Positions 1 to 51,736 of a DNA stretch of 51,736 nt are shown here, in pieces. A program made the translations under genes and the position numbers. The stretch covers positions 1 to 51,736 of the IMG/VR virus record IMGVR_UViG_3300025864_000003. One strand, written 5' to 3'. Position 1 is the stretch's first letter. Every line of letters starts with the position of its first letter. The notes under the pieces were generated by a model. The model was given only the letters and a program-made list of their open reading frames with translations, ran no database searches and had not been told where the DNA came from. The DNA comes from a virus (taxonomy: Duplodnaviria; Caudoviricetes).

Positions 1-127
1 TCTTCCATGTTCTGTAGGTCAACTTGGGTAGCAAACCAGTTCATTTTTGCTGTTTCAAGCGTGCCTATGATGATATCGTTTCTATCCAGAGTGGTGAGTA
101 CTGTCTGATCGTCATCTACCATGTTCA
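1..127. repeat. 127-bp direct terminal repeat (copy 1); circular-assembly overlap
   Basis: Bases 1-127 are identical to 51610-51736, and an ORF reads through the junction. Confidence 0.97.
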
Positions 128-365
128 CTATCACCAGGATGTCTACCACGTCCTTGTTCGCTACCATATCCAGCACGCAGCTTAGGATGTCGTTCATCTC
201 TTCTCCTGAGTCAAGTCCCGAGCCCTCGTCTGGTCTGGGCAGAATTGCCACGCTAGAGTCTTCTCCTTCTGGGTCGTTGACAGCAAGCACGTCCCCAGAC
301 AACTCCCAGTCTGTACTCTCTTCCAGCTCGCGCAGCTGACGCAGCGTGTCGTCACCGTCATTCAT
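1..365 (-). CDS. Acidic hypothetical protein (128 aa) spanning the contig junction (365->1, continuing 51609->51588)
   Basis: ATG at 365 after GGGAGAGG; MNDGDDTLRQ...NMEDVEGGEV*; its stop overlaps the holin ATG (ATGA). Absent from the ORF track because the junction splits it. Confidence 0.8.
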   Translation of the reverse strand, partial: MNDGDDTLRQLRELEESTDWELSGDVLAVNDPEGEDSSVAILPRPDEGSGLDSGEEMNDILSCVLDMVANKDVVDILVIVNMVDDDQTVLTTLDRNDIIIGTLETAKMNWFATQVDLQNME

Positions 366-421
366 ATCCTCTCCCTGTTGACCTGTTCTTATTCTATCAC
401 TAATTGCGGACCTGGCAACCC

Positions 422-826
422 TCAGCGGGCGAGCAGAATGATGGTCGGGACGGCAGCGAAGATGGCCATAAGAATCGCAAGACCCCACGCAGAGGTTGAG
501 CTGGCGCCCTTTTTCTCACCGCCGTGTGTGTCAAGGCGCGAAGCGAGAAGGCCGATCTTCTCGACCATCACCTGATGAGCGATGTCGTACTCCCCACGGG
601 AAATCTTTGTGGCGCTCAAATCACTCAGCGCAGACCGCCACTCGTTCTGCTGGTGAGAACGTTCGGAGGCGAGCTTGTCCTGGTTCTCTGAGCGCTCGGC
701 CGCAAGGCGTTCTGCCTTGTCAACCGCTTTCGTCGCTGCCGACATGGCGATCCCCGTAGCTTCACCTTCTGCTGCGAAGAGGGTCTCAATATGCTCCTTC
801 AGTGTGTCAACGGTCCACTCGCTCAT
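422..826 (-). CDS. Coiled-coil protein with C-terminal TM helix (lysis-cassette membrane protein)
   Basis: Helical N-terminus, hydrophobic C-terminus WGLAILMAIFAAVPTIILLAR; lies between tail genes and holin. Confidence 0.65.
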   Translation of the reverse strand: MSEWTVDTLKEHIETLFAAEGEATGIAMSAATKAVDKAERLAAERSENQDKLASERSHQQNEWRSALSDLSATKISRGEYDIAHQVMVEKIGLLASRLDTHGGEKKGASSTSAWGLAILMAIFAAVPTIILLAR

Positions 827-835
827 CGTTTCCCT

Positions 836-2806
836 TCATTCTACTTCACGAACTGTTATCTTGACTAGGCCCGAGGGGCCTTCCTTCAGTGATCTAGCAG
901 CTTGCTTGAACTCTATCCCATCCATGATGCCAGTATACACCCCGTTGTATCTATCCTCAAAGGTGGACCGGGTGTCAGCGGCTTGGAACAGAGCGGCAAT
1001 AGCCTCCTCTGGATTTTCACGCCAGCTTCCATTACCCGCTCCCGTCCGACAGTCGAGGTTGTATGTGTGCTTGGGGGTCTTTACGAAGTCCCAGATGACG
1101 ACAGTACCCCTCGTCACGGGGGAGACGGAGTGAGTGTAGTCGGGGGTCATTCCCATAGTCGTCTGGATGGAGTAGCCCTGCTGGTTTATGGGGAAGCGTG
1201 TTTCATGCGGACTGAAGGCAACCCCATCCGCCGTGCCGTACTCGCCATCTATCAGCCAGCTCAGTGGCCTGATGGTGGCACCGTCAGGCAATAGGTCATG
1301 CGACACCGAGGCATACCTGTAGTCCTTCTTCATCGTGCCGGTGTGGAATGTGGTGGGTGACTGCGTAAGCCAACCGACGTTGTTGCAACCGCCGGCGGTG
1401 AGTGCCCATCCGACGCTGTGGTTGTAGAGAAGTAAACCCGCCGTTCCGGCAGTAGTCACGTTGACGGGGATAGAGAAGTGAGTATCATCTATTCTCGTTG
1501 CTACATAGGAGCCGTTGATGGTCGGGTTGGAGTTGCTCCCCGTGATGACCACGACCTGAGCTGTAGCCGCCAGTATGCCGTGAGCTGCTGATGTGGTGAC
1601 AATGGTGGGGTTGGCCAGAGTGTTCCCCGTAATGGTGAGAATCTTAGCGTCCTCACCCCTGGAGTAGGGGGCAAACAATTTGCCTCCGCGATAAGCGATA
1701 GACGGACGGAAGATGGACGTAGATAGTGACGGGGAAGTCGAAACAGCATTGGCGGTCTTATAGCGTATGACAACAACGCCCCTGCCGCCTGCGCCGCCCC
1801 AGCCGCCTTCACCTGCACCACCACCACCACCACCAGTGTTGATGATGCCAAAACCGCCCCAACCTCCACCCGATATCCCCCCGCCTCCACCGTATCCTGC
1901 CCCACCGGGGGTACCCGTGGAATACATGCCGCCACCGCCACCACCCGCGTAACCCGTCGACTGACCCGAGATACTGCTAACCAGTCCCGTCCCGCCATTA
2001 CCGGCTTTCTGTGCCTCCGTGCTGGCGACGGCCTCCCAGGGTGAAAATCCATATCCGTTTACGTTGCCAGCGTAGGCCCTGATATAGTAGCTGGTGCTCG
2101 GGAACAGTCTCTCCATGATGAGGCTGAACGCTCCCACCGCGCCGCCAGCCACCCCGACAGTTCCCTGCTGGGATGCCGGCCATTGGTGTACACAAAAGCC
2201 GTGGTCCTGGATAGCCCTGCCGCCGTCAGAGACTATGGTGCCATTGCACCTCAGGCGGGTGGACCAAGCGTAGTCGCAGGCTTGGGTGGATAGTATGGGA
2301 ACCGTTGTCTGATCCGGAGCCTCCGGGGGGGGCGGCGGGGCAGGTGGGGCGACGTATGCGGGCTCATACGTTATGCTGCACGTTATCTGGTCGATATTGA
2401 CGTTGACCGCCGCTCCGGTAGTTCTGCCGATGTACACCATCGAGGACCACGCCGGCTGGTTGACCATTGCGGGGGTGACGCCCGCCAGGGGCATGCCGCC
2501 AGTCATCCAGCGCCCAGACACGGCCCCCGTATCGTAGGCCACCCTGACGCCATTTTGTTCGAGCCATACATAGCTACCGGCGTGACTTCCCCACCAAAAA
2601 GCAGCTGTACTAATATTTGTAATGGTGGCATCGGCCGGTATGGAGAAGCCGTAGCCTGAAGCATACCCCCACTTCTCTGAATCGTTTGCCTGAAGCCTCA
2701 ATATGGCAAGATAAGAGTCCCAATACTGAAGGAAGCTGGCATTGAAGTTGGTCCACCTCTCCGAGCATGTAGTCGCGGTGGCTGTTCTGGTTACCGTTAC
2801 TGACAT
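836..2806 (-). CDS. Tail protein, C-terminal part: beta-sandwich, Pro linker, FN3-like domain, second half of a Gly-rich domain, FCCH-like insert, tail-tubular-like C-terminus
   Basis: YYIRAYAGNVNGYGFS (FN3-like); SSISGQSTGYAGGGGGG...GVVVIRY; TLANPTIVTTSAAHG. Start ATG overlaps the upstream stop (TAATG). Confidence 0.75.
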   Translation of the reverse strand: MSVTVTRTATATTCSERWTNFNASFLQYWDSYLAILRLQANDSEKWGYASGYGFSIPADATITNISTAAFWWGSHAGSYVWLEQNGVRVAYDTGAVSGRWMTGGMPLAGVTPAMVNQPAWSSMVYIGRTTGAAVNVNIDQITCSITYEPAYVAPPAPPPPPEAPDQTTVPILSTQACDYAWSTRLRCNGTIVSDGGRAIQDHGFCVHQWPASQQGTVGVAGGAVGAFSLIMERLFPSTSYYIRAYAGNVNGYGFSPWEAVASTEAQKAGNGGTGLVSSISGQSTGYAGGGGGGMYSTGTPGGAGYGGGGGISGGGWGGFGIINTGGGGGGAGEGGWGGAGGRGVVVIRYKTANAVSTSPSLSTSIFRPSIAYRGGKLFAPYSRGEDAKILTITGNTLANPTIVTTSAAHGILAATAQVVVITGSNSNPTINGSYVATRIDDTHFSIPVNVTTAGTAGLLLYNHSVGWALTAGGCNNVGWLTQSPTTFHTGTMKKDYRYASVSHDLLPDGATIRPLSWLIDGEYGTADGVAFSPHETRFPINQQGYSIQTTMGMTPDYTHSVSPVTRGTVVIWDFVKTPKHTYNLDCRTGAGNGSWRENPEEAIAALFQAADTRSTFEDRYNGVYTGIMDGIEFKQAARSLKEGPSGLVKITVREVE

Positions 2807-4662
2807 TAGGTTGACCACCCTCTTTCTCCGGGTGCACCCTTGCCGCCGCCGCCGCCCGCAGGATACGGGGCGATTGTGCTGCCCGAACTACCTCCGCCGA
2901 AGCCATGACCATCGGTACCAGCGCCGCCAGCCGTAACACTGTTGCCATTTACGCCACCACCACCACCGGAACCACCGGCCTGACCAGCTGTTTCGAACTT
3001 ACCCCCGCCACCGCCGCCCTTGGCGGTCTTTGAACCGAAGATGGAGTCTCCTCCGAGCCCACCATTTGTTGCGCCCGCTCCGCCCACAATTCCCTGCCCG
3101 CCGCCCGCGCCAACAGTTACGGCCATACTTCCACTAAGTGTCTCTAGTCCCGCCAGGACACCGCCGCCGCCGCCGCCGCCCGAGGAGCCGCCACCGCCGC
3201 CCGCAACCACAAGAACCTCTGCGGCTATGGGAGAGAGCAGGTTGCCGTACTTATCGACACGCGGAGGACACACCAGTACTCCCGTGTCTATAAAGGTGTG
3301 GATCGTGTACTCTCCAACGTGTGTGATGATGCCCCCGGTGGGGAGTACGTCGTGAGATGTTTCGGTAAGAATGCGCGTATCAGACCCCGCGCCGGGGAAG
3401 TCCAGGAGCCCTGAGTCCCCGCGTCCGCCGAAGACGAAGGAATGTCCGCCATCATCCATGTCCCAGCGCCAGCAAGCTCTCTCGGTAAGGAAATACTCAT
3501 CCTTGACGCCGATGCACGCCGCCCTGATTCTGTTGTCATTGTCAATAGATGCGGGAACTTCTGTCTTCTCTGGCTCGTCCCCTATCTCGAAGAGGAGGGC
3601 CGACACTCCACCCGCAAGCCGATAGACGGCACCCTTGCCCACACCGGGGACATGACTTTCAAAGTATCCGCCAACGTCAACGTTTCCGAGGTAGCCCACG
3701 GCACAGGTTGCTATGTAGCCAGCCGGGAACTCGGCGGCCTGTTCCGTAACCATGGCCGAAGTTGCTGGTTCATAGGTCAGTTTGTAGACATATGATCTAC
3801 CATTTTGCGCCACCACCCAATACACTGCATTGCCCGCCGACACCAGGGCCTTGGACTCGTTTGTACCATTGAGGAACGCGGGAACCTTCTGCGTGTATAC
3901 TCCGGTAGTAGAGTCAACAAGCCCTGCCCCGAGGGCTGTCGCCGCGAAGAGGAAGCCCCCGTTGTAGGCCATGTGCTCGATGGGGGAGATGGTGCGAAGG
4001 TCCGTGGGGGTGGTCGCCCCGAACTTCTCAAAGGTTCCGACAGCCGCGCCCTTGTTGGACCAGATGCCCGTTGAGTCACCTCCGGAAACACAGAAGTAGA
4101 GGCTTGTACCGTCAGTAGTGAATCCACCTATCGTGTTATTTATCGCGGTGCCGCCAATGGTCGCGTCATTCCACGTTACGCCATCGTCGTTTGTATACTT
4201 CAGCGTGCCGAGCGAACCCCCCATCCAGATGTAACCACAGGCCGAGAAGACGGGACCAGCGGTGTTCGGCGCTTCGGTGCTGACTATGGGGGGGAGCAAC
4301 CTAAGACGACCACTCACGGAGACATCCATGTATGAACTTTCGAGATATCGCGAGTCCACGGAGGACTGTGCGTCAAGAGTCTTCTGGCCCTCACCCTGCA
4401 CCCAGTCCAGGTGAGCGATGGCCTTATCACCCTCCGTATCTCTTACATCGAACACGCCCCCGGACTGAGTGGGGGTGCCGCCGCTGGCGTTCATGGGGAC
4501 GTTGGGCTTGTCTTTGCCGTGGATGAGGTTGCCGAGGTTGTCGGTTGTCGTACTATCTGGGTATAGATAGTACTCCTTGGCGTCCGCACCGGTCCCCAGT
4601 CTGAGATCAGCGTCCCCCTTCATCAGCTCATGCTCCAAGGAAGTTGCTTGCCCTGTTGGCAC
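2806..4662 (-). CDS. Tail protein, N-terminal part: beta-propeller-like region plus first half of a Gly-rich domain
   Basis: Asp-box-like YTNDDGVTW; IHTF...EVLVVAGGGGG...VTVGAGG...GGDSIFG; position in the tail module. Confidence 0.75.
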   Translation of the reverse strand: MPTGQATSLEHELMKGDADLRLGTGADAKEYYLYPDSTTTDNLGNLIHGKDKPNVPMNASGGTPTQSGGVFDVRDTEGDKAIAHLDWVQGEGQKTLDAQSSVDSRYLESSYMDVSVSGRLRLLPPIVSTEAPNTAGPVFSACGYIWMGGSLGTLKYTNDDGVTWNDATIGGTAINNTIGGFTTDGTSLYFCVSGGDSTGIWSNKGAAVGTFEKFGATTPTDLRTISPIEHMAYNGGFLFAATALGAGLVDSTTGVYTQKVPAFLNGTNESKALVSAGNAVYWVVAQNGRSYVYKLTYEPATSAMVTEQAAEFPAGYIATCAVGYLGNVDVGGYFESHVPGVGKGAVYRLAGGVSALLFEIGDEPEKTEVPASIDNDNRIRAACIGVKDEYFLTERACWRWDMDDGGHSFVFGGRGDSGLLDFPGAGSDTRILTETSHDVLPTGGIITHVGEYTIHTFIDTGVLVCPPRVDKYGNLLSPIAAEVLVVAGGGGGSSGGGGGGGVLAGLETLSGSMAVTVGAGGGQGIVGGAGATNGGLGGDSIFGSKTAKGGGGGGKFETAGQAGGSGGGGGVNGNSVTAGGAGTDGHGFGGGSSGSTIAPYPAGGGGGKGAPGERGWST

Positions 4663-5417
4663 TGTGCCTGATACTGGAGGAAGAAGCTATTGGATGCGTC
4701 ATTCATCTGTCGCGGAGAGAGGTTTCCCTGACCAACGGTGGCTAGGGCGGTGTCTGCGCGCATGCGCGCGGCCTGCTTCTGATTCAGAAGGGAATAGGTA
4801 GCGTAACTGATGATGGGTGCATTGGCCCTGTCTGTCACATTCAGAGTACCACCCACCAGCGCGGGTCGACATACAATGTTGGCCCTGAGGGTTCCGCTGG
4901 GAGCGCCACCATACCACCGCAACACCAAGTCATCCCCACTTCTGTATGTAGTGTACTTACTTCTCTTTATCTTGGCGACCGTGGTCCCCGTGGTTGCAAC
5001 CATCGTAACCACTTCCGCCCCGACCGTAGTAAAGGTATACTCCGGGGCATTACTCATCACCTCGGTGGTGGGGTTGTAGAAATAGGGGAAGACGCTGTTG
5101 ATACCGGCGTTGATAGCCTGCGTTACCAGGGTCTCGCTCCAGTAGACGTGATCGAAGTCAAACGTCACGGCAGCTTCCGGGGAGGGCGGGTCTTCAAAGT
5201 CGAACACTCCCGAGGAGAAGTCCATAACGCCCGTGAAGTCTCGTACCTCATCGACATAGCAGGCGAAGTTATCGTTGTCAAGAACGGTGCGGGCCTGAGG
5301 TGCAACAAGGAACACGGTAGATATGCCGTCGCCAACGGCACCGGACGACCCCCGCTCGATGGTGTTCTCAAGTTCATCATTTACCAGCATAAGTAGGTCT
5401 GTCAATGTCACCAACAT
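4623..5417 (-). CDS. Putative head-tail adaptor / tail tubular A-like protein
   Basis: N-terminal TLTDLL..VNDEL, internal QAINAGIN, helical C-terminus; directly upstream of the nozzle-like gene; SD GAGGAGG. Confidence 0.55.
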   Translation of the reverse strand: MLVTLTDLLMLVNDELENTIERGSSGAVGDGISTVFLVAPQARTVLDNDNFACYVDEVRDFTGVMDFSSGVFDFEDPPSPEAAVTFDFDHVYWSETLVTQAINAGINSVFPYFYNPTTEVMSNAPEYTFTTVGAEVVTMVATTGTTVAKIKRSKYTTYRSGDDLVLRWYGGAPSGTLRANIVCRPALVGGTLNVTDRANAPIISYATYSLLNQKQAARMRADTALATVGQGNLSPRQMNDASNSFFLQYQAQCQQGKQLPWSMS

Positions 5418-5442
5418 GCGATAGCACCTCCTCGTCCCATCT

Positions 5443-6828
5443 TTATAATGTTACACCAGTAGGTATAGGTTCTTTTCCGTAAGTAAGTCTAAAGCCTCGC
5501 CCTCGCCGGGTGTAGAAGTCGACCACTTCCCCGTAGCTGATCCCGTCCGCATTCACGGCATAGGCGCGTACATGATAGACCTGACCCTGGATGAGGCCCT
5601 CTATCTGGTCTACGAATGGTACCAGGGAGCCAAAGGCAACGACGAGGAACCCTCCCGAGGCCGTCTGCGCATTGGTGGTCGTGGCGGGGCGACCCATGAT
5701 ACGATATCCATTGGTGACAGAACTCAGCTTCCCGCTGCGGTAGTGAGCCTTGCTCCCCGAATTCCAGATGTGCGTGTCAAGGTCAACAGCCCCGATTGTT
5801 CCGCTGTCATTAGTCGAGAACGTAGAGATGCGGGCCGCTGCCGTAGTAGCATCGAGACAGAGTCCCGAGATGTCAAAGTAGAAGGCCGGGGTCGAATAGG
5901 AACTGGTCTCGCACTTGGCTCGCGACCATTGAGCGACTGTCTGCCCCGTGGTGTTGTCCTGAAGCACACCGCAGCGCAGCCACGCCTCGCCCTGAGACAG
6001 CGGATTGAGCGTCACGTATAGAGCCGCGCGATAGCACATTCCGTAGTAGGAGCCCTGAGAGGAACGAACGCGCAGGGCCATGACATCGCCATCCGACCAG
6101 TTGGTGGCGTTGTTCGCGAAAGATTTCTCAGCGATCTGGACAGTCAGCCCGGGACTGGCCTGCACCACCTCGCTCGCCGCCACCTCAGTACCATCGGTCT
6201 CATTGTAGAGCTGCACCTTGCCGTAGCGGGTGGCGTTGTCGGAGCTAAGAACCGCCTCAAGTGTCCAAGGAGTATCACCAAAGAGAGCGGCGAAGTCGCT
6301 TGACTGCTTTGTGAACCAGGAGCAACGCTTGTCCTCGGCGGTGTAGTCGCCGCTGTTGTGGCGAATGGCGAAGGTATTGGTGATTGCAGTGGCGGAGAAG
6401 TTGTCCGTAAGCAAAGGAATCTGCAAGCGCGTTTTGGTGGCGACCTTCTGCACGATGACGATGCGGCAGGTGGCGACAGTGACTTCTGAGTTGACGCTTG
6501 TCTGTGGCAGAGACAAGGCATAGACGTGCTTTCCCCAAGTGGGAATGAATGGGGCAGAGCGCAGGCGGGTTGAAACGGTCGTGCTTGCGACGGGCGTCAG
6601 CGTTGCCAGGACCGCATCGCCGTCGCTGTGGTCAACGAGAGCGATGCCATCGGCATAATTGGACGTAAGGGTGTTCTTGTATACTACCTCAAGATAGTAG
6701 GATGCGCCATCGAACCACGAGGGATCAAGGTAGATGTAGCTGCTGGCAATAGCCGTGCGTGGTGCAGCCGCAAGACTGCCTTGTGCCTTGTCGAGCATCT
6801 CGTAGTTGTGAACAAGATTTGCGGACAT
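5443..6828 (-). CDS. Virion/tail protein ending in the C-terminal half of an FN3-like domain
   Basis: Beta-rich, S/T-rich; C-terminal GLIQGQVYHVRAYAVNADGISYGEVVDFYT. Confidence 0.7.
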   Translation of the reverse strand: MSANLVHNYEMLDKAQGSLAAAPRTAIASSYIYLDPSWFDGASYYLEVVYKNTLTSNYADGIALVDHSDGDAVLATLTPVASTTVSTRLRSAPFIPTWGKHVYALSLPQTSVNSEVTVATCRIVIVQKVATKTRLQIPLLTDNFSATAITNTFAIRHNSGDYTAEDKRCSWFTKQSSDFAALFGDTPWTLEAVLSSDNATRYGKVQLYNETDGTEVAASEVVQASPGLTVQIAEKSFANNATNWSDGDVMALRVRSSQGSYYGMCYRAALYVTLNPLSQGEAWLRCGVLQDNTTGQTVAQWSRAKCETSSYSTPAFYFDISGLCLDATTAAARISTFSTNDSGTIGAVDLDTHIWNSGSKAHYRSGKLSSVTNGYRIMGRPATTTNAQTASGGFLVVAFGSLVPFVDQIEGLIQGQVYHVRAYAVNADGISYGEVVDFYTRRGRGFRLTYGKEPIPTGVTL

Positions 6829-6837
6829 GCGATCTTC

Positions 6838-8028
6838 CTAGACTAGTGTTGGTAGAGTAAAGCCACTGTAGCCGCCCTCAATGGAGGGGTTTTGGGAGGC
6901 GAAGCCGTGTAGCGTTGACCCGCCGAAGTGAAGGTTGGCGCAGTCAATGAAGTAGCCCCACCCATAGTTTTGGTTCTGCCATGGGACTGGACCAATCAGC
7001 GTGTCGGAGACGGTGACGCCACCCGTAACGTTGCCGCACATCCAGAGCTTGCCACCGCCGCTAAGGTTCGGGTAACTGAGCCCGGCGATAACCCGCGTCA
7101 TGTCAATCGTGTTGCCAGAGAAGACCCAATCCATGTTGGGCGCATGAGCGTCGCCCGTGGTGGCGCGTGTGTTCAGGGTGGCGGAGGGAGCCGGTCCGAG
7201 GAAGTTTCCCGTGCAGAGGACGTGGGCCACACGGTTGAACTCCAGGGTATATGACCAAGCCCACACGGGATCGTGGCTGCGCCCCGACCCGTCACTACCC
7301 TCAACATAGTTGCCGATTACGTTGATCTTCCCGTTGCCGTAGTCCTGCGCGTTGTAAACGTGGTTGGGGTTGTCGTCATCAATGGAGATGGACTCGGCAC
7401 CGCTAACCTCGAAGTAGTTGTTCGTGAGATTGAGGTTGTAGTAGCCAGGATAGTCTCCGGTCCCGTGACCGGCGGCATAGCGCCTACCGTTGCACTCGAA
7501 TATCATGCGTTCCTGATACTCGAAGTAACAGTGATCGAAGGTGATGTCGTGCATCGCCTCGCCTAGCACTCCGCTGTCACCGATGTGGACGCCGTTGCCT
7601 CCGGTGGGGAGTGTCGAGGTGCAGAAGTAACAGTTGCGGAAAATGATGTCATGACACCCCCCAGCGTAGGCGGTTTGATGGCTGATTTCAACGACGCCGC
7701 GTTCGGCGCTGTCTACATAGTTGTTGCCGGTGAAGCGATAGCCGTCATAGACTAGGGGGTTCTCGGTGGTGCCGTGTTGGGTGGTGATGTGAAGGGTACC
7801 AACATCGGTGTATTCAGTGTTGGGGTCAGGACCTACGTTGTTCCACGGTGTGTAGATGTCCCTATTATCGGTGTGTGGGTCTGCCGTAGTCGGGTCGTGC
7901 GACTTGCTCCAACAGGTACCATAGCGCGTCAGGATACCGCCGCCCAGGTCGGTGATTGTTCCGCCACCAATAGCGTGATCGCGCGATATGCCGGTAACTT
8001 CCGTCGTGATGACGGTCGGAGCTGTCAT
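6838..8028 (-). CDS. Tail spike / receptor-binding protein with right-handed beta-helix (pectate-lyase-like)
   Basis: Repeated HDIIFRNCYF, HDITFDHCYF, NLNLTNNYF, INVIGNYV, VFSGNTI rungs; N-terminus is half an FN3-like domain; ATG 8028 follows AGGTGA. Confidence 0.75.
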   Translation of the reverse strand: MTAPTVITTEVTGISRDHAIGGGTITDLGGGILTRYGTCWSKSHDPTTADPHTDNRDIYTPWNNVGPDPNTEYTDVGTLHITTQHGTTENPLVYDGYRFTGNNYVDSAERGVVEISHQTAYAGGCHDIIFRNCYFCTSTLPTGGNGVHIGDSGVLGEAMHDITFDHCYFEYQERMIFECNGRRYAAGHGTGDYPGYYNLNLTNNYFEVSGAESISIDDDNPNHVYNAQDYGNGKINVIGNYVEGSDGSGRSHDPVWAWSYTLEFNRVAHVLCTGNFLGPAPSATLNTRATTGDAHAPNMDWVFSGNTIDMTRVIAGLSYPNLSGGGKLWMCGNVTGGVTVSDTLIGPVPWQNQNYGWGYFIDCANLHFGGSTLHGFASQNPSIEGGYSGFTLPTLV

Positions 8029-8035
8029 CGCATCA

Positions 8036-8551
8036 TCACCTGAACCTATAGCAGACGGAGTGCCCATTCCACATGCGTCGATAGAACCGGACCTTCTCCA
8101 TCATCTCCAGCTCGCCGACGCCCACGGTGGTGCCGTTGCTGGCCGTGACGTCGATGCGGTAGTAGGCATACGCCGTCGTATTCGCGATGTCGAAGACCTT
8201 GCGCACGTTTGGCGAAGTGGCCCAGTCGGTGATGTTCGTCTGAGTGTCTAGCGTGTCCCACGTCAAGCCGTCGTTACTGCCCTGGAACGTCCATGTTTTC
8301 GGAGGGAGGACGTAGGTGGTGGAGTTGCGCGACGTGACCGCATACCGCCTGATGAGGTGCGCTATCGGGAACTGGTACTGGAGCCAGCCGGTCGCACTGG
8401 GGGCGACCCACGCCGCGCCCCCGCCGACAGAGTTGGTGTGGTCGAACGCCCTCCATTCGACGTATGAGCTGGAGTTTCCGCTTGACGACGCCACGCCGCT
8501 AGGGGCCGTGGCGGAGGTCATCGCGGGGATGATGTTGGCGGTGTAGGTCAA
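8036..8551 (-). CDS. Discoidin / F5-8 type C (galactose-binding-like) domain virion protein
   Basis: WRAFD...WLQYQF...PKTWTFQGSNDGLTWDTLD...AYAYYRIDVT...ELEM; TTG start overlaps the endolysin stop. Confidence 0.8.
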   Translation of the reverse strand: MTYTANIIPAMTSATAPSGVASSSGNSSSYVEWRAFDHTNSVGGGAAWVAPSATGWLQYQFPIAHLIRRYAVTSRNSTTYVLPPKTWTFQGSNDGLTWDTLDTQTNITDWATSPNVRKVFDIANTTAYAYYRIDVTASNGTTVGVGELEMMEKVRFYRRMWNGHSVCYRFR

Positions 8552-9279
8552 GACTTCGGCGGGATGATGCGCCCGGCACTGGTCGCTTCGTAGCCGATAG
8601 TGCGGCTCTTGATGCACACCTCGCCGCCGTTGGCCTGGCTACCAGAAGTACTGGTATTGCCACCAATGGTCGGTACCCGGCTGTTTCTCACGGGTCCGGT
8701 GGAGACTTCTACGTGGCCGCCGTGGTAGCAGATGATTATGTCTCCAGCCTGCACGTCAGACCAATCAACCTTCTTCGCCTGCCAACCATGAGCCTTACGC
8801 CCCTCGCGGAATGCCCGCGCTAGGTTCGGCACGTAAGCGGCGTTGCCGTAGAAGAGGTCGTGCATGATGTTGCGCAATTTGTTGTAGTCATCCTTTGTGT
8901 CGTCAAGAATGTCGTTGATGATGGCTGCGCGGATTTGGTCCCAAATGGCGAAGGCTGCGCACCATGCGTAGCCGCCCGGAAGGTATACGGCATGGAGAAA
9001 GATGTCGACCCACTTGCCAGTGTTGCTGTCGCCTATCTCGTGAACGCCGACCTTAGCCCTGGCGACACGGACGGCGATCTGGCCGAAGGTGAGGGGGTGG
9101 AAGTGCCTCCATAGTGCGTTCTTGTTCGTAGTTGCCTTGCCGTAGTGGCCAGAGACACGCCAAGCCAGCCGGCGGGCACCGAGGCCCCACACCGCAGTCC
9201 CATAGTTTATCTTGGGGACTTCAAGCTTGTTCTTCTCGGCGTCGGCACGCATATCCTTCTTCAGCTGGATAATATTCAA
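8548..9279 (-). CDS. Endolysin, CHAP-domain amidase/peptidase
   Basis: GVHE..SN, AWCAAF (catalytic Cys), AGDII, GHVE (His), TIGGNT; SD GGAGG before TTG. Confidence 0.85.
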   Translation of the reverse strand: MNIIQLKKDMRADAEKNKLEVPKINYGTAVWGLGARRLAWRVSGHYGKATTNKNALWRHFHPLTFGQIAVRVARAKVGVHEIGDSNTGKWVDIFLHAVYLPGGYAWCAAFAIWDQIRAAIINDILDDTKDDYNKLRNIMHDLFYGNAAYVPNLARAFREGRKAHGWQAKKVDWSDVQAGDIIICYHGGHVEVSTGPVRNSRVPTIGGNTSTSGSQANGGEVCIKSRTIGYEATSAGRIIPPKS

Positions 9280-9305
9280 AGTTCATCCTCCCGGAGAGAT
9301 GGGTA

Positions 9306-9334
9306 TGGGAGGGACCTTTGACTGGTCCCTCCCA
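9306..9334 (-). terminator. GC-rich hairpin after the capsid genes (terminator or attenuator)
   Basis: TGGGAGGGACC / GGTCCCTCCCA 11-bp stem; no clear U-tract. Confidence 0.55.
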
Positions 9335-9347
9335 GTGAGGTTAGATT

Positions 9348-9734
9348 TTAGTAACCGATTGCGAACCCGGTCACAACGTAACCCGTAATAGCCACGGTAT
9401 CGTCGGCAGTCATAATGCCAGTTGCGGCATAACTGTAGATTTTGCCCGTAGCTGGGGCTCCCTTAGCAGCCGGAACGTATACCGACAGAAAACCAAGGTC
9501 GGCGGACGCGCGAGCTGGGTCGTGAAGTGGGCTGACAACGGCCATGAGAACCTTGTTCGGGAACAGGGCCGACAGGTCCAATGTCAGACCGGCGATGGGA
9601 AAGTTGCCCGTACCAGCGGTGGCGGTGAATGCCTTTATGGAGGCACCGGGCTTACCGGCACCCCCACCACAAGCCGCAACCACCTTTGCGCTGATGCCAG
9701 CAACTGCCGCAGTTGTAAGCGTAGTGTTAGCCAT
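9348..9734 (-). CDS. Putative capsid decoration / minor head protein
   Basis: Small A/G/T-rich protein immediately downstream of the major capsid gene; SD GAGGAG. Confidence 0.55.
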   Translation of the reverse strand: MANTTLTTAAVAGISAKVVAACGGGAGKPGASIKAFTATAGTGNFPIAGLTLDLSALFPNKVLMAVVSPLHDPARASADLGFLSVYVPAAKGAPATGKIYSYAATGIMTADDTVAITGYVVTGFAIGY

Positions 9735-9744
9735 TAGTTACTCC

Positions 9745-11034
9745 TCACACCCAAGTGATGTACTGGAGACTAGCGTGGCTCTTGGAGCCGTCGATGACCT
9801 TGACGCCCAGCTCACCTAGATAACGCTGCTTCCAGCAGTCGGTACCATCGGGGGTGCTGGTGTCAATGCCCCACTCCATCTTCACGAAGGGGCGGAACTC
9901 GGTCAAGAACACCTTCTTGGTGTTGATGATGAAGAGGTCCGACTTGCTACAGTTCATGCAAGGAACCAGCTCCAGGTCAACGCCGAGGTCCGTTTCAAGG
10001 GACTTCAGAGAACGACCCCACTTGGTCTCATCCTGCGTAATACGCACCTTGTCCGCGCCGAAACCGGCAATCGTACGAAGGTTGTTGGGATGAGTGACGA
10101 CGATCAGTGGACTTGTCATGTCATTACCAGCACTCATCAGGTTAGCGACGAGCTGGTTGATGGCGTTTTCGGTTACAGCCTTAGAGGCATAGTCAACAAG
10201 ACCAGCCGAGTATGCAGCCGCAACGTTCTGGAACTGCTGGAAGCCCTTGGTGGTGCGGGCATACGCATCGGTACCGATCCAGGCGTTAGCCTCGGTGTCG
10301 GCACCCGTAGCAGCACTACCGGGGTTGACAGCACCATACAGAAGCATGCTCTCCATCTCATTCGTAAGCTCAATGAGTCTATCGTCAAACTGACGCTGGA
10401 GAGAGTCGGCAGCAATAAGACGCTTGCTAGCCAGCTGCGAACCAGTGACGGTCAGGTAGAAGTCCAGAATCTGCGTGTAGTTAGCCGCAAGGCTAACGTC
10501 GACGTACTTGTTCTCGTCAGGAGACGAGCCTTCGTGCTTCGGAGAAGTAAGAATCTCGATCACCGAAGAGGCCGTATGGACCGCGCTGCCCACGTTGGTG
10601 GTTGAACCAACCGGCTGAGCGTAGTTACGCTTCACCGTAATGTCAGTGCCGTCGTTGGCCGTCACACGCATAACCTCGTCAGCACCATAGGTGCCAATCG
10701 GAGTCGCTAGAGAGACGTTGCGGATGAGAGAGCCAGCCTGCAACGTTTTGCCGATACCAGTACCGCAACCAATCTTCGATGCAGTAGTAGGAGCCGTCGC
10801 GTCGCCAATCCCCTGCGTAGAGGTGCTGGATGCGGCGGAGGTGAAGGTCTTGCCACGCGTGTTTGCCATCTCCCACTCGAACTTGGTACCATCGACGGGC
10901 ACCTTGGGGAAACGGTCAATGAGCTGTGATTTGGCGCACAGCATCGGATAGAGAACACTATCGATGTTGCGTGAATAGGTGTTGGCAGTCTTGTCATAAG
11001 ACGCTATATCAACACCCGGTGTCGGAAATGCCAT
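9745..11034 (-). CDS. Major capsid protein (HK97 fold, SU10/DUF5309-like)
   Basis: KFEW, EGS...NYTQI...VTGSQ, EMESMLLYG, ETDLG..L..V, GELGVKV pattern; 429 aa; strong SD AAGGAGG; follows scaffold. Confidence 0.85.
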   Translation of the reverse strand: MAFPTPGVDIASYDKTANTYSRNIDSVLYPMLCAKSQLIDRFPKVPVDGTKFEWEMANTRGKTFTSAASSTSTQGIGDATAPTTASKIGCGTGIGKTLQAGSLIRNVSLATPIGTYGADEVMRVTANDGTDITVKRNYAQPVGSTTNVGSAVHTASSVIEILTSPKHEGSSPDENKYVDVSLAANYTQILDFYLTVTGSQLASKRLIAADSLQRQFDDRLIELTNEMESMLLYGAVNPGSAATGADTEANAWIGTDAYARTTKGFQQFQNVAAAYSAGLVDYASKAVTENAINQLVANLMSAGNDMTSPLIVVTHPNNLRTIAGFGADKVRITQDETKWGRSLKSLETDLGVDLELVPCMNCSKSDLFIINTKKVFLTEFRPFVKMEWGIDTSTPDGTDCWKQRYLGELGVKVIDGSKSHASLQYITWV

Positions 11035-11163
11035 GATGGCCTCCTTGGTAAGCGTTTACAATGCCCTTTCTTATATTGACGTTATGGGCTGAACGCTCGG
11101 AGGCGATTCGGCTCTGGTAACGAGGAATACATATCTGTATCGTTCGATTACCTGTCTAACATC

Positions 11164-11172
11164 ATTATACCA
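11164..11172 (-). promoter_or_regulatory. Extended -10 promoter (TGgTATAAT) for the capsid gene
   Basis: Minus strand reads GTGTGGTATAAT about 130 nt upstream of the capsid ATG. Confidence 0.7.
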
Positions 11173-11187
11173 CACTAATCTGCGTTT

Positions 11188-11751
11188 TTAGACAATACCC
11201 CCGACCATCTTATCTCCATCCAGTAGCGCAGATAGAGCAGCGTGGGTGTCACCCTTGGCGATCTTACTCGCACGTTCCTTTAGGTCTGCGTCGCCCTTCG
11301 GTGCCGGGGTGCCGATGGGACCACTACCCCATGCAGCTGCGGTGGCAGCAGCGACGCTAGCTTCCATCTGCGCCTGATACTTATCTGCCTCAGCCTGCAT
11401 CTTTACAGCACGATCCTTCACGAGGGCGGTAGCCCTGTCGAAGTCCTCAAGGTTCTTCACGTCGGCAGCGATGGTCTTGAAAAGGTCCAGCTCCAGCTCC
11501 GTCGCGTGCTCAGTGTAGGTCTTTGTACGTTCCCTCAGCATGGTGTGCTCGAACTTCTTGCTCATGTTGTCCATCTTGGATGCCAGCTTACGAGTCAACT
11601 TGTCGGCCTTCTCGTCCACCTCGTCCCGATGGTCTTCTTCTTCGGCATAGGGTTCGTCACCGGGATCGTCCAGCTTCAACATCTCCCAGATGGTCTGACT
11701 GCCCTCCTCGTCCTCTTCTTCCGTACCCTCAATGTCGAGTTCCTCGCTCAT
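11188..11751 (-). CDS. Putative capsid scaffolding protein
   Basis: Acidic N-terminus, coiled coil, directly upstream of the major capsid gene. Confidence 0.65.
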   Translation of the reverse strand: MSEELDIEGTEEEDEEGSQTIWEMLKLDDPGDEPYAEEEDHRDEVDEKADKLTRKLASKMDNMSKKFEHTMLRERTKTYTEHATELELDLFKTIAADVKNLEDFDRATALVKDRAVKMQAEADKYQAQMEASVAAATAAAWGSGPIGTPAPKGDADLKERASKIAKGDTHAALSALLDGDKMVGGIV

Positions 11752-11766
11752 GATGCTCCTTTAGAT

Positions 11767-13839
11767 TTAGATGTTTTGTGTCGAAAGTCCTGATTTCTTC
11801 TCGGTCTCCGTCGTGGCAAACTGACTTGTCGTGTATACCTTATGAGCCTCCAGTGCCTGCTTCATCCTCAGTCTGAGGTCGCCGCCCTCGGCGGCATTCC
11901 CGATACCTGCGGCAGTGGCCATATCGGCCGGCTCCCCGGTCCAGGTGTTGTAGCTATCCTTGGTGTGTATGTAGTCGGTCAGGTTGGATTCGAGGGTGCT
12001 CGGGTCCACCCCACTGGCGAACATACGTTTCTCAAACTCCGGTGGTGCCGGCAGTCCCACCGCCGCGAAGGCTTGGTTGAAGGTATCCCGATACTGCTTG
12101 TACATTGCCGGGTCCCTCAGAATCTTGGTGCTGTTTCCGGCGTAGTCCTGAGCAGACTGGAACTCGGCCCAGTTCCCGTACTGCGTCTGAAACTCTGCGG
12201 TCTGTTTGATGGCATCGAACATACTCGTCACATCGGTGCTGTTACCACGGACATATTGGTCCGATACTGCCGTTGGGGCCACTGAGTCAGAGCCGAAAAT
12301 GCCCCCCCAATAGGTCTGTAGGCTCTCCTTCTTTTCCGTGTATTCAGCAGTACTCGCGTAGTTGGGGTCCTTGGCCTTGAATTCCAGCTCAAGACGCTCG
12401 GCTGACCACCGCCCCCGCATGGCCTGTCGTATTAAGGCGTCGTTGGTCATTCCCTTGCCCTCGGTGAGTACGTCGTACTTGTCCCGTAAATCCTGCCTCT
12501 CCTGGAAAAAGAGTGTCCCGTTTACGTGCATTGTGCTGGGGTCTGCAAGACCGGTGGATGCACTGGCCCATGCCTCGAACTCGGGCTCGGCCCTCTTGAA
12601 CTGATCGGACACTCGAATGACGTTGTTGAAGAAGTCATTGACGTTGGAGTCGGCGGCACTGGCGATGTAGGCACGCCTCATCGCCGGATCGGGAGCAACG
12701 TCCGCTCCGTAAATGCCAGTCCAGAGGTCATCAAACTCTTCGGCCTTGCCCTGGGTCCCCTCGAAGAACTTCAGAGGGTCGAGGTGGGTCGTACTGGCGT
12801 CGGCTAGACCCGTGAAGTTGTTGGCCCACGTCTCGAAGTCCGGATTGGCTTGTTTGAACTGGTCTGATGTTCGGATGACATCGTTGAAGAAGTCGGTGAT
12901 GCTGGCCTCTGCCTTGGTCCGGATAAACGCCGCCTTCATTTTCGCATCGGGAGTTGAATCCTCCCCGAATAGGCCCGTCCAGAGATCGTCAAACTCCTGA
13001 GCCTTGGTCTGTGCCTCGCTGGACCCGCCAGTACCATCTGTTGCGGCTGCACCGGCATACTCGGGCACACTGGTGCGAACAAATGTCTCAAAGACGGTCT
13101 TGTCCTGAATGTTCTGACTCATGGCCTGGTTGAACACGGCGTTGCTTATCGTTGCACTTGGATCGCCCATGATGTCCTTGTACCAGCCCGTCATGTCGCT
13201 GCGGAGCTTGGCAAAATTGGTGATGGACGTGGCGTTGTCGGTGTGCTTATTGGCCGGTAGGTTGCGCCATGCCTTATATCCGGGGTACTCCTTCACAAAC
13301 GCCTTGCTGTTGACAACCTTCTTGTCAAGGAAGTCATCCCAGGTCATCGTTGCGCCCCATATGTACGTCTTGACGTATGCGGCCTTTAGCTTGTTGTTCT
13401 CTCCGAAGATGACATCAAGTTGCTGGGCCGCCTCTTTCCCGCGCACTATGGCGTCTTCGGTTTTCTCAAAGAGCTTGAACTTGCTGTCCTTCATCCAGCG
13501 GACAATGCTGGCCTTATCGTCCCAGCCCTCTTTCTGGGCCGTCCTCAGCAGTCCGTCTGGAACGGACCTGTTGCTGCCGGGTGGGAAGAGGTTGTTGTAT
13601 GCCTGCTTGAGGTTGCGCGCTATGACGACCTTCTGGGCCTCGGTTATCGCGCCGGGCTTGGCGGCGGGCTTGGCGGGGGCGCTACTGCCTCCCGAGCCTC
13701 CACTACCACCAGAATAATCGCCGTCGCCTCCCGAGCCCCCACTACCGGTGGAAGGCTTTTTAGCGCCGGGCTTCTTGTCGGCGGGCTTCTTCCCGGGCTT
13801 GATCGGTTTACCGTCCGGGGTGTAATCAGGAATTGACAT
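11767..13839 (-). CDS. Putative internal virion/ejection protein with ~87-aa helical repeats
   Basis: K/P/G-rich N-terminus; repeats of EFDDLWTG..G.D..PD...DFFN.VIR.SDQFK. Confidence 0.6.
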   Translation of the reverse strand: MSIPDYTPDGKPIKPGKKPADKKPGAKKPSTGSGGSGGDGDYSGGSGGSGGSSAPAKPAAKPGAITEAQKVVIARNLKQAYNNLFPPGSNRSVPDGLLRTAQKEGWDDKASIVRWMKDSKFKLFEKTEDAIVRGKEAAQQLDVIFGENNKLKAAYVKTYIWGATMTWDDFLDKKVVNSKAFVKEYPGYKAWRNLPANKHTDNATSITNFAKLRSDMTGWYKDIMGDPSATISNAVFNQAMSQNIQDKTVFETFVRTSVPEYAGAAATDGTGGSSEAQTKAQEFDDLWTGLFGEDSTPDAKMKAAFIRTKAEASITDFFNDVIRTSDQFKQANPDFETWANNFTGLADASTTHLDPLKFFEGTQGKAEEFDDLWTGIYGADVAPDPAMRRAYIASAADSNVNDFFNNVIRVSDQFKRAEPEFEAWASASTGLADPSTMHVNGTLFFQERQDLRDKYDVLTEGKGMTNDALIRQAMRGRWSAERLELEFKAKDPNYASTAEYTEKKESLQTYWGGIFGSDSVAPTAVSDQYVRGNSTDVTSMFDAIKQTAEFQTQYGNWAEFQSAQDYAGNSTKILRDPAMYKQYRDTFNQAFAAVGLPAPPEFEKRMFASGVDPSTLESNLTDYIHTKDSYNTWTGEPADMATAAGIGNAAEGGDLRLRMKQALEAHKVYTTSQFATTETEKKSGLSTQNI

Positions 13840-13859
13840 GTTGCCTCCCTCCGTTCATT

Positions 13860-16800
13860 TTAGTAGTTATACCAGTCTAGAAGTCTGCCGCCGACGTTAG
13901 AACTGCCGCCGAAGTATTCCTTTATGTCGTTTTTGAAGCGCGGGTTCACCGAGGACATTTGTTTGATAGCGGAGTTCAGATCACCGGACAACTGTCCGCC
14001 CAACTTGGTGCCTACACTGTTACCCTTTGCCTCATACCAGTCGCTGTAGCTATTCGTTAGTTGCTTTCGGTAGTCGTGAGCCGTCTCAAGGATTCGGTGC
14101 CACATCCTCACTCTACCAATCTCCAACGCTCGCTGTTCCTCGGGTTGCGCCGTCCCCTTAGCCGAGAATTTCTCCCACGCAGACTCAATAGCATCTGAGT
14201 TCGGAGACTTGCTGTTGATTTCGCGGTCTCTCACCTTCACATACCCCAACCAGGCCGTATGCGCCTCGCGTGCACGAGGTCCAGTTCCTATGGTGGTGAG
14301 GACTGGCTCCGAAAAGTGACTTATGTGCTCCAGTCTGTCATCAAGCCCCCCGATGAGGGCCTTGCCGCCCTTCAGTCCGCCGAGTAACTTCTTCTGTAGG
14401 GCGTAGTAGGCGTTGTGACCGTCCTTGTATTCCTGGGAGGGCGACTTGGCCTTGTGCCAGTTTTCGTAGGCTACCCTTAGTTGCTCCTGGGCCATATTTA
14501 TCTTGGGGTCAGCCGGTTTGCCAGTGACGAGCTGCAACTGATCCGATGTTATGAAGTACCACTGGTCAGAGGCGAGGGCTATGGTTGCCTTCAAGATGCC
14601 CTGCTTCTGTTCGGCCCTCGTGGCAGCAATGTTCTGACTTTCGGGGGTCTCCGAGATAAGCCTGTTGCCAAGATTCGGGTCCGCCATCATGTTCTTCAGT
14701 TGGAAGGCGCGACTCAAATCTTCATCGGAAACGGTGAATGGCGTAAGACGTACTTCTCCCTCGGCCGTGGCGGCTTGCTGGATGAAGTTGATGTCATACT
14801 CGTTATAGTCCAGGCCCCTGGACCTTATGATGTCGTTCCATAGCCCCCACCCGAGTCGCCTGCCAGTGTCCGGGTCCACCCCTCCGGGGTGCTCGAAACG
14901 ATATAGAAGCTGAGACTCGCTAAACCCCGTCTCCCTGCCCACCTGCTTGGCAATGGCCTTCGCCCAGTCCTTACGTTGTTGTATCAATTTCTCAGTACCC
15001 TTTTGAAGGGCCTCCAGCTTGATATCCCCCATGTAGTAAACGGAAGAGGTTCTATCTTTACCCGCCACGTAGTGTCCGCCGTAAATATCGGTGATTACGT
15101 TGTGGTAGGCCGCGATTCGTGCGGCATCGGTCAAACGTTCCCCACCATTGTTGAAGAATGACTCCTGCCAGTCCACGGGATTCATTTCCATGTTGGCGTT
15201 GTCGTAGTTGTATGGTGACTGCCACCACTTCAGCATGTTGAAGTTGGCTGGGTCCTTCTTCATGGCTAACTTTTCTTCGTTGCTGGCGTCGTGATAACGT
15301 AGGTCCTTGTCGAAGTTGGGATACTTCTCGCGGACAAGGTTCATCCCGGCGAAGTCTTTTGCCTTCAAGGCGGACTGGTACTCAAAGTACGCACTCTGCA
15401 TTTCTCTCGGTTCCTTGGGCGAGTACATGACGCCGAAGGGAGTGGGGGAGAAGCTCTTGGTCATCTCGTTATACAGGGCCTCTGGGCGAAGATGCTTTTC
15501 TCCCCATCCACCCTTCCCACCAGTCAGCGCCCATAGAGCCTTCACTCCGAGGGGTGCATTATCAAGATTTACACCCGTAGAACCGCTCCCCTCGGGTCCG
15601 TACTTTGTCCAGGCCATGATGGCGTTAGCATGCGCGGTTTCGAGCTTGTTTACATCTCCGAAGATGGACTCCGAAATATCTCCCAGGGTGGTGTCACCGG
15701 TGAGCCCGTATGTCAACCTTGCTATTCTTTGGAATGGAGACATGGTGTTGCCCAGCCCCTTCAGGAGGGGGAAATTCGCATAGTCCTTGGGGTCCTCTCC
15801 CAGGGCGCTTATGCCCGCCCGAATACCTATCAGTGGTATTAGGCCGGCGCTCGGGGACTGCGCAGCCACCTGATCCCAGAATCCCGCCCCAGTCTCTGAG
15901 TCCGGTGCCCAGAAGGGGATTTGCGGTGTGATGAACTGGCTGTCGCCGCTGGTGAATCCGAATGGGTCCCGAAGAAACTCGGGATAATTCTTCTGGAACG
16001 CGGCAAGGGCCAGGGGGTGCTTTGCAACGGCCCCCGCCCAGTACACGAAGAACTGTCGATAGGCGCTGATGAAGGGAACCATGTTTCTTGACATATCCTC
16101 GAACATGGTGGTGGAGTTGCTGTAGGCGGTCTGGTGTGCATACTTCACGGCGGTCTCGCCTGCTATTCGATGCATCTCCTCCGGACTGGTTTCAATCTCG
16201 CCAGCAGCCCTAGCCAACTTGTTCCGCTCGATGAGTTTGTTGCGCACCGTGTAGTATTTATCGTTGAACAGCTGTCGTTTTGTCCACTCCCCAATGCCCT
16301 GCATCAACTTGCTACTACCGTATTTGAAGACGTAGTGGTAGGGGTTGAGGGCAGAGGCTCCATACAGGGGATTCCTCAGTCCAATCTTTACACCCTCCGC
16401 AAGGCCGTTTCTTATGGGGGCGTTTACTGGATATAGGAACGGCTTCCCCGGGCCACTTCCCCACGCCTCTAGTTCCTGCACGGTGGGGGCTGCCCCCTCC
16501 ATTGCCTTCCTCATCGGCTCGTGATCGGAAAAGAGTTTCGCCCTGTCATACCAGTTGTTACACCATTCCTCAAACTCGGGGGTGTTGTAAGTACCGGGAC
16601 CCGCGCCCTTGCCCTTGATACTACGATAGGTATCATTGAGGAAGTTCCTCATATCGGTCGCGTCCTGCGTGTATTCCATCTTTCCTGTTTTGGGATTTTT
16701 TACGCGCTCATCGCGTATGCGACGAATGAAGCCCTTCAGGTCCTTGGGGTTTGTGGGGAACTTTCCCTTCCCACCGAAGTTCTTGCTGGCGACGAGTCTC

Positions 16801-19800
16801 TTGACAATAGGCTCTCTAGCCCAGGAGCTAAGATCATCACGAAGGGCTGCATAATATCCGGGCTCAGTCGGAGTGAGTGCGTGCCACTCTCCCGAGGTGT
16901 TCGCCATATCCCAGTCTCGTGCCATCCCGTCTCTCAGCTTCAACTCGAACTCAGTGAAGTCGGTGCCGTCTAATTTTACTTCCTTGACCCCCCTGCGGAG
17001 TCCGGTCTTTCTGAGAATCCAGTCGGGCTTGCCAGCTGGCAGGAACATGGGTTCGCCGTCAAGGTCTTTGCGCAGTTTGCGCACGGTCCACATTCTGCTG
17101 ACTACACCCTCCGGAACAAATCGCGCTATCTCATCCCCGATGTTGACGCGAATGGGGAAGGCTAGCGAGGCCATAACGGTTTCCTTGAACATGCGCATTA
17201 CCGGCTCAGCCACCAATTGATCCGCAAGCATGAAGTCTCTTGGAGCCTTTCCGCTCATATACCATCCGGCGATGCGGGGGTCATACTGGTGATAGATGTG
17301 GGTGCGGATTTGACCCTGCTTGAACGGCTGTGCCGTGCGCATATCACTAAGTTCGTTTACAGCCGTGTCATATTTGATTTCCTCACTGGGAGAAAGTCGC
17401 TTCTTCTGACCAAGTTCTTGTACGATCTTGGCAGCCTCGGTCCTTCTCGTTACCTTGGCGGTGGCCTCGAATACCGCGTCACTCATCTTGCCGATGTCGG
17501 CGGGAGATGCGCCAAGTTCGGTGGACAACTTGGCCATATCAATCCGAGCCTGAGCAATGGCGGGGTTCGTGATCAGTTGGTCGCGCTGGCGATTGAGTTG
17601 GGCCAGCTCGCGTCTCTTGTTGGTGAGGGCGGCTCCGCCCTTCTTCCCCTTGCCGGTTTTTACTCCGGTGTGTGCATATCTAGTCTGGTCGCGACCCGTA
17701 AGTTCATACTTCTTTGTCTTTGGATTGTACTTTCTAGTCTCCGTATATCCGGTGCCATCACTGCGTAGGTGGGTGCGCTGGTTGTCTTTCCACGCACTAG
17801 TTTTTCCCGTTGTGGGTGCGGGTTCCCCAGGCTTCACCACGTGCTTCGCATAATAACCCTGCTCAAGTTGGTCCACCTCGTCTCCCAGCTGTGTCTCCTT
17901 ACCCGCCCACAACTCGTCCCACTTGCGCAACGCGCCCTGTGACACCTCATCCAGACTGCGCTCCAGATCGGAAGGAAGAACAAGGGAACCCTCCACCAAG
18001 GTTCTTTCTCCGGTCTTCTTGTCGATGGCATACTTGGGGAGGTAAGAGTGACCCAGTATCTCATCCACATATCGTTGTCCACGAGTCCAGAGAATATGCC
18101 GATTGTACGCCTTGAAGTCATCCAGTTTGTCGCCCAGATTGTTTTCAAAGGTTTTCCACATCTCATCGACTATCTTCTGCTTGCCTCCGGGGTGAGCCTC
18201 GTACACCCTGCGGGAGAAGTCCTGCAATTGCCGAAGAGCTGCCTTTCTCCCCGCCCTGGTGGTGGCACCCATGCGAATAGCTTTTCCCACCTGGAATGTG
18301 TCCTCGGCAGCAGTGGCAATGTCGGACGTTTTGCCATACATGGTCATGGTGTTGAAGATACGAGCCCAACCCAGTTGGCCGAAGCCCCTCTCCCCGAGGG
18401 AGTAGCGAAGTTGCTTTATCATAGCACTCTTGCCACCGTCAATTTCGACGCCCTTGATCTCCAGCTTCCTCAGCAGACCCTCCACCTCGATGTGAGACTT
18501 GCTGGCCGCAACCTGCTTCACCAAGTCCTGTATCTCGGGAATGTCCTCGGGAGCCTTCAGTAACCGATTGACTACGAAGGGGTCCTCAATCTTGGCAAAG
18601 AGCTCTGCGTTGGTGCGAAGGAAAGCGGGTGGGGCATATGTATGTACTTCTCGTTTCTTGACGAGGCCCTTGACTGTGCGCGTGACGGACTCTACGAGTC
18701 CACCGCCCAAACTGTACATCGTGGCACTTTCTCCGTCGATTCCGTGGGGAAGAAATGGGCTGGTGGGGTCGGAGATGTGCTTGTGTAGTACCTCGTCGGC
18801 GCGCGCAACATATGAGTTGTATGCATCGAAATCGCCCTCAACCCTACCCACATCGAGGGGTTTTCTCTCCATCCAGTCGTTGCCCACCTCCTTGAATCCG
18901 CGCTTGGCGTACACGTCCTTCAGTGCATCTTTCGCCATCTTCTCGGCCCCAAAGGGAACAGCCTCAAGCCGCAGGGTAATACCCGAGTTGTCTGCGGCGG
19001 ACACCAGATCGTCAATGACGCTCCCGCCGAATCCCTGTCCACGCGACTCCAGTGGAGTCTCGAGATTCTTCACTACGACCTTGGGTCCCTCGGCCTTCAT
19101 GGCCAGACGAACGTCATTCTCAAGATAACCTGCGGTGAGAGGCTTGCCGGTTTCATTCGGCACGTTGCGGAACGAGAGGAAATCGTCCATAAAGTTCTCT
19201 GGTGTATCTGGGGGAGACGGTTTGCGTGGTGGCGCATCCCTCGGATCAAGCGCCTTGAACTCGTCCCTATCCAGTGGTTGCACGCGAGGCTTTCCATTTA
19301 CATCTTTCGCGACCTTGACCAGAGCTGGGTCTCCCGGTGCCTCGGGGTGACTGAGGTGGAGACGTCCCCTCCCAGCATCCACGGCCCCGGGGAAGAACTC
19401 TCGTGGTTTGCCCGTTGCGTCTTCCCTGAGTTTGGCAACACGCTTGCCCCAGTTTGCTGCTGGTTTCTTTTTCCCGACCGCCTTCTCCAGGTCGTCAATG
19501 AGTCCTGAGTCGATCTTTCCGCCCCCGGCCACAACCTTTTCAAGATGTAAAAGATGGTTCAAGCTATCGGGCATAATGGTCCGAACGTTCATTGAGATGG
19601 TTTCATTGGCAATCTTATTGCGTTCCCGGAGAGCGTCGGCGTGCTCCTTGCTATCCTTGCCGTAGATTTTCTCGGCCATATCAACTTTCTCTCCGGCCTT
19701 CTGCTCTAGGGCGGTGCGTTCCCTCACGAGTGCCGATGTCTGCTCCAACGTTCTCACCTCGGGGGGGGTCGGCGTTGGTCTATGGAGTTTCCCGGCAGCA

Positions 19801-21692
19801 TCTTCGGTGGCCTTAGCCTCCCGGATGGCCTTGCCCGCATTTCCACCAGCGGGCATGCCAGCGTTTTCAAAGGGAACACCACTAGGATGGCTCAAATCGA
19901 GGAATCCCGCTTCGCTTCCGGCCAACTTCCCGAACGCCGCCCAATCAATTATGTAAGCACTGCCCATGCGAAAACCCGCGCGAGTCGCAACAAATGCGCC
20001 ATGTGCACCAGCCTGTGCCCCGGACACAACCAGCGGGTCAAGTGTACTCCCAACATACACCTGTAACGCAAGGTTCGCTATATCGGACGCATCCTTGAGA
20101 TAGGCGGGCATCTTCCCGGTCTCGCCGTAAGAAGCGTTCTCAAAGGCGATGTGGAACAGGTTGTCGCCACCAGCCTCCTCGCGTGCCTTCTTCCACGTGT
20201 CGGCATCCATCAGGGCCTGCCAGTTGAAGGGCTGGTCCTTTTCCATCTTCGCCTTACCACCAGATGCCAGTCCCCTTGCCTTCACCTCGCTCTGCCAGTA
20301 TCCCTGGGTCGCATAGTCCAGCGCCACTTGCGCAGTCGCTAAACCCTTGAGCGCCTCGTTGAACGGTCCATAGATGTAGCCGCTGGCTTCGCCCACATCC
20401 TTACCCATTTCCTTCAGAACGGTTCCAACCCCCGGCACCTTGAGGACCTGCTTTGCGGGCCAGAGAAGTGTTCCGAAGGCTTTTCCGATAGACTCCATGG
20501 CGGTGTCCGTCTCCTCCTCGTACACCTCGCGTTGCTTTGCTGGAAGACGCTCTGCATCGAACTCCTTCACATATTGCGCGCGTCTCTCCGTCTCACTCAT
20601 GCCGATGGGACGAGAGAACTGCCACTCGTCGTAGGAGAAGGTTTTTACGGTATCGTCGTCTGCATATCGCATGGCCTCCAGGGTAGACTTCACGGTGTCA
20701 CTCTGCGCCCACTGGGTAGTATCCAGTCCGAGTCTGTGAGCTGCCCGCTCTACACGATCCTTATTGAAGGCAATATTGCGCACCGACGCCATAACGTCAT
20801 TGGCCTTCGCGGTTTGGGAATAGTCACCGTACACCTGATATGCCCACTGACCAGCAAAGACATACTTGTTCTGTATTTTCTCCCACTCCGGTTCCCACTC
20901 CGAAGAGTTGGGGTCGTACTTTATCTTCACCCCACGTTGTGCTAGTCTCTTGGCCATCTCTTTTTTGAACTTGACAATCTCCTCATCGGGGATGATGGGG
21001 CCTACGAAGTCTGAACCGGTAACACGCCATGGGTCCTTGGTGTCACGCTGATACTGTTTTGCGAGCTGTACGCTCTCTAGAGTTGGTTGCGCGGCAAAGG
21101 GACTTGCCAGCGTACCCCTATTTCCCATCGCCCTTGAACCGGCTGGTGCGGGTGCAGAGGCAACACCACCACCCTTCACACCGTCAAGTTCTACCACACC
21201 CTTTCTCTCTCCGTCCGTCAGGTCGCCCCTATCCATGTAGAACATGTCTCCCGCGCGCAGTGCGGGTTTCTCTTCATCGGTAGCATCCGACGTGGGTGAC
21301 CATAACTCATCGTAGAGACCCTTATTCTCCTCGGGGTCTTGAGGCATGGTCCCCTTGTCCAGAAGGAGCTGGAGGGTCGTTATCGGATCGGGAAAAGCTT
21401 TCTGTTGAGAGTAGTATGGGTTGATGATGTTCGCTAGGGACTGTTCCTGGTCCGATTCGGCCGGGGGCTTCGCTATAGAGAGAAGTTCGTTATAGGTCTT
21501 CGGGGGTGCCTTCGGGGCAGCCGTTTTCTGCGGGATGGAGGGAGCGGGGGTGGGATGAGACTTTGCTGGGGTTAGCGTGGGCGCAGCGGGATTACGACTA
21601 CCGCTGGGGAGTCCCTGTTCGCCAACCGGCTTCTTTTTCTTCTTCTTCTTGGGAGGTCTATATGGCTGGTCTTTGGGACCAATAATCGCCAT
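13860..21692 (-). CDS. Giant (2610 aa) putative internal virion / DNA-ejection protein with embedded GNAT-like domain
   Basis: Size and position between portal and scaffold; RGQGFG...YAKRGF acetyltransferase-like motifs. Confidence 0.7.
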   Translation of the reverse strand: MAIIGPKDQPYRPPKKKKKKKPVGEQGLPSGSRNPAAPTLTPAKSHPTPAPSIPQKTAAPKAPPKTYNELLSIAKPPAESDQEQSLANIINPYYSQQKAFPDPITTLQLLLDKGTMPQDPEENKGLYDELWSPTSDATDEEKPALRAGDMFYMDRGDLTDGERKGVVELDGVKGGGVASAPAPAGSRAMGNRGTLASPFAAQPTLESVQLAKQYQRDTKDPWRVTGSDFVGPIIPDEEIVKFKKEMAKRLAQRGVKIKYDPNSSEWEPEWEKIQNKYVFAGQWAYQVYGDYSQTAKANDVMASVRNIAFNKDRVERAAHRLGLDTTQWAQSDTVKSTLEAMRYADDDTVKTFSYDEWQFSRPIGMSETERRAQYVKEFDAERLPAKQREVYEEETDTAMESIGKAFGTLLWPAKQVLKVPGVGTVLKEMGKDVGEASGYIYGPFNEALKGLATAQVALDYATQGYWQSEVKARGLASGGKAKMEKDQPFNWQALMDADTWKKAREEAGGDNLFHIAFENASYGETGKMPAYLKDASDIANLALQVYVGSTLDPLVVSGAQAGAHGAFVATRAGFRMGSAYIIDWAAFGKLAGSEAGFLDLSHPSGVPFENAGMPAGGNAGKAIREAKATEDAAGKLHRPTPTPPEVRTLEQTSALVRERTALEQKAGEKVDMAEKIYGKDSKEHADALRERNKIANETISMNVRTIMPDSLNHLLHLEKVVAGGGKIDSGLIDDLEKAVGKKKPAANWGKRVAKLREDATGKPREFFPGAVDAGRGRLHLSHPEAPGDPALVKVAKDVNGKPRVQPLDRDEFKALDPRDAPPRKPSPPDTPENFMDDFLSFRNVPNETGKPLTAGYLENDVRLAMKAEGPKVVVKNLETPLESRGQGFGGSVIDDLVSAADNSGITLRLEAVPFGAEKMAKDALKDVYAKRGFKEVGNDWMERKPLDVGRVEGDFDAYNSYVARADEVLHKHISDPTSPFLPHGIDGESATMYSLGGGLVESVTRTVKGLVKKREVHTYAPPAFLRTNAELFAKIEDPFVVNRLLKAPEDIPEIQDLVKQVAASKSHIEVEGLLRKLEIKGVEIDGGKSAMIKQLRYSLGERGFGQLGWARIFNTMTMYGKTSDIATAAEDTFQVGKAIRMGATTRAGRKAALRQLQDFSRRVYEAHPGGKQKIVDEMWKTFENNLGDKLDDFKAYNRHILWTRGQRYVDEILGHSYLPKYAIDKKTGERTLVEGSLVLPSDLERSLDEVSQGALRKWDELWAGKETQLGDEVDQLEQGYYAKHVVKPGEPAPTTGKTSAWKDNQRTHLRSDGTGYTETRKYNPKTKKYELTGRDQTRYAHTGVKTGKGKKGGAALTNKRRELAQLNRQRDQLITNPAIAQARIDMAKLSTELGASPADIGKMSDAVFEATAKVTRRTEAAKIVQELGQKKRLSPSEEIKYDTAVNELSDMRTAQPFKQGQIRTHIYHQYDPRIAGWYMSGKAPRDFMLADQLVAEPVMRMFKETVMASLAFPIRVNIGDEIARFVPEGVVSRMWTVRKLRKDLDGEPMFLPAGKPDWILRKTGLRRGVKEVKLDGTDFTEFELKLRDGMARDWDMANTSGEWHALTPTEPGYYAALRDDLSSWAREPIVKRLVASKNFGGKGKFPTNPKDLKGFIRRIRDERVKNPKTGKMEYTQDATDMRNFLNDTYRSIKGKGAGPGTYNTPEFEEWCNNWYDRAKLFSDHEPMRKAMEGAAPTVQELEAWGSGPGKPFLYPVNAPIRNGLAEGVKIGLRNPLYGASALNPYHYVFKYGSSKLMQGIGEWTKRQLFNDKYYTVRNKLIERNKLARAAGEIETSPEEMHRIAGETAVKYAHQTAYSNSTTMFEDMSRNMVPFISAYRQFFVYWAGAVAKHPLALAAFQKNYPEFLRDPFGFTSGDSQFITPQIPFWAPDSETGAGFWDQVAAQSPSAGLIPLIGIRAGISALGEDPKDYANFPLLKGLGNTMSPFQRIARLTYGLTGDTTLGDISESIFGDVNKLETAHANAIMAWTKYGPEGSGSTGVNLDNAPLGVKALWALTGGKGGWGEKHLRPEALYNEMTKSFSPTPFGVMYSPKEPREMQSAYFEYQSALKAKDFAGMNLVREKYPNFDKDLRYHDASNEEKLAMKKDPANFNMLKWWQSPYNYDNANMEMNPVDWQESFFNNGGERLTDAARIAAYHNVITDIYGGHYVAGKDRTSSVYYMGDIKLEALQKGTEKLIQQRKDWAKAIAKQVGRETGFSESQLLYRFEHPGGVDPDTGRRLGWGLWNDIIRSRGLDYNEYDINFIQQAATAEGEVRLTPFTVSDEDLSRAFQLKNMMADPNLGNRLISETPESQNIAATRAEQKQGILKATIALASDQWYFITSDQLQLVTGKPADPKINMAQEQLRVAYENWHKAKSPSQEYKDGHNAYYALQKKLLGGLKGGKALIGGLDDRLEHISHFSEPVLTTIGTGPRAREAHTAWLGYVKVRDREINSKSPNSDAIESAWEKFSAKGTAQPEEQRALEIGRVRMWHRILETAHDYRKQLTNSYSDWYEAKGNSVGTKLGGQLSGDLNSAIKQMSSVNPRFKNDIKEYFGGSSNVGGRLLDWYNY

Positions 21693-21695
21693 GGG

Positions 21696-22067
21696 TTACT
21701 CGAAGAATGGTGTCTGGTTGCGGACACCATTCATGGCCGATTCAAAGTTTTTCTGAGCGGCTTCAGCGTACATACGAATGCGGGGACCGGCCTGGGGAGA
21801 TGCGGCAAGTTTGGCCCACTCCTTCGCGGCCCATGCCTTTCGTGCCAAGTCCTGCGCCGCCATGGCGTGACCGGCTGGTACTGCGCCAGAGACGGGCACT
21901 TGGGCGGGTTGGTCGCCTCCGGACCCTGGCGGTCTTCCCGCCGAGGGGGCCGGGGCGGCGTTGCCCGTCATAGGCGTTGAGGTGACCGCCTTTGATGCAG
22001 CGTCAAGTGCCGTCTTGTCTCCATACTGCGGAGTCTGGTTTACTGAGATGGTACCCGTTCCACTCAC
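21696..22067 (-). CDS. Small virion-module hypothetical protein
   Basis: A/P/G-rich, QYG motif, coupled to the portal stop. Confidence 0.7.
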   Translation of the reverse strand: MSGTGTISVNQTPQYGDKTALDAASKAVTSTPMTGNAAPAPSAGRPPGSGGDQPAQVPVSGAVPAGHAMAAQDLARKAWAAKEWAKLAASPQAGPRIRMYAEAAQKNFESAMNGVRNQTPFFE

Positions 22068-24373
22068 TTCGGCACCGGCTTCTTAGCCTTCGGTTTCCCG
22101 CCATCTACTGTCATGGTGGGTTCCATGGGAGGCGCACCCGGTAGTCCCTGCATCAACTCGGGTGGAATACCCATGCCCTCAATGGGCACCTGACCCTCGG
22201 GGCCGGGTGCAGACACGGTGGGTTCGCCGGCGGGGGCGGGTTCGCCCTCTCCGGTACCCTCTGATACCTGGACGGCCTTCTCTTCGGGAGACGGTGTTCC
22301 TCTCCGGAAGGACAGATGACCATATAGGATTTCAATGTTCTGAGCAGCCCTGGTGATGGTGCCCTGATCCTGTGGATCAGTTACCCACACGGTGACCTTC
22401 CAAGTGTCGCTGGTAGCGATGGACTCGGGGTTCAGTATCGGTGCGCCACCGAACCACACGGCACCCTTCAGCTTGGGAATACCAGAGAAGAACTCCTTGA
22501 GGGCTGCCACTACCTCTGCGGCAGTGTCTCCCGGACCCTGTTGCGGGGACCCGGCCATATTAGGAGTCCCGGCGGGAGGTGGAGTTGACGCCTGGGCCTT
22601 GGCCTCAGGACCCGGCATACCGCCAGTCTCTCCGACCATCCCACGCTCAAGACCGTAGTTGGTCTGCTGCTGATCTGCAAGATTGGGATTGGCGGTGGTT
22701 GGACTGGTGGCGGCCTGGTTGGCAATGGCCATACCCTCGGCCTTCCACTGCCTATCGCCGTCAATGTTGTGGCGAATGCGACTCTTGTCCTGAACCTGCT
22801 GGAGATTGTCCACGGCCGTATCCCAGTCAATGAGCTCATTCTGGTAGAGTTGCATGATTTCCACGGCGTTACCCTGGCGATCCATGAAGCTCTGGGCATT
22901 GAGGAACACGTCCATCTCTGTCCACATTTCGCCCTCGATCATGAAGTCAGCCGGGAGTGCCTTGATGTAGTACGTCTCTTTCTTTTTGAAACCTGTTGCG
23001 GTGACGTTCTTCATGCCGGGGAAGTTGGCCCACATAATCAGCATGTACTTTATTACCTGTTTCCATGCTCCCATGAGAATTTCTAGTCTCTGCTGCATCC
23101 TCGCTGCAATCGGACCCAGCTTGGCGTTGAAGCCCTTGCCGGTGGAGAGTCCGCCACCGTCGTCAGAGCGCAGAAGATTCGGGTTGTCAGCGATGAGGTC
23201 AAACCAATTCTGTAGTTGCTGGCCTAACTCCCAGAATGCGCTGGGGAGGTTGATGGGACCGAGAAGGTCCACGTTGCCGTTGGCGCCCATGGTGATGACT
23301 CCACCCTTGCCAATGGCAATGTCGGCAGGTACGTTGATGGGGTCCTTCACGGCAATGGTCGGCCGAATCATGGCGGCAGCCATTTCCTCAATCAGCATCA
23401 TGTGGTTGTTGAGTTGTTTCGCCACGGGGATGGCGTCCTTGATGTCGGTAGACCCGAATATCATTCCCGGAAGCCCCAGACTACCCACACACACTATTGG
23501 AACCAACCCCATCTTGTTCTCCATCGGGGGATGAGCAAACTCTATCTTATCCAGAACGGTACAGAACTGAGTCTCGTCAATATACTGAATGACGGAAACC
23601 TCGTCCTTGTCCGCATACTTCTTGCCAATCGCGTCTCCATAACGGGCAACCACCTCGGAGCCGGTCATCGTGTCAATCCAGACCGCCTGCTTTAGGTCAA
23701 GACCATCAACGTCGTAGGAAACGGGGTAGAAGTCCTGTGGGGTTCTGGTGAAAATGCGGGGACGGCCGTGACGAATGTCGGGCCAGGCACCGATAACGGC
23801 CCCGTCCATCGCACACATTGACCAGGCCACATCCCTACAACGCTGGGGCATGTTTGAGAAGGAGAGAAGACTATCAATGATTCTTTCCAATCTGTCGGCA
23901 AAGTCGGTGGACCAGTCGGCGTTCGTTGCTCCGGGTGCGGCGGGTGCTCCACCCTGGGTCGGCGTGGGTTCCGGCATAGACGGTTGTCCCGTGGTGGGAT
24001 CGACAGCCCCACCAGAGACTCCGGGTTCACCGGGGCCACCGGGCTGGGCGGCAATGGGAGCAAACTGATCAGGGGGTTGAACAACGCGAATGGTGGGCGG
24101 TAACGCAAGAAAAGCCACCTTGTTTTCGATGGCTGGTTTGACGAGGTTGATGGGGGTGGTAAGTTCGGCACCCTCGTCTTCCGACTTGGGGGAGAAGAGG
24201 GACTGAATGTTCTGGGCAACTCCGGAGATGAAACCCTGCTTCTTGGCTTCCTTGTACGTCGTTCCGGCGTAGAACTGGAGAACCTCATCGTAACTATTGT
24301 TGCGAGGACCCTGTTCCTTTTCTAGCTTTGTAAACAAATCGACAATGGCCCGAACGCCAGAATTGGTTGCCAC
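22064..24373 (-). CDS. Portal protein
   Basis: Follows TerL/HNH; 769 aa; INLVKPAIE, N.MG.VPIV, GSTDIKD...QLNN...IEEMA...PT podovirus-portal-like pattern; Pro-rich inserts. Confidence 0.8.
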   Translation of the reverse strand: MATNSGVRAIVDLFTKLEKEQGPRNNSYDEVLQFYAGTTYKEAKKQGFISGVAQNIQSLFSPKSEDEGAELTTPINLVKPAIENKVAFLALPPTIRVVQPPDQFAPIAAQPGGPGEPGVSGGAVDPTTGQPSMPEPTPTQGGAPAAPGATNADWSTDFADRLERIIDSLLSFSNMPQRCRDVAWSMCAMDGAVIGAWPDIRHGRPRIFTRTPQDFYPVSYDVDGLDLKQAVWIDTMTGSEVVARYGDAIGKKYADKDEVSVIQYIDETQFCTVLDKIEFAHPPMENKMGLVPIVCVGSLGLPGMIFGSTDIKDAIPVAKQLNNHMMLIEEMAAAMIRPTIAVKDPINVPADIAIGKGGVITMGANGNVDLLGPINLPSAFWELGQQLQNWFDLIADNPNLLRSDDGGGLSTGKGFNAKLGPIAARMQQRLEILMGAWKQVIKYMLIMWANFPGMKNVTATGFKKKETYYIKALPADFMIEGEMWTEMDVFLNAQSFMDRQGNAVEIMQLYQNELIDWDTAVDNLQQVQDKSRIRHNIDGDRQWKAEGMAIANQAATSPTTANPNLADQQQTNYGLERGMVGETGGMPGPEAKAQASTPPPAGTPNMAGSPQQGPGDTAAEVVAALKEFFSGIPKLKGAVWFGGAPILNPESIATSDTWKVTVWVTDPQDQGTITRAAQNIEILYGHLSFRRGTPSPEEKAVQVSEGTGEGEPAPAGEPTVSAPGPEGQVPIEGMGIPPELMQGLPGAPPMEPTMTVDGGKPKAKKPVPK

Positions 24374-24392
24374 GCAACACCCCCGAGATTGG

Positions 24393-24770
24393 TTAGCCGG
24401 TTATTTCCATTATATCACAACATTCCGCGTTTCCATGTGCCCCCAACTTGCGGTGGCAGTTAGCACATAAAACAACGCACTTCTTGGCTTCAGTCCTCCA
24501 CGATGACTTCGACCTTCCCTGGTTCCCCAGGTGCAGACTAAAGAGTTTCTCATCTGGGTTTCTGTGATGCAAGTCGAGACATCTCTCATCATCTTCCCCG
24601 CAGACAGAACAGCCGACCGACTTCAGTATAGAAAGAAATAGACTGAACTCTTCCTTTCGACGCACGTCCCAACCATTCTTCTTTTCGTATGTCCTACGGT
24701 ATTCTCGGTTCTTACAAGTCTTACACTCTCCGCAACTACATTTCCTTGGACGACCCCTGGACTTCTTCAC
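24393..24770 (-). CDS. HNH endonuclease
   Basis: CSVCG...LDLHH..PDEK.F...KCVVLCANCHRK; start uncertain (GTG 24770). Confidence 0.85.
   Translation of the reverse strand: MKKSRGRPRKCSCGECKTCKNREYRRTYEKKNGWDVRRKEEFSLFLSILKSVGCSVCGEDDERCLDLHHRNPDEKLFSLHLGNQGRSKSSWRTEAKKCVVLCANCHRKLGAHGNAECCDIMEITG
24409..24417 (-). promoter_or_regulatory. Extended -10 promoter (TGaTATAAT) upstream of portal
   Basis: Minus strand reads TTGTGATATAAT about 35 nt upstream of the portal start. Confidence 0.6.
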
Positions 24771-24784
24771 GTTATATCCATAAT

Positions 24785-26527
24785 TCAGTGTGCTGGGTTG
24801 ACATAGTGCTTGAGACGAGAACCGGGAGTCGAATAACTGCGATATTCGTTCTGGTTCAGCTTCATATTCTGAGTACACAGCCACATTGCCATAACAAGGT
24901 CACAGGTGCCCTTGGGATACATGAGAAGCTCACCGATGAACTCCTCGGCCCTTTCCTTGTCTGAGGACTCCTTGTATGGAATTCTAAAGCGACCATCCTG
25001 TATCATTTGCCCCATAGCAAACACCCCGGCCTCTGGATCGGTCTTATTAGTTCCGGTGTAGTGTGGGCGAATGATGTTCTTGTCTGTATAGGGTTTCATG
25101 CGGTCATTGTCTATAATCCACTTGCCGAACGCATTCTTCTCAACAGTTCCCACCTTATAGTTGTACTTGCTCAGGAAACCCTCAATGTTGTAGTCTGGAT
25201 TGCCCTCCAGAAGATGATCCAGCATTCTATCAAAGTTATCCTGAAGTTTGAGGAAGTCGATAAGGTAAATGGATGGATTGTCCTCTTTAGGGTCATATCC
25301 CAGGATGACGTATGCGGCATACGCACTCCAGCGCGAACGAGACCCTGACGCGGGGTCAAAGCCTGCGTATAGCTCCCAGGTGTCATCAACGTCGGCGAAA
25401 CTACGCTCGGTGTCAAGACATCCCTTGTGACTAACGCGTTGTCCGTTGAATTCCTCCTCTTGTCCTCTCACCCAAGCCTCACGGAACGCCATCTCCTCTT
25501 CGTTGTATGCGATGTTTTCGTAACGCTTGGCAAACGCTAAAGGACCGATGGAAATACGTTCTCTATTCAGTGCCTTGGCGTCCAACATGTTGTTTGACAG
25601 CGATAGGGTCTTTTTCTTGTCCTTCCAACAGGAGAACTTGACACAGGTGAAGGTCGGGTCTCTCATGACCATGGCATAGAAGGCTTCTGGATGGAAGATG
25701 GTGCCGACAATGGCAGTGCTCCAATAACGTGCCGTATTTGACCACTTGATAGACTTGGGGCGTTTCACTCTCCCGAGAGCGTCATAATTCCAAATCGGAC
25801 GCGCAGATGTAAACGGCCCGATACGCATCCACTCCATGAGCTTATCTCGCATATCAGGGGTCCTGGCGGTATCAGGTGTTTCCACGTCGTCAATATAGAC
25901 TCTATCACTTCGTTTACCGAGTTCTGCGTGGCTGTTAGTTCCGTAGAATTCAAAGTTCTCTCGCACGTCGCGAAACTGACGTTGTTCGATAGAAAATGCT
26001 TGATTACTCCATGGTATATTTTTGTCTCCAGAGTGGAAATTGCCGAAGTCTGCGACCAGACGAGGGTTCTGGAGCTCCCGTCGAATAGTTGTAGAAAACG
26101 AGAAGGCTTCGGTTTCGTTTTTTCCAATGTATTGGTTTCGGGCGTTAGGATTGTCACAGGCTTCCATAACAGGGATTGCTCTAGTAGAGACAATCGTAGT
26201 TTTGCCGAAGCCAGCAGGCCAGAGAAGAAGGACATTAGGTTTCTCCCAATAGTATGGACTTACTCCTGGATTGTTTCCATATCTTATCCATCCATTCTCA
26301 TACAACCACTCCATGTTGTTCTCAGTGATGAACTCGTATATCTCTCGTTCTTCATGGAACCTTCCCCTTATCAACTTCATGCTGAAGATTTGGTAGGGAT
26401 CAAGTTCAAGGTCTAGATAGTGTTTACAGAAGAGTTCCTCTGCCATTGGGGAATCTAGGAGAAGGTATTTGTACTGACCCTCATCCTCGAGATTGCGAAA
26501 TTCTCTATCTGGATCAATCGACTTCAT
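24785..26527 (-). CDS. terL: Terminase large subunit
   Basis: Walker A PAGFGKTT, Walker B VYIDDVE, VGT coupling motif, RNase H nuclease AGFDPA...DLVMA. Confidence 0.92.
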   Translation of the reverse strand: MKSIDPDREFRNLEDEGQYKYLLLDSPMAEELFCKHYLDLELDPYQIFSMKLIRGRFHEEREIYEFITENNMEWLYENGWIRYGNNPGVSPYYWEKPNVLLLWPAGFGKTTIVSTRAIPVMEACDNPNARNQYIGKNETEAFSFSTTIRRELQNPRLVADFGNFHSGDKNIPWSNQAFSIEQRQFRDVRENFEFYGTNSHAELGKRSDRVYIDDVETPDTARTPDMRDKLMEWMRIGPFTSARPIWNYDALGRVKRPKSIKWSNTARYWSTAIVGTIFHPEAFYAMVMRDPTFTCVKFSCWKDKKKTLSLSNNMLDAKALNRERISIGPLAFAKRYENIAYNEEEMAFREAWVRGQEEEFNGQRVSHKGCLDTERSFADVDDTWELYAGFDPASGSRSRWSAYAAYVILGYDPKEDNPSIYLIDFLKLQDNFDRMLDHLLEGNPDYNIEGFLSKYNYKVGTVEKNAFGKWIIDNDRMKPYTDKNIIRPHYTGTNKTDPEAGVFAMGQMIQDGRFRIPYKESSDKERAEEFIGELLMYPKGTCDLVMAMWLCTQNMKLNQNEYRSYSTPGSRLKHYVNPAH

Positions 26528-26666
26528 ATCGTATCTCCCCATAGGGACAAAAATCGTCGTGGTCGCCGCAGCCTAGCCACAATTCATCACCATCTCGCCA
26601 TGCAACCGCACAGTCTTCCGTGCACCATTTCCAACAATCACCACAAAGAACGACTTTCGCTATCAT
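26514..26666 (-). CDS. Small Cys-rich protein (50 aa)
   Basis: MIAKVVLCGDCWKW...DDFCPYGE; ATGA-coupled; read manually. Confidence 0.6.
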   Translation of the reverse strand: MIAKVVLCGDCWKWCTEDCAVAWRDGDELWLGCGDHDDFCPYGEIRYEVD

Positions 26667-26821
26667 TTCTCCCTCGGTTCAAAGCAGTCGCAATATCCAT
26701 CAGGTTTTTTGAATATATCGCAGAGAAAACACCAGCGGTCAAGGACGATCTTGGGGGGCTTTTCACTAACAACGACCCACTCCTGACGAATGAAGAGACA
26801 ATCTACGCAAAAGCCCTTCAT
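26663..26821 (-). CDS. Small Cys-rich protein (52 aa)
   Basis: MKGFCVDC...PDGYCDCFE; ATGA-coupled to the terS stop; read manually. Confidence 0.6.
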   Translation of the reverse strand: MKGFCVDCLFIRQEWVVVSEKPPKIVLDRWCFLCDIFKKPDGYCDCFEPREK

Positions 26822-27474
26822 TCTGCATCGGCAGCACTGTGAGCTCTAGTAAGAGCTTCTACATTTTCCAGTTCACTTCTAAGAGAGTTAGCATAGCCCT
26901 TCAAGAGCTCTTCTCTCTTTCTCTTATCCTCAATGTTGTCTAGTAAGCTCTTGCTCTTGCTCTGTTCTTTGCTACCCAGTTTACTCATGCTGATGCCGGC
27001 ATCAAGAATGAGCTTTACTATTTTGAGATGTTGTTCAGTGGTGAGAGAGTGGGGGGAATAGAAAATACGTTCGTAGAGGTTCTTTAGGGCCTCACTACCA
27101 ATGACTTCCCAGATGTGACTCTCCTGCTCCTTTCGGAACATCGGATCTGTTCTCCTCATCTCGTGTAGTTCTACCAGCTCCCAGAACCTATCCTGAGTAC
27201 CAAGATATGCGTCGAAGTGATCGAGAGAGCCTGGTGCGTATCCAGCCCTTCTCATCAATTCTTTCTTGTTGACTTCGGGGTTGCCCTCCTCATCCCACTG
27301 CCTGCGGACGTTCTCTCCGTACTTGTAGTCGCCATTCTTCATTTGGACGTAGGCAATCGCAGCAGATTCCAGGCCCTGATCCTTCGACTCTGCCTTCGTA
27401 GACTTCCTACCGCGAACACGCCTCGAAGGGCTTGGTAGTCCACCATCCATGATTGCTACGTCTGTTTTATTCAT
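26818..27474 (-). CDS. Putative terminase small subunit
   Basis: First gene of the packaging operon; HTH-like LMRRAGYA; helical C-terminus. Confidence 0.55.
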   Translation of the reverse strand: MNKTDVAIMDGGLPSPSRRVRGRKSTKAESKDQGLESAAIAYVQMKNGDYKYGENVRRQWDEEGNPEVNKKELMRRAGYAPGSLDHFDAYLGTQDRFWELVELHEMRRTDPMFRKEQESHIWEVIGSEALKNLYERIFYSPHSLTTEQHLKIVKLILDAGISMSKLGSKEQSKSKSLLDNIEDKRKREELLKGYANSLRSELENVEALTRAHSAADAE

Positions 27475-27480
27475 GTAATC

Positions 27481-27489
27481 ATTATAACA
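27481..27489 (-). promoter_or_regulatory. Extended -10 promoter, probable leaderless terS transcript
   Basis: TGtTATAAT-gattac-ATG on the minus strand. Confidence 0.7.
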
Positions 27490-27604
27490 TACATTTGGGA
27501 CCGTGCAACCCCTTGCCACGTCCGCCATCTGTGGTAGACTGTATCCAACGAGAAAAAGGAGAAGAGATGAAGGTCAAGAGCAAACAAGTCTGTGGGGCAG
27601 AGTA

Positions 27605-28093
27605 ATGGAATTCCTTGATTGGCTCAGCAACGGCGATATGCCCTTGACACCAATTGACCTGATAACTCACTCACACAAACTATCGGATTCTGCTACTTTG
27701 AACACCACACTCGATATCGAGTATGAGCCACTACCGGACGCAATCTGCGACGAAGTGCTTTTTCCAGATGAATGGGCTGAGGAATGCGATCCTATTTGGA
27801 ATCCTCTACACGCCCATATGCGCGAGACCTTCGACAACTGTCTCACCATCAGTGTTGCCAAGAACGCCGATTACGCCTGCGATACGGACCCACTCGCCAA
27901 CTTTCGTGCATGCCAGAAGTTCGGCGTGCCACTGGTGAAGGGTATCATGGTGAGACTCTCTGACAAGTTTGCTCGCATCGGAAACTTGCTAGAAAGAGAG
28001 GAACGGGTAAAGGACGAGAAGATAGCGGACACCATTGATGATGCCATTGACTATCTAGCAATTTTGAAGTATGCACTGGAGACGGAGGGGTGA
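27605..28093 (+). CDS. DUF1599 / nucleotide-modification-associated domain 1-like protein
   Basis: KNADYA...DPLANF...GIMVRLSDKFARI.NL...ADTIDDAIDYLAI. Confidence 0.75.
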   Translation: MEFLDWLSNGDMPLTPIDLITHSHKLSDSATLNTTLDIEYEPLPDAICDEVLFPDEWAEECDPIWNPLHAHMRETFDNCLTISVAKNADYACDTDPLANFRACQKFGVPLVKGIMVRLSDKFARIGNLLEREERVKDEKIADTIDDAIDYLAILKYALETEG

Positions 28094-28302
28094 CCTTCTT
28101 TATGACAGTTGTCGGTCTCCTCGGTGCCGGGTTACTAACGTACTCATATTTCCTCAACGGGTGGGAGCTTTTTGTCACGCAACTCTCCGCCACTGTGCAT
28201 CTTCTGGCCTATTCGATTTGGCGGGTGGACGAAGTGTTCATCATCATACAGGTGGCCTGCATCCTGATAATGACCGTTCGGCTATCAAGGGGGATAAGTT
28301 GA
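28090..28302 (+). CDS. Small membrane protein
   Basis: Two or three hydrophobic segments; GTGA-coupled. Confidence 0.6.
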   Translation: MTFFMTVVGLLGAGLLTYSYFLNGWELFVTQLSATVHLLAYSIWRVDEVFIIIQVACILIMTVRLSRGIS

Positions 28303-28667
28303 GACGCGTCGTCTACATTGCCGGTAAAATCTCCGATCCGGATTGCATCCGCGTTGCCGAGAACCTGCAACGTTTCACCCAGATGGAACACGACCTGTTG
28401 TGTGCCGGATACGCTCCGATAAACCCAGGAGCCGATTGGGGGGCGGTGTCTCTTGGCGGAGTCGCATACGAGGACTTGATGGCCCGTGATAGGGCACTGT
28501 TGACGAAGTGCGATGTTGTGTACTTCATGATTGGTTGGCGGGAGTCCCTGGGAGCCCTGCGCGAACATAGGTGGGCCAAACGCTGTGGAATCCCCTGCGT
28601 GGAGGAGAAGGTTGGCGACGGGGAGTATGGGTTCCGTAGTTTGCTGTTCGCACTGGAACCGGCATGA
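28299..28667 (+). CDS. DUF4406-like nucleoside 2-deoxyribosyltransferase-fold protein
   Basis: VYIAGKIS...GYAPINP...LLTKCDVVYFMIGWRESLGALREH.WA...GIP. Confidence 0.8.
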   Translation: MRRVVYIAGKISDPDCIRVAENLQRFTQMEHDLLCAGYAPINPGADWGAVSLGGVAYEDLMARDRALLTKCDVVYFMIGWRESLGALREHRWAKRCGIPCVEEKVGDGEYGFRSLLFALEPA

Positions 28668-28858
28668 TGGGATGCGACCATCCATATCGCAACGAACTCG
28701 CCGGTCAGGACATGTGGATTTGCCGCATCTGTGGGAACATAGGTCGCGATGAAGAGATTCTCTATACGGCCGTGCAGGCAAGAGAGGCTTCTCGTGACGA
28801 ACTAGAGACCGAGATAGAGAGACTTCGTAGCATCATTGATAAGTACAGAGGACTATGA
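28664..28858 (+). CDS. Small Zn-ribbon/coiled-coil protein
   Basis: CDH...CRICG; coupled to neighbouring genes. Confidence 0.6.
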   Translation: MMGCDHPYRNELAGQDMWICRICGNIGRDEEILYTAVQAREASRDELETEIERLRSIIDKYRGL

Positions 28859-28859
28859 C

Positions 28860-29384
28860 ATGACCATTTTCTTCACCTCAGACCTGCACCTCGACCACTG
28901 GGCCGAGTGGCTGCAAAAACAACGCCACGAATTTCACAGTGTCGGGGAAATGAACAGCGTCCTCTTCTCGAACATCCTTCGCACCGTAAACTCCCGGGAT
29001 GAACTGTACGTTCTTGGAGACTTCGCCTGGCGTCCAGATACATTCAAGGCATACGCGGCAGCACTGGAGGCGTTATGCACGGTGCACTGGGTGCAGGGCA
29101 ACCACGATCCGAAGGTGCGACACGACCCACTGGCGCTGGACTTCCGCTACGGAAAGAAGCACTGGTATGTCTGCCACTACCCGTGGCAGTCCTTCAGACC
29201 GAACACGGTGATGCTGCACGGGCACTGTCACGCGAGAGACATAGGTGTTTCGGAAGACACTCGTCAACGTATGAGATACGATGTCGGAGTAGATGCGGAG
29301 TGGGGAGGGAGAAAGTACTTTCCAGTGTCCATCGAACAGATCGAGGCACGCATTCACAACACACAGCTAAAGTACCCAGTATAA
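28860..29384 (+). CDS. Calcineurin-like metallophosphoesterase
   Basis: SDLHLDH, LGDF, GNHD, CHYP, LHGHCH, DVGVD motifs. Confidence 0.92.
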   Translation: MTIFFTSDLHLDHWAEWLQKQRHEFHSVGEMNSVLFSNILRTVNSRDELYVLGDFAWRPDTFKAYAAALEALCTVHWVQGNHDPKVRHDPLALDFRYGKKHWYVCHYPWQSFRPNTVMLHGHCHARDIGVSEDTRQRMRYDVGVDAEWGGRKYFPVSIEQIEARIHNTQLKYPV

Positions 29385-29402
29385 CCGAGGAGGAGTAACG
29401 TA

Positions 29403-30173
29403 ATGGCAGACGCAAAGACACGAGAGCTGACCACCGCAGAAATAGATGCTAGTGTTGCCAAGGCCAACGCCGAGGCTGTCGCGGCACTTGCTGAGGCGGA
29501 GAAGCATAATTCGGAGTCGAAGAAGTACATTGCCGATGCGCGCAAACTATCGGCCGAAGCGATGAGAGCCGAGTGCTTTGCCAAGACCGAGGCCATTGAC
29601 CTTGAGCGTAATCAGGAACTACGCAGACGTGAGTTGTCTCAGGACACATTCCACCACGTTTACCAGTTCATGGGCAAGGTGTCTGAATCGTCAGTCGCCA
29701 CGGCGGTACGTGAGCTTAGTTACTGGAACCGCGACTGTCCTGGGTGCGACATCGAGATTGTCTTGAACAGTCCGGGCGGCGAGGTGATTGCGGGTATGGC
29801 GATGTTCGACTATCTCCAGTTCCTGCGCAGCAAGGGTCACGACATCACGACGGTCTGCATCGGTTATGCGGCCAGCATGGCCGGGATATTGCTACAGGCC
29901 GGTGATACCCGTGTGATGGGGCGCGAGTCCTATGTCCTAATCCATGAAGTCAGCTTCGGTGCTGGCGGCAAGATTGGAGAGGTCGAGGACGAGGTTGCCT
30001 TTGTTCGCAAGATTCAGGAACGCGTTCTCAACATCTTCAGCAAGAGGTCCCTGGAGGCTCAACCCAAGACGGGTCTCACCGTCAAGCAGTTTGCAAATCG
30101 CTGGCGCCGTAAGGACTGGTGGGTCGACTCAGACGAGGCCATGAAACTCGGCATCGTGGACATGGTAAGGTAA
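29403..30173 (+). CDS. clpP: ClpP-family serine protease with N-terminal coiled-coil extension
   Basis: LNSPGG, GYAASMA (Ser), LIHE (His), DWW...EAMKLGIVD (Asp). Confidence 0.9.
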   Translation: MADAKTRELTTAEIDASVAKANAEAVAALAEAEKHNSESKKYIADARKLSAEAMRAECFAKTEAIDLERNQELRRRELSQDTFHHVYQFMGKVSESSVATAVRELSYWNRDCPGCDIEIVLNSPGGEVIAGMAMFDYLQFLRSKGHDITTVCIGYAASMAGILLQAGDTRVMGRESYVLIHEVSFGAGGKIGEVEDEVAFVRKIQERVLNIFSKRSLEAQPKTGLTVKQFANRWRRKDWWVDSDEAMKLGIVDMVR

Positions 30174-30364
30174 AGAAGACTACCGGACAGTAGCGGCTTA
30201 TGCCGTGGAGCCGGTGCCGGGCACTCGCGATGAAGGACGCTTCAGAGACGGCGACCGTCCATTGGTAAGACCCGATTGGCACATGTGAGACGGAAAAAGG
30301 CGCGAGGGCGACAGGCGGCCTGGTAATAGGGGGGTCGCCTGGCCAATTCCGATAGAGGAGGGAC

Positions 30365-30547
30365 ATGAAGAAGTTGCTACCACCGTTCCACAGGGTGATG
30401 GAGAATGAGGGAGAGTGTGACCTTGCCAACGATAGGATAGCTTTCTTGGAAATCCGTCCGACCGTTGCTATCATTAATCCCAGCTCCGCCATGGAGGTTA
30501 CGGGCTGGGACGCGGACAATCGTCTTCTGACGATTACCTGTACTTAG
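30365..30547 (+). CDS. Hypothetical protein
   Basis: SD GAGGAGG; 60 aa. Confidence 0.6.
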   Translation: MKKLLPPFHRVMENEGECDLANDRIAFLEIRPTVAIINPSSAMEVTGWDADNRLLTITCT

Positions 30548-30557
30548 TTTGTGGGTG

Positions 30558-30563
30558 TATAAT
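30558..30563 (+). promoter_or_regulatory. -10 element (TATAAT) upstream of the tmRNA-like RNA
   Basis: Perfect TATAAT 8 nt before the RNA 5' G; no clear -35. Confidence 0.6.
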
Positions 30564-30571
30564 GAGAGAAA

Positions 30572-30651
30572 GGGGGCGGACTGGCTTCGACAGCGGATAA
30601 AGCCAAAGAGCAATCTGCTGGACACGCGTTCGATTCGCGTCGCCTCCACCA
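30572..30651 (+). ncRNA. Minimal tmRNA-like RNA (tRNA-like domain only, Ala identity)
   Basis: GGGGGCG/CGCCTCC-ACCA acceptor with G3:U70 and A73; stemless D-loop GACTGGCTTCGA; CAGCGGAT/ATCTGCTG stem; GAC linker; T-arm ACGCG-TTCGATT-CGCGT. Confidence 0.85.
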
Positions 30652-30674
30652 TCATCCCACAGAAGGAGTTACAC

Positions 30675-30806
30675 ATGGCCACGTTCAAGAAGGACCCCAA
30701 GAAACCCGCAGTCAAGAAGGGCGTTCCAAATGCAAAGCCCATCCCGATGGTGAAGAAGAAAATTTACAAGACCAAAGTCGGTCCTGTGAAGAAGACCAAG
30801 AAATAG
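30675..30806 (+). CDS. Lys-rich basic micro-protein (43 aa)
   Basis: SD AAGGAG; MATFKKDPKKPAVKK...KKTKK. Confidence 0.7.
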   Translation: MATFKKDPKKPAVKKGVPNAKPIPMVKKKIYKTKVGPVKKTKK

Positions 30807-30815
30807 GAGGACTAC

Positions 30816-30995
30816 ATGTTAGAACAGAAGACTACGGCATTCCAGCCAGCGAAGAAGACCCCCGTGGCCCCCGTTCCGGAGGTGGAGGCTCCACAGCCAG
30901 AAGAGGCTCATTTAGTCACTTGTCTCTACTGTGGTGCACAGTCTTCCGTAGATAGGGAGACGTGTTTCGCCTGTTCTTGTGTGTTGAAGAGGTAA
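30816..30995 (+). CDS. Small Zn-ribbon protein (59 aa)
   Basis: SD AGGAGG; CLYCG...CFAC; read manually. Confidence 0.7.
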   Translation: MLEQKTTAFQPAKKTPVAPVPEVEAPQPEEAHLVTCLYCGAQSSVDRETCFACSCVLKR

Positions 30996-31128
30996 ACGCT
31001 GTAAGGCGTTACGGGCGGTTCCGAGTGTGACTCGGGGGGCCGCCGGGGCGGTCTCGGTTCAAGCCCACATCAGCTTGTGGAGATGTGGACGCCGGGGTCG
31101 CCTCTTTCCATTATCAAAGGAGCACATC

Positions 31129-31302
31129 ATGAAGGAAATGTACATCTGGGTGAGAGATGAGTACAACGTCGTTGATCCACCGGACTCTCCCGACCGCATT
31201 GTGCGGGCCTATGATAAGAACACCAGCGAACTCGTCGGCGAGTGGCCCGAAGGCGGGTCCTTCCCGCAGGTGATAAGGGATGCGTATTCCCTACTCTCCT
31301 GA
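31129..31302 (+). CDS. Hypothetical protein (57 aa)
   Basis: SD AAGGAG; MKEMYIWVRDEY... Confidence 0.65.
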   Translation: MKEMYIWVRDEYNVVDPPDSPDRIVRAYDKNTSELVGEWPEGGSFPQVIRDAYSLLS

Positions 31303-31754
31303 GCACAGCGTACCCCCCTTCTGACCACCCTCTTTGTCCACGTTATACTGTGGGAGGGTAAGGAGCCCGGAGAGGGTAGGAAAATAAAAAAATATATGAA
31401 AAAAGAGTCCTCCTTCTTTGTGCAGGAAGAAGCACCCCGATGGGGGTGGGTAACACGAGTACGTCGTGTGAAGGCAAGGACATATGGAAGTCAACTACAT
31501 TGCGCTGTGGATAAGCCCCTGAATAATTTACCCTGTGTATAGTGTACCCTTCTGTTCGCATCACCCGGCCTATTGTTGTTATTTATGTGATATAAAACAT
31601 AATAAACACAGAAACAAACAGAAATGCACAGGAATCAGGGTATCCCTGCCCCTCCTACCCCCCGTCCCCTCCCCTCCCCTACTCACTATCGCCTTGGCAT
31701 TACATGTTATGTTACTATATGTGCATGTATAATCATATAGAGTAGTAGGGGTGC

Positions 31755-32062
31755 GGCGCGTGCATCCATGCGTGCGTGCATACGCACACTATGTGCATGT
31801 ATGTGTGTGTGTATCATGCATGTGCATGCGTGTGCATGTGCATGCGTGTGTGTGTAGTGCGTGTAGTACGTGTGCTGTACTGCTGTTGTATGTGCTGTAG
31901 TATACGCTATGCTATGTGCTGTTGTATGTGCTATGCTATGCTGTATGCTATGTGCTAAGTTAGATGCTAAGTTATCTTCTCATCTATGGCATAGAATATG
32001 TCATATGCTATATGCTGTAGTACATGCTATATTACGTGCTATGCTATATGCTGTTATACGCA
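31755..32062. repeat. Low-complexity tract: alternating purine-pyrimidine (TG/CA) run followed by TATGC/TGCT-type short repeats
   Basis: Directly visible GTGCATGTGCATGCGTGTGTGT... and ...GCTATGCTATGCTGTATGCTATGTGCT... Confidence 0.9.
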
Positions 32063-32226
32063 ATCGTGCTAGGCTGCCTGCTTTACGCGCGGTACTGCGC
32101 GCCCATAGAGCCTCACGCGGTACGGCGTGCGAAGCCCTGCGTATGCAGTCCTTATGGACTATGCGCGCGCACAGTCCTTTTGGACTGCGAATTCTTTACC
32201 AAAGAACGGTAAAGGCTCCCAAACCC

Positions 32227-32283
32227 CTCTCTCACTCTTATTGACTCTTGAACGCAGTGAAAGAGTCAATAAGAGAGAGAGAG
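32227..32283. repeat. 23-bp-arm inverted repeat (1 mismatch, 11-nt spacer)
   Basis: CTCTCTCaCTCTTATTGACTCTT-gaacgcagtga-AAGAGTCAATAAGAGaGAGAGAG. Confidence 0.9.
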
Positions 32284-32295
32284 AAGGAGCCCGAA

Positions 32296-32721
32296 ATGTC
32301 CAAGTCAGCCTCAGCAGCCTCTCCAACAGTCGCAACGAAGCCCGTTCGCAAGGTCCACACCATCCGGCCCGTCAAGGCGAAGGCGCTGACGAGTGCGGTG
32401 GAAGGCGCAGCCGCATATGCAGCCTACCAGCACCAGCACAAGGCGACACCAGCGAAGGCTGATTGGAATAAGATCGTCCAGCAGATTGGCCTCAGCCTTG
32501 GCTACCTGCGTGTCCCGTATGCCTTCGGGCTCACGTTGCTCCCGGTGTGGACGGCTGCGTACAAGGCCGCTCAGAAGGGACACGTTCCTGCCAAGCCTGT
32601 CACCATCCCCAAGAAGGCTCCCAAGGCTCCCGCGAAGGCAAAGCCTTCCAGCGAGCCCACGTACACAAAGGCTCAGGTTGCTGAGGCCGTCGCCGCCGCA
32701 ATTGCGAGCCTGACTGCGTAA
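32296..32721 (+). CDS. Ala/Lys/Pro-rich basic protein, first gene of the putative early region
   Basis: SD AAGGAG, strongly biased codon usage, PKKAPKAPAKAK repeats. Confidence 0.8.
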   Translation: MSKSASAASPTVATKPVRKVHTIRPVKAKALTSAVEGAAAYAAYQHQHKATPAKADWNKIVQQIGLSLGYLRVPYAFGLTLLPVWTAAYKAAQKGHVPAKPVTIPKKAPKAPAKAKPSSEPTYTKAQVAEAVAAAIASLTA

Positions 32722-32764
32722 GCTCACCACACATACGGGGCTCACGCTCACATAGGTGAGCCCC

Positions 32765-32820
32765 CAGGTCCGTGCAGGGTGGTGCCTGCACGCCGATGAC
32801 GCCAGCCTAGGCGAAACCTG
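32765..32820 (+). ncRNA. Type III hammerhead ribozyme, variant core (HH1)
   Basis: CAGGT-C^ CGTGCAGG-gtggtg-CCTGCACG CCGATGA c GCC-agccta-GGC GAAA CCTG; all three stems pair; GUC site at 32768-32770. Confidence 0.8.
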
Positions 32821-33241
32821 AGCTAGCCTCCTTCATATAGGCATGAAGTGTAGCAAGGCGAAGACGAAGAGAACTACAATACGTTCCGAGCCATGGGTGC
32901 GACCGGGAACACGGTAACCCATGGGGTGCCTACCACCAATACAGGTGGAGTGCGTACCCGCTTTCAGCGGGGTCCACAGGCCAGACTCGGCAGGGCGAAG
33001 ACACATGTACCCAACATGCACGGGCATTTTACGTGTGTCTATGGCAAGCCCTGAAGCACTCCGAGCAGTACCCGTCTGTCTGCGCCTAAGGGTGAGGACA
33101 TGGGGAAGCCACGTGAGGAACGTGGGTGCAGGAAGAAAAGCATTTGGCGGAGGACGCGTATGAAGGTGAGGACATAGGATGGCAGCCTACAACGGCAGCA
33201 TAGCCGTATAAAGCACGCCTAATACTCACATAACATTACGA

Positions 33242-33318
33242 GTGACGGTAGCATAATTGGATAATGCCTTAGGATGTGGCCCTAAGCGATGTGGGTCCGA
33301 GCCCCACCCGTCACTCCA
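33242..33318 (+). tRNA. tRNA-His(GUG), non-canonical
   Basis: Acceptor GTGACGG/CCGTCAC, D-arm GCAT/ATGC, anticodon arm TTAGG-ATGTGGC-CCTAA, T-arm GTGGG-TCCGAGC-CCCAC, encoded CCA. Confidence 0.9.
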
Positions 33319-33381
33319 GTTCGTACATAGATGGTTGAGCCCAAAGGGCTCCTGATGATGGCCCGAAAGCCGAAACCGAAC
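33319..33381 (+). ncRNA. Type III hammerhead ribozyme (HH2) immediately 3' of tRNA-His
   Basis: GGT-T^ GAGCC-caaag-GGCTC CTGATGA t GGC-ccgaaa-GCC GAAA CC; stem III can extend via GTTCG/CGAAC. Confidence 0.8.
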
Positions 33382-33395
33382 ATGGAGGCGCGTAG

Positions 33396-33560
33396 ATGCG
33401 TGGCGATGGTCTGATAGCGTGTGAGATATGCGGGCAAGACATACTCGTAGTTTCCGCCATGTGGCACGAGTGTGCCTGTGCAGATAAGCAGGGTGTAACG
33501 ACACCCTTGTGCCAGGAATGTGACAAAGAGAACCCAACGGGCGATTGCCCGAATGACTAG
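33396..33560 (+). CDS. Small Cys-rich Zn-finger protein (54 aa)
   Basis: SD GGAGG; CEICG...LCQEC; read manually. Confidence 0.7.
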   Translation: MRGDGLIACEICGQDILVVSAMWHECACADKQGVTTPLCQECDKENPTGDCPND

Positions 33561-33570
33561 GAAGGATATC

Positions 33571-33744
33571 ATGACGCTTCACACACAAGAGGCTGCTATA
33601 GAATATCAATACGAATGTGCACATGCCTCGGATGAGTTCCTGGAGGAAGACGAGTCGGTTAGCACCGACGAGAGTGCGTTCACCTGCGTCATCTGTGGGT
33701 GTAATGAAGTGTTCGTGGACGGCAAGTTCGAGTGTGGGTGCTGA
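33571..33744 (+). CDS. Small acidic Zn-ribbon protein
   Basis: SD GGAAGG; CVICGC...ECGC. Confidence 0.6.
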   Translation: MTLHTQEAAIEYQYECAHASDEFLEEDESVSTDESAFTCVICGCNEVFVDGKFECGC

Positions 33745-33745
33745 C

Positions 33746-33901
33746 ATGGATGACCTGGACAAGATAGCATACGATGATCTGTGGGCGGAATTTGAGAAGC
33801 TGAAGGACTTCTGCTGGAAAGAGACATTTCGTGCGGATGATGCTGAGGCCAAGATAGAGCGCCTTGTGGCCGCAGAGCGGATTTGCAGGGGAAGGTGCTA
33901 A
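33746..33901 (+). CDS. Small coiled-coil protein
   Basis: MDDLDKIAYDDLWAEFEKLK...; coupled to the upstream stop. Confidence 0.55.
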   Translation: MDDLDKIAYDDLWAEFEKLKDFCWKETFRADDAEAKIERLVAAERICRGRC

Positions 33902-34228
33902 CATGACCGCACAACACAAGGCTGAGAAGGAGGCTCGACTGGCTGCCTACGCAGCAGCACTTGCAATCTGGAAGGCGTTGGATGCACACACCGAGCTGAG
34001 CGAGACGGTGCGACGTGCAAGGAAGAAGCTGACATGAGGACGCCACGGCGCAAGGTGACGTGCCCGATTTGTGGGGGGAGATGCTGACATGAGCGAGGAC
34101 GCATACAGGGGGTTGGACCCCGACATCAGCGAACAGTATGTGCTAACACAGTTCTATGCAGGCATGGAAAAGCTGGAAGTATACCTCACAAAGCAGGCCG
34201 CGTTTGATGAGTATGTGAAGGATGGTGA

Positions 34229-34411
34229 GTGATGGGGTGGCCGCAGGTTGCAGGTATAGCGGGAACACTGCTGCTTATGGTCTTCTTCATCGCAGCATAT
34301 ACGTGGACGACACTAAGCGATTGGCGCTTCAACCGCCGACTCAAGAGAGACTACCCGGATTTGTGGCAAAAACGCCTTGATCGTGAGGCAAACAGGAAGC
34401 AGGGAAACTGA
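34229..34411 (+). CDS. Small membrane protein
   Basis: N-terminal TM helix, basic tail. Confidence 0.6.
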   Translation: MMGWPQVAGIAGTLLLMVFFIAAYTWTTLSDWRFNRRLKRDYPDLWQKRLDREANRKQGN

Positions 34412-34647
34412 TGTACGCTGATGACCTAGCAATTGGACTGTCGTACAAGTATAGCAACGAGTATGTAGGCTACTGGAAAAAGGCATACCTTGATGGACGC
34501 GAAAGTTACGAGGATTTCGTATCCATTCGTGATTATGTGATGGAGCTTGTTGGCCTCACGTTCCAGCCCGGAATTGTAATGGTGCAGAGTCACGGTTCGA
34601 TCAAGCCAATACATGTGGATAATCTGAAGCTGACATGCGCAGAATGA
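34411..34647 (+). CDS. Hypothetical protein
   Basis: TGATG-coupled; SH3-like C-terminal pattern (IHVDNLKL). Confidence 0.6.
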   Translation: MYADDLAIGLSYKYSNEYVGYWKKAYLDGRESYEDFVSIRDYVMELVGLTFQPGIVMVQSHGSIKPIHVDNLKLTCAE

Positions 34648-34916
34648 GCGCACTTGACAACTACCGCAGAGTTTGGCCATGCGGAGAAGTCTCCGGACTC
34701 GCTGAGGCCGCCATCAGGGAGCTGGAGGACGAGATCAAACAGCTAAAGGAGGAATACGCTGATCTCAGTGCACACTTTGATGCACAGATGACAGCCGAGA
34801 ATAGATTGAATGAACTGGTCGACTCTGGAGTGCTGGGTAGCCTTCCATCCTATACGGATGACCCCGGAGATCGTCGCTATCCCCGTAGTCAGTCGTTCAT
34901 ACAAGAAACATTCTGA
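34644..34916 (+). CDS. Coiled-coil hypothetical protein
   Basis: ATGA-coupled; AEAAIRELEDEIKQLKEE. Confidence 0.6.
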   Translation: MSALDNYRRVWPCGEVSGLAEAAIRELEDEIKQLKEEYADLSAHFDAQMTAENRLNELVDSGVLGSLPSYTDDPGDRRYPRSQSFIQETF

Positions 34917-34930
34917 GGAGGTTGCGGACA

Positions 34931-36367
34931 ATGATCGAGTGTCCATCCATAGAGGTGCTGGAGTCCATGGGTTTTGATTTCAACACTACATTTGGCGTGG
35001 AGTTCGAGTTCTACTGTGTAGACGAAGACCGTGACGGTGTGGCTGACCATCTCGACAGCACCACCGGCATCAGCACACGTAGTGAACACTACAACCACAT
35101 TGACAATGACCACTACTGGAAGATTGTCTCGGACGCATCCCTGGATAGTTACGAAGATGACGGGGGATACGAGTGCGAGAATTGCGAAGTAAATCCTACG
35201 TGCGACGAGGACTGTGCGTACAACTGCACCCCAAGTTATGATTGCAGCGAGTGCGAGGTGAACACATACGACGGGCCAGAAGGCGAAGGTCCAGAGTGCG
35301 GGGAATGTGCAGAGCTAAACGACTTCCCCTCGTATGAGTGCGGGGATTGCGAGCAAGAGCGATACTGTGACGAGGACTGCTCATACCACTGTAGCCGCAG
35401 CAATTCGGGCAAGGGGGGCATGGAGCTAGTGTCCCCAATCCTGCAAGGCCACAAGGGGCTGAGTCAGGTACACGCCATGTTGGAGGCGCTGGAGGGCCTT
35501 GATTGCAGCGTAGATGAGAGCTGCGGGATGCACCTGCATCTTGACGGCGAGTCTCTAACGCATAACGACATGAAGAACCTTGCGTCCCTATATGTCAAGT
35601 ATGAGGCCACCATCGACAGCATCATGCCTGCTTCCCGTAGAAACAACAGCAATTGTAAATCCATGTGCAACGCAAGGTGGGGCGCCAGGGACTACGGCTG
35701 CGAGGCTCCACGCTTGAAGAAGATTGCGGCCAAGTTCGATGAAATGGAATCCGCCAAGGTTATGAGCGAGCTTCTGGGCATATGGAGAGATCGCTTCATC
35801 AAGCTGAACCTGGAGGCTATGCACGACCACGGAACTGTTGAGTTTCGTCAGCATGGCGGTACTCTGAGTTTCGAGAAGACCATGCACTGGGTTACCCTGT
35901 GCATGAACATGAGGCGCAGAGCTGTATGCGTATCGAAGGTGAGTCTGTCTGCCGAGAGCTACCCGTCTCTGGAGTGTATGATGGACGAGTTGGGGTCCAG
36001 CGAAGAGAGTAGGGCCTTCTGGCTGAAGAGGCGCGACCAATTCGCGGAAGAGGTATCCGCAGACCGTGCTCGTGTTGAGGTGGATGAGGCTAGGCGTGCC
36101 GTACATTACGAACAGCGGGAACACGACGAGCGTGTTGCTGCACAAGAGGCTTGGCGCTGGAACGCGGAGAGAAACGAACGAGGTGCGCAGGCAAGTTGGC
36201 TATTGTGGGACTATCCGATCCCTCTGCCGGATTCGGCATACGAATTACTCGCACGAGACAGAGCCTTCTGGTATTCCCGGGGTGCCGCACAGGCGGCAAG
36301 GGCGGAGAATGAGATACGGCCAGAGCTTCTGTTCGGCGACTATTATATGGCAATGCACGTAGCATAA
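34931..36367 (+). CDS. Amidoligase (COOH-NH2 ligase type 2 / Amidoligase_2) with Cys-rich insert
   Basis: TFGVEFEF, WKIVSDASL, MELVSPIL, SCGMHLH, KLNL, GTVEFRQHGGT. Confidence 0.9.
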   Translation: MIECPSIEVLESMGFDFNTTFGVEFEFYCVDEDRDGVADHLDSTTGISTRSEHYNHIDNDHYWKIVSDASLDSYEDDGGYECENCEVNPTCDEDCAYNCTPSYDCSECEVNTYDGPEGEGPECGECAELNDFPSYECGDCEQERYCDEDCSYHCSRSNSGKGGMELVSPILQGHKGLSQVHAMLEALEGLDCSVDESCGMHLHLDGESLTHNDMKNLASLYVKYEATIDSIMPASRRNNSNCKSMCNARWGARDYGCEAPRLKKIAAKFDEMESAKVMSELLGIWRDRFIKLNLEAMHDHGTVEFRQHGGTLSFEKTMHWVTLCMNMRRRAVCVSKVSLSAESYPSLECMMDELGSSEESRAFWLKRRDQFAEEVSADRARVEVDEARRAVHYEQREHDERVAAQEAWRWNAERNERGAQASWLLWDYPIPLPDSAYELLARDRAFWYSRGAAQAARAENEIRPELLFGDYYMAMHVA

Positions 36368-36378
36368 TGGGAGGCTAT

Positions 36379-37200
36379 ATGACGAAGGACTACAAGAGGT
36401 TGTGGAAGTGGGTTGACCCCGAGGCATACAGACAGAAGATGGAGGACAAATACGAACATCACCCGCGCCTTTACATAGCATATGGAAGCAACCTGAACAT
36501 ACCGCAGATGCAGGCACGTTGCTACACTGCGAAGCAAGTAAGGGTCGTGAATCTTCTCGACTATGAGCTGGTGTTCACAGACGTGCTTACAGTCGAGCCG
36601 TTACTAGGCAGCAAGGTGCCGTGTGGACTGTGGCGCGTGACACCGGAGGACATTGACGCCCTAGACACATACGAGGGCTATCCCCACCTTTACGACAAGG
36701 TATATGTCACCATAAACATTGATGGCGTGGACGAACTGGCGTTCCTGTACGTGTTGGACATCGAATACGAGCTGTCGGCACCATACAGCGGTTACCTTCG
36801 CACCTGCCTTGACGGGTACAGGCAGTGGGGCCTTGACGAGAATGTGCTTAGAATGGCCGAGGCGGCTGCCGTGGACGCCGAGAGGGATGTAGAGAAAACA
36901 CCCATGGAGTGCTCCTCCTGTAACGTAGTTCTACCACGTCCGCTGATGACCAAGACTCGCTTATTTGGATGGATGTGCCTGGACTGTCAGGAAGTCATGT
37001 TCTACGGCCAAGACGGGAATGTGGCATCATACGGACACAACACCATAGGGACACCGAGAACATCGCTGTTGTATGATGACCTGTCGCCTGATTGGGAGAC
37101 TTGCGACCCCAGCGAGCTGGACTGGAGTCCCGGAGGCGACTATGCATATGACGACATGGGGTCGAACAGACAAGCGGATTGTGGAGGAGGATGGAGCTGA
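36379..37200 (+). CDS. Gamma-glutamylcyclotransferase (AIG2/GGCT-like) with C-terminal Zn finger
   Basis: YIAYGSNLN..QM..RC, ALDTYEGYP.LY; CSSC...CLDC. Confidence 0.9.
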   Translation: MTKDYKRLWKWVDPEAYRQKMEDKYEHHPRLYIAYGSNLNIPQMQARCYTAKQVRVVNLLDYELVFTDVLTVEPLLGSKVPCGLWRVTPEDIDALDTYEGYPHLYDKVYVTINIDGVDELAFLYVLDIEYELSAPYSGYLRTCLDGYRQWGLDENVLRMAEAAAVDAERDVEKTPMECSSCNVVLPRPLMTKTRLFGWMCLDCQEVMFYGQDGNVASYGHNTIGTPRTSLLYDDLSPDWETCDPSELDWSPGGDYAYDDMGSNRQADCGGGWS

Positions 37201-37355
37201 TGAACAGAGTAGAAAAGGCGCTATTCCTACTGGAGTGGGTCGAAGACCTGGTAGATACAGAATGCATTGACGGAAAATACAACGATCAACTCAGGAGAGC
37301 GCGTCACAAGCTTCGGGATGCCACTCTTGAGCTGCAACTGGTGAACAAACCATGA
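37200..37355 (+). CDS. Hypothetical protein (51 aa)
   Basis: TGATG-coupled; MNRVEKALFLLEW...; read manually. Confidence 0.55.
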   Translation: MNRVEKALFLLEWVEDLVDTECIDGKYNDQLRRARHKLRDATLELQLVNKP

Positions 37356-37585
37356 AAACACCACAGGACCAGTTTCTTTGCGATGCCGTGCGTCGGATGA
37401 TTGGTGCTCATCGTTCGGCGGACTATTTTCTGATGCAGCATCGCAACCTAAGGAAGCATGTTGAGTTTGCCATTGAGGCGCAGCGCATGTACACCATCGC
37501 GGATAAGAGATTGCAGGAGTTGGGCGTCGTAGATAATGCGGCGCGACAGAACTGTATTCACGGCATCGTATCGGCCCCGACATGA
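37352..37585 (+). CDS. Hypothetical protein
   Basis: ATGA-coupled at both ends. Confidence 0.55.
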   Translation: MKTPQDQFLCDAVRRMIGAHRSADYFLMQHRNLRKHVEFAIEAQRMYTIADKRLQELGVVDNAARQNCIHGIVSAPT

Positions 37586-37719
37586 AGGCGCGGACTGTAA
37601 ATGCACTTGCGGACGCTACTATATGGGCGGCAATTCGCATCCTCGGGTTGATGCCGAGGGTGATAGTAAAACTGGGTTCGGAGGAGAGGAAATAGGATGT
37701 ATAATATACAGGAGGTATC

Positions 37720-37893
37720 ATGAACCTAAACCCTGATCCCGATCGTATTTACTGTCCCGACTGCGGGGAAGACGGCGGACTGGCGGAAGTGGTGAGCGGC
37801 TACTTCAGTCCAGATGTGCTGATATTCCGCTGTCCGTACTGTCACACGCTTGTGGAGGATGGCTGCTTCGTCTACATCAAGCCCCCGAGATGA
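37720..37893 (+). CDS. Small Zn-ribbon protein (57 aa)
   Basis: TATAAT at 37700, SD AGGAGG; CPDCG...CPYC. Confidence 0.7.
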   Translation: MNLNPDPDRIYCPDCGEDGGLAEVVSGYFSPDVLIFRCPYCHTLVEDGCFVYIKPPR

Positions 37894-37972
37894 CAGAGCT
37901 CATCGTTACGGGGGTTGTCACGATTGTAATCTGTGTCATAATTATTAGTATGTTTGTACCTGGGAGGAACAA

Positions 37973-38407
37973 ATGAGCAATATGAAGAATTGGTGCGACG
38001 GCCTGCGTGACTTGGTGAGCTTTGTGGAGTGTCGCGAAGACATGTTCGACGGATACATCACGCCATTTACCATGAACCTGTTCGCCGATGATGCCGAGAA
38101 CATGGCCGAAAAGGCGCGCCTGCTGGGAACAGCCAGCAAACATGAGCAGGGTGGGTACTACTTCCTGGAAAAGAATTTCGGCCCACACAGCGTTCAGTTG
38201 AACATCCAGCGTGACCAGATTTGCGCTAAGGTGCAAGTCGGCACAAAGACGGTTCTAAGGCCGGACCCAGGTGTTCCGCAAATAGAGGTGGAAGAGCCCG
38301 TGTATGAATGGACTTGTCCTGACTCGGTGCTATCTGGGGGCCTAGCCTCCGATCTCTCTGGCGATGAACCCGTCACCACCGACAGCGAAGTTGAAGGTGT
38401 GATGTGA
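37973..38407 (+). CDS. Hypothetical phage protein
   Basis: SD GGAGG; C-terminal RDQICAKVQVG...EPVYEWTCP motif. Confidence 0.75.
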   Translation: MSNMKNWCDGLRDLVSFVECREDMFDGYITPFTMNLFADDAENMAEKARLLGTASKHEQGGYYFLEKNFGPHSVQLNIQRDQICAKVQVGTKTVLRPDPGVPQIEVEEPVYEWTCPDSVLSGGLASDLSGDEPVTTDSEVEGVM

Positions 38408-38628
38408 GCGGACCATGCACCGACTGCGGAGGGCCTGATTACCAGACGCTGGAAGCGAAGAACGTCATAGCGGCCGAAGACCTTGAGGCAGCCAAGCGCG
38501 ATTTGCAAGTGGAGCGCGAGTGGCGCGGAAAGGCCGAGGCCATAGTTGGCGAGCTGGAGGGCAGGAACACCCAACTGCGCGTTGCTCTTGACGACATCTC
38601 AGAGATATTGGAGGGGGTGTTCGCATGA
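38404..38628 (+). CDS. Coiled-coil hypothetical protein
   Basis: GTGA-coupled; KAEAIVGELE. Confidence 0.6.
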   Translation: MSGPCTDCGGPDYQTLEAKNVIAAEDLEAAKRDLQVEREWRGKAEAIVGELEGRNTQLRVALDDISEILEGVFA

Positions 38629-38879
38629 GCGTGTTGGACGAACTGCGGAAGACCCTGGGCAACGACCCACACGGTGACGGGTGGAGAACAGATGACATTC
38701 TGTCCGAGATTTATGCCTTCGAGGATGCACACCCGGGGCTGATGGACCTGACCCAGGCGTGCGACAGGTGCGGCAAGCCGATGAGTTGGCAGATGGAAGT
38801 CGGCGTGCGTATAGCGGATTCCAACCCCAGGAACTTCTCCGGGTGTCTCTGCCCAGCCTGCGCCAAGGAGATCAAATGA
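38625..38879 (+). CDS. Zn-finger hypothetical protein
   Basis: CDRCG...LCPAC; ATGA-coupled. Confidence 0.65.
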   Translation: MSVLDELRKTLGNDPHGDGWRTDDILSEIYAFEDAHPGLMDLTQACDRCGKPMSWQMEVGVRIADSNPRNFSGCLCPACAKEIK

Positions 38880-39049
38880 GCGTACAGGAAGAGTTCGAGC
38901 CCAACTTCAACGCACGGTGGGCATTTGAAGAGCACATGCATATATTGGAAGAAGAGGAGGCGGACCGATACGAAGGCACGAACTTTGATGAGGATTTCAC
39001 CGTCTATGACGAAGACCTATGGACGTGGGCGGACAATGATCGCAGCTGA
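38876..39049 (+). CDS. Very acidic small protein (57 aa)
   Basis: SD AAGGAG; D/E- and aromatic-rich. Confidence 0.6.
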   Translation: MSVQEEFEPNFNARWAFEEHMHILEEEEADRYEGTNFDEDFTVYDEDLWTWADNDRS

Positions 39050-39237
39050 GAAGGAGACGAAATGAGTGCATACGGATATCGCATTGAGGTGTACGAATAC
39101 GATGTCGACGGCGAGCCGTGCAATGTGTCGTCAACTGGCTCCGAGTTTGATGAGGAAGCCCTGGCCGAGGCACACAATAGACTAGCAAGCGGGGCGTCTT
39201 CCGTCGTCATCCAGTTAGTGACTACATGGAGGCAGCT

Positions 39238-39750
39238 GTGAGTGAATCCACCGCCACATTCACGAGTGTGAGGGATCACATCGCCGCACTAGAGGAAACG
39301 AATAGGCAGCTGTTAGCGCAAGTTATATCAGTTTCCGACTGCTACGGCTATAATCATGCCCATCATGCCGCCCGCATTGTCGAGCTGGAGGCCAGGAACG
39401 AACGCGGCAGTGCGACCATCGCTAACTGCATGGGCCAGATTGCCGACATTCGCAAGCAGCTCGGATGCCCGCAGGATCGACACGTCGGGTTGTTTGCGAA
39501 AAAGACACGGCAGCGTGCCGAGAATGCAGAAGCCGCCATCGAGCAGCTGAGGACCGCCCTTGTTGCAATTCAGTCCACCACCCCGGGCTCCGCACATCGC
39601 ATTGCCATTCAGGCACTAACGGAGCGTATCCATTGCGATAGCGTAGACGAATACACCTGCACGGAGTGCTCGGGTCACAATCGTTGCGAGGACGAAATGG
39701 ACGCAGGCTTTGGGGACTACGGCAGAGACGACCCGAGAGAGGACCGATGA
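39238..39750 (+). CDS. Coiled-coil hypothetical protein with C-terminal Cys cluster
   Basis: SD GGAGG; RIVELEA, RAENAEAAIEQLR. Confidence 0.6.
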   Translation: MSESTATFTSVRDHIAALEETNRQLLAQVISVSDCYGYNHAHHAARIVELEARNERGSATIANCMGQIADIRKQLGCPQDRHVGLFAKKTRQRAENAEAAIEQLRTALVAIQSTTPGSAHRIAIQALTERIHCDSVDEYTCTECSGHNRCEDEMDAGFGDYGRDDPREDR

Positions 39751-40088
39751 GCGAGCTTACATCATTCCGCATGGACAAGTACGAGGTCTACGACAGGGAC
39801 GAAGCAGACCACTTCATCGCCAAGCTGATAAGCGTCAGGGCGAACGAAGCGAGCGGGTTCCGCACCCTTATCGCCGAGCTGGAGGCGGAGGTCAACAAGA
39901 TTCGGGCGGAGTACCACTACGACCTCATCTACTACAACCGCGAGCGCGCCGAGCAGGCCGAGGCCGAGCGGGACGCGCTGAAGTGCTGCGGGAACTGCGG
40001 GCACGACAGAGCCGCTGACGATTGCTGCGACAACTGCACCGTGGACGCGCCCCGTTGGACGAGGAGGGAGAATCATGTTGATGTGTAA
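39747..40088 (+). CDS. Coiled-coil + Cys-cluster hypothetical protein
   Basis: IAELEAEV, RAEQAEAE, KCCGNCGH. Confidence 0.65.
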   Translation: MSELTSFRMDKYEVYDRDEADHFIAKLISVRANEASGFRTLIAELEAEVNKIRAEYHYDLIYYNRERAEQAEAERDALKCCGNCGHDRAADDCCDNCTVDAPRWTRRENHVDV

Positions 40089-40308
40089 GGATTGTAAGGA
40101 CGATATTTGTCCCGAGGCGGGCGTTGACATGCCCGCTTGCGACGACTTCCACGGGGGCGAGGAGAAGCCTCTCTGGCTCGGGCCAGAAGAAGAGAGGGCA
40201 ATACACGACCTATTCAGGGCGGTGTCTGCGCTAGACGCTCGGCTGGGTACCATGGAGCGTCGGTGGGAGAAGATGCTGGCTGCCATTGTAAGAGAGGCGA
40301 ACGAATGA
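40075..40308 (+). CDS. Hypothetical protein
   Basis: SD GGAGGGAG; CKDC...C...C. Confidence 0.6.
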   Translation: MLMCKDCKDDICPEAGVDMPACDDFHGGEEKPLWLGPEEERAIHDLFRAVSALDARLGTMERRWEKMLAAIVREANE

Positions 40309-40559
40309 GCTGGACTAGCGACGCAACCTGCAATACGTGCCCCTGGTACTACCAGTTCACCACCGAAGAGCGCGACGCGCTGGATGCAGTGCCCTCGTGG
40401 GAGGGATACACCGGACTGTGCCGCATCGGTCGTCCACTGGTGATGGGAGACAGCAAGGGCGTTTGGCCCGCCATCACTAAAGCTGCGTGGTGCGGTGAGC
40501 ACCCCGACCGCCAGCGGCGCGATTACGCAGAAACCACGCTTCTTGGACGCACTGAATGA
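40305..40559 (+). CDS. Cys-rich hypothetical protein
   Basis: CNTCPWY...GLCR...WP......WCGEH pattern. Confidence 0.65.
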   Translation: MSWTSDATCNTCPWYYQFTTEERDALDAVPSWEGYTGLCRIGRPLVMGDSKGVWPAITKAAWCGEHPDRQRRDYAETTLLGRTE

Positions 40560-40822
40560 CCGCCATCAAGATAGTTCCACGACCTGACGGAAGTAAGCCC
40601 CGAACATCCGGTCTACATAGAACGTGTAGAACTTGCGGCACCAGAGTGAATCAGTACAAGAACCCCAGCGCCGCCGAAACTCTCTGCTACTGTTGCGAGG
40701 ACAAGCTACCATGGACGTATGCTCTCATAGCGGGCGGAGGCACCTTCGCGGAGGACCCTAAGAACAGAAGGACGACCAAATTAGTAGTTACAGTTGACCC
40801 AGAAACTCAAGGGGGAACATGA
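40556..40822 (+). CDS. Zn-finger hypothetical protein
   Basis: RTCRTCGT..NQY.N....LCYCC. Confidence 0.6.
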   Translation: MTAIKIVPRPDGSKPRTSGLHRTCRTCGTRVNQYKNPSAAETLCYCCEDKLPWTYALIAGGGTFAEDPKNRRTTKLVVTVDPETQGGT

Positions 40823-41046
40823 AAATATTTGCAGACAATGTGTGGAATTTCAACCGGGCACCAGGCTATGCCACGGAAAGCATGGCCCCTCCCGGAATTG
40901 TGCTATGCAGCGAGTGTGGACGTGAGATCAAGCCGGATGAGAGCTGTTTCGACCGGCTCGTTGAGAGCGACGCCGATGAGGACCATGCGTCCATTTGGAA
41001 TCTCCTCTACATCTGCACCTCGTGCTTCAAGAAGGGGCTGGGATGA
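40819..41046 (+). CDS. Zn-finger protein (paralogue of next gene)
   Basis: CSECGREIKPDESCFDR...YICTSC. Confidence 0.65.
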   Translation: MKIFADNVWNFNRAPGYATESMAPPGIVLCSECGREIKPDESCFDRLVESDADEDHASIWNLLYICTSCFKKGLG

Positions 41047-41255
41047 AAGGCAAGAACCCCGACACCCAGTGGCGTATGAGCTGGGGAACAGACCATGACG
41101 GGGCTGTCGCATTTGGTATACGATATGTGCCCTGTCAAGTCTGTGGTCGCGGCATACACCCGGAAGAAGACTGCTTCACCCGATTTATCGGCTCGGGCCT
41201 TGATTGGACCACACAGTATCTCTGTTGGTCATGCGAAGAGAAGGGGTGGACGTGA
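41043..41255 (+). CDS. Zn-finger protein (paralogue of previous gene)
   Basis: CQVCGRGIHPEEDCFTR...YLCWSC. Confidence 0.65.
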   Translation: MKGKNPDTQWRMSWGTDHDGAVAFGIRYVPCQVCGRGIHPEEDCFTRFIGSGLDWTTQYLCWSCEEKGWT

Positions 41256-41512
41256 TGAAGGTGCTTCTCATCATCATCGTTGTTAGCGCCGTGCTGTTCA
41301 TATGGGGCCTCTGGGGGGAGCGGCTGCCAGGGACCCAGAACAAGATCGAGCCCGAGCATCCATGGCCTGCCCCACCAGTCCACCGGGGCGTGCCTGTTGA
41401 CTGTGATGAGTATTGCCTCCATGACGGTCGCTGCTACCATGATGGGTTGGACGACATCTGTCCTCGCGAACCACAGTGTCATGATGAGGATAGGGGCTGG
41501 GAGGATGGTTGA
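41255..41512 (+). CDS. Membrane-anchored Cys/His-rich protein
   Basis: N-terminal TM helix; Cys-rich C-terminus. Confidence 0.6.
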   Translation: MKVLLIIIVVSAVLFIWGLWGERLPGTQNKIEPEHPWPAPPVHRGVPVDCDEYCLHDGRCYHDGLDDICPREPQCHDEDRGWEDG

Positions 41513-41714
41513 GGTAACCGTCAAGAAGGCACGCAAGTTGAAGTCCCCCATCGTCGTAAGGCACAAGGGAGAGTGGTGTGAGGTGCAGGAGATAAGGACA
41601 TGGGGCAAGAATTGGATGGTAATAACCGACGGGGAAGACTTCGTAGTTGGGGACACCTGGCATGGCCTCTTTAGGGTGTCGGGGAAGGAGCGTACTGCCC
41701 TCCTGGAAAGCTAG
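41505..41714 (+). CDS. Small beta-rich hypothetical protein
   Basis: SD GGGAGG; last plus-strand gene before the terminator. Confidence 0.6.
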   Translation: MVEVTVKKARKLKSPIVVRHKGEWCEVQEIRTWGKNWMVITDGEDFVVGDTWHGLFRVSGKERTALLES

Positions 41715-41735
41715 GGGGCGCGTTCATAACAAACG

Positions 41736-41775
41736 AGGGCTAGGAGGCGCATGCGCGCTTCCTGGCCCCTTTTTT
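41736..41775 (+). terminator. Rho-independent terminator at the convergence of the two arms
   Basis: GGGCTAGGAGGCGC-atgc-GCGCTTCCTGGCCC followed by a T6 tract. Confidence 0.85.
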
Positions 41776-41794
41776 CGTTCTATTTACCGCTGTG

Positions 41795-42196
41795 TTACAT
41801 GCCCTCACGCACCCGCGTGGGGGGCGACCACTCCGTGTAAAGCCTGGGTCCACGACTGATGTTACAGGAGGGGCAGGAGATACATAGGTTGTCCGGGCTT
41901 CCGGTGCCATCCCTCGCTATCGGGACGAAGTGATCGGCGTGGTAGTCTTCAAGCTCTTGACAGCAGAACCTACACAGTCCCTGTTGCAGCTCTATCTGTG
42001 CGCGGATGTCCTTGGGGGAGAACCTATCGTCCCCGCCGCTCCTGCGTTTCCATCGCTTTGCCCGACGTTGCTCCGTGGTGAGAGGGTGGTCACGGGCATA
42101 CTCACGTTGATAGTCCTGCCTAGCCTCCTGATTTGCAGCGTAGTAGGCGTGCTGGTAGGCCAGCAGTCGGTCCCGGTTGTCACTGTAGTAGCTCAT
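41795..42196 (-). CDS. HNH endonuclease
   Basis: CRFC...YHADHFVPIARDG....NLCISCPSCNISRG. Confidence 0.9.
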   Translation of the reverse strand: MSYYSDNRDRLLAYQHAYYAANQEARQDYQREYARDHPLTTEQRRAKRWKRRSGGDDRFSPKDIRAQIELQQGLCRFCCQELEDYHADHFVPIARDGTGSPDNLCISCPSCNISRGPRLYTEWSPPTRVREGM

Positions 42197-42202
42197 ACTT
42201 AC

Positions 42203-42211
42203 ATTATATCA
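42203..42211 (-). promoter_or_regulatory. Extended -10 promoter, probable leaderless HNH transcript
   Basis: TGaTATAAT-gtaagt-ATG on the minus strand. Confidence 0.7.
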
Positions 42212-42222
42212 TACTTTTTTTA

Positions 42223-42266
42223 GGGGAGTCATCCGCAAATTCACGCGGGTGACTCCCCCTTTTTTT
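42223..42266 (+). terminator. Hairpin with T-tract on the plus strand
   Basis: GGGGAGTCATCCGC / GCGGGTGACTCCCC stem followed by TTTTTT. Confidence 0.6.
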
Positions 42267-42558
42267 ATTTCGCGCGAGCGGCTGCGCGGTGACCCATGCG
42301 GTTCGGGTACAGCCAGCATGTGGTAGACGGGCAAGCCTCAACCGGCTCAGATGATACGCTCTTCTTGATGATCGAGCCATCACCGTTGCGCCAGTCGAAG
42401 TAGTGACCACCCTGACACTCCACACAGAAGTGTCGGATAGCTTCGGCGGCGGTGAGGCGCTCCTCCAGGAGGTTGCCGTACCCTCCCGACGTGAAGTCCT
42501 CAACGATGTAACCCGAGGGAACCTTGGTCGTCTTCTTAGATACAGCTGTCTTTCGCAT
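42265..42558 (-). CDS. Cys-rich phage protein
   Basis: AIRHFCVECQGG...VEACPSTTCWLYPNRMG motif. Confidence 0.7.
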   Translation of the reverse strand: MRKTAVSKKTTKVPSGYIVEDFTSGGYGNLLEERLTAAEAIRHFCVECQGGHYFDWRNGDGSIIKKSVSSEPVEACPSTTCWLYPNRMGHRAAARAK

Positions 42559-42724
42559 AATCATCCTCTCCGTGTATCGGACAGTCATCACTGATCCAGA
42601 AGCAGACGGAGCTGCTTCCTCCATAGCGGAACCCCGCTCCATGACCGTTGTCTCCTATCGCACACGTACAGCCCCCCGCGACGGCAATGGGACTTCCGGG
42701 ATTGGGGGTTACCTGCTCTTCCAT
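42536..42724 (-). CDS. Small Cys-rich phage protein
   Basis: PNPGS..AV.GGCTC...DN.HG.G...DCPIHG motif; SD GAGGAGG. Confidence 0.7.
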   Translation of the reverse strand: MEEQVTPNPGSPIAVAGGCTCAIGDNGHGAGFRYGGSSSVCFWISDDCPIHGEDDYAKDSCI

Positions 42725-42954
42725 TCCTCCTCAGCTCCTTCCAGTGTGACAAGAGCTAGCCCGACGTGGCATTGGTCTGCTCGGTTGCAATCATCCATGT
42801 ATTCTACCATCCAGCTGAGTCTTTCGACTTGCCGGCAGAGTCTCGCTATTCTCACCTGATCACGGAGAAGACCACGCCACAGCACGGTCTTCGCCTTGGC
42901 GGTGAACTGCATCCATAATTGGGGCGGTGTTCCGCCGTGCACGTCAGCGTCCAT
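42709..42954 (-). CDS. Hypothetical protein
   Basis: Overlapping operon arrangement. Confidence 0.5.
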   Translation of the reverse strand: MDADVHGGTPPQLWMQFTAKAKTVLWRGLLRDQVRIARLCRQVERLSWMVEYMDDCNRADQCHVGLALVTLEGAEEEWKSR

Positions 42955-43174
42955 CTTTCACCATCATTTCTACCATCTCCATCAGTCTCCTTCTGGGTAG
43001 TGCAAACATAGCCCCACCACTCTGCTGCCCGACATCCTCCACAAAGAGTACGCGACACATGTCTCCCATAACATCACTGGCATCAATGGCGAAGCGAGAT
43101 GTTTTTATCCACCCATCCATGCGGGTGTAAAAGCAAAAGTCGTATATCTTACCCTGCGGCAGTGCTTCCTTCAT
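42944..43174 (-). CDS. Hypothetical protein
   Basis: ATGA-coupled. Confidence 0.55.
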   Translation of the reverse strand: MKEALPQGKIYDFCFYTRMDGWIKTSRFAIDASDVMGDMCRVLFVEDVGQQSGGAMFALPRRRLMEMVEMMVKDGR

Positions 43175-43398
43175 TTCAGTGGTCCTAGGTCGGTGTTTCT
43201 CATAATAATCTGGGGTGGACCCAGGGTGTTGATGACGGAGGCGATGGAGGCCAGAGCATCAACGATCTGCTGGGGCTCTATCCTGTCATCATCCACCAGA
43301 TAGGACAGGACCTGGTGGAAGTCGCCCAGTAGTGCGTGCGGAGGAATGAATTCGGTAGTAGACACTGCATCCCCAATAAATATTCCGCCCCCCATCAC
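43171..43398 (-). CDS. Hypothetical protein
   Basis: GTGA-coupled. Confidence 0.55.
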   Translation of the reverse strand: MMGGGIFIGDAVSTTEFIPPHALLGDFHQVLSYLVDDDRIEPQQIVDALASIASVINTLGPPQIIMRNTDLGPLK

Positions 43399-43673
43399 AC
43401 ACCAGCCCTTGCCGCAGAGAGTCTTGATTGCAGTCCGGACTCGATGCGATGCAGGGAAGACTCCTCTCCCCGTATCATCTTCATCTCGTACTCCATTTCC
43501 CCAATCTCCTCATCGTCTTCCGAGCTGCGTATCAACGTCCGCAGCACGCGCTTCTCTTGATAGAGGGCATACAGGAAGCTGACTACAGCCCCCAGCGCCT
43601 TGTCCGTCTCGTCCATCGAGGCCCGCGTGGCCTCAAGTGGAGTGAGATAGGGACCTATTGCGTTACTCGTCAT
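43395..43673 (-). CDS. Helical hypothetical protein
   Basis: SD AAGGA; ATGA-coupled. Confidence 0.6.
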   Translation of the reverse strand: MTSNAIGPYLTPLEATRASMDETDKALGAVVSFLYALYQEKRVLRTLIRSSEDDEEIGEMEYEMKMIRGEESSLHRIESGLQSRLSAARAGV

Positions 43674-43978
43674 TTTCCTTCTCCTTTGTAGGGTGGTCCG
43701 TCATTCCTGCACCGCCCCGGATAGTAGAACCTAACCATCCACATGTGGAAAGGTCCGACCTCACACAGGGCGGCAATTTTGCTGGTGTCCCCATCGTGCA
43801 CACAATCGTGGTCGATGCGACAAAGGGGCACCATCTCATCCAGCCCATCCGACGCCCCATGAGATACACGAACGGGCCAGTGATGGGGGTCGCAACCACT
43901 TCTTCCACAGAGCAAGCACTCCCAGCTTCGAGTGAGTCTCCTGTTGCGGATGGACTTGTGCCCATTAGCACGACTCAT
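43670..43978 (-). CDS. HNH-like / DUF968-like nuclease
   Basis: CLLCG....DPHH.......G......VPLCRIDHDCVH. Confidence 0.7.
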   Translation of the reverse strand: MSRANGHKSIRNRRLTRSWECLLCGRSGCDPHHWPVRVSHGASDGLDEMVPLCRIDHDCVHDGDTSKIAALCEVGPFHMWMVRFYYPGRCRNDGPPYKGEGK

Positions 43979-44156
43979 TGACGTTTTCGATGAAGTCACG
44001 GATGGTGGCTTGCAATTCTTTGTACCCCCACCTTACGTCCTCAACCTCCACCTTCAGCCGGGCCACCTCCGCCTCCAGCTCCTTTACATACCCTACCTCT
44101 ATCGTATTCTCGTCCTGGTGGTAGTCATTCCAGAACCACTTCGAGTTCTCACTCAT
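43965..44156 (-). CDS. Small coiled-coil protein
   Basis: VKELEAEVARLK. Confidence 0.6.
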   Translation of the reverse strand: MSENSKWFWNDYHQDENTIEVGYVKELEAEVARLKVEVEDVRWGYKELQATIRDFIENVNESC

Positions 44157-44269
44157 CCCGAGCCACCTCGGCCCTGGCGGACGCTATGTATGCCTTCCTA
44201 AGCGCATCAATATGGACCCACTCCAGAAACTTCTCCCGACTGGCTGGCGTCAGCTTCATAGCATTCACA

Positions 44270-44926
44270 TCATCCAATGTAATCCTTTCCCCCATTCTTC
44301 GCCCCCTTTGCGCCGTCGTTGCCCAGCGTTTTCTTGAACATGTTTCCACCAGCTACGTGGTACACGACGACGCCCTCTGGGTTCATGAAGGTGGGATGGG
44401 CGACGGCGGCACTGCCCTGCGCCTCAAGACTGTCCAGCACGCACTCCACCACCTCCAGATTGAAGGGACCCCTGTACAGCAGTGGCACGAGGTTCACACA
44501 CGGCGGCAGTACCTCCTGATATTTCTCTTGTGTTGGGTCGCCAGTGATGATGCGCTGAGGCTCGGTGCCATGCTCACACCACCGGATGACGTTGAACATG
44601 GAGAACTCCTTGTGTCCCAGGCCATAGTTCCTGTTGATGCCCAGTCCCCACCACTCACCGAAGTGGTGGCCACGTCCCAGCGTTTGCAGCTCTTCCTTGT
44701 GCTCGTAGGCCCACTTCGCGAAGCCCATGTTGTCGTTGCCCGGGGCGATCCAGCGTTTTCTACTGCCGACGAGGAACTCCCCGTCGTCCCCGTTGTATAT
44801 CTGTGCGTTCGTGCCGTCTATCTTCTCGGTGATAATCATGTCCCGAGACAATCTCGGAATCTTGCCAAAGGAAACAAACGGCGTCTCCACTGACAACGCG
44901 CCGTGTTCTGCAAAGTTCACCATCAC
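44270..44926 (-). CDS. ATP-dependent RNA ligase (Rnl2-like adenylyltransferase domain)
   Basis: F.KIPRL, motif I TEKIDGTN, GSR.R.I...DN.GFA, FGEWWG.GI, VPLLY.G, EGVV. Confidence 0.85.
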   Translation of the reverse strand: MMVNFAEHGALSVETPFVSFGKIPRLSRDMIITEKIDGTNAQIYNGDDGEFLVGSRKRWIAPGNDNMGFAKWAYEHKEELQTLGRGHHFGEWWGLGINRNYGLGHKEFSMFNVIRWCEHGTEPQRIITGDPTQEKYQEVLPPCVNLVPLLYRGPFNLEVVECVLDSLEAQGSAAVAHPTFMNPEGVVVYHVAGGNMFKKTLGNDGAKGAKNGGKDYIG

Positions 44927-45011
44927 TCATCCTCACCTATGTCTATCTTGTCAAACAAACTGTTCCATAAATAACGCTCACGAGCTATGACATACTCTGT
45001 TAGGGCTTGGT

Positions 45012-45425
45012 CTATACGGAGAGGCGTGGGTAGGCCAACACTTCCACCCTGGGGTGCTCTCTGTCCAGCTCGAAGTCCATGATCCGCACCAGCATCCACT
45101 TGTCGTCCTCGCATACCTTACCCTCCAGGGCATCGCATAGCAGCTTGGTAAGATTGTGTGCATCTCGCCTTCTCCTGTCGGGCCAGTAAACCCGCATCTC
45201 AACGATGGCCTTCTCATCCAGACAGAACCACCCGCACTCATCCATAGCATCCAGCGCCTTGTCCCCGGCGTACTCCATCCACGCCTGAGCCCTGTCCGTC
45301 AGCACATTCATCACGCGCCTGCACTTCTTCCCGTTCTTGTAGTAGGTCTTGGTGCGACGAACATAGATGTGGTTAGATGAGGGGGGCAGTGTGAGTGTCA
45401 CCTTGTAGACGGGTTTCACGGCCAT
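45012..45425 (-). CDS. rusA: RusA-family Holliday junction resolvase
   Basis: LPPSSN, PDRRRRDAHNLTKLLCDAL, DD, PRVEV. Confidence 0.9.
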   Translation of the reverse strand: MAVKPVYKVTLTLPPSSNHIYVRRTKTYYKNGKKCRRVMNVLTDRAQAWMEYAGDKALDAMDECGWFCLDEKAIVEMRVYWPDRRRRDAHNLTKLLCDALEGKVCEDDKWMLVRIMDFELDREHPRVEVLAYPRLSV

Positions 45426-45700
45426 CTGGAAATGTTGATACCACCCCACAGCTGCCGGGTCGCGTCCATGTACGAGGAACCCTGCTCCCAGAATGGGGAG
45501 GGCGGCGGTGCCGTTGGTGCGCACACCGTCTGCTTGTCTAGCTGCTCTTGCAGCTCGGCAATGCGAGCGTTCTTCATGTAAACCGCCAGCTCGGCCATGT
45601 CCCACCCGACCTGTAGCCTTCGATTCTCTGCCTCTAACTCCTCCGTGTAGGGCTTGTACTCTTTGACGCGCCAGTCGCCCTTGTATGGAAACTTTCTCAT
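45416..45700 (-). CDS. Coiled-coil hypothetical protein
   Basis: ELEAENRRL, RIAELQE. Confidence 0.6.
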   Translation of the reverse strand: MRKFPYKGDWRVKEYKPYTEELEAENRRLQVGWDMAELAVYMKNARIAELQEQLDKQTVCAPTAPPPSPFWEQGSSYMDATRQLWGGINISRWP

Positions 45701-45897
45701 GAGTGCTCCTCGTTTCTGGGAACAAAATAGATTTCGCGCGGCTCATCCATCTCCCTAAGCATTCTCCGGGCCTTACGGTAGGCCCCCCAACGGGTCTGGG
45801 TGAGTGCTATGGGTCCATAGGGCCAGTCAATGTGGACCGCCCATCGGGTTATCAACAAGTACTCGGTACGAAATATCTCTACCTTGTGATCGCTCAT
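45697..45897 (-). CDS. Hypothetical protein
   Basis: TRWGAYRKARR motif; coupled. Confidence 0.55.
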   Translation of the reverse strand: MSDHKVEIFRTEYLLITRWAVHIDWPYGPIALTQTRWGAYRKARRMLREMDEPREIYFVPRNEEHS

Positions 45898-45899
45898 AC

Positions 45900-46034
45900 C
45901 TACACCTTCAACTGGAAACCACAGGCTGTACACCTGTAGGTGCTGCCGGTGGGGCTAGCTACGGGCATGTAGTGGAAATCGTGCCCCTTGCACTTCGGAC
46001 ACTTCAGATAGCGCACTGCTTTCTTCGCCTTCAT
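45900..46034 (-). CDS. Zn-ribbon micro-protein (44 aa)
   Basis: CPKCKG...YRCTACG; read manually. Confidence 0.6.
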   Translation of the reverse strand: MKAKKAVRYLKCPKCKGHDFHYMPVASPTGSTYRCTACGFQLKV

Positions 46035-46183
46035 CCCTCGTCCTCCAATTCTCCGTGCCTACAGCGGTCGCAACTACCGTGGTGCTCGTTATCTCTCAGC
46101 TCTCGGTGGCACATCCAGCATAGCTGGTCTAGACACTGCTCCTCAAGCTGTTCTATGCGTTCCTCCAGCGTTAGCTTCTTCAT
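46031..46183 (-). CDS. Small Cys-rich protein
   Basis: SD GAGGAG; CWMC...CDRC. Confidence 0.55.
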   Translation of the reverse strand: MKKLTLEERIEQLEEQCLDQLCWMCHRELRDNEHHGSCDRCRHGELEDEG

Positions 46184-46185
46184 AT

Positions 46186-47445
46186 CTACTCCTCGTATCT
46201 TTGAAACTGAGGCATCCACACGAGGTCAACTGCCCCGAGGGGACCGTTCCTATTCTTGGCAATGTCTACCGTTACGAACCTCTGCCCGTTGTCCTCTTTC
46301 GGCCACGAGAGAAGCCATACACAATCGGCGTCCTGTTCCAGGCTACCCGACTCCTTCAGTTGACTGATGTCAACCTTGGTGCCGTCGAAGGTGGAGACTC
46401 GATTCAGTTGCGAGAGTGCCATGATGGCAATGCCGCACTCCATGGCGAGCCCCTTCAACTCTCTTGACATCTCGCTGACTTCCTCACGCCTGTTCTCGCA
46501 ACGTGTACCCATTCTCATCAGCTGTAGGTAGTCCACCACCACCAGCTTCACATCATGAGACTTCACGTACTTCCTCACCTTGCTCTTCAGGGACAGGAGG
46601 GTCATGGACGTGTTGTCAATGAACTGCAAGTTCAGCTCCTCTATCTCGGCCTGCGCCCTGTACAGACTCGCTAGCTCATCCGGAGTGAGACTCCTCTCCC
46701 GTATGTGTGTAAGTGATGTGCACGACACGTTGGCAAGCAGGCGCTCCATAAGTTCTTCCGCCCGCATCTCCATCGAGAAGAATAGTACCGCGTCATTCTT
46801 ACTGACACGGTGCGCCACGGATAGTCCGATGCAAGTCTTTCCGACGCCCGGACGTGCACCGATAATAGTAAGCGCGCCGGCGTGTAGACCCTGAGCGTAC
46901 TGGTCAATGCTCCTGAATCCCGTGCTGACCATTTCGGGCTTGACACCGGACTCAATGTTTGCAAGGACCGAACGACCCAGACTTCCCGCACCGTGTACGT
47001 CGCGAGCGGACTGTGGTCGAAGACCCATGAGCTTGTGCTCGGCTGCGTCGATGAGCTTGCTTGTCTCAACATTGCTATCTTCATATCCCATCTCCGCTAT
47101 TTCCTGGCCCACCCTCACGAGAGAGCGTGCCACTGCATCACCGTGGACAATTGCGGCATAGTGCTGACAATTGGCTGCCGATGGGCAGCACTCCTCAAGC
47201 GCCCAGATGAGGTCGTGGTCGTCTGGGTGTAGAGCGGCGAGAGTTACAACGTCCACACTGGACTCATCATCCACCCACATCTTCAGCATCTGTGCGTACA
47301 GGTTACCGTGCTTCTCTGTGTAGAAGTCAGCGGAATCCACCAGTTCCTGTACTGCCGGTATAACCGTCGAGGGGCTCTGAAGCATGGCCCCCAACAGCGA
47401 CTGCTCCGCGTCCTTGTTCTGTGGCGGAGTGTGCATCACAGTCAA
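46186..47445 (-). CDS. dnaB: Replicative DNA helicase DnaB
   Basis: PPQN.DAEQSLLG, GARPGVGKT, FSMEM, VVVDYLQL, LSQLNR, LKESGSLEQDAD, AKNRNGP. Confidence 0.97.
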   Translation of the reverse strand: MTVMHTPPQNKDAEQSLLGAMLQSPSTVIPAVQELVDSADFYTEKHGNLYAQMLKMWVDDESSVDVVTLAALHPDDHDLIWALEECCPSAANCQHYAAIVHGDAVARSLVRVGQEIAEMGYEDSNVETSKLIDAAEHKLMGLRPQSARDVHGAGSLGRSVLANIESGVKPEMVSTGFRSIDQYAQGLHAGALTIIGARPGVGKTCIGLSVAHRVSKNDAVLFFSMEMRAEELMERLLANVSCTSLTHIRERSLTPDELASLYRAQAEIEELNLQFIDNTSMTLLSLKSKVRKYVKSHDVKLVVVDYLQLMRMGTRCENRREEVSEMSRELKGLAMECGIAIMALSQLNRVSTFDGTKVDISQLKESGSLEQDADCVWLLSWPKEDNGQRFVTVDIAKNRNGPLGAVDLVWMPQFQRYEE

Positions 47446-47717
47446 GACTCATCACCACAGGCGAACCACTTTTCCAGTCGGACATCAGACCTCAGGGCGT
47501 GATACTCGACACGTAGGTCATCATGCTCCATCTGCAATTCCTCCAGCTGAGCCTCGACCAGACGCCTTGTCGTAGAGAGAATCTCACTCTGCTTCAACAG
47601 TTCGGCGCCCCACGCCTCCAGGTCCTCGATGTACTCCATAATCCCACCACTCTCAGTGGTGTTGAACGTCTTTGCTATCAGCCAAAATACATGCTCGTGG
47701 TCGTAAACGACGCTCAT
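47442..47717 (-). CDS. Coiled-coil hypothetical protein
   Basis: Coupled within the operon. Confidence 0.6.
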   Translation of the reverse strand: MSVVYDHEHVFWLIAKTFNTTESGGIMEYIEDLEAWGAELLKQSEILSTTRRLVEAQLEELQMEHDDLRVEYHALRSDVRLEKWFACGDES

Positions 47718-48079
47718 GACTGCTCCCTCTCGGCCCAGCGTTTCATGCAGAGGTCATAGTCGTTGGGGAGAATGTTGTCAAACCACTCCTCTACGAATAT
47801 CAGCTTCAGCTTGACTCGCATCAGCTCATCCTTGGTTTTGTTGTGGTCGTCTATCTCGCGCCGGTAGCAGATGTCTAGTTCCTCGATAGTGGCCTCGGCC
47901 TGCTCCAAGTCGTGCCGAAAGGTCGCGTTCACAGCGTTCACAAGCCATAGCTCGGCCTCCAGCTCGGCAAGGGCGTCGTCGGCATATAGAACGGCGTGGT
48001 ACCCCGAGCAAAGCTCCTGTTGTATGCGCGTTCTGGCTTGCCGATAAGTATCGACTGCGCTCCTGGTGTCCTTCGTCAT
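47714..48079 (-). CDS. Coiled-coil hypothetical protein
   Basis: ALAELEAE, EQAEATIEEL. Confidence 0.6.
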   Translation of the reverse strand: MTKDTRSAVDTYRQARTRIQQELCSGYHAVLYADDALAELEAELWLVNAVNATFRHDLEQAEATIEELDICYRREIDDHNKTKDELMRVKLKLIFVEEWFDNILPNDYDLCMKRWAEREQS

Positions 48080-48849
48080 GCGCTCACCAGCGTAGGGTGA
48101 GCGGGCTCCGATTTACGCGAGCGACTCCACGCGCCACACTCATTGCACACATAGCGTTGATAGGTACAGGTTGCCGTGTGGGCGAATCCCCTGCGCTGTA
48201 GAGACTTACCTACAGAGCCGCACCTTGGGCAGGCATCCTCTTCTCCAACCAGACCCCCGAGATTCGGGTGTGAGGTAATAAAGGGACGCAGTAGACCGTA
48301 CAGTTCTGACAGCAACATCACGTCCTGGTTGTTGTACCTCTTCATCTTCCCCCACGCACTCATGTCTCCGTCTACGCAATCGCGCCACAGCTTGCCATGT
48401 GTATCCTTTGGCTTGCTCCCAAGTTCGAGCTTCTCACAAAGGTCGTTCAGGGAGTTGGACGCCATCCTAAAATATCTTCTAGCAGACATGAGGGTGTCCA
48501 CGCTCTTGTACGGGGAGGGAGGACCAAAGTTGTGCGCAAGGAATCTTGCGGTGGCTATGCGGTTGTCAAACCTGTTGGCGTTGTGCGCCACCACAATGTC
48601 CGCCTCGTCCATCAGTTCCCACAAATCGGACACAACGGAGGAATCATCGTAGGGGTAGAGTTCGTACAGGTTGGAATAGTCGGGCTGGGCCACGTTTCTT
48701 ATCTTCCTGTCGCCATACCACTGGTACGAGAAGCACATAATGTATGAGTCTCGCTCAATGCGGATGATGTTTGTGTCCCACATCTTGTAGGTCCACCCCA
48801 GAATGGGGGTAACCTCCAAGTCGTAGAGTAATATCTTGGGGGTCGTCAT
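48076..48849 (-). CDS. RNase H-like DEDD 3'-5' exonuclease with C-terminal Zn ribbon
   Basis: ILLYDLE, VAHNANRFD, SVDTL, YNNQDV; CPRCG...CNECG. Confidence 0.88.
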   Translation of the reverse strand: MTTPKILLYDLEVTPILGWTYKMWDTNIIRIERDSYIMCFSYQWYGDRKIRNVAQPDYSNLYELYPYDDSSVVSDLWELMDEADIVVAHNANRFDNRIATARFLAHNFGPPSPYKSVDTLMSARRYFRMASNSLNDLCEKLELGSKPKDTHGKLWRDCVDGDMSAWGKMKRYNNQDVMLLSELYGLLRPFITSHPNLGGLVGEEDACPRCGSVGKSLQRRGFAHTATCTYQRYVCNECGAWSRSRKSEPAHPTLVSA

Positions 48850-48853
48850 TCAC

Positions 48854-49669
48854 TCACACTCCCTTGAAGACTTGATTGGTCTTGCTCGCGGCATACTTGC
48901 TCAGAACATCCCAGTCGGCAGCCTTCTTCACTACCCATGGAGAGTTCTTGTCACTCCTTACCGCCCACACCGACTTGCTCATGCTCTGCTCACAGGTCCA
49001 GGCGTAGTCGCACCTGCTACAGTGCCAGTCGGGCTCGTATGTTAGCTCCTTCGCCCAACTTCTCTCCACCAAAACATGCTCCAGTCTGTCTGGTATGGTG
49101 GGTAGTGCGGTACGCATGGCATCCATCTCGTCCATGAGGGCACAGCTGCGCTCCCAGGGCATACGGACATCCTGCTCAACTGGAGTGTTCATGCCACCCC
49201 TGTCTAGATAGAGGAGCAAGGGACAGGTGTCCAGTCCCCACTCTTCCGCACAGTAGTGGTCGTAGATGTCGCCCTGGTGGCGGTGCTGCGGGTAGAAGAT
49301 TTCATGCTTGAATGCACCAGGGTACAGGCTCTTTACCTCAATCACCCGCATGCCCCCATACGCCGCAATGATGTCCCCGCGACCACCCCAGTTCACACGA
49401 TCGTACATATCCACCGGGAACTGATAGGCGATGCCAAGGTCCGCGCTCTTGAGGGCCTTCCACAGCGTAGCTTCCAAGTGCTCTGCAATGTCGAACATGA
49501 TCTGTTTATTGATGAGGGTCTGGTCGGACACGGGGTCCTTCGTGGTTTCCAGCAGCCGGTAGGCCACCTGGCGTGGACACTTGCCCACGTCGCTAACAAA
49601 GAGGCGAAGGGGATCGCGTTCCTTGTGCTCGCCCTTCACATGCTTGGCATACATCTCTCCGAGATTCAA
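48854..49669 (-). CDS. PD-(D/E)XK (Cas4-like) exonuclease
   Basis: SDVGKCPRQ, GRGDII...VIEVKS, HQ...Y, WHCSRCDYAWTC. Confidence 0.85.
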   Translation of the reverse strand: MNLGEMYAKHVKGEHKERDPLRLFVSDVGKCPRQVAYRLLETTKDPVSDQTLINKQIMFDIAEHLEATLWKALKSADLGIAYQFPVDMYDRVNWGGRGDIIAAYGGMRVIEVKSLYPGAFKHEIFYPQHRHQGDIYDHYCAEEWGLDTCPLLLYLDRGGMNTPVEQDVRMPWERSCALMDEMDAMRTALPTIPDRLEHVLVERSWAKELTYEPDWHCSRCDYAWTCEQSMSKSVWAVRSDKNSPWVVKKAADWDVLSKYAASKTNQVFKGV

Positions 49670-49670
49670 C

Positions 49671-50159
49671 TCATCCCCCTCGCGCCGTGTCGAAGTGGCC
49701 ATAATCTGGATAGGAACATCTGCAATGACTGCGCCCCTCGCGTAGCTGCGCCTTCAGGGCTGCCAACTCCTCGAACTCCTCCCAGTACAGGTCGCGCCAC
49801 TTGTCGCTGATCTTCTTGGTGTCTGCCAACTCGGCCTCTAGCCGGTGGATTGTCCTGTACCAACCGTCACGCTGGCCCATGAGATCGTCCCGCTCAGCCA
49901 GCGCCTCCTTGCGAGCCACGTTGTAGAGTCGAGCGTCTTCTCTTTCCTGCACCAGCTCGACTTGCAAGGTGTTCGCGGCCATTTCGGCCGTGTTGCAGTT
50001 GTCAGACGAGATGTTGGCATCGCGGCGGGCCTCGTCACGTTCAAACATGGCCTGTTCAGCTCTCGCCCACTCGTCCCCCACCTCGTCTTTCAGCGTGGCA
50101 ATCTGTGCGTCTTTCTGCTGCTCCCTGTCGCCCGGATAGGAGTCGGTGAAAATGCCCAT
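49671..50159 (-). CDS. Coiled-coil protein
   Basis: RAEQAMFERDEAR, RLEAELAD heptads. Confidence 0.65.
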   Translation of the reverse strand: MGIFTDSYPGDREQQKDAQIATLKDEVGDEWARAEQAMFERDEARRDANISSDNCNTAEMAANTLQVELVQEREDARLYNVARKEALAERDDLMGQRDGWYRTIHRLEAELADTKKISDKWRDLYWEEFEELAALKAQLREGRSHCRCSYPDYGHFDTARGG

Positions 50160-50326
50160 CACTTCTTCCCCCATCGCGACTTCTTCTTTTTCTTCGCGGG
50201 CTTGGGAAATGCGAGGTCAGAAGAGGTGTAATCCATCTTTCCCTTGCCCTCCTTTGCCTTTTTTGGGAAGAGGGCAGGCAGGTTGCGTATGTCCAGCGGG
50301 TCCTTGGGTAGCTTCAGGTTCTTCAT
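50159..50326 (-). CDS. Lys-rich micro-protein (55 aa)
   Basis: MKNLKLPKDP...AFPKPAKKKKKSRWGKK; TGATG-coupled on both sides; read manually. Confidence 0.6.
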   Translation of the reverse strand: MKNLKLPKDPLDIRNLPALFPKKAKEGKGKMDYTSSDLAFPKPAKKKKKSRWGKK

Positions 50327-50853
50327 CAAAAGCTGTTGTCGAATTCATCAACCGGCGCGCTTCCTGCACCAGCCACGTCACTGACATTCCCTTTAGAATC
50401 CACGAACTTCAGGACCACCTCTGCCAGCACCGGGAAGGTGACAGCGAACTCGTCCAGATTGATGGCTCCGCCACCCTGCATGCAGTTGGCATAAATGGTG
50501 CCGGCACAGTTGGCCGCCGTCTGACGCTTGCTGGTTTCGGTGTCAAAGTCCTTACTCACGTTACCTCCTGAAGCCTGATTGCCGCCGCCCTGATAGGCGG
50601 CCTTGTCTGGCCACGTGTTGTCGCCGTCCTCTGGCTGCCAGGGGCGGGCGCGGTTCACGTACTTGCTTCCGTACTTGTGGTCGCCCGTGGGGGCCGTCTC
50701 TGCGTAGTCGATCTTGTAACGCTCGCCAGCAGCGAGGTCCGCAATAAGCTCCTGCTTATTACAGTTCCAATTCTTCTGAGCCGAGCACTTGAAGTGGATG
50801 TACCCAGCCTCGCGCTTGTCGATGTTGGCGATTTTGATAACTGCGAATGGCAT
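50326..50853 (-). CDS. Putative single-stranded DNA-binding protein
   Basis: OB-like N-terminus, Gly-rich linker, RQTA.NCA motif, acidic/aromatic tail DEFDNSF; near nuclease and helicase. Confidence 0.55.
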   Translation of the reverse strand: MPFAVIKIANIDKREAGYIHFKCSAQKNWNCNKQELIADLAAGERYKIDYAETAPTGDHKYGSKYVNRARPWQPEDGDNTWPDKAAYQGGGNQASGGNVSKDFDTETSKRQTAANCAGTIYANCMQGGGAINLDEFAVTFPVLAEVVLKFVDSKGNVSDVAGAGSAPVDEFDNSF

Positions 50854-51045
50854 CTATTCCTCCTCGTATCTGTCTTCGTACTCTAGCTTGGGCTGACAAT
50901 TGGGGCAGTTCAAAAAGCACGCCGCCTCTAGGGTGGAGAATCTGTGCTTCTCATCAAGAAATACAGACATGTAACCCGGATACCGGGTCATGGGTGTACG
51001 GCAATACGGGCACTTCGTAGCGACGTTAGTGGGCTGGACTGTCAT
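50854..51045 (-). CDS. Zn-ribbon protein, first gene of the replication operon
   Basis: SD AAGGAGG; CPYC...CPNC. Confidence 0.7.
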   Translation of the reverse strand: MTVQPTNVATKCPYCRTPMTRYPGYMSVFLDEKHRFSTLEAACFLNCPNCQPKLEYEDRYEEE

Positions 51046-51195
51046 GGGCCTCCTTGGGTAAGGTGGGTGGGGTGGCGGCAAAGGTCAGGAAGTCGCAGCT
51101 AGGCAGTCTCCGCTCCAACGCCAACACCCCACAAGATCGACCCCCGACCCGCTGGCTTCTAGGGAAGCTACCCCGAGGCGGCGGCCGATGTAATC

Positions 51196-51223
51196 AGTCT
51201 AGCACCGTCGCCGGGGCTGACAA
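51196..51223 (-). promoter_or_regulatory. Sigma70-type promoter for the replication operon
   Basis: TTGTCA-16 nt-TAGACT with extended TG on the minus strand. Confidence 0.5.
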
Positions 51224-51387
51224 GGGGTCGAGGGAAAAACTTTCGTCTTTATTGAAAAAGCTCTGCTCTTGATCTATTCTACATCCCATAAGAAAGAGAT
51301 AAGAACAAGAGCAAGAGCAGAGAACAGTGGTTAAGGGCAGGGGCTACCGCGCCAGCCCCGGTAGGCGATTAGAATTGTCCTGCGCTC

Positions 51388-51591
51388 CTACGCCTTGGCG
51401 CTGAGAATCTCAATGAACTTATCCAGAGCAGAGCGGAAACCCATGGCCAAGGCTCCTATCTGAACAATCAGAAGGGCCAGGTGATCCGGGTTCGGTAGGA
51501 CCTTCTCGTAGGCCAGCACACCGTAGACAATGGACGCCACGGCAATGATGTAGGTCTTTTTGCCAGATAGATAGCTTGTAATAGCCTTCAT
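51388..51591 (-). CDS. Putative holin
   Basis: 67 aa, LSGKKTYIIA, two TM segments, GFRSA; SD GGAGG. Confidence 0.75.
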   Translation of the reverse strand: MKAITSYLSGKKTYIIAVASIVYGVLAYEKVLPNPDHLALLIVQIGALAMGFRSALDKFIEILSAKA

Positions 51592-51609
51592 ACTTCACCT
51601 CCCTCTACA

Positions 51610-51736
51610 TCTTCCATGTTCTGTAGGTCAACTTGGGTAGCAAACCAGTTCATTTTTGCTGTTTCAAGCGTGCCTATGATGATATCGTTTCTATCCAGAG
51701 TGGTGAGTACTGTCTGATCGTCATCTACCATGTTCA
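51610..51736. repeat. 127-bp direct terminal repeat (copy 2)
   Basis: Identical to 1-127. Confidence 0.97.

Follow-up and report, generated by a model that had tools for sequence, protein, structure and literature searches.

Does a phage ClpP that is encoded beside a tag-less tmRNA, far from the head genes, act with that RNA in ribosome rescue and proteolysis, does it process the capsid from a distance, or is it an accessory peptidase in its own right? The question is raised by a locus in a virus record that is complete at 51,736 bp and has terminal repeats; the whole record was analysed and is called the window below. A preliminary description of this DNA had proposed that the protease and the RNA together rewire translational quality control of the host. 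All listed sequencing runs that contain positions 28600-31400 are of DNA, from peat and soil metagenomes, with no RNA run among them. Our results show that the locus combines two known kinds of component, a ClpP-like protease outside the head module and a TLD-only tmRNA, with a newly noticed conserved element of about 145 nt. The best explanation, to which we assign a probability of roughly 0.55, is that the protease is an active ClpP-fold peptidase of a phage accessory clade (PHROG 94), distinct from a prohead protease, and co-travels with the RNA. Because each of the two is found without the other elsewhere, they do not make up an obligatory two-part machine.

The protease and its relatives

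The protease gene, its upstream neighbour and the residues discussed below are located as follows:

28836-29384 (+): metallophosphoesterase gene, directly upstream of the protease gene (Pfam Metallophos, 3.1e-08; phrog_547, 2.5e-32)
29403-30173 (+): ClpP-like serine protease ORF, 256 aa, with N-terminal extension; belongs to a phage clade outside the head module
29433-29636 (+): predicted long N-terminal helix of the protease, residues 11-78, rich in Ala, Glu and Lys (AlphaFold2, block pLDDT 80-95)
29874-29876 (+): codon of the putative catalytic Ser158, in the motif GYAASMAG
29943-29945 (+): codon of His181, putative triad residue
30114-30116 (+): codon of Asp238, putative triad residue

Judged by family membership, triad and predicted fold, the ORF encodes a ClpP-fold serine peptidase. 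It is preceded by a Shine-Dalgarno sequence (GGAGGA, 8 nt 5' of the ATG) and matches the Pfam CLP_protease family over residues 89-255 (E 8.2e-28, 97.9 bits against a cut-off of 20.2). In a genome-wide profile search with PF00574 it scores 99.2 bits and is the sole PF00574 gene of the genome, and its best PHROG is phrog_94 (5.5e-49, residues 14-253). Residues S158, H181 and D238, which we take to be the catalytic triad, line up with the corresponding Ser, His and Asp in solved structures of cellular ClpP and are unchanged in 32 of 32 aligned relatives; the intact motifs noticed earlier are thus invariant. A Foldseek comparison of the model with ClpPs in the PDB gives E-values of about 1e-16 to 1e-17 and an rmsd of 1.4-2.0 Å over 176-181 columns, and the protein is predicted to have the same fold as cellular ClpP (family S14; PDB 1tyf, 3kti, 6hwn) at 24-29% identity.

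The protein differs from cellular ClpP at its N-terminus, where about 85 residues including a 68-residue helix replace the axial-loop region. The preliminary description had seen here a coiled-coil extension of about 75 residues and proposed a structure prediction as a check; the extension is indeed present, with about 85 residues before the Pfam domain, and AlphaFold2 models residues 11-78 as a single helix (pLDDT 90.6). An extension of like character is found in 32/32 aligned relatives and at all 80 of the 80 fetched loci that encode relatives. A second difference from cellular ClpP is that no partner unfoldase gene was found in the phage: the scanned ORFs contain no AAA+ unfoldase recognised by Pfam or PHROG. 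In the mechanism that we favour, the protease would assemble into ClpP-like rings, with the helix in place of the axial N-terminal loops and projecting from the unfoldase-docking face. Such a particle would have its own means of gating or recruiting substrates, and the proteins that it degrades during infection would be cytoplasmic ones of the host or the phage.

Among named proteins, the nearest relatives are ClpP-like proteases from mycobacteriophages (Rimmer gp99, Gaia gp118, LittleE gp159 and Rumpelstiltskin gp86), which are encoded at 57-84 kb of their genomes and are 31-44% identical to the window protein (E 1e-22 to 1e-43). They are of similar length (227-259 aa) and likewise carry an N-terminal extension. 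Their genes are surrounded by replication and nucleotide genes, a long way from the head module; similarly, the window gene is part of a rightward non-structural operon, downstream of nucleotide-enzyme and phosphoesterase genes. By best profile, extension and non-structural context the protein is therefore of the PHROG 94 type that occurs outside the head module. Host and phage type nevertheless differ from those of these carriers, the window being a peat phage whose capsid protein is of the SU10 type.

Closer in sequence are 14 protein clusters (P0002-P0015; 70-89% identical) and an 80%-identical ClpP in G005, a siphovirus-like temperate phage that encodes an integrase and a tape measure. ClpP is the only protein that G005 and the window have in common (tblastn, E<=1e-6, at least 40% coverage), and the portal, terminase and tape measure of G005 are unrelated to the window's genes. 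A profile scan of 185,579 species genomes returned 10 loci, mainly on small MAG contigs of mixed phyla and including one Mycobacterium colombiense contig, with only 9 relatives at an identity of at least 41%. A single-protein scan of genome contigs returned no relative. Gene neighbours within the clade differ by lineage (PhoH, sugar-nucleotide enzymes, sigma factors, RNA ligase), and no neighbour conserved throughout the wider clade was found. A literature search on the function of the phage ClpP-like protease found no study.

The mini-tmRNA and its surroundings

Downstream of the protease gene the following features were located:

30206-30348 (+): conserved non-coding element of about 143 nt (about 145 nt in the clade; blastn, nhmmer), directly upstream of the mini-tmRNA in relatives
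30365-30547 (+): 60-aa ORF, between element and mini-tmRNA in the window genome only; no PHROG match
30558-30563 (+): TATAAT hexamer read from the sequence, 8 nt before the 5' end of the mini-tmRNA
30572-30651 (+): TLD-only mini-tmRNA, 80 nt (Rfam RF00023, 68.2 bits against a cut-off of 47)
30675-30806 (+): Lys-rich ORF of 43 aa, 23 nt after the mini-tmRNA, K+R fraction 0.37, AGGAG upstream
30816-30995 (+): 59-aa ORF with two Cys pairs (CxxC...CxxC); no Pfam or PHROG match

The 80 nt of the mini-tmRNA span the whole of the 374-position RF00023 model, with 12 nt replacing 306 model positions, and a custom covariance model scores the RNA at 90.7 bits. Its fold comprises an acceptor stem, a central stem and a T-arm, with a G3:U pair and an encoded CCA. 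Covariation in the family is pronounced: across 24 sequences, 133 cells have changed on both sides of a pair against 39.3 in shuffles, and 0 of 500 shuffles reach as high. The G3:U pair is invariant across the family alignment, an invariance that is partly forced by the search pattern. ARAGORN makes no call on the RNA, and blastn of the 80 nt against the phage collection gave no match (the query is too short to be informative).

These characteristics are those of the TLD-only tmRNA of DS6A (Hudson, Lau & Williams 2014, PMC4131195; PMC11915505), which has the G3:U acceptor stem, the T-arm and the CCA but no mRNA-like domain; the 80-nt RNA, too, has no tag reading frame. The same custom covariance model detects the RNA of DS6A itself, at 28478-28560, with a score of 60.5 bits. 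The two phages differ in that the window has a ClpP, whereas no ClpP-family gene was found in DS6A. Also, no copy of the 145-nt element was found in bases 1-50,000 of DS6A, a range that includes the RNA and stops before the last 10.6 kb. The TATAAT hexamer is possibly an own promoter of the mini-tmRNA: the same GGTGTATAATG motif precedes the RNA in a related contig (L006). A consensus promoter scan called no full promoter at this position. The RNA is thus a tag-less tmRNA of the DS6A type, maybe driven by its own promoter; charging of it by host AlaRS and competition with host tmRNA for SmpB are both probable.

The protease gene had been placed about 400 nt upstream of the RNA, and the distance from its stop codon is 398 nt. 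This gap is occupied by the conserved element together with the conserved 60-aa ORF, of which a 76%-identical homologue lies elsewhere in L006 (at 4379-4203). In 2.07 Mb of fetched loci, blastn and nhmmer detected the element in the window, in the L006 contig, in G005 and in G037 and nowhere else; it has no Rfam match, and a search of viral contigs gave no copies beyond two contigs already known. RNAalifold predicts 35 pairs from the 4 sequences, 10 of them with compensatory change, which suggests that the element is probably structured.

Other neighbours are less constant. The preliminary description had the locus start at position 28,860, which is inside the metallophosphoesterase ORF; the protease, the RNA and the Lys-rich micro-protein that it listed are all present. 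The metallophosphoesterase was ruled out as a true partner of the mini-tmRNA, as homologues occur near the RNA in just 2 of the 38 records searched (L006, 83% aa identity; G037, 73%). The Lys-rich ORF, without Pfam or PHROG match, is kept after the mini-tmRNA in L006/L041 only (46 aa in L006) and was likewise rejected as a general companion, being clear in the window and L006/L041 only. A mildly basic ORF follows the mini-tmRNA in one other lineage. Overall, no general conserved protein neighbour of mini-tmRNAs was found.

Co-occurrence of protease and RNA

All four genomes with the window's ClpP subclade (4/4) contain both the mini-tmRNA and the 145-nt element. In three of them the RNA lies 0.1-0.6 kb from the protease gene, and in the fourth it lies about 2.8 kb from a second ClpP. 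The linkage is real but narrow, confined to a few related phages. Outside this subclade the picture is different: a ClpP is encoded within 2 kb of a mini-tmRNA at only 2 of 36 viral loci, both of the window's subclade, and at 0 of 80 metagenome loci. No ClpP-family gene was found in two of the four complete genomes with a mini-tmRNA. Conversely, the covariance model gave no mini-tmRNA match in Rimmer and a single weak match (21 bits) in Gaia. The pairing thus belongs neither to TLD-only RNAs nor to the ClpP family in general. The preliminary description had suggested a linked module and a neighbourhood analysis of TLD-only RNA homologues as the check; what stands of this is co-occurrence within the subclade, whereas a general pairing does not hold.

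Does the narrow linkage reflect a common function? A joint function of protease and RNA is possible. As a functional module, the mini-tmRNA and the element would divert stalled ribosomes from the host tmRNA, while the ClpP clears nonstop products that end in Ala or have no tag, or takes part in that pathway in some other way. One argument for this comes from G005: although ClpP is all that it has in common with the window, in both phages the gene is an immediate or near neighbour of the RNA, in opposite order. That the two adjoin in two gene orders, with co-occurrence in every subclade genome, is more than plain descent predicts and counts against our best explanation. A random-placement test of ClpP-tmRNA distances over 10 genomes gives p=0.016. 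Unless G005 is treated as an independent case, however, the value is p=0.14, and once the window's subclade is left out the distances fit random placement (p=0.61). Moreover, the four subclade ClpPs form one clade, so that the linkage may represent a single event. An 81%-identical ClpP in G037 lies 19 kb from the mini-tmRNA, and genes have been gained or lost between protease and RNA even among close relatives. Further points against a module are the possible own promoter of the RNA and the absence of any tag for the protease to read. An own SmpB and an own unfoldase, as a phage tag-and-degrade pathway would have, were not found either: PF01668 (SmpB) is absent from the window, G005, G037 and G031, and the unfoldase is missing as described above.

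Looking at the wider ClpP clade, an Rfam tmRNA is present on 19 of the 70 contigs searched out of a set of 77, against 2.3% of isolate phage genomes according to the available part of one survey (PMC9004378). This difference speaks for a module and against our best explanation, but 58 of the 81 ClpP rows in a larger tree belong to one large-phage clade, and the 19 contigs are therefore not 19 independent events. In addition, 4 marine contigs have a short ClpP-like gene of a different kind at a distance of 2-2.5 kb from a permuted tmRNA. Weighing both sides, we consider the module possible but unlikely.

Two published systems offer a comparison. The consulted sections on Bacillus phage G list a ClpP, a ClpX and a tmRNA plus a separate head protease (PMC12484599). 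Those on Melnitz-type marine myophages describe a two-piece tmRNA, for which either tag-and-degrade or upkeep of the host machinery was proposed (PMC9004378). As far as these sections go, the window phage is like phage G in carrying a ribosome-rescue RNA together with a Clp-family protease. Yet the RNAs of phage G and Melnitz encode tags, which the window RNA cannot, and neither the ClpX nor the separate head protease of phage G has a recognised counterpart in the window. In the searched text of the Melnitz paper (PMC9004378) and of a paper on huge phages (PMC7162821), ClpP is unmentioned (0 occurrences).

A more far-reaching version holds that ClpP, structured element and tag-less tmRNA constitute a mobile 'ribosome-rescue takeover' cassette among unrelated phages. 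Here the RNA and its leader would capture stalled ribosomes or host SmpB, and the helix-collared ClpP, without a docked unfoldase, would clear untagged products or a rescue factor. We regard this as distinctly doubtful. Under our best explanation, the protease, the element and the RNA would have co-travelled as accessory genes in a handful of peat phages, and shared selection is plausible, the same translational stress acting on all three.

Other roles for the protease and implications

An anti-host role was considered as well. The protein might co-assemble with host ClpP, or sequester the host unfoldase by means of its helical collar, and so re-aim or block host proteolysis, with this effect outweighing any bulk degradation of its own. 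Several properties are in line with such interference. The extension stands in for the canonical N-terminal region: solved ClpPs align only from residues 86-93 of the protein onwards, where their own chains are at about residue 17-84 according to the construct. The core is equally near to cellular and phage ClpPs. The protein also has a Val at the position aligned to Tyr62 of B. subtilis ClpP, presumably a docking-pocket residue. On the other hand, the triad and its surrounding motifs are strictly kept in the 32 aligned sequences, which argues for a working protease. We hold interference as the main role to be improbable.

The idea of a prohead protease encoded away from the head genes, with the N-terminal helix as a scaffold-like targeting domain, has some points in its favour. 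Long helices are typical of scaffolding proteins, and PHROG 94 and related PHROGs are labelled 'head maturation protease'. No second prohead protease was recognised in the window genome by Pfam or PHROG, an observation that also counts against our best explanation. Head-region proteins of 690 aa, 187 aa and 2610 aa have no Pfam or PHROG match; with several such proteins in the head region, capsid maturation in trans by ClpP keeps some room in this phage. Furthermore, the ClpP of phage G was detected in virions, according to the consulted part of its description (PMC12484599).

Genome position points the other way. As had been noted before, the protease gene is on the opposite strand from, and distant from, the scaffold and capsid genes: the major capsid protein gene (SU10_MCP, 9745-11034, -) is 18.4 kb away, although the terminase large subunit gene (24785-26542, -) is merely 2.9 kb away. 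The location next to portal, scaffold and capsid genes that is usual for head-module proteases is thus not observed. The capsid maturation proteases of Gordonia phage WinkNick (gp5), Streptococcus phage P3684 (gp06), Vibrio phage K255 and Acinetobacter phage AbIPP1 are phage-encoded as well and have a ClpP-fold core in common with the window protein (Pfam clan). However, their genes sit between the portal and major capsid genes, and the similarity is limited to the core (E 1e-6 to 1e-10).

A phylogeny against such proteases, which the preliminary description had proposed, supports its view that the window protein is unlike them. In this tree (a quick search of 35 rows, unrooted and without cellular ClpPs) the window ClpP falls in a 26-row group with the proteins of Rimmer, Gaia, LittleE and Rumpelstiltskin (SH-aLRT 88), whereas the four capsid-adjacent proteases lie beyond a long branch (SH-aLRT 99). 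Rimmer even encodes both a separate capsid maturation protease (gp11) and the ClpP-like gp99. Nor is the protease inherited together with a capsid substrate, as shown by the 80%-identical ClpP of G005 amid different head and tail genes. It is therefore very unlikely that this ClpP is the capsid protease of the phage.

Helix-extended ClpPs outside the head module are found in hundreds of sequenced actinophages and in about 1,900 metagenome protein clusters, and for these the database label 'head maturation protease' is probably wrong. The small clade in which such a protease travels with a tag-less tmRNA and an RNA element offers a concrete and inexpensive way into experiments on two phage accessories that have been little studied. 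If the coupling proves false, the annotation is still corrected, and bounds are placed on the trust that gene neighbourhood deserves in phage accessory regions. If it proves true, it would represent a phage-owned rewiring of ribosome rescue; and should the three components act as a takeover cassette, the phage would gain private control of translational quality control.

Genome layout and the mini-tmRNA

The window, 51,736 bp long and bounded by direct terminal repeats, is a complete virus record; its family matches give the following arrangement around the ClpP gene.

Features of the window
from about 26.5 kb, leftward (-): structural genes
24785-26542, leftward: terminase large subunit
leftward, listed after the terminase among the structural genes: HNH endonuclease
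leftward, in the structural gene run: 769-aa protein
9745-11034, leftward: SU10-type major capsid protein
from near 27.5 kb, rightward (+): operon, hypothetical gene first
rightward operon, before the 64-aa ORF: DUF4406/nucleoside-deoxyribosyltransferase-like gene
rightward operon, before the metallophosphoesterase: 64-aa ORF
28836-29384, rightward operon, directly before the ClpP ORF: metallophosphoesterase
29403-30173, rightward operon: ClpP ORF

The start at 28860 proposed in the preliminary description is misplaced, as it falls within the metallophosphoesterase gene. Elsewhere, a 2610-aa ORF in the head/packaging region (13860-21692, -) is without Pfam or PHROG match, as are the 769-aa and a 690-aa ORF beside it. 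At 34922-37200 (+) an amidoligase gene (PF12224) precedes a gamma-glutamyl cyclotransferase-like gene (GGACT), and a tRNA-His gene is found at 33242-33318. ORFs around 31620-32100 translate mostly into Cys, Val, Met, His and Tyr, pointing to low-complexity or simple-repeat DNA.

The tag-less, TLD-only mini-tmRNA is matched by Rfam RF00023 at 30572-30651 (68.2 bits), with 12 nt standing for 306 model positions. Its fold comprises a 7-bp acceptor stem with G3:U, an 8-bp central stem, a T-arm and ACCA. A strict pattern finds such RNAs in 36 viral contigs and a looser one in at least 117 metagenome stretches, 80 of which were fetched (62 distinct sequences); the invariance of G3:U is partly imposed by the search pattern used. 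The central stem and the T stem show covariation over 24 distinct sequences: in 133 cells both sides are changed, compared with 39.3 in shuffles, none of which (0 of 500) reached 133. The window RNA genuinely belongs to this family, which is known but has been little studied. The available text of two papers describes the type for mycobacteriophage DS6A, and their authors note strong inhibition of tmRNA by a similar molecule, perhaps via SmpB titration (PMC4131195, PMC11915505). An SmpB gene is absent from all four genomes searched, and no unfoldase appears among the window ORFs scanned. The sequencing runs that cover the ClpP-RNA region are DNA runs from peat and soil metagenomes, with no RNA run among them.

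Such RNAs also occur in two other settings of note. In an AT-rich lineage (L013, L014, L019, L029, L036, L044) a 255-aa protein precedes the mini-tmRNA and, by eye only, shows metallophosphoesterase-like motifs (GDxxDxxS...GNHE). A mildly basic 53-aa ORF lies 3' of the RNA, and its C-terminal KVKKTKGRS faintly resembles the C-terminus of the Lys-rich ORF of the window. The complete 211-kb phage record G051 C1 has a 73-nt TLD-sized RF00023 match (56.5 bits) plus a full-length tmRNA (128 bits), the two lying at 8632-8704 and 55016-55391.

Linkage of ClpP, the RNA and a conserved element

The ClpP gene was said to lie about 400 nt upstream of the RNA, and indeed the distance is 398 nt. The window ClpP belongs to a subclade of four genomes (support 99), all of which hold a mini-tmRNA: among 80 ClpP-clade loci (up to 10 kb on each side) only L006 (91.3 bits) and L007 (80.7 bits) gave strong matches, and a whole-contig search added G037, the contig of locus L005 (57538-57618). 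In the window and in L006 (601 nt) the ClpP gene precedes the RNA, whereas in the phage genome G005 (98 nt) it is downstream. In G037 the 81%-identical ClpP is 19 kb away, and a second ClpP (44% identical) follows the RNA at about 2.8 kb, with a ligase-like ORF (KxDG motif) in between.

Elsewhere the linkage does not hold. A PF00574 gene occurs anywhere in 5 of the 36 viral contigs and within 2 kb of the RNA in only two, both relatives of the window; four contigs reach 90% completeness or more, and two of them have no ClpP. None of the 80 metagenome loci has a ClpP-like ORF nearby (flanks totalling 206 kb, with 1 kb or more on each side in 27 loci, and at least three loci duplicating viral contigs by identical lengths and ranges). 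DS6A carries its RNA at 28478-28560 and no ClpP. A simple random-placement test on the 10 near-complete genomes holding both genes gives p=0.016, which becomes 0.14 when G005 is taken as not independent and 0.61 when the ClpP subclade is removed. Literature searches found no paper on the pairing.

Full-length tmRNAs also occur in the wider ClpP clade. Rfam tmRNA exceeds the cut-off in 19 of the 70 contigs searched out of 77 (10/38 and 9/32), mostly as full-length molecules 3-22 kb from ClpP (some at 67-107 kb); the available text of one paper gives 2.3% of 18,146 phage genomes (PMC9004378). One large-phage clade holds 58 of the 81 ClpP rows of the tree, and identical ClpPs are seen both with and without tmRNA because many contigs are fragments. 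The 19 co-occurrences represent few independent events. No member of the extended clade occurs in 79 viral contigs picked solely for a tmRNA 3' end, although a ClpP-like gene of some kind (29-66 bits) is present in nine; in four of the nine, AT-rich marine contigs, a ClpP-like gene of about 190 aa and a permuted tmRNA are 2-2.5 kb apart. Large uncultured phages (L073, L077, L086, L088, L100) combine extended ClpP with full-length tmRNAs that have long tags, e.g. ADNNVDMAPSLAEADAILAKFGWTEEVAVAA.

Neighbours of the ClpP clade differ by lineage and include PhoH, sugar-nucleotide enzymes, sigma factors and, in LittleE and Rumpelstiltskin, RNA ligase. In these two phages (L399 1081-3133; L400 896-3037) the ligase gene adjoins ClpP or is one small gene off. 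In G005, genes for RtcB and for an RNA ligase occur at 4-6.5 kb, and DS6A encodes RtcB. The available text of the Melnitz paper (PMC9004378) and of the huge-phage paper (PMC7162821) does not mention ClpP.

A closer companion of the RNA is non-coding. With blastn, window 30211-30347 matches the stretch immediately 5' of the RNA in G005 and L006, and an alignment including G037 gives a conserved element of about 145 nt.

Positions of the conserved element
window 30206-30348
locus L006 7690-7847
locus L007 9557-9708
locus L135 11620-11791 (-)

The element is probably structured and may serve the mini-tmRNA as a leader or as a companion RNA; from only four sequences, RNAalifold gives 35 pairs, of which 10 show compensatory changes. 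Its profile matches these four genomes only in 2.07 Mb of loci, an exact-core scan of viral contigs gave nothing new, and Rfam has no match. The four phage genomes are otherwise dissimilar. A 60-aa ORF, with a homologue elsewhere in L006, separates element and RNA in the window, and a 126-aa ORF separates ClpP and element in L006; the element-RNA pair is therefore tighter than the ClpP-RNA pair.

The preliminary description saw ClpP and the RNA as a possible ribosome-rescue/proteolysis module. We consider a true functional module unlikely: the presence of the RNA throughout the subclade and the low p-value over 10 genomes speak for it, but the pattern depends on a single ClpP subclade of four genomes, and elsewhere each partner does without the other.

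The ClpP family and the head proteases

The ClpP ORF follows a strong Shine-Dalgarno sequence and is the sole PF00574 gene of the window (CLP_protease, 97.9 bits, residues 89-255). The Ser-His-Asp motifs are intact as described: S158, H181 and D238 are unchanged in all 32 aligned relatives and fall opposite the triad positions of solved ClpPs. Structure prediction also bears out the helical N-terminal extension. The AlphaFold2 model (pLDDT 90.6, from the alignment of 32 relatives) has residues 11-78 as a single helix, and its core superposes on cellular ClpPs at 1.4-2.0 Å. Since solved ClpPs align only from residues 86-93 onward, the usual N-terminal axial region appears to be replaced instead of simply lengthened. 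The whole family shares the extension, which is present in 32/32 aligned proteins and 80/80 fetched loci; 75 of these loci have an SPGG motif 97-141 residues from the protein start. With 1943 proteins at E<=1e-10 out of 4176 candidates, this is a large family, and it is nearly confined to phage DNA, with 10 loci, mostly on small MAG contigs, in a scan of 185,579 species genomes.

As noted before, ClpP is far from the capsid gene (18.4 kb, opposite strands). Its best named relatives are ClpP-like proteases of mycobacteriophage right arms (31-44% identity, E 1e-22 to 1e-43), whereas annotated capsid maturation proteases match the core only (E 1e-6 to 1e-10). Rimmer gp99, Gaia gp118, LittleE gp159 and Rumpelstiltskin gp86 are set among replication and RNA-ligase genes, whereas WinkNick gp5, P3684 gp06 and the K255 and AbIPP1 proteases are sited between portal and capsid genes; Rimmer encodes both kinds. 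In a quick, unrooted tree of 35 rows without cellular ClpPs, a branch with SH-aLRT 99 parts four head proteases from all other rows, and the window ClpP and four mycobacteriophage proteins share a 26-row group (support 88). The complete genome of G005, a temperate phage of 61.6 kb, has a tape measure, an integrase, and a portal and terminase unlike those of the window. Its ClpP is 80% identical, and no other protein is common to both (tblastn, E<=1e-6, at least 40% coverage). Although no second protease is recognised in the window head module, where several proteins are without family match, these four lines (position, relatives, tree, G005 copy) make a role as prohead protease very improbable.

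The available text of two papers reports ClpP, ClpX, tmRNA and a separate head protease in Phage G (PMC12484599) and treats the ClpP of a freshwater siphovirus as an auxiliary gene (PMC5964084); no study of what ClpP-like proteases outside the head module do was found in the literature searches. The best reading of the window ClpP is that of an active accessory protease from a helix-extended clade outside the head module, one that would work within infected cells rather than procapsids. Its proximity to the mini-tmRNA is put down to ClpP, element and RNA having moved as a small accessory-gene set among a few peat phages, a pattern suggestive of shared selection.

What the first reader, a model, noticed from the sequence alone, without database searches (positions are those of the whole stretch)
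30572..30651. An 80-nt 'tmRNA without a message': tRNA-like domain only, encoded by a phage
Seen: GGGGGCG-GACTGGCTTCGA-CAGCGGAT-(AAAGCCAAAGAGCA)-ATCTGCTG-GAC-ACGCG-TTCGATT-CGCGT-CGCCTCC-ACCA, with a TATAAT just upstream. Established: the G3:U70 pair plus A73 (AlaRS identity), a stemless D-loop ending GGnUUCGA, the short GAC linker and the T-arm are hallmarks of the tmRNA tRNA-like domain that binds SmpB. Here the whole pseudoknot ring and tag reading frame (normally >250 nt) are replaced by a 14-nt loop with no stop codon. I know of tag-less tmRNAs from some protist mitochondria; the phage tmRNAs I know of are full length. Inference: this could be an SmpB decoy that blocks host trans-translation, or an alanylated mini-RNA that enters stalled ribosomes and adds Ala without a template (ribosome rescue or Ala-tailing).
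Basis: partly seen in the sequence, partly recalled or inferred. Interest (0 to 1): 0.93.

Follow-up and report, generated by a model that had tools for sequence, protein, structure and literature searches.

The report
Phage mini-tmRNA lacking its message
This phage carries an 80-base gene for only the tRNA-like end of the bacterial ribosome-rescue RNA (tmRNA); one such phage gene was already described, but the same design turns up in well over a hundred other phage sequences.

Summary
Window 30572-30651 (+) matches Rfam tmRNA (RF00023) end to end at 68.2 bits (cut-off 47), with 306 interior model positions replaced by 12 nt. It has a 7-bp acceptor stem with G3:U70, A73 and CCA, a stemless D-loop, an 8-bp P2 stem capped by 14 nt, a GAC linker and a T arm.

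It is not a new kind. Mycobacteriophage DS6A is listed as "TLD only" (PMC4131195, PMC11915505), and a similar RNA is reported there to inhibit tmRNA in E. coli. A model built from the window element finds the unannotated DS6A copy at 53.4 bits.

Beyond those papers, model-verified relatives occur in 122 IMG/VR loci. They also occur in 14 bacterial genome loci from several phyla.

- The stems covary strongly: 97.6% of cells paired against 68% when shuffled.
- G3:U70 is kept while neighbouring pairs change.
- ARAGORN misses them.
- The genome is complete and has no SmpB or tyrosine integrase.

Best reading: an alanine-chargeable, message-less tmRNA mimic that uses host SmpB and competes with host tmRNA. 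The function is inferred, not shown. Verdict: new member of a known kind, in an apparently undescribed large family.

The parts
30572..30651 (+). TLD-only mini-tmRNA gene (80 nt), CCA encoded
   Evidence: RF00023 68.2 bits, model 1-374 with interior deleted; own model R1 94.7 bits
30572..30578 (+). acceptor stem 5' strand; pairs with 30641-30647; G3 (30574) pairs with U70 (30645)
   Evidence: 7 of 7 pairs; in the family pairs 5:68, 6:67 and 7:66 covary and 3:70 is G:U in 38 of 38 (partly forced by the search pattern)
30579..30590 (+). stemless D-loop region with GG and TTCGA
   Evidence: G12, G13 and T15-A19 invariant in 36 sequences
30591..30598 (+). P2 stem 5' strand (8 bp with 30613-30620)
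   Evidence: all 7 modelled P2 pairs show compensatory changes in the family
30599..30612 (+). 14-nt apical cap with an A-rich 5' side and a 2-bp GC/GC mini-hairpin; replaces pseudoknots and tag frame
   Evidence: A28, A29, C32, C33, A35, A36, G37, G39 and A41 are conserved in 17-23 of 25 relatives with a 30-nt interior
30613..30620 (+). P2 stem 3' strand
30621..30623 (+). GAC linker
   Evidence: GAC in 29 of 36 family members
30624..30640 (+). T arm: 5-bp stem and 7-nt loop TTCGATT
   Evidence: T stem fully paired in 36 of 36 with many different sequences; 4 of 5 pairs show compensatory change
30641..30651 (+). acceptor 3' strand, discriminator A73 and CCA
30558..30563 (+). TATAAT -10 box, 8 nt upstream of G1; candidate promoter that would start the transcript at or next to the mature 5' end
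   Evidence: read; flagged; not listed by the scanner because the -35 is poor; a relative in run X4 has a different upstream flank but TATAAT at the same 8-nt spacing (table 7)
30675..30806 (+). first downstream ORF, 43 aa with 16 Lys, preceded by GAAGGAG; no + strand terminator in between, so probably co-transcribed with the RNA
   Evidence: no Pfam family

Best explanation
The element is a gene for a message-less tmRNA. It keeps the tRNA-like domain and a short P2 hairpin, like the element of mycobacteriophage DS6A. It is probably transcribed from the TATAAT 8 nt upstream together with the downstream small ORFs, and trimmed at its encoded CCA end. Inferred mechanism: host AlaRS charges it through G3:U70 and A73. 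It binds host SmpB, since the phage has none, and EF-Tu. It then competes with the host's full-length tmRNA for SmpB and for stalled ribosomes. Because it has no resume codon or tag frame, any nascent chain it accepts gets one alanine but no SsrA degradation tag. The net effect during infection would be suppression of host trans-translation tagging. Shown here: identity, architecture, family-wide covariation, conservation of the alanine identity pair, and phage origin. Inferred: expression, charging, SmpB binding, ribosome entry and the benefit to the phage.
For: Identity: RF00023 scores 68.2 bits end to end with the interior deleted. Model R1, built from this element and four relatives, finds DS6A's element at 53.4 bits, E 1.8e-10, with the same parts.

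Real RNA under selection: in 38 distinct sequences 97.6% of cells pair, against 68.0% when shuffled (0 of 500 shuffles reach it) and about 50% when partners are slid. 14 of 19 pairs show compensatory changes, and the covariation score is 0.774 against 0.169. T stems pair in 36 of 36, and P2 averages 6.5 consecutive pairs against 1.8 with swapped partners. Neither stem was used for selection.

Chargeability under selection: a scan that left the acceptor stem free gave 34 distinct sequences with a 7-bp acceptor, and 33 have G3:U70. Three of them changed the adjacent 4:69 pair but kept G:U.

Acts with host factors: the complete 51.7-kb genome has no SmpB. No gene family recurs within 4 kb of 38 family members.

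Additional to host tmRNA: 5 of 5 bacterial genomes carrying a mini also carry a 367-391 nt tmRNA.

Literature: passages in PMC4131195 and PMC11915505 say a DS6A-like molecule strongly inhibits tmRNA in E. coli. A passage in PMC3895274 reports peptidyl transfer to a TLD-only tmRNA in vitro. [quoted passage not shown]
Against: No expression, charging or binding data exist for this element. [quoted passage not shown] A73 and CCA were forced by every search pattern I used, so their conservation is untested. DS6A ends ACUA. The G3:U70 count includes loci first collected with a pattern that required CTCC. Restricted to loci first seen in the acceptor-free scan, it is 12 of 13. Why a phage would gain from blocking tagging is not established. 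The host is unknown.
Confidence: 0.6

Rival explanations
1. Pure SmpB sponge. The RNA only titrates host SmpB (and perhaps RNase R or other tmRNA partners) off the ribosome. Charging and ribosome entry are irrelevant.
For: PMC4131195 summarises Mao et al. [quoted passage not shown] The D-loop/T-loop elbow and the base of P2 are the most conserved parts.
Against: A sponge does not need G3:U70. Yet this weak pair, which a single U-to-C change would strengthen, is kept in 33 of 34 (12 of 13 in the conservative subset), while pairs 4:69 to 7:66 change. Every element collected also ends in ACCA, but all three productive search patterns required that ending, so this is not evidence.
Confidence: 0.17
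2. Tag-less ribosome rescue is the selected function. The charged mini-RNA with host SmpB frees ribosomes stalled on broken mRNAs, for example after host or defence nucleases cut phage transcripts. It does so without marking the product for proteolysis, and release is completed by host factors. This is what is proposed for mitochondrial message-less tmRNAs.
For: The same structural evidence as the best explanation applies, including conserved alanine identity. PMC11915505 argues that CDS-less mitochondrial tmRNAs still help cells deal with incomplete mRNAs. The family often sits in phage tRNA arrays, that is, among translation-support genes. 9 of 35 loci have a same-strand tRNA gene within 200 nt.
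Against: Without a stop codon the ribosome is left holding peptidyl-Ala-RNA with an empty channel, and no phage-encoded release or hydrolase partner recurs nearby. The only experiment cited in print reports inhibition, not rescue.
Confidence: 0.17
3. Non-functional remnant or integration-site fragment. It would be a piece of a host ssrA gene carried as attP, or a decayed full-length phage tmRNA.
For: Phages commonly carry 3' tmRNA fragments. Many such fragments appeared in my scans, with R1 scores of 40 bits or less and no 5' half.
Against: Both halves are present and pair perfectly. Covariation across more than 100 relatives shows selection. This genome has no tyrosine integrase. DS6A integrates at tRNA-Lys-CTT, not tmRNA (table in PMC10865867). 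Mini TLDs are not copies of the resident tmRNA in 5 genomes.
Confidence: 0.02
4. Another tRNA-like role. It could be a decoy substrate for host nucleases or defence systems that target tRNA or tmRNA, or a cis element at the 5' end of the downstream mRNA.
For: In this phage the RNA heads an operon with no terminator before the next ORF. PMC11662646 shows that tRNA and tmRNA fragments can take part in anti-defence.
Against: Genomic contexts in the family are unrelated, and 58 of 64 lack a -10 box at that spacing, so a cis role is not general. Nothing links the family to a defence system.
Confidence: 0.04

Closest known systems
TLD-only tmRNA of Mycobacterium phage DS6A (tmRNA Website tmID 11587; Hudson, Lau and Williams 2014, PMC4131195; Mao et al. 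2009, not read)
   Same: Phage-encoded, about 80 nt (83 in DS6A). It has an acceptor stem with G3:U70 and A73, a stemless D-loop, a short P2 stem with an A-rich bulge and small CC/GG hairpin, and a T arm. There are no pseudoknots and no tag frame. R1 score is 53.4 bits.
   Different: The phages are unrelated. This one has 55% G+C, direct terminal repeats, comes from a peat metagenome, and has no integrase. DS6A is a temperate mycobacteriophage with a tyrosine integrase. The DS6A gene ends ACUA rather than ACCA, has GTCGA instead of TTCGA in the D region, and a CAC linker.
Canonical bacterial tmRNA (SsrA, Rfam RF00023)
   Same: The tRNA-like domain aligns at both ends above the family's gathering score. 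The A-rich bulge above P2 sits roughly where the Rfam consensus has a 3-nt bulge between the lower and upper P2 helix.
   Different: It lacks about 300 nt: four pseudoknots, resume codon, tag reading frame and stop codon. So it cannot perform the mRNA half of trans-translation.
Message-less organellar tmRNAs (jakobid and oomycete mitochondria; two Mallomonadaceae plastid genes of about 65 bp, PMC11915505)
   Same: TLD only, no tag frame, presumed to work with SmpB encoded elsewhere.
   Different: Those are the organelle's only tmRNA, derived by reduction. Here the RNA is supplied by a virus on top of a host full-length tmRNA (5 of 5 genomes). I did not test sequence relatedness to the mitochondrial Rfam model separately.
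Engineered TLD-only tmRNA fragments used in biochemistry and crystallography (described in PMC3895274 and PMC8363625)
   Same: The same parts are retained. Those constructs bind SmpB and EF-Tu, enter the A site and accept the peptide in vitro (passages read).
   Different: They are laboratory constructs, whereas this is a natural gene family with its own conserved apical motif.
Full-length phage tmRNAs (for example mycobacteriophages Bxz1 and Wildcat, Bacillus phage G; two-piece forms in marine myophages, PMC9004378)
   Same: Phage-borne ssrA homologues, often near tRNA genes.
   Different: Those keep a tag frame and are found by ARAGORN. This class is missed by ARAGORN: 32 of 35 not called and 3 mis-called. 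ARAGORN-based phage surveys such as PMC9004378 would therefore not see it.

Membership tests
tmRNA (SsrA, Rfam RF00023) | Covariance-model score above the curated gathering score | tested here: met
   68.2 bits against 47, E 1.5e-24, model 1-374
tmRNA (SsrA, Rfam RF00023) | tRNA-like domain: 7-bp acceptor with G3:U70, A73, CCA, stemless D-loop, T arm | tested here: met
tmRNA (SsrA, Rfam RF00023) | mRNA-like domain with resume codon, tag reading frame and in-frame stop | tested here: not met
   Only 14 nt cap P2 and none of their three frames has a stop. The single TAA lies at the stem boundary and is not conserved
tmRNA (SsrA, Rfam RF00023) | Pseudoknot ring (PK1-PK4) | tested here: not met
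   306 model positions are replaced by 12 nt
tmRNA (SsrA, Rfam RF00023) | Alanylation by AlaRS and binding of SmpB and EF-Tu | not testable with these tools
   Only the identity elements can be read from the sequence. Complex prediction takes no RNA
Phage TLD-only (CDS-less) tmRNA, DS6A type | Complete TLD plus a short P2 hairpin, about 65-90 nt, with no tag frame | tested here: met
   80 nt; family lengths are 66-90 nt
Phage TLD-only (CDS-less) tmRNA, DS6A type | Detectable homology to the DS6A element | tested here: met
   R1, built from the window and 4 relatives without DS6A, hits JN698994 28478-28560 at 53.4 bits, E 1.8e-10. The next hit in that genome scores 17.2 bits
Phage TLD-only (CDS-less) tmRNA, DS6A type | Encoded by a phage | tested here: met
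   Complete virus record with terminal repeats; terminase large subunit and major head protein
Phage TLD-only (CDS-less) tmRNA, DS6A type | Inhibits host tmRNA function in vivo | not testable with these tools
   Reported for a DS6A-like molecule in E. coli according to PMC4131195 and PMC11915505. The primary paper is not held
Canonical tRNA (tRNA-Ala) | Anticodon arm with a 7-nt loop, and a D stem | tested here: not met
   ARAGORN makes no call here. In Rfam's clan competition tmRNA is the match kept. Some relatives cap P2 with 3-5 nt
Phage attP fragment of host ssrA | Only the 3' part of the gene, next to an integrase | tested here: not met
   The 5' half is present and paired. No PF00589 match in the complete genome. 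Serine integrases were not searched
Mitochondrial tmRNA (Rfam mt-tmRNA model) | Match to that model better than to RF00023 | tested here: inconclusive
   The permissive scan listed no such match, but one lower-scoring overlapping match from the same clan was hidden by the tool

The most novel reading that the evidence does not exclude
Message-less, alanine-accepting mini-tmRNAs may be a large, overlooked class of phage translation-control RNAs rather than a DS6A oddity. Present in more than 100 unrelated phages of many bacterial phyla, they would enter stalled ribosomes with host SmpB and add a single alanine. This would uncouple ribosome rescue from SsrA-directed proteolysis, for instance to keep phage proteins alive or to neutralise defences that cut mRNA. 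The conserved apical motif would be a new functional contact.
Probability: 0.3. Interest if true: 0.8.

Novelty: new member of a known kind. Interest (0 to 1): 0.55.

Why it matters
Trans-translation is the main ribosome-rescue and quality-control path of bacteria, and it is a drug target. A natural inhibitor or bypass in the form of an 80-nt RNA has been noted once, in DS6A. This window shows a second, unrelated phage with the same device. Following it up shows that the device is common, structurally constrained and invisible to the usual tRNA/tmRNA finder.

That turns an anecdote into a testable question: what do phages gain by supplying the tRNA half of tmRNA without the message? The family alignment gives ready-made mutants to test, namely G3:U70, the apical motif and P2 length. 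It also gives a covariance model for annotation.

Tried and rejected
- Pattern design slips: the scan had one N too many before the T loop. It returned 44 stretches that were nearly all coding-sequence chance hits, and only L008 was a mini. The scan returned 0 because my pattern could not match even the window (shown). Neither is a biological negative.
- BLAST against 50,697 named phage records found nothing useful. The 401-nt and 20-kb queries gave no match. The 80-nt query at E up to 10 gave 18 records, none covering 80% of the query. How many cultured phages carry a mini-tmRNA therefore remains unknown.
- Expression: no RNA holder was listed for the stretch. This says nothing either way.
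- Conserved partner gene: none was found within 4 kb in 38 loci. The ClpP-like gene 400 nt upstream in this phage (PF00574) does not recur near other minis, so I dropped a ClpP link.
- Deletion derivative of the host's own tmRNA: not supported, since mini TLDs differ from the resident tmRNA TLD in 5 genomes.
- A promoter directly upstream as a family rule: rejected, with only 6 of 64 having TANNNT 5-10 nt upstream.
- Wrong-frame reference: the PHROG and Pfam queries for 'window:30677-30806' were out of frame by my error, so those two blanks are void. The correct ORF 30675-30806 has no Pfam match and was not re-run against PHROGs.
- Papers: Mao et al. 2009 is not held. A title search failed on term length. 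Supplementary tables, such as Table S1 of PMC9004378 listing phage tmRNAs, could not be seen and might include short forms.
- Print searches for the family found only the DS6A mentions: 'mini-tmRNA / minimal tmRNA / tmRNA-like / TLD-only / tagless tmRNA / truncated tmRNA', 'phage-encoded tmRNA' and variants, tmRNA+DS6A, and tmRNA+phage+tRNA-like domain+SmpB.

Full report
**1. What is there**

Rfam's tmRNA model RF00023 matches from model position 1 to 374 at 68.2 bits (gathering score 47, E 1.5e-24). The alignment keeps both ends of the tRNA-like domain (TLD) and replaces 306 interior positions by 12 nt (same score). ARAGORN does not call it, and finds only a tRNA-His at 33242-33318.

My parse gives these parts:
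- acceptor stem of 7 bp, with G3:U70
- 12 unpaired nt ending TTCGA
- P2 stem of 8 bp with a 14-nt cap
- linker GAC
- T stem of 5 bp and loop TTCGATT
- A73 and CCA

On its own the fold is only modestly better than shuffles (z -2.3), so the case rests on comparison with relatives. A perfect TATAAT lies at 30558-30563, 8 nt before G1. It lacks a good -35, and the scanner did not list it. No + strand terminator follows. A GAAGGAG and a 43-aa ORF with 16 lysines begin 24 nt after the CCA.

**2. The genome**

The window is a complete virus record of 51,736 bp with direct terminal repeats and about 55% G+C. It encodes a terminase large subunit and a major head protein on the minus strand. The plus strand carries an arm of small genes, a ClpP-family protein, a phosphoesterase, an amidoligase and a gamma-glutamyl cyclotransferase. 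It has no SmpB and no tyrosine integrase. Few proteins match PHROGs, and no named phage is similar at the DNA level. It is not DS6A.

**3. Not an assembly artefact**

Contigs of two runs, which may be the source sample, span 30200-31000 with no difference or indel. A third run covers 30396-30606 identically. A soil-metagenome run of another study has a contig over 30572-30644 with 3 differences. Its upstream flank is different but again has TATAAT 8 nt before G1.

**4. It is one of many**

- I built covariance model R1 from the window element and four ungapped relatives.
- R1 scores 48-94 bits in 122 IMG/VR loci: 34, 9 more, and 79 of 81 loci.
- There is a clear gap to 3' tmRNA fragments, which score 40 bits or less.
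- A script count gives 117 viral loci with 86 distinct sequences of 66-90 nt for the strictest pattern.
- In 185,579 species genomes the same pattern found 57 stretches. 14 of them score at least 51.6 bits.
- Those 14 come from Bacillota, Bacillales, Butyrivibrio, Gemmatimonadota, Acidimicrobiaceae, Hydrogenophaga, a gammaproteobacterium, Prochlorococcus, Nostoc (two), another cyanobacterium and Aggregatilineaceae.
- Five of five such genomes also hold a normal 367-391 nt tmRNA. Their minis pass RF00023's cut-off at 48.6-70.3 bits.
- The mini TLDs are not copies of the resident tmRNA's TLD.

**5. Selection on structure**

The T and P2 stems were not used to select sequences. Even so, T stems pair in 36 of 36, and P2 shows 6.5 consecutive pairs on average against 1.8 with swapped partners.

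On the model-guided alignment of 38 distinct sequences:
- 97.6% of cells pair, against 68.0% in shuffles (0 of 500 reach it) and about 50% when partners are slid.
- 14 of 19 pairs carry compensatory changes.
- The covariation score is 0.774 against 0.169.

That alignment is fitted to the model, which favours pairing. The anchor-based count is free of this bias.

**6. The alanine identity pair**

Most scans forced CTCC, so I ran one that left the acceptor free.
- Of 34 distinct sequences with a perfect 7-bp acceptor, 33 have G3:U70.
- Counting only loci first seen in that scan, a subset biased against CTCC, the figure is 12 of 13.
- Three sequences changed pair 4:69 but kept G:U.
- The one exception does not begin GGG and was not checked with the model.
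- A73 and CCA were forced by all patterns and so are untested. DS6A ends ACUA.

**7. The cap is not random**

- 28 of 38 members have an A-rich 5' bulge, a 2-4 bp hairpin (usually CC/GG) and a short A/C 3' side. Five have simple 3-5 nt loops.
- In the 25 sequences whose interior is 30 nt like the window's, positions A28, A29, C32, C33, A35, A36, G37, G39 and A41 are kept in 17-23 of 25. The P2 stem positions vary.
- The Rfam tmRNA consensus has a 3-nt bulge after the lower P2 helix. The mini's bulge may be the same junction. This is an inference, not a tested homology.

**8. Context in the family**

- No protein family recurs within 4 kb in 38 loci. The largest cluster covers 4 loci.
- 9 of 35 loci have a same-strand tRNA gene within 200 nt.
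- Only 6 of 64 have a -10-like box 5-10 nt upstream.

Most are therefore probably processed like tRNAs, and the window's own promoter is a local feature.

**9. What is known**

Hudson, Lau and Williams 2014 (PMC4131195; passages and Table 2 read) list 'Mycobacterium phage DS6A (TLD only)'. [quoted passage not shown] 2009. The 2025 tmRNA database paper (PMC11915505; passages read) repeats this. It names DS6A as the phage case, beside mitochondrial and two plastid CDS-less forms.

I located the DS6A element with R1 at JN698994 28478-28560, between gp33 and gp34, unannotated in the record. DS6A integrates at tRNA-Lys-CTT (table in PMC10865867), so its element is not an attP.

TLD-only constructs accept the peptide in vitro and were crystallised with SmpB and EF-Tu on the ribosome (passages in PMC3895274 and PMC8363625). 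A survey of phage tmRNAs with ARAGORN (PMC9004378, passages read) reports only one- and two-piece forms. ARAGORN missed 32 of 35 minis and mis-called 3. My four searches found no paper describing a family of such phage RNAs. Subscription journals and supplements were not searchable.

**10. Mechanism**

- Shown: identity, architecture, selection, phage origin, absence of a phage SmpB.
- Inferred: host AlaRS charges the RNA. Host SmpB and EF-Tu deliver it to ribosomes with an empty A site. It takes the nascent chain and offers no message, so it competes with host tmRNA and suppresses tagging.
- Rivals: a pure SmpB sponge is favoured by the 'whether or not chargeable' remark and disfavoured by G3:U70 conservation. 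Selected tag-less rescue has the same entry steps but a different benefit.
- Very unlikely: a remnant or attP fragment.

**11. Verdict**

The element is a new member of a known kind, not a new kind. The added value is that the kind is a large, structurally conserved and poorly annotated phage RNA family.

Noticed in passing
window 29403-30173 (+): A ClpP-family protein (PF00574, 97.9 bits; also PHROG 'head maturation protease') lies on the early-gene strand 400 nt upstream of the mini-tmRNA, far from the capsid gene. It does not recur near other minis.
   Followed up: partly
window 30675-30806 (+): A 43-aa ORF with 16 lysines and a strong ribosome-binding site lies directly after the RNA's CCA end. 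It has no Pfam match. Its possible role as an RNA- or ribosome-binding peptide is untested.
   Followed up: partly
window 34922-37200 (+): An adjacent amidoligase (PHROG 2443) and gamma-glutamyl cyclotransferase (PHROG 2520) form a gene pair.
   Followed up: no
window 13860-21692 (-): A 2610-aa ORF in the structural arm has no PHROG match at E 1e-5. Several other large structural-arm proteins are also unmatched.
   Followed up: no
window 33242-33318 (+): A tRNA-His (GTG) gene lies 2.6 kb downstream of the mini-tmRNA on the same strand.
   Followed up: no
L164 (JN698994) 28478-28560 (+): The DS6A TLD-only element lies in the gap between gp33 and gp34 and is not annotated in the GenBank record. 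The same genome encodes an RtcB-like RNA ligase (gp76).
   Followed up: partly
L056 2976-3318; L149 5905-6228; L148 1991-2081: ARAGORN extends two minis into long 'tmRNAs' with implausible tag peptides and calls one a tRNA-Glu. These look like annotation artefacts that could hide minis in databases.
   Followed up: partly
L065, L154, L195, L297 (about 30 nt upstream of the mini): A GC-rich hairpin followed by CCCACCCT(T/A)C directly precedes G1. The leader is complementary to the 5' acceptor strand and may be a shared processing or regulatory feature of a subgroup.
   Followed up: no
e.g. L052, L092, L093, L095, L098, L140: Many viral contigs carry only the 3' part of a tmRNA gene (T arm, acceptor 3' strand, CCA) without a matching 5' strand. 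R1 scores 31.2-34.8 bits in the five of these loci for which a score was obtained. They look like attP-type fragments.
   Followed up: partly
L178 and L193 (two contigs of one Bacillota MAG): One MAG holds two similar mini-tmRNA copies on different contigs, each followed at once by a tRNA gene.
   Followed up: no

Follow-up and report, generated by a model that had tools for sequence, protein, structure and literature searches.

The window analysed here comprises 51,736 nt (51.7 kb) and represents the complete genome of a phage from peat soil. On its plus strand, two hammerhead motifs bracket a structured non-coding RNA (ncRNA) and a tRNA-His gene, and this arrangement suggests that a defined RNA is cut from a longer transcript by phage ribozymes. 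According to the reading we consider probable, the two ribozymes delimit an RNA cassette in a plus-strand polycistronic transcript, the pair is conserved for ncRNA biogenesis and the tRNA joined later as a passenger. When we scanned the whole window on both strands with our own descriptor, we found exactly two type III hammerhead motifs (HH1, HH2), both on the plus strand, and neither type I nor type II hammerheads in the window. The initial annotation had assigned two same-strand type III hammerheads with cut sites after 32770 and 33336 to this locus, and both the descriptor scan and the anatomy of the motifs (Table 1) bore this out. The stretch between the predicted cuts (32771-33336) measures 566 nt, which agrees with the approximate length given initially, and the tRNA-His that had been noticed in the cassette was recognized by ARAGORN and by the Rfam tRNA model.

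Table 1. Coordinates of the cassette, its ribozyme elements and the adjacent genes (window numbering unless stated otherwise)
Feature	Position	Strand	Evidence or remark
Upstream gene, 141-aa Ala/Lys/Pro-rich protein	32296-32721	+	ORF list
HH1, type III hammerhead, U4C core variant	32765-32820	+	descriptor, fold, Rfam best family, covariation
HH1 stem III	32765-32769/32816-32820	+	5 bp
HH1 C17	32770	+	predicted cut after 32770, site GUC^
HH1 stem I	32771-32778/32785-32792	+	8 bp; loop I GUGGUG
HH1 core CCGAUGA	32793-32799	+	C at 32794 (position U4)
HH1 extra C	32800	+	
HH1 stem II	32801-32803/32810-32812	+	3 bp; loop II AGCCUA
HH1 GAAA	32813-32816	+	
Conserved structured ncRNA, ~410 nt	32821-33229	+	homology to L022, covariation
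ncRNA long-range helix closing multi-branch core	32879-32884/33156-33161	+	
ncRNA hairpins include	32928-32953, 32999-33040, 33107-33127	+	
ncRNA 3' domain	33166-33229	+	
tRNA-His(GUG), encoded CCA	33242-33318	+	ARAGORN; Rfam tRNA 49.3 bits (cut-off 29)
tRNA 3' trailer, 18 nt	33319-33336	+	ends at predicted HH2 cut
HH2, type III hammerhead, consensus core	33332-33378	+	descriptor, null, fold, Rfam best family
HH2 stem III	33332-33335/33375-33378	+	4 bp
HH2 U17	33336	+	predicted cut after 33336, site GUU^
HH2 stem I	33337-33342/33346-33351	+	6 bp
HH2 core CUGAUGA	33352-33358	+	
HH2 extra U	33359	+	between A9 and G10.1
HH2 stem II	33360-33362/33369-33371	+	3 bp
HH2 GAAA	33372-33375	+	
GGAGG ribosome-binding site	33384-33388	+	begins 6 nt after HH2
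54-aa Cys-rich ORF	33396-33560	+	ORF list
HH2', positional counterpart of HH2 in L022	L022:1178-1227		hammerhead-like

Architecture of the two hammerhead motifs

In both hammerheads, A9 and G10.1 are separated by one extra nucleotide, stem II has 3 bp including G10.1-C11.1, and loop II is 6 nt long; for both of them the minimum-free-energy fold is the three-way junction. The extra nucleotide following A9 can pair with G12 (RNAalifold draws a 4-bp stem II) and such pairing would compete with the active core. In HH2, the invariant core is complete (CUGAUGA, GAAA, U17, and A15.1-U16.1 formed by U33335-A33375), and the core-adjacent pairs (G-C at 1.1-2.1, G10.1-C11.1, A15.1-U16.1) leave no mispair beside the core. 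In HH1, C replaces U4, and all remaining core positions match the descriptor. U4C is a natural hammerhead variant with considerably lower in vitro activity (Perreault et al. 2011, PMC3088659). HH1 of the window may therefore be slow.

Simulations with 873 first-order Markov sequences of window length gave a chance rate of 0.0011 per genome for the strict motif and of 0.050 per genome when up to one core mismatch was allowed, and these rates are optimistic because the descriptor and its thresholds were set after the candidates had been seen. None of the 873 random sequences carried two motifs. A search with the Infernal hammerhead models, which the initial annotation had proposed as a check, returned a hammerhead as best Rfam family for each element, but with scores below the gathering cut-offs. 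In scans of ~75 nt, and only there, the hammerhead family was the top Rfam match: Hammerhead_II (RF02276) for HH1 (20.1 bits, gathering cut-off 37) and Hammerhead_3 (RF00008) for HH2 (13.1 bits, cut-off 48.5). The HH2 alignment was full-length, with the extra U placed as an insertion. Across the window, none of the Rfam hammerhead models matched at gathering score and RF00008 yielded nothing at E<=10 on the genome scale. The Rfam gathering cut-off is a curation threshold and not a biochemical criterion.

For comparison, we used the metagenome relative L022, in which the layout is HH-ncRNA-HH, and variant contigs from peat metagenomes. The L022 homologue of HH1 has a canonical core, and its loops I and II are identical to those of the window. 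Three of the eight stem I pairs and one stem II pair have changed on both sides between the two sequences, and no pair is broken. Among the variant contigs, the pairs 32774/32789 and 32802/32811 show compensatory changes, 32765 C>T converts an HH1 pair to U-G, and in two of them 32794 C>T restores the consensus U4; the loops are again identical. Since relatives carry U4 and U4C is a known natural variant, we assigned HH1 to a hammerhead lineage, as a variant in the core. The initial annotation had regarded conservation of the stems in homologous loci as critical, and for HH1 the stems covary in the relatives.

The contigs that cover HH2 are identical to the window, apart from one variant contig (33238-33475) with 5 differences, and the L022 counterpart of HH2 is not alignable by sequence. 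This counterpart (HH2') sits precisely where the ncRNA ends on its 3' side, just before a ribosome-binding site. It deviates twice from the core (U4C and a G inserted in GAAA) and may be inactive, judging from these changes. The null rate for an element like HH2' is 0.0004 per kb per strand.

The subthreshold Rfam scores, the U4C change in HH1, the two deviations in HH2' and the short stems II and III would also fit chance look-alikes or decayed relics, so that only the ncRNA would be conserved and made by ordinary transcription and RNase processing. We consider this very unlikely, since the null rates are low and the stems covary around invariant core nucleotides that are conserved. Moreover, relatives carry the canonical HH1 core, and in the window as in L022, the cassette retains a perfect core in at least one of its hammerheads.

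The conserved cargo and its distribution among relatives

The RNA between HH1 and the tRNA is homologous to L022:722-~1140 (64% identity). In 8 of the 10 alignment gaps the length is not a multiple of 3, and tblastx (window vs L022) detected no conserved reading frame; on these grounds we rejected a coding role of the cargo. RNAalifold predicted 96 pairs for the ncRNA, and both sides have changed in 26 of them. For the whole A2 alignment (window/L022, HH1 included) the corresponding numbers are 113 and 30. Six slid controls gave 1-4 double-changed pairs, and the observed values were reached in 0 of 500 shuffles. In a third sequence, a variant contig that had not entered the prediction, pairing is retained at all 14 of the paired-position differences that could be assessed, and 10 of them form 5 compensatory pairs; three compensatory pairs of this contig fall in the hairpin 32933-32948. 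The structure is supported by only three independent sequences in total. Together with the gap lengths and the lack of a conserved frame, these covarying pairs agree with the initial description of the interior as mostly non-coding and structured.

No significant covariance-model match to an Rfam family was obtained for the cargo. Weak matches were c-di-GMP-II-GAG for the window (15.4 bits, E=9.2) and RAGATH-28 for L022 (16.6 bits, E=4.7), and we rejected both identities because the matched positions do not correspond and either match is confined to one homologue. Short repeats near 31420-31484, considered as a partial second copy of the ncRNA, were not significant by blastn. The cargo is a candidate for a new family of structured phage RNA.

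The tRNA folds into a cloverleaf with a GUG anticodon, A at position -1 (33241), a G1-C72 pair and U73 as discriminator (33315). The usual identity element for bacterial HisRS is G-1 opposite C73, and with A at -1 and U as discriminator the phage tRNA does not have this element. The last 5 nt of its trailer are the 5' strand of HH2 stem III plus U17. L022 does not contain a tRNA. Because HH-ncRNA-HH is present there without it, the tRNA appears to be a lineage-specific passenger and, as far as the two cassettes tell, the conserved cargo is the ~410-nt ncRNA and not the tRNA. Release of a precursor of ncRNA and tRNA, as suggested initially, is the reading we favour, with the ncRNA as the conserved part.

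The tRNA is also central to an unlikely alternative, in which tRNA maturation is the primary purpose, HH2 is the hammerhead counterpart of the theta (HDV-like) ribozymes of gut phages (Kienbeck et al. 2024, PMC10879173), and HH1 with the intervening RNA forms a long 5' leader. In both systems a phage tRNA gene is followed directly by a small self-cleaving ribozyme, so that the tRNA 3' side could be freed without host endonucleases, and 3'-trailer processing has been proposed for the theta ribozymes (PMC10879173). An RNA-ligase-family protein is also encoded by the phage, and this enzyme type was reported to be enriched in theta-ribozyme phages (PMC10879173), but the DRB0094 model is matched very weakly (17.9 bits vs cut-off 151). 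The 'leader' itself is under strong structural selection, and L022 keeps HH1, the ncRNA and the 3' hammerhead-like element in position, yet without a tRNA. Theta ribozymes have a nested double-pseudoknot HDV fold and cut at their own 5' end, beside the tRNA, whereas 18 nt remain between the encoded CCA and the predicted HH2 cut; the theta-ribozyme phages come from the mammalian gut rather than from peat, and their ribozymes mostly accompany suppressor tRNAs without CCA instead of a tRNA-His with encoded CCA. The class differs too: HH2 has a hammerhead core, and no HDV-family Rfam match was found at E<=10 in 32500-33600.

The layout proposed initially for relatives was found in part: L022 has HH-ncRNA-HH but no tRNA, and the cassette is absent from the other relatives. 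When viral contigs were searched, the terminase was the sole query that yielded relatives (6 loci). No match in these contigs was obtained with the upstream protein, the exact HH2 25-mer, the amidoligase, a degenerate HH1 pattern, two ncRNA block patterns or a two-protein alignment. The other relatives of the phage had no DNA similarity to 32250-33900 (best E 0.057), no tRNA in 10 loci and no Rfam hammerhead in 149,138 nt, and the descriptor gave one weak match in 159,546 nt. The closest relative (L020) ends before the cassette region. Two HH1-pattern matches in genome contigs were taken as chance, since both are without a complementary stem II, and no match was obtained by blastn among 50,697 phage records.

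Upstream of the cassette, the stop codon of the 141-aa gene is located 45 nt before HH1. This gene is the only neighbour common to the window and L022, and the two proteins share 57% identity by tblastn and 64% in the alignment. Neither this protein nor the 54-aa Cys-rich ORF downstream matched Pfam or PHROG entries, and the Atlas gave no lead for the neighbouring proteins. In L022, an unrelated ORF replaces the 54-aa ORF, and the downstream genes differ. It is extremely improbable that the cassette is a mobile element, moving via an RNA intermediate (retrozyme-like) or as a DNA module. The difference in the downstream genes fits such mobility, and so do minor contigs of one sample in which the similarity begins exactly at 32765/32766, the first HH1 nucleotides. 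However, the phage lacks a reverse transcriptase, the cassette is without flanking repeats, neither the genome nor the relatives contain a second copy, and in L022 the upstream gene is conserved together with the cassette.

Proposed processing of the transcript

On the plus strand, no terminator-like site was found in 32188-34000, and thus transcription could plausibly continue from the upstream gene into the ORFs that follow the cassette. In the ribozyme-delimited cassette favoured here, HH1 would cut this transcript 49 nt past the upstream stop codon (after 32770), and HH2 would cut it 18 nt past the tRNA CCA and 59 nt ahead of the next start codon (after 33336). Cleavage in vivo would set free an RNA of 566 nt that starts with a 5'-OH, ends in a 2',3'-cyclic phosphate and consists of the HH1 body, the structured ncRNA, the tRNA-His and a short trailer. 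Host RNase P might then cut between the ncRNA (about 32771-33241) and the tRNA, the trailer of which might be trimmed by exonucleases. The flanking mRNAs would become separate molecules, and the downstream mRNA would start with a 5'-OH and a folded HH2 leader. The conserved purpose of the ribozyme pair would be to provide the ncRNA with ends that are independent of promoter and terminator, and the tRNA would have come to use HH2 as 3'-processing site.

The initial annotation had also considered circularisation of the excised RNA, for which our data give no support. Two same-strand hammerheads would leave ligatable ends, and the 566-nt RNA could be joined, as in viroids or retrozymes, by host RtcB or by hammerhead-catalysed ligation. 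The 3' tail (GGU followed by U17) could form three pairs with the 3' strand of HH1, and the phage has an RNA-ligase-family gene (44273-44926) and a metallophosphoesterase (28836-29384). However, RtcB is not encoded by the phage, and there is no reverse transcriptase. RNA ligases of the family found here join 3'-OH to 5'-phosphate, which speaks against this reading. The hybrid stem III between the HH2 site and the HH1 body was rejected as support for a circle, since it amounts to only 3 bp in the window and L022 does not preserve it (A faces C at 16.2).

As in viroids, satellite RNAs and retrozymes (PMC6765202), two hammerhead cut sites enclose an ORF-less RNA that is a few hundred nucleotides long. 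In contrast to the retrozymes described there, the cassette is embedded in an operon of a dsDNA phage and is without LTR-like hammerhead repeats, PBS/PPT or target-site duplications; HH1 and HH2 are not direct-repeat copies of each other. Circular or spliced products of clustered prophage hammerheads were sought by Perreault et al. (PMC3088659) but not detected. Taken together, these data make circularisation improbable.

An extended version of the cassette model, which we regard as rather doubtful, would make the cargo a new class of large structured phage RNA, both ends of which are made by ribozymes rather than by promoter and terminator. It might act with the conserved basic 141-aa protein as RNP or as decoy against a host RNA-targeting system, and its release might be timed by a fast and a slow hammerhead (each of the two known cassettes has one canonical and one core-variant element).

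Relation to known ribozymes and phage RNAs

Clustered prophage hammerheads flank genes and cleave during transcription (Perreault et al. 2011, PMC3088659). That report describes several features that are shared by the present locus: several hammerheads close together on one strand in one phage transcript, core variants in phage intergenic regions, the loop I pseudoknot motif and a proposed role in cutting long transcripts into defined units. In PMC3088659, though, the hammerheads flank protein-coding genes, the identity of which varies, whereas here they flank a conserved, covarying ncRNA and a tRNA; both ribozymes of the window also differ in being type III and in carrying an additional nucleotide behind A9. 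The supplementary alignments of PMC3088659 may already include a hammerhead of this sub-type.

HH1 also resembles the type II pseudoknot hammerheads (RF02276). The GUGGU of its loop I and its AGCC motif fall on the sequences that form the pseudoknot in the type II consensus (Rfam alignment; PMC3088659), and the alignment extends over stem I, loop I, the core and the AGCC motif. In contrast to type II, stem II of HH1 is closed by the AGCC loop and stem III is open, which corresponds to type III, and its RF02276 score is below the gathering cut-off.

GOLLD and ROOL are large ornate phage-associated ncRNAs that are often found near tRNAs in prophages. The present cargo is likewise a multi-helix ncRNA of several hundred nucleotides beside a tRNA gene in a phage genome, but it is smaller and matches neither family in Rfam at E<=10. 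We know of no description of hammerhead-defined ends for GOLLD or ROOL.

In the openly accessible literature (main texts), we found no report of a phage hammerhead that is associated with a tRNA or flanks an ncRNA. The role of hammerheads in bacteria and phages has been an open question since they were found there in large numbers. Here, the unit to be cut out is a conserved covarying ncRNA, to which a tRNA was added in one lineage, and not a gene. This offers a concrete and testable function for hammerheads, the ribozyme-defined biogenesis of a stable RNA. Ribozyme-assisted tRNA 3' processing, which has so far been described for the theta ribozymes of gut phages alone (PMC10879173), may extend to hammerheads in a soil phage. 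The natural U4/C4 polymorphism of HH1 within one population provides a ready-made comparison of ribozyme activity.

Two hammerhead motifs and their conservation

We searched both strands of the window with our own type III descriptor, which demanded the core CUGANGA (A9 could be followed by one additional nucleotide), hairpins for stems I and II, GAAA downstream of stem II with A15.1 pairing to U16.1, and H17. Exactly two matches were obtained, the 5' motif HH1 and the 3' motif HH2, at the coordinates of the initial annotation. Neither a type I nor a type II arrangement turned up when the window was searched for them. HH1 and HH2 share an unusual build, in which one extra nucleotide separates A9 from G10.1, the 3-bp stem II starts with G10.1-C11.1 and loop II comprises 6 nt. 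For either motif the minimum-free-energy structure is a three-way junction. Among 873 random genomes drawn from a Markov-1 model, we counted 0.0011 strict motifs per genome and 0.050 motifs with at most one mismatch; these rates are somewhat flattering because the descriptor was written after the candidates had been seen, but the margin is still large. Two motifs were present in none of these genomes (0/873). Thus, descriptor, fold and random null confirm the two same-strand type III hammerhead motifs of the initial annotation.

Coordinates of the features in the window and in its relatives
Feature	Positions	Strand	Properties
HH1	32765-32820	+	core CCGAUGA (U4C); stems 8/3/5 bp; predicted cut after 32770
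HH2	33332-33378	+	consensus core; stems 6/3/4 bp; predicted cut after 33336
Conserved ncRNA (cargo)	32821-33229		~410 nt
tRNA-His(GUG)	33242-33318		Rfam tRNA model 49.3 bits
HH1 homologue, L022	666-721		canonical CUGAUGA; same extra C
Hammerhead-like element, L022	1178-1227		directly 3' of its ncRNA; stems 6/4/4 bp; core CCGAUGA; G inserted in GAAA
RNA-ligase-family nucleotidyltransferase	44273-44926	-	218 aa, stand-alone; PF09414 51.8 bits; PHROG 548 'RNA ligase'
Calcineurin-like metallophosphoesterase	28836-29384	+	
Degenerate repeats	31700-32075		~375 nt, non-coding; 12-nt period (10 in-register copies, 31877-32073); GTGCATG-type (31709-31853)
Terminator-like hairpin	32172-32187		
Inverted repeat	32227-32283		23 nt, 96% complementary, 11-nt spacing
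Amidoligase-like (481 aa), then directly gamma-glutamyl cyclotransferase-like protein (277 aa)	34922-37200	+	1.5 kb downstream of HH2
Mini-tmRNA	30572-30651	+	80 nt; Rfam tmRNA 68.2 bits
Mini-tmRNA, L020	272-351	-	64.7 bits

Screening with Infernal, which had been proposed as a check, gave a divided result. No Rfam hammerhead model matched at gathering score in the window or at E<=10 in 32500-33600, and RF00008 had no match at E<=10 over the whole genome. A hammerhead was the best of 4,227 Rfam families only when about 75 nt were scanned alone. Under these conditions HH2 was assigned to Hammerhead_3 (13.1 bits, E=1.6), in a full-length alignment that treats its extra U as inserted, and HH1 to Hammerhead_II (20.1 bits, E=0.022), where loop I GUGGU and loop II AGCC fall on the two sequences that form the pseudoknot in the type II consensus.

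A single metagenome scan with the 141-aa protein encoded directly upstream of HH1 retrieved one relative, L022 (1,576 nt), the sole one so obtained. Here, the homologue of the 141-aa protein is 57-64% identical and the HH1 homologue has the same loops as the window (GUGGUG and AGCCUA). Both partners differ between the two sequences in three of the eight stem I pairs and in one pair of stem II, and no pair is broken. When contigs of four peat metagenome runs (DNA only) were aligned to the cassette region, variant strains were found; a contig spanning 32645-33029 shows 34 differences from the window, of which 30 were listed. In this variant contig 32794 C>T restores U4 in HH1, 32774 G>A plus 32789 C>T convert a stem I G-C pair to A-U, 32802 C>G plus 32811 G>C convert a stem II C-G pair to G-C, and 32765 C>T turns a stem III C-G pair into U-G. 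The 32794 C>T exchange recurs in a second contig from another run. GUGGU and AGCC are invariant in all three sequences, which is consistent with a 3-bp tertiary contact between the loops. Thus, the L022 homologue and the peat variants identify HH1 as a member of a conserved hammerhead lineage, of which the window carries the U4C allele, and its stems covary in both homologous loci. A natural U4C variant is described in PMC3088659 as considerably less active in vitro while still supporting viroid infectivity. For HH2, one covering peat contig was identical to the window and the other had 5 differences.

Two minor contigs of the peat run X2 match the window from 32765/32766, the first HH1 nucleotides, onwards and are unlike it for 95-142 nt further upstream, so that this homology block starts precisely with the 5' end of HH1. 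At L022:640-671 the 9-nt unit CCCACAGGU is repeated three times in tandem and the array ends within the 5' strand of stem III of the HH1 homologue, which provides three alternative stem III and cut-site registers.

The non-coding RNA and the cassette layout

The cargo aligns with L022:722-~1140 at 64% identity. A coding reading of this stretch was rejected since 8 of the 10 alignment gaps are not multiples of three and tblastx returned short fragments only, equally in all six frames. From the window and L022, RNAalifold predicted 113 pairs (17 within HH1). In 30 of these, 26 belonging to the cargo, both nucleotides differ and the pairing is preserved. The observed values were reached by 0/500 shuffles, and 1-4 pairs of this kind were left when the 3' partners were shifted by 1-3 columns. 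Because this structure was derived from the same two sequences, we tested it on the variant contig, a third sequence outside the prediction with 24 listed differences in 32765-32996. Ten of these form 5 compensatory pairs (three in hairpin 32933-32948), 4 are one-sided and keep a G-U or G-C pair, 8 fall on unpaired positions and 2 have partners beyond the contig end; all 14 assessable differences leave their pairs intact. Taken together, gap lengths, tblastx, RNAalifold and variant-contig pairing bear out the initial description of the stretch between the hammerheads as mostly non-coding and structured. No Rfam family matches the cargo, and the weak matches obtained differ between window and L022.

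ARAGORN called one tRNA in the window, tRNA-His. It carries A at -1 (33241) and U at the discriminator position, and the usual bacterial tRNA-His has a G-1/C73 pair; its charging by host HisRS may be unusual. A search for a tRNA in L022 found none. Downstream of the hammerhead-like element of L022 lie a ribosome-binding site and an ORF that is not related to the one in the window. In random sequence, motifs of the grade of this element were encountered 3 times in 7.5 Mb, or 0.0004 per kb per strand, at thresholds set post hoc. Since L022 has the HH1 homologue, the ncRNA and the 3' element, the conserved layout is gene - HH - ncRNA - HH - gene, and the arrangement expected in relatives is present there except for the tRNA. 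Each of the two cassettes combines one perfect and one variant core. Judged from these two sequences, tRNA-His is apparently either an insertion between ncRNA and HH2 or was lost in L022, and the emphasis should be on the conserved ncRNA rather than on the tRNA. Six related phage loci found via terminase showed no similarity to the cassette region, no tRNA, no Rfam hammerhead and no convincing match to the type III descriptor; the closest of them (L020) ends before the cassette region.

Predicted self-excision and possible fate of the released RNA

Self-excision by the hammerhead pair is plausible and now has comparative backing. A search of the + strand for terminator-like sites found none in 32188-34000. 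A single self-cutting transcript is the most economical reading. This transcript would cut itself twice, at HH1 and HH2. The upstream mRNA would end 49 nt past its stop codon with a cyclic phosphate, and the released 566-nt RNA would contain the body of HH1, the ncRNA, the tRNA and a trailer of 18 nt. Cleavage by RNase P would part ncRNA and tRNA, with exonucleases shortening the trailer as far as the encoded CCA. Downstream, the mRNA would start with a folded 5'-OH leader positioned 6 nt ahead of its GGAGG.

It had also been suggested that the excised RNA may be joined into a circle, but this idea is unsupported: the phage has neither RtcB nor a reverse transcriptase, HH1 and HH2 are not repeats of each other, and the hybrid stem III at a circle junction would comprise 3 bp in the window and is not kept in L022. 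The RNA-ligase-family protein of the phage is encoded in the replication module on the opposite strand to the cassette, adjoining RusA and DnaB, and scores only 17.9 bits with the DRB0094 model. Ligases of its family need 3'-OH and 5'-phosphate ends. Together with the metallophosphoesterase, it may constitute an RNA or DNA end-repair set. For clustered prophage hammerheads, Perreault et al. (PMC3088659) report that circular or spliced products were not detected.

Clustered hammerheads flanking genes in prophages are established (PMC3088659). For HDV-like theta ribozymes neighbouring phage tRNAs, a role in processing the 3' trailers of tRNAs has been proposed (PMC10879173). Our cassette differs from the former in flanking an RNA that is conserved, structured and outside any known family instead of genes, and from the latter in having a hammerhead in the tRNA-trailer position. 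These two features are new here, and in the freely accessible main texts searched we found no report of a hammerhead-flanked ncRNA or a tRNA-trailer hammerhead. The sub-type of HH1 and HH2 may already be listed in the supplement of PMC3088659 (Dataset S1, Figures S6-S8).

Genome setting

The virus record is complete (51,736 bp) and has direct terminal repeats. Structural genes (terminase large subunit, major head protein, a 2,610-aa ORF) occupy the - strand, and the cassette lies inside a + strand block of mostly small ORFs (~28 to 42 kb), preceded upstream by ~950 nt of non-coding sequence in which repeats of 12-nt periodicity abound. DNA of the cassette region is present in peat and soil metagenome runs, and no RNA run was among those listed for it. 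The degenerate repeat stretch upstream of the cassette is a possible origin or regulatory array. The inverted repeat immediately 5' of the 141-aa gene, with the terminator-like hairpin just before it, could function as an operator or form a hairpin in the 5'-UTR. Neither the amidoligase-like nor the gamma-glutamyl cyclotransferase-like protein was found in related phages by pattern scan.

Directly after a TGTGGGTGTATAAT promoter-like box, the genome carries a 'mini-tmRNA', for which ARAGORN made no call. Of a tmRNA it comprises only the tRNA-like domain, with the 5' acceptor strand, the T-arm and an encoded CCA, and 12 nt take the place of the ~306-nt mRNA and pseudoknot part. The same element is present in L020, with paired changes in the stem adjoining the deletion.
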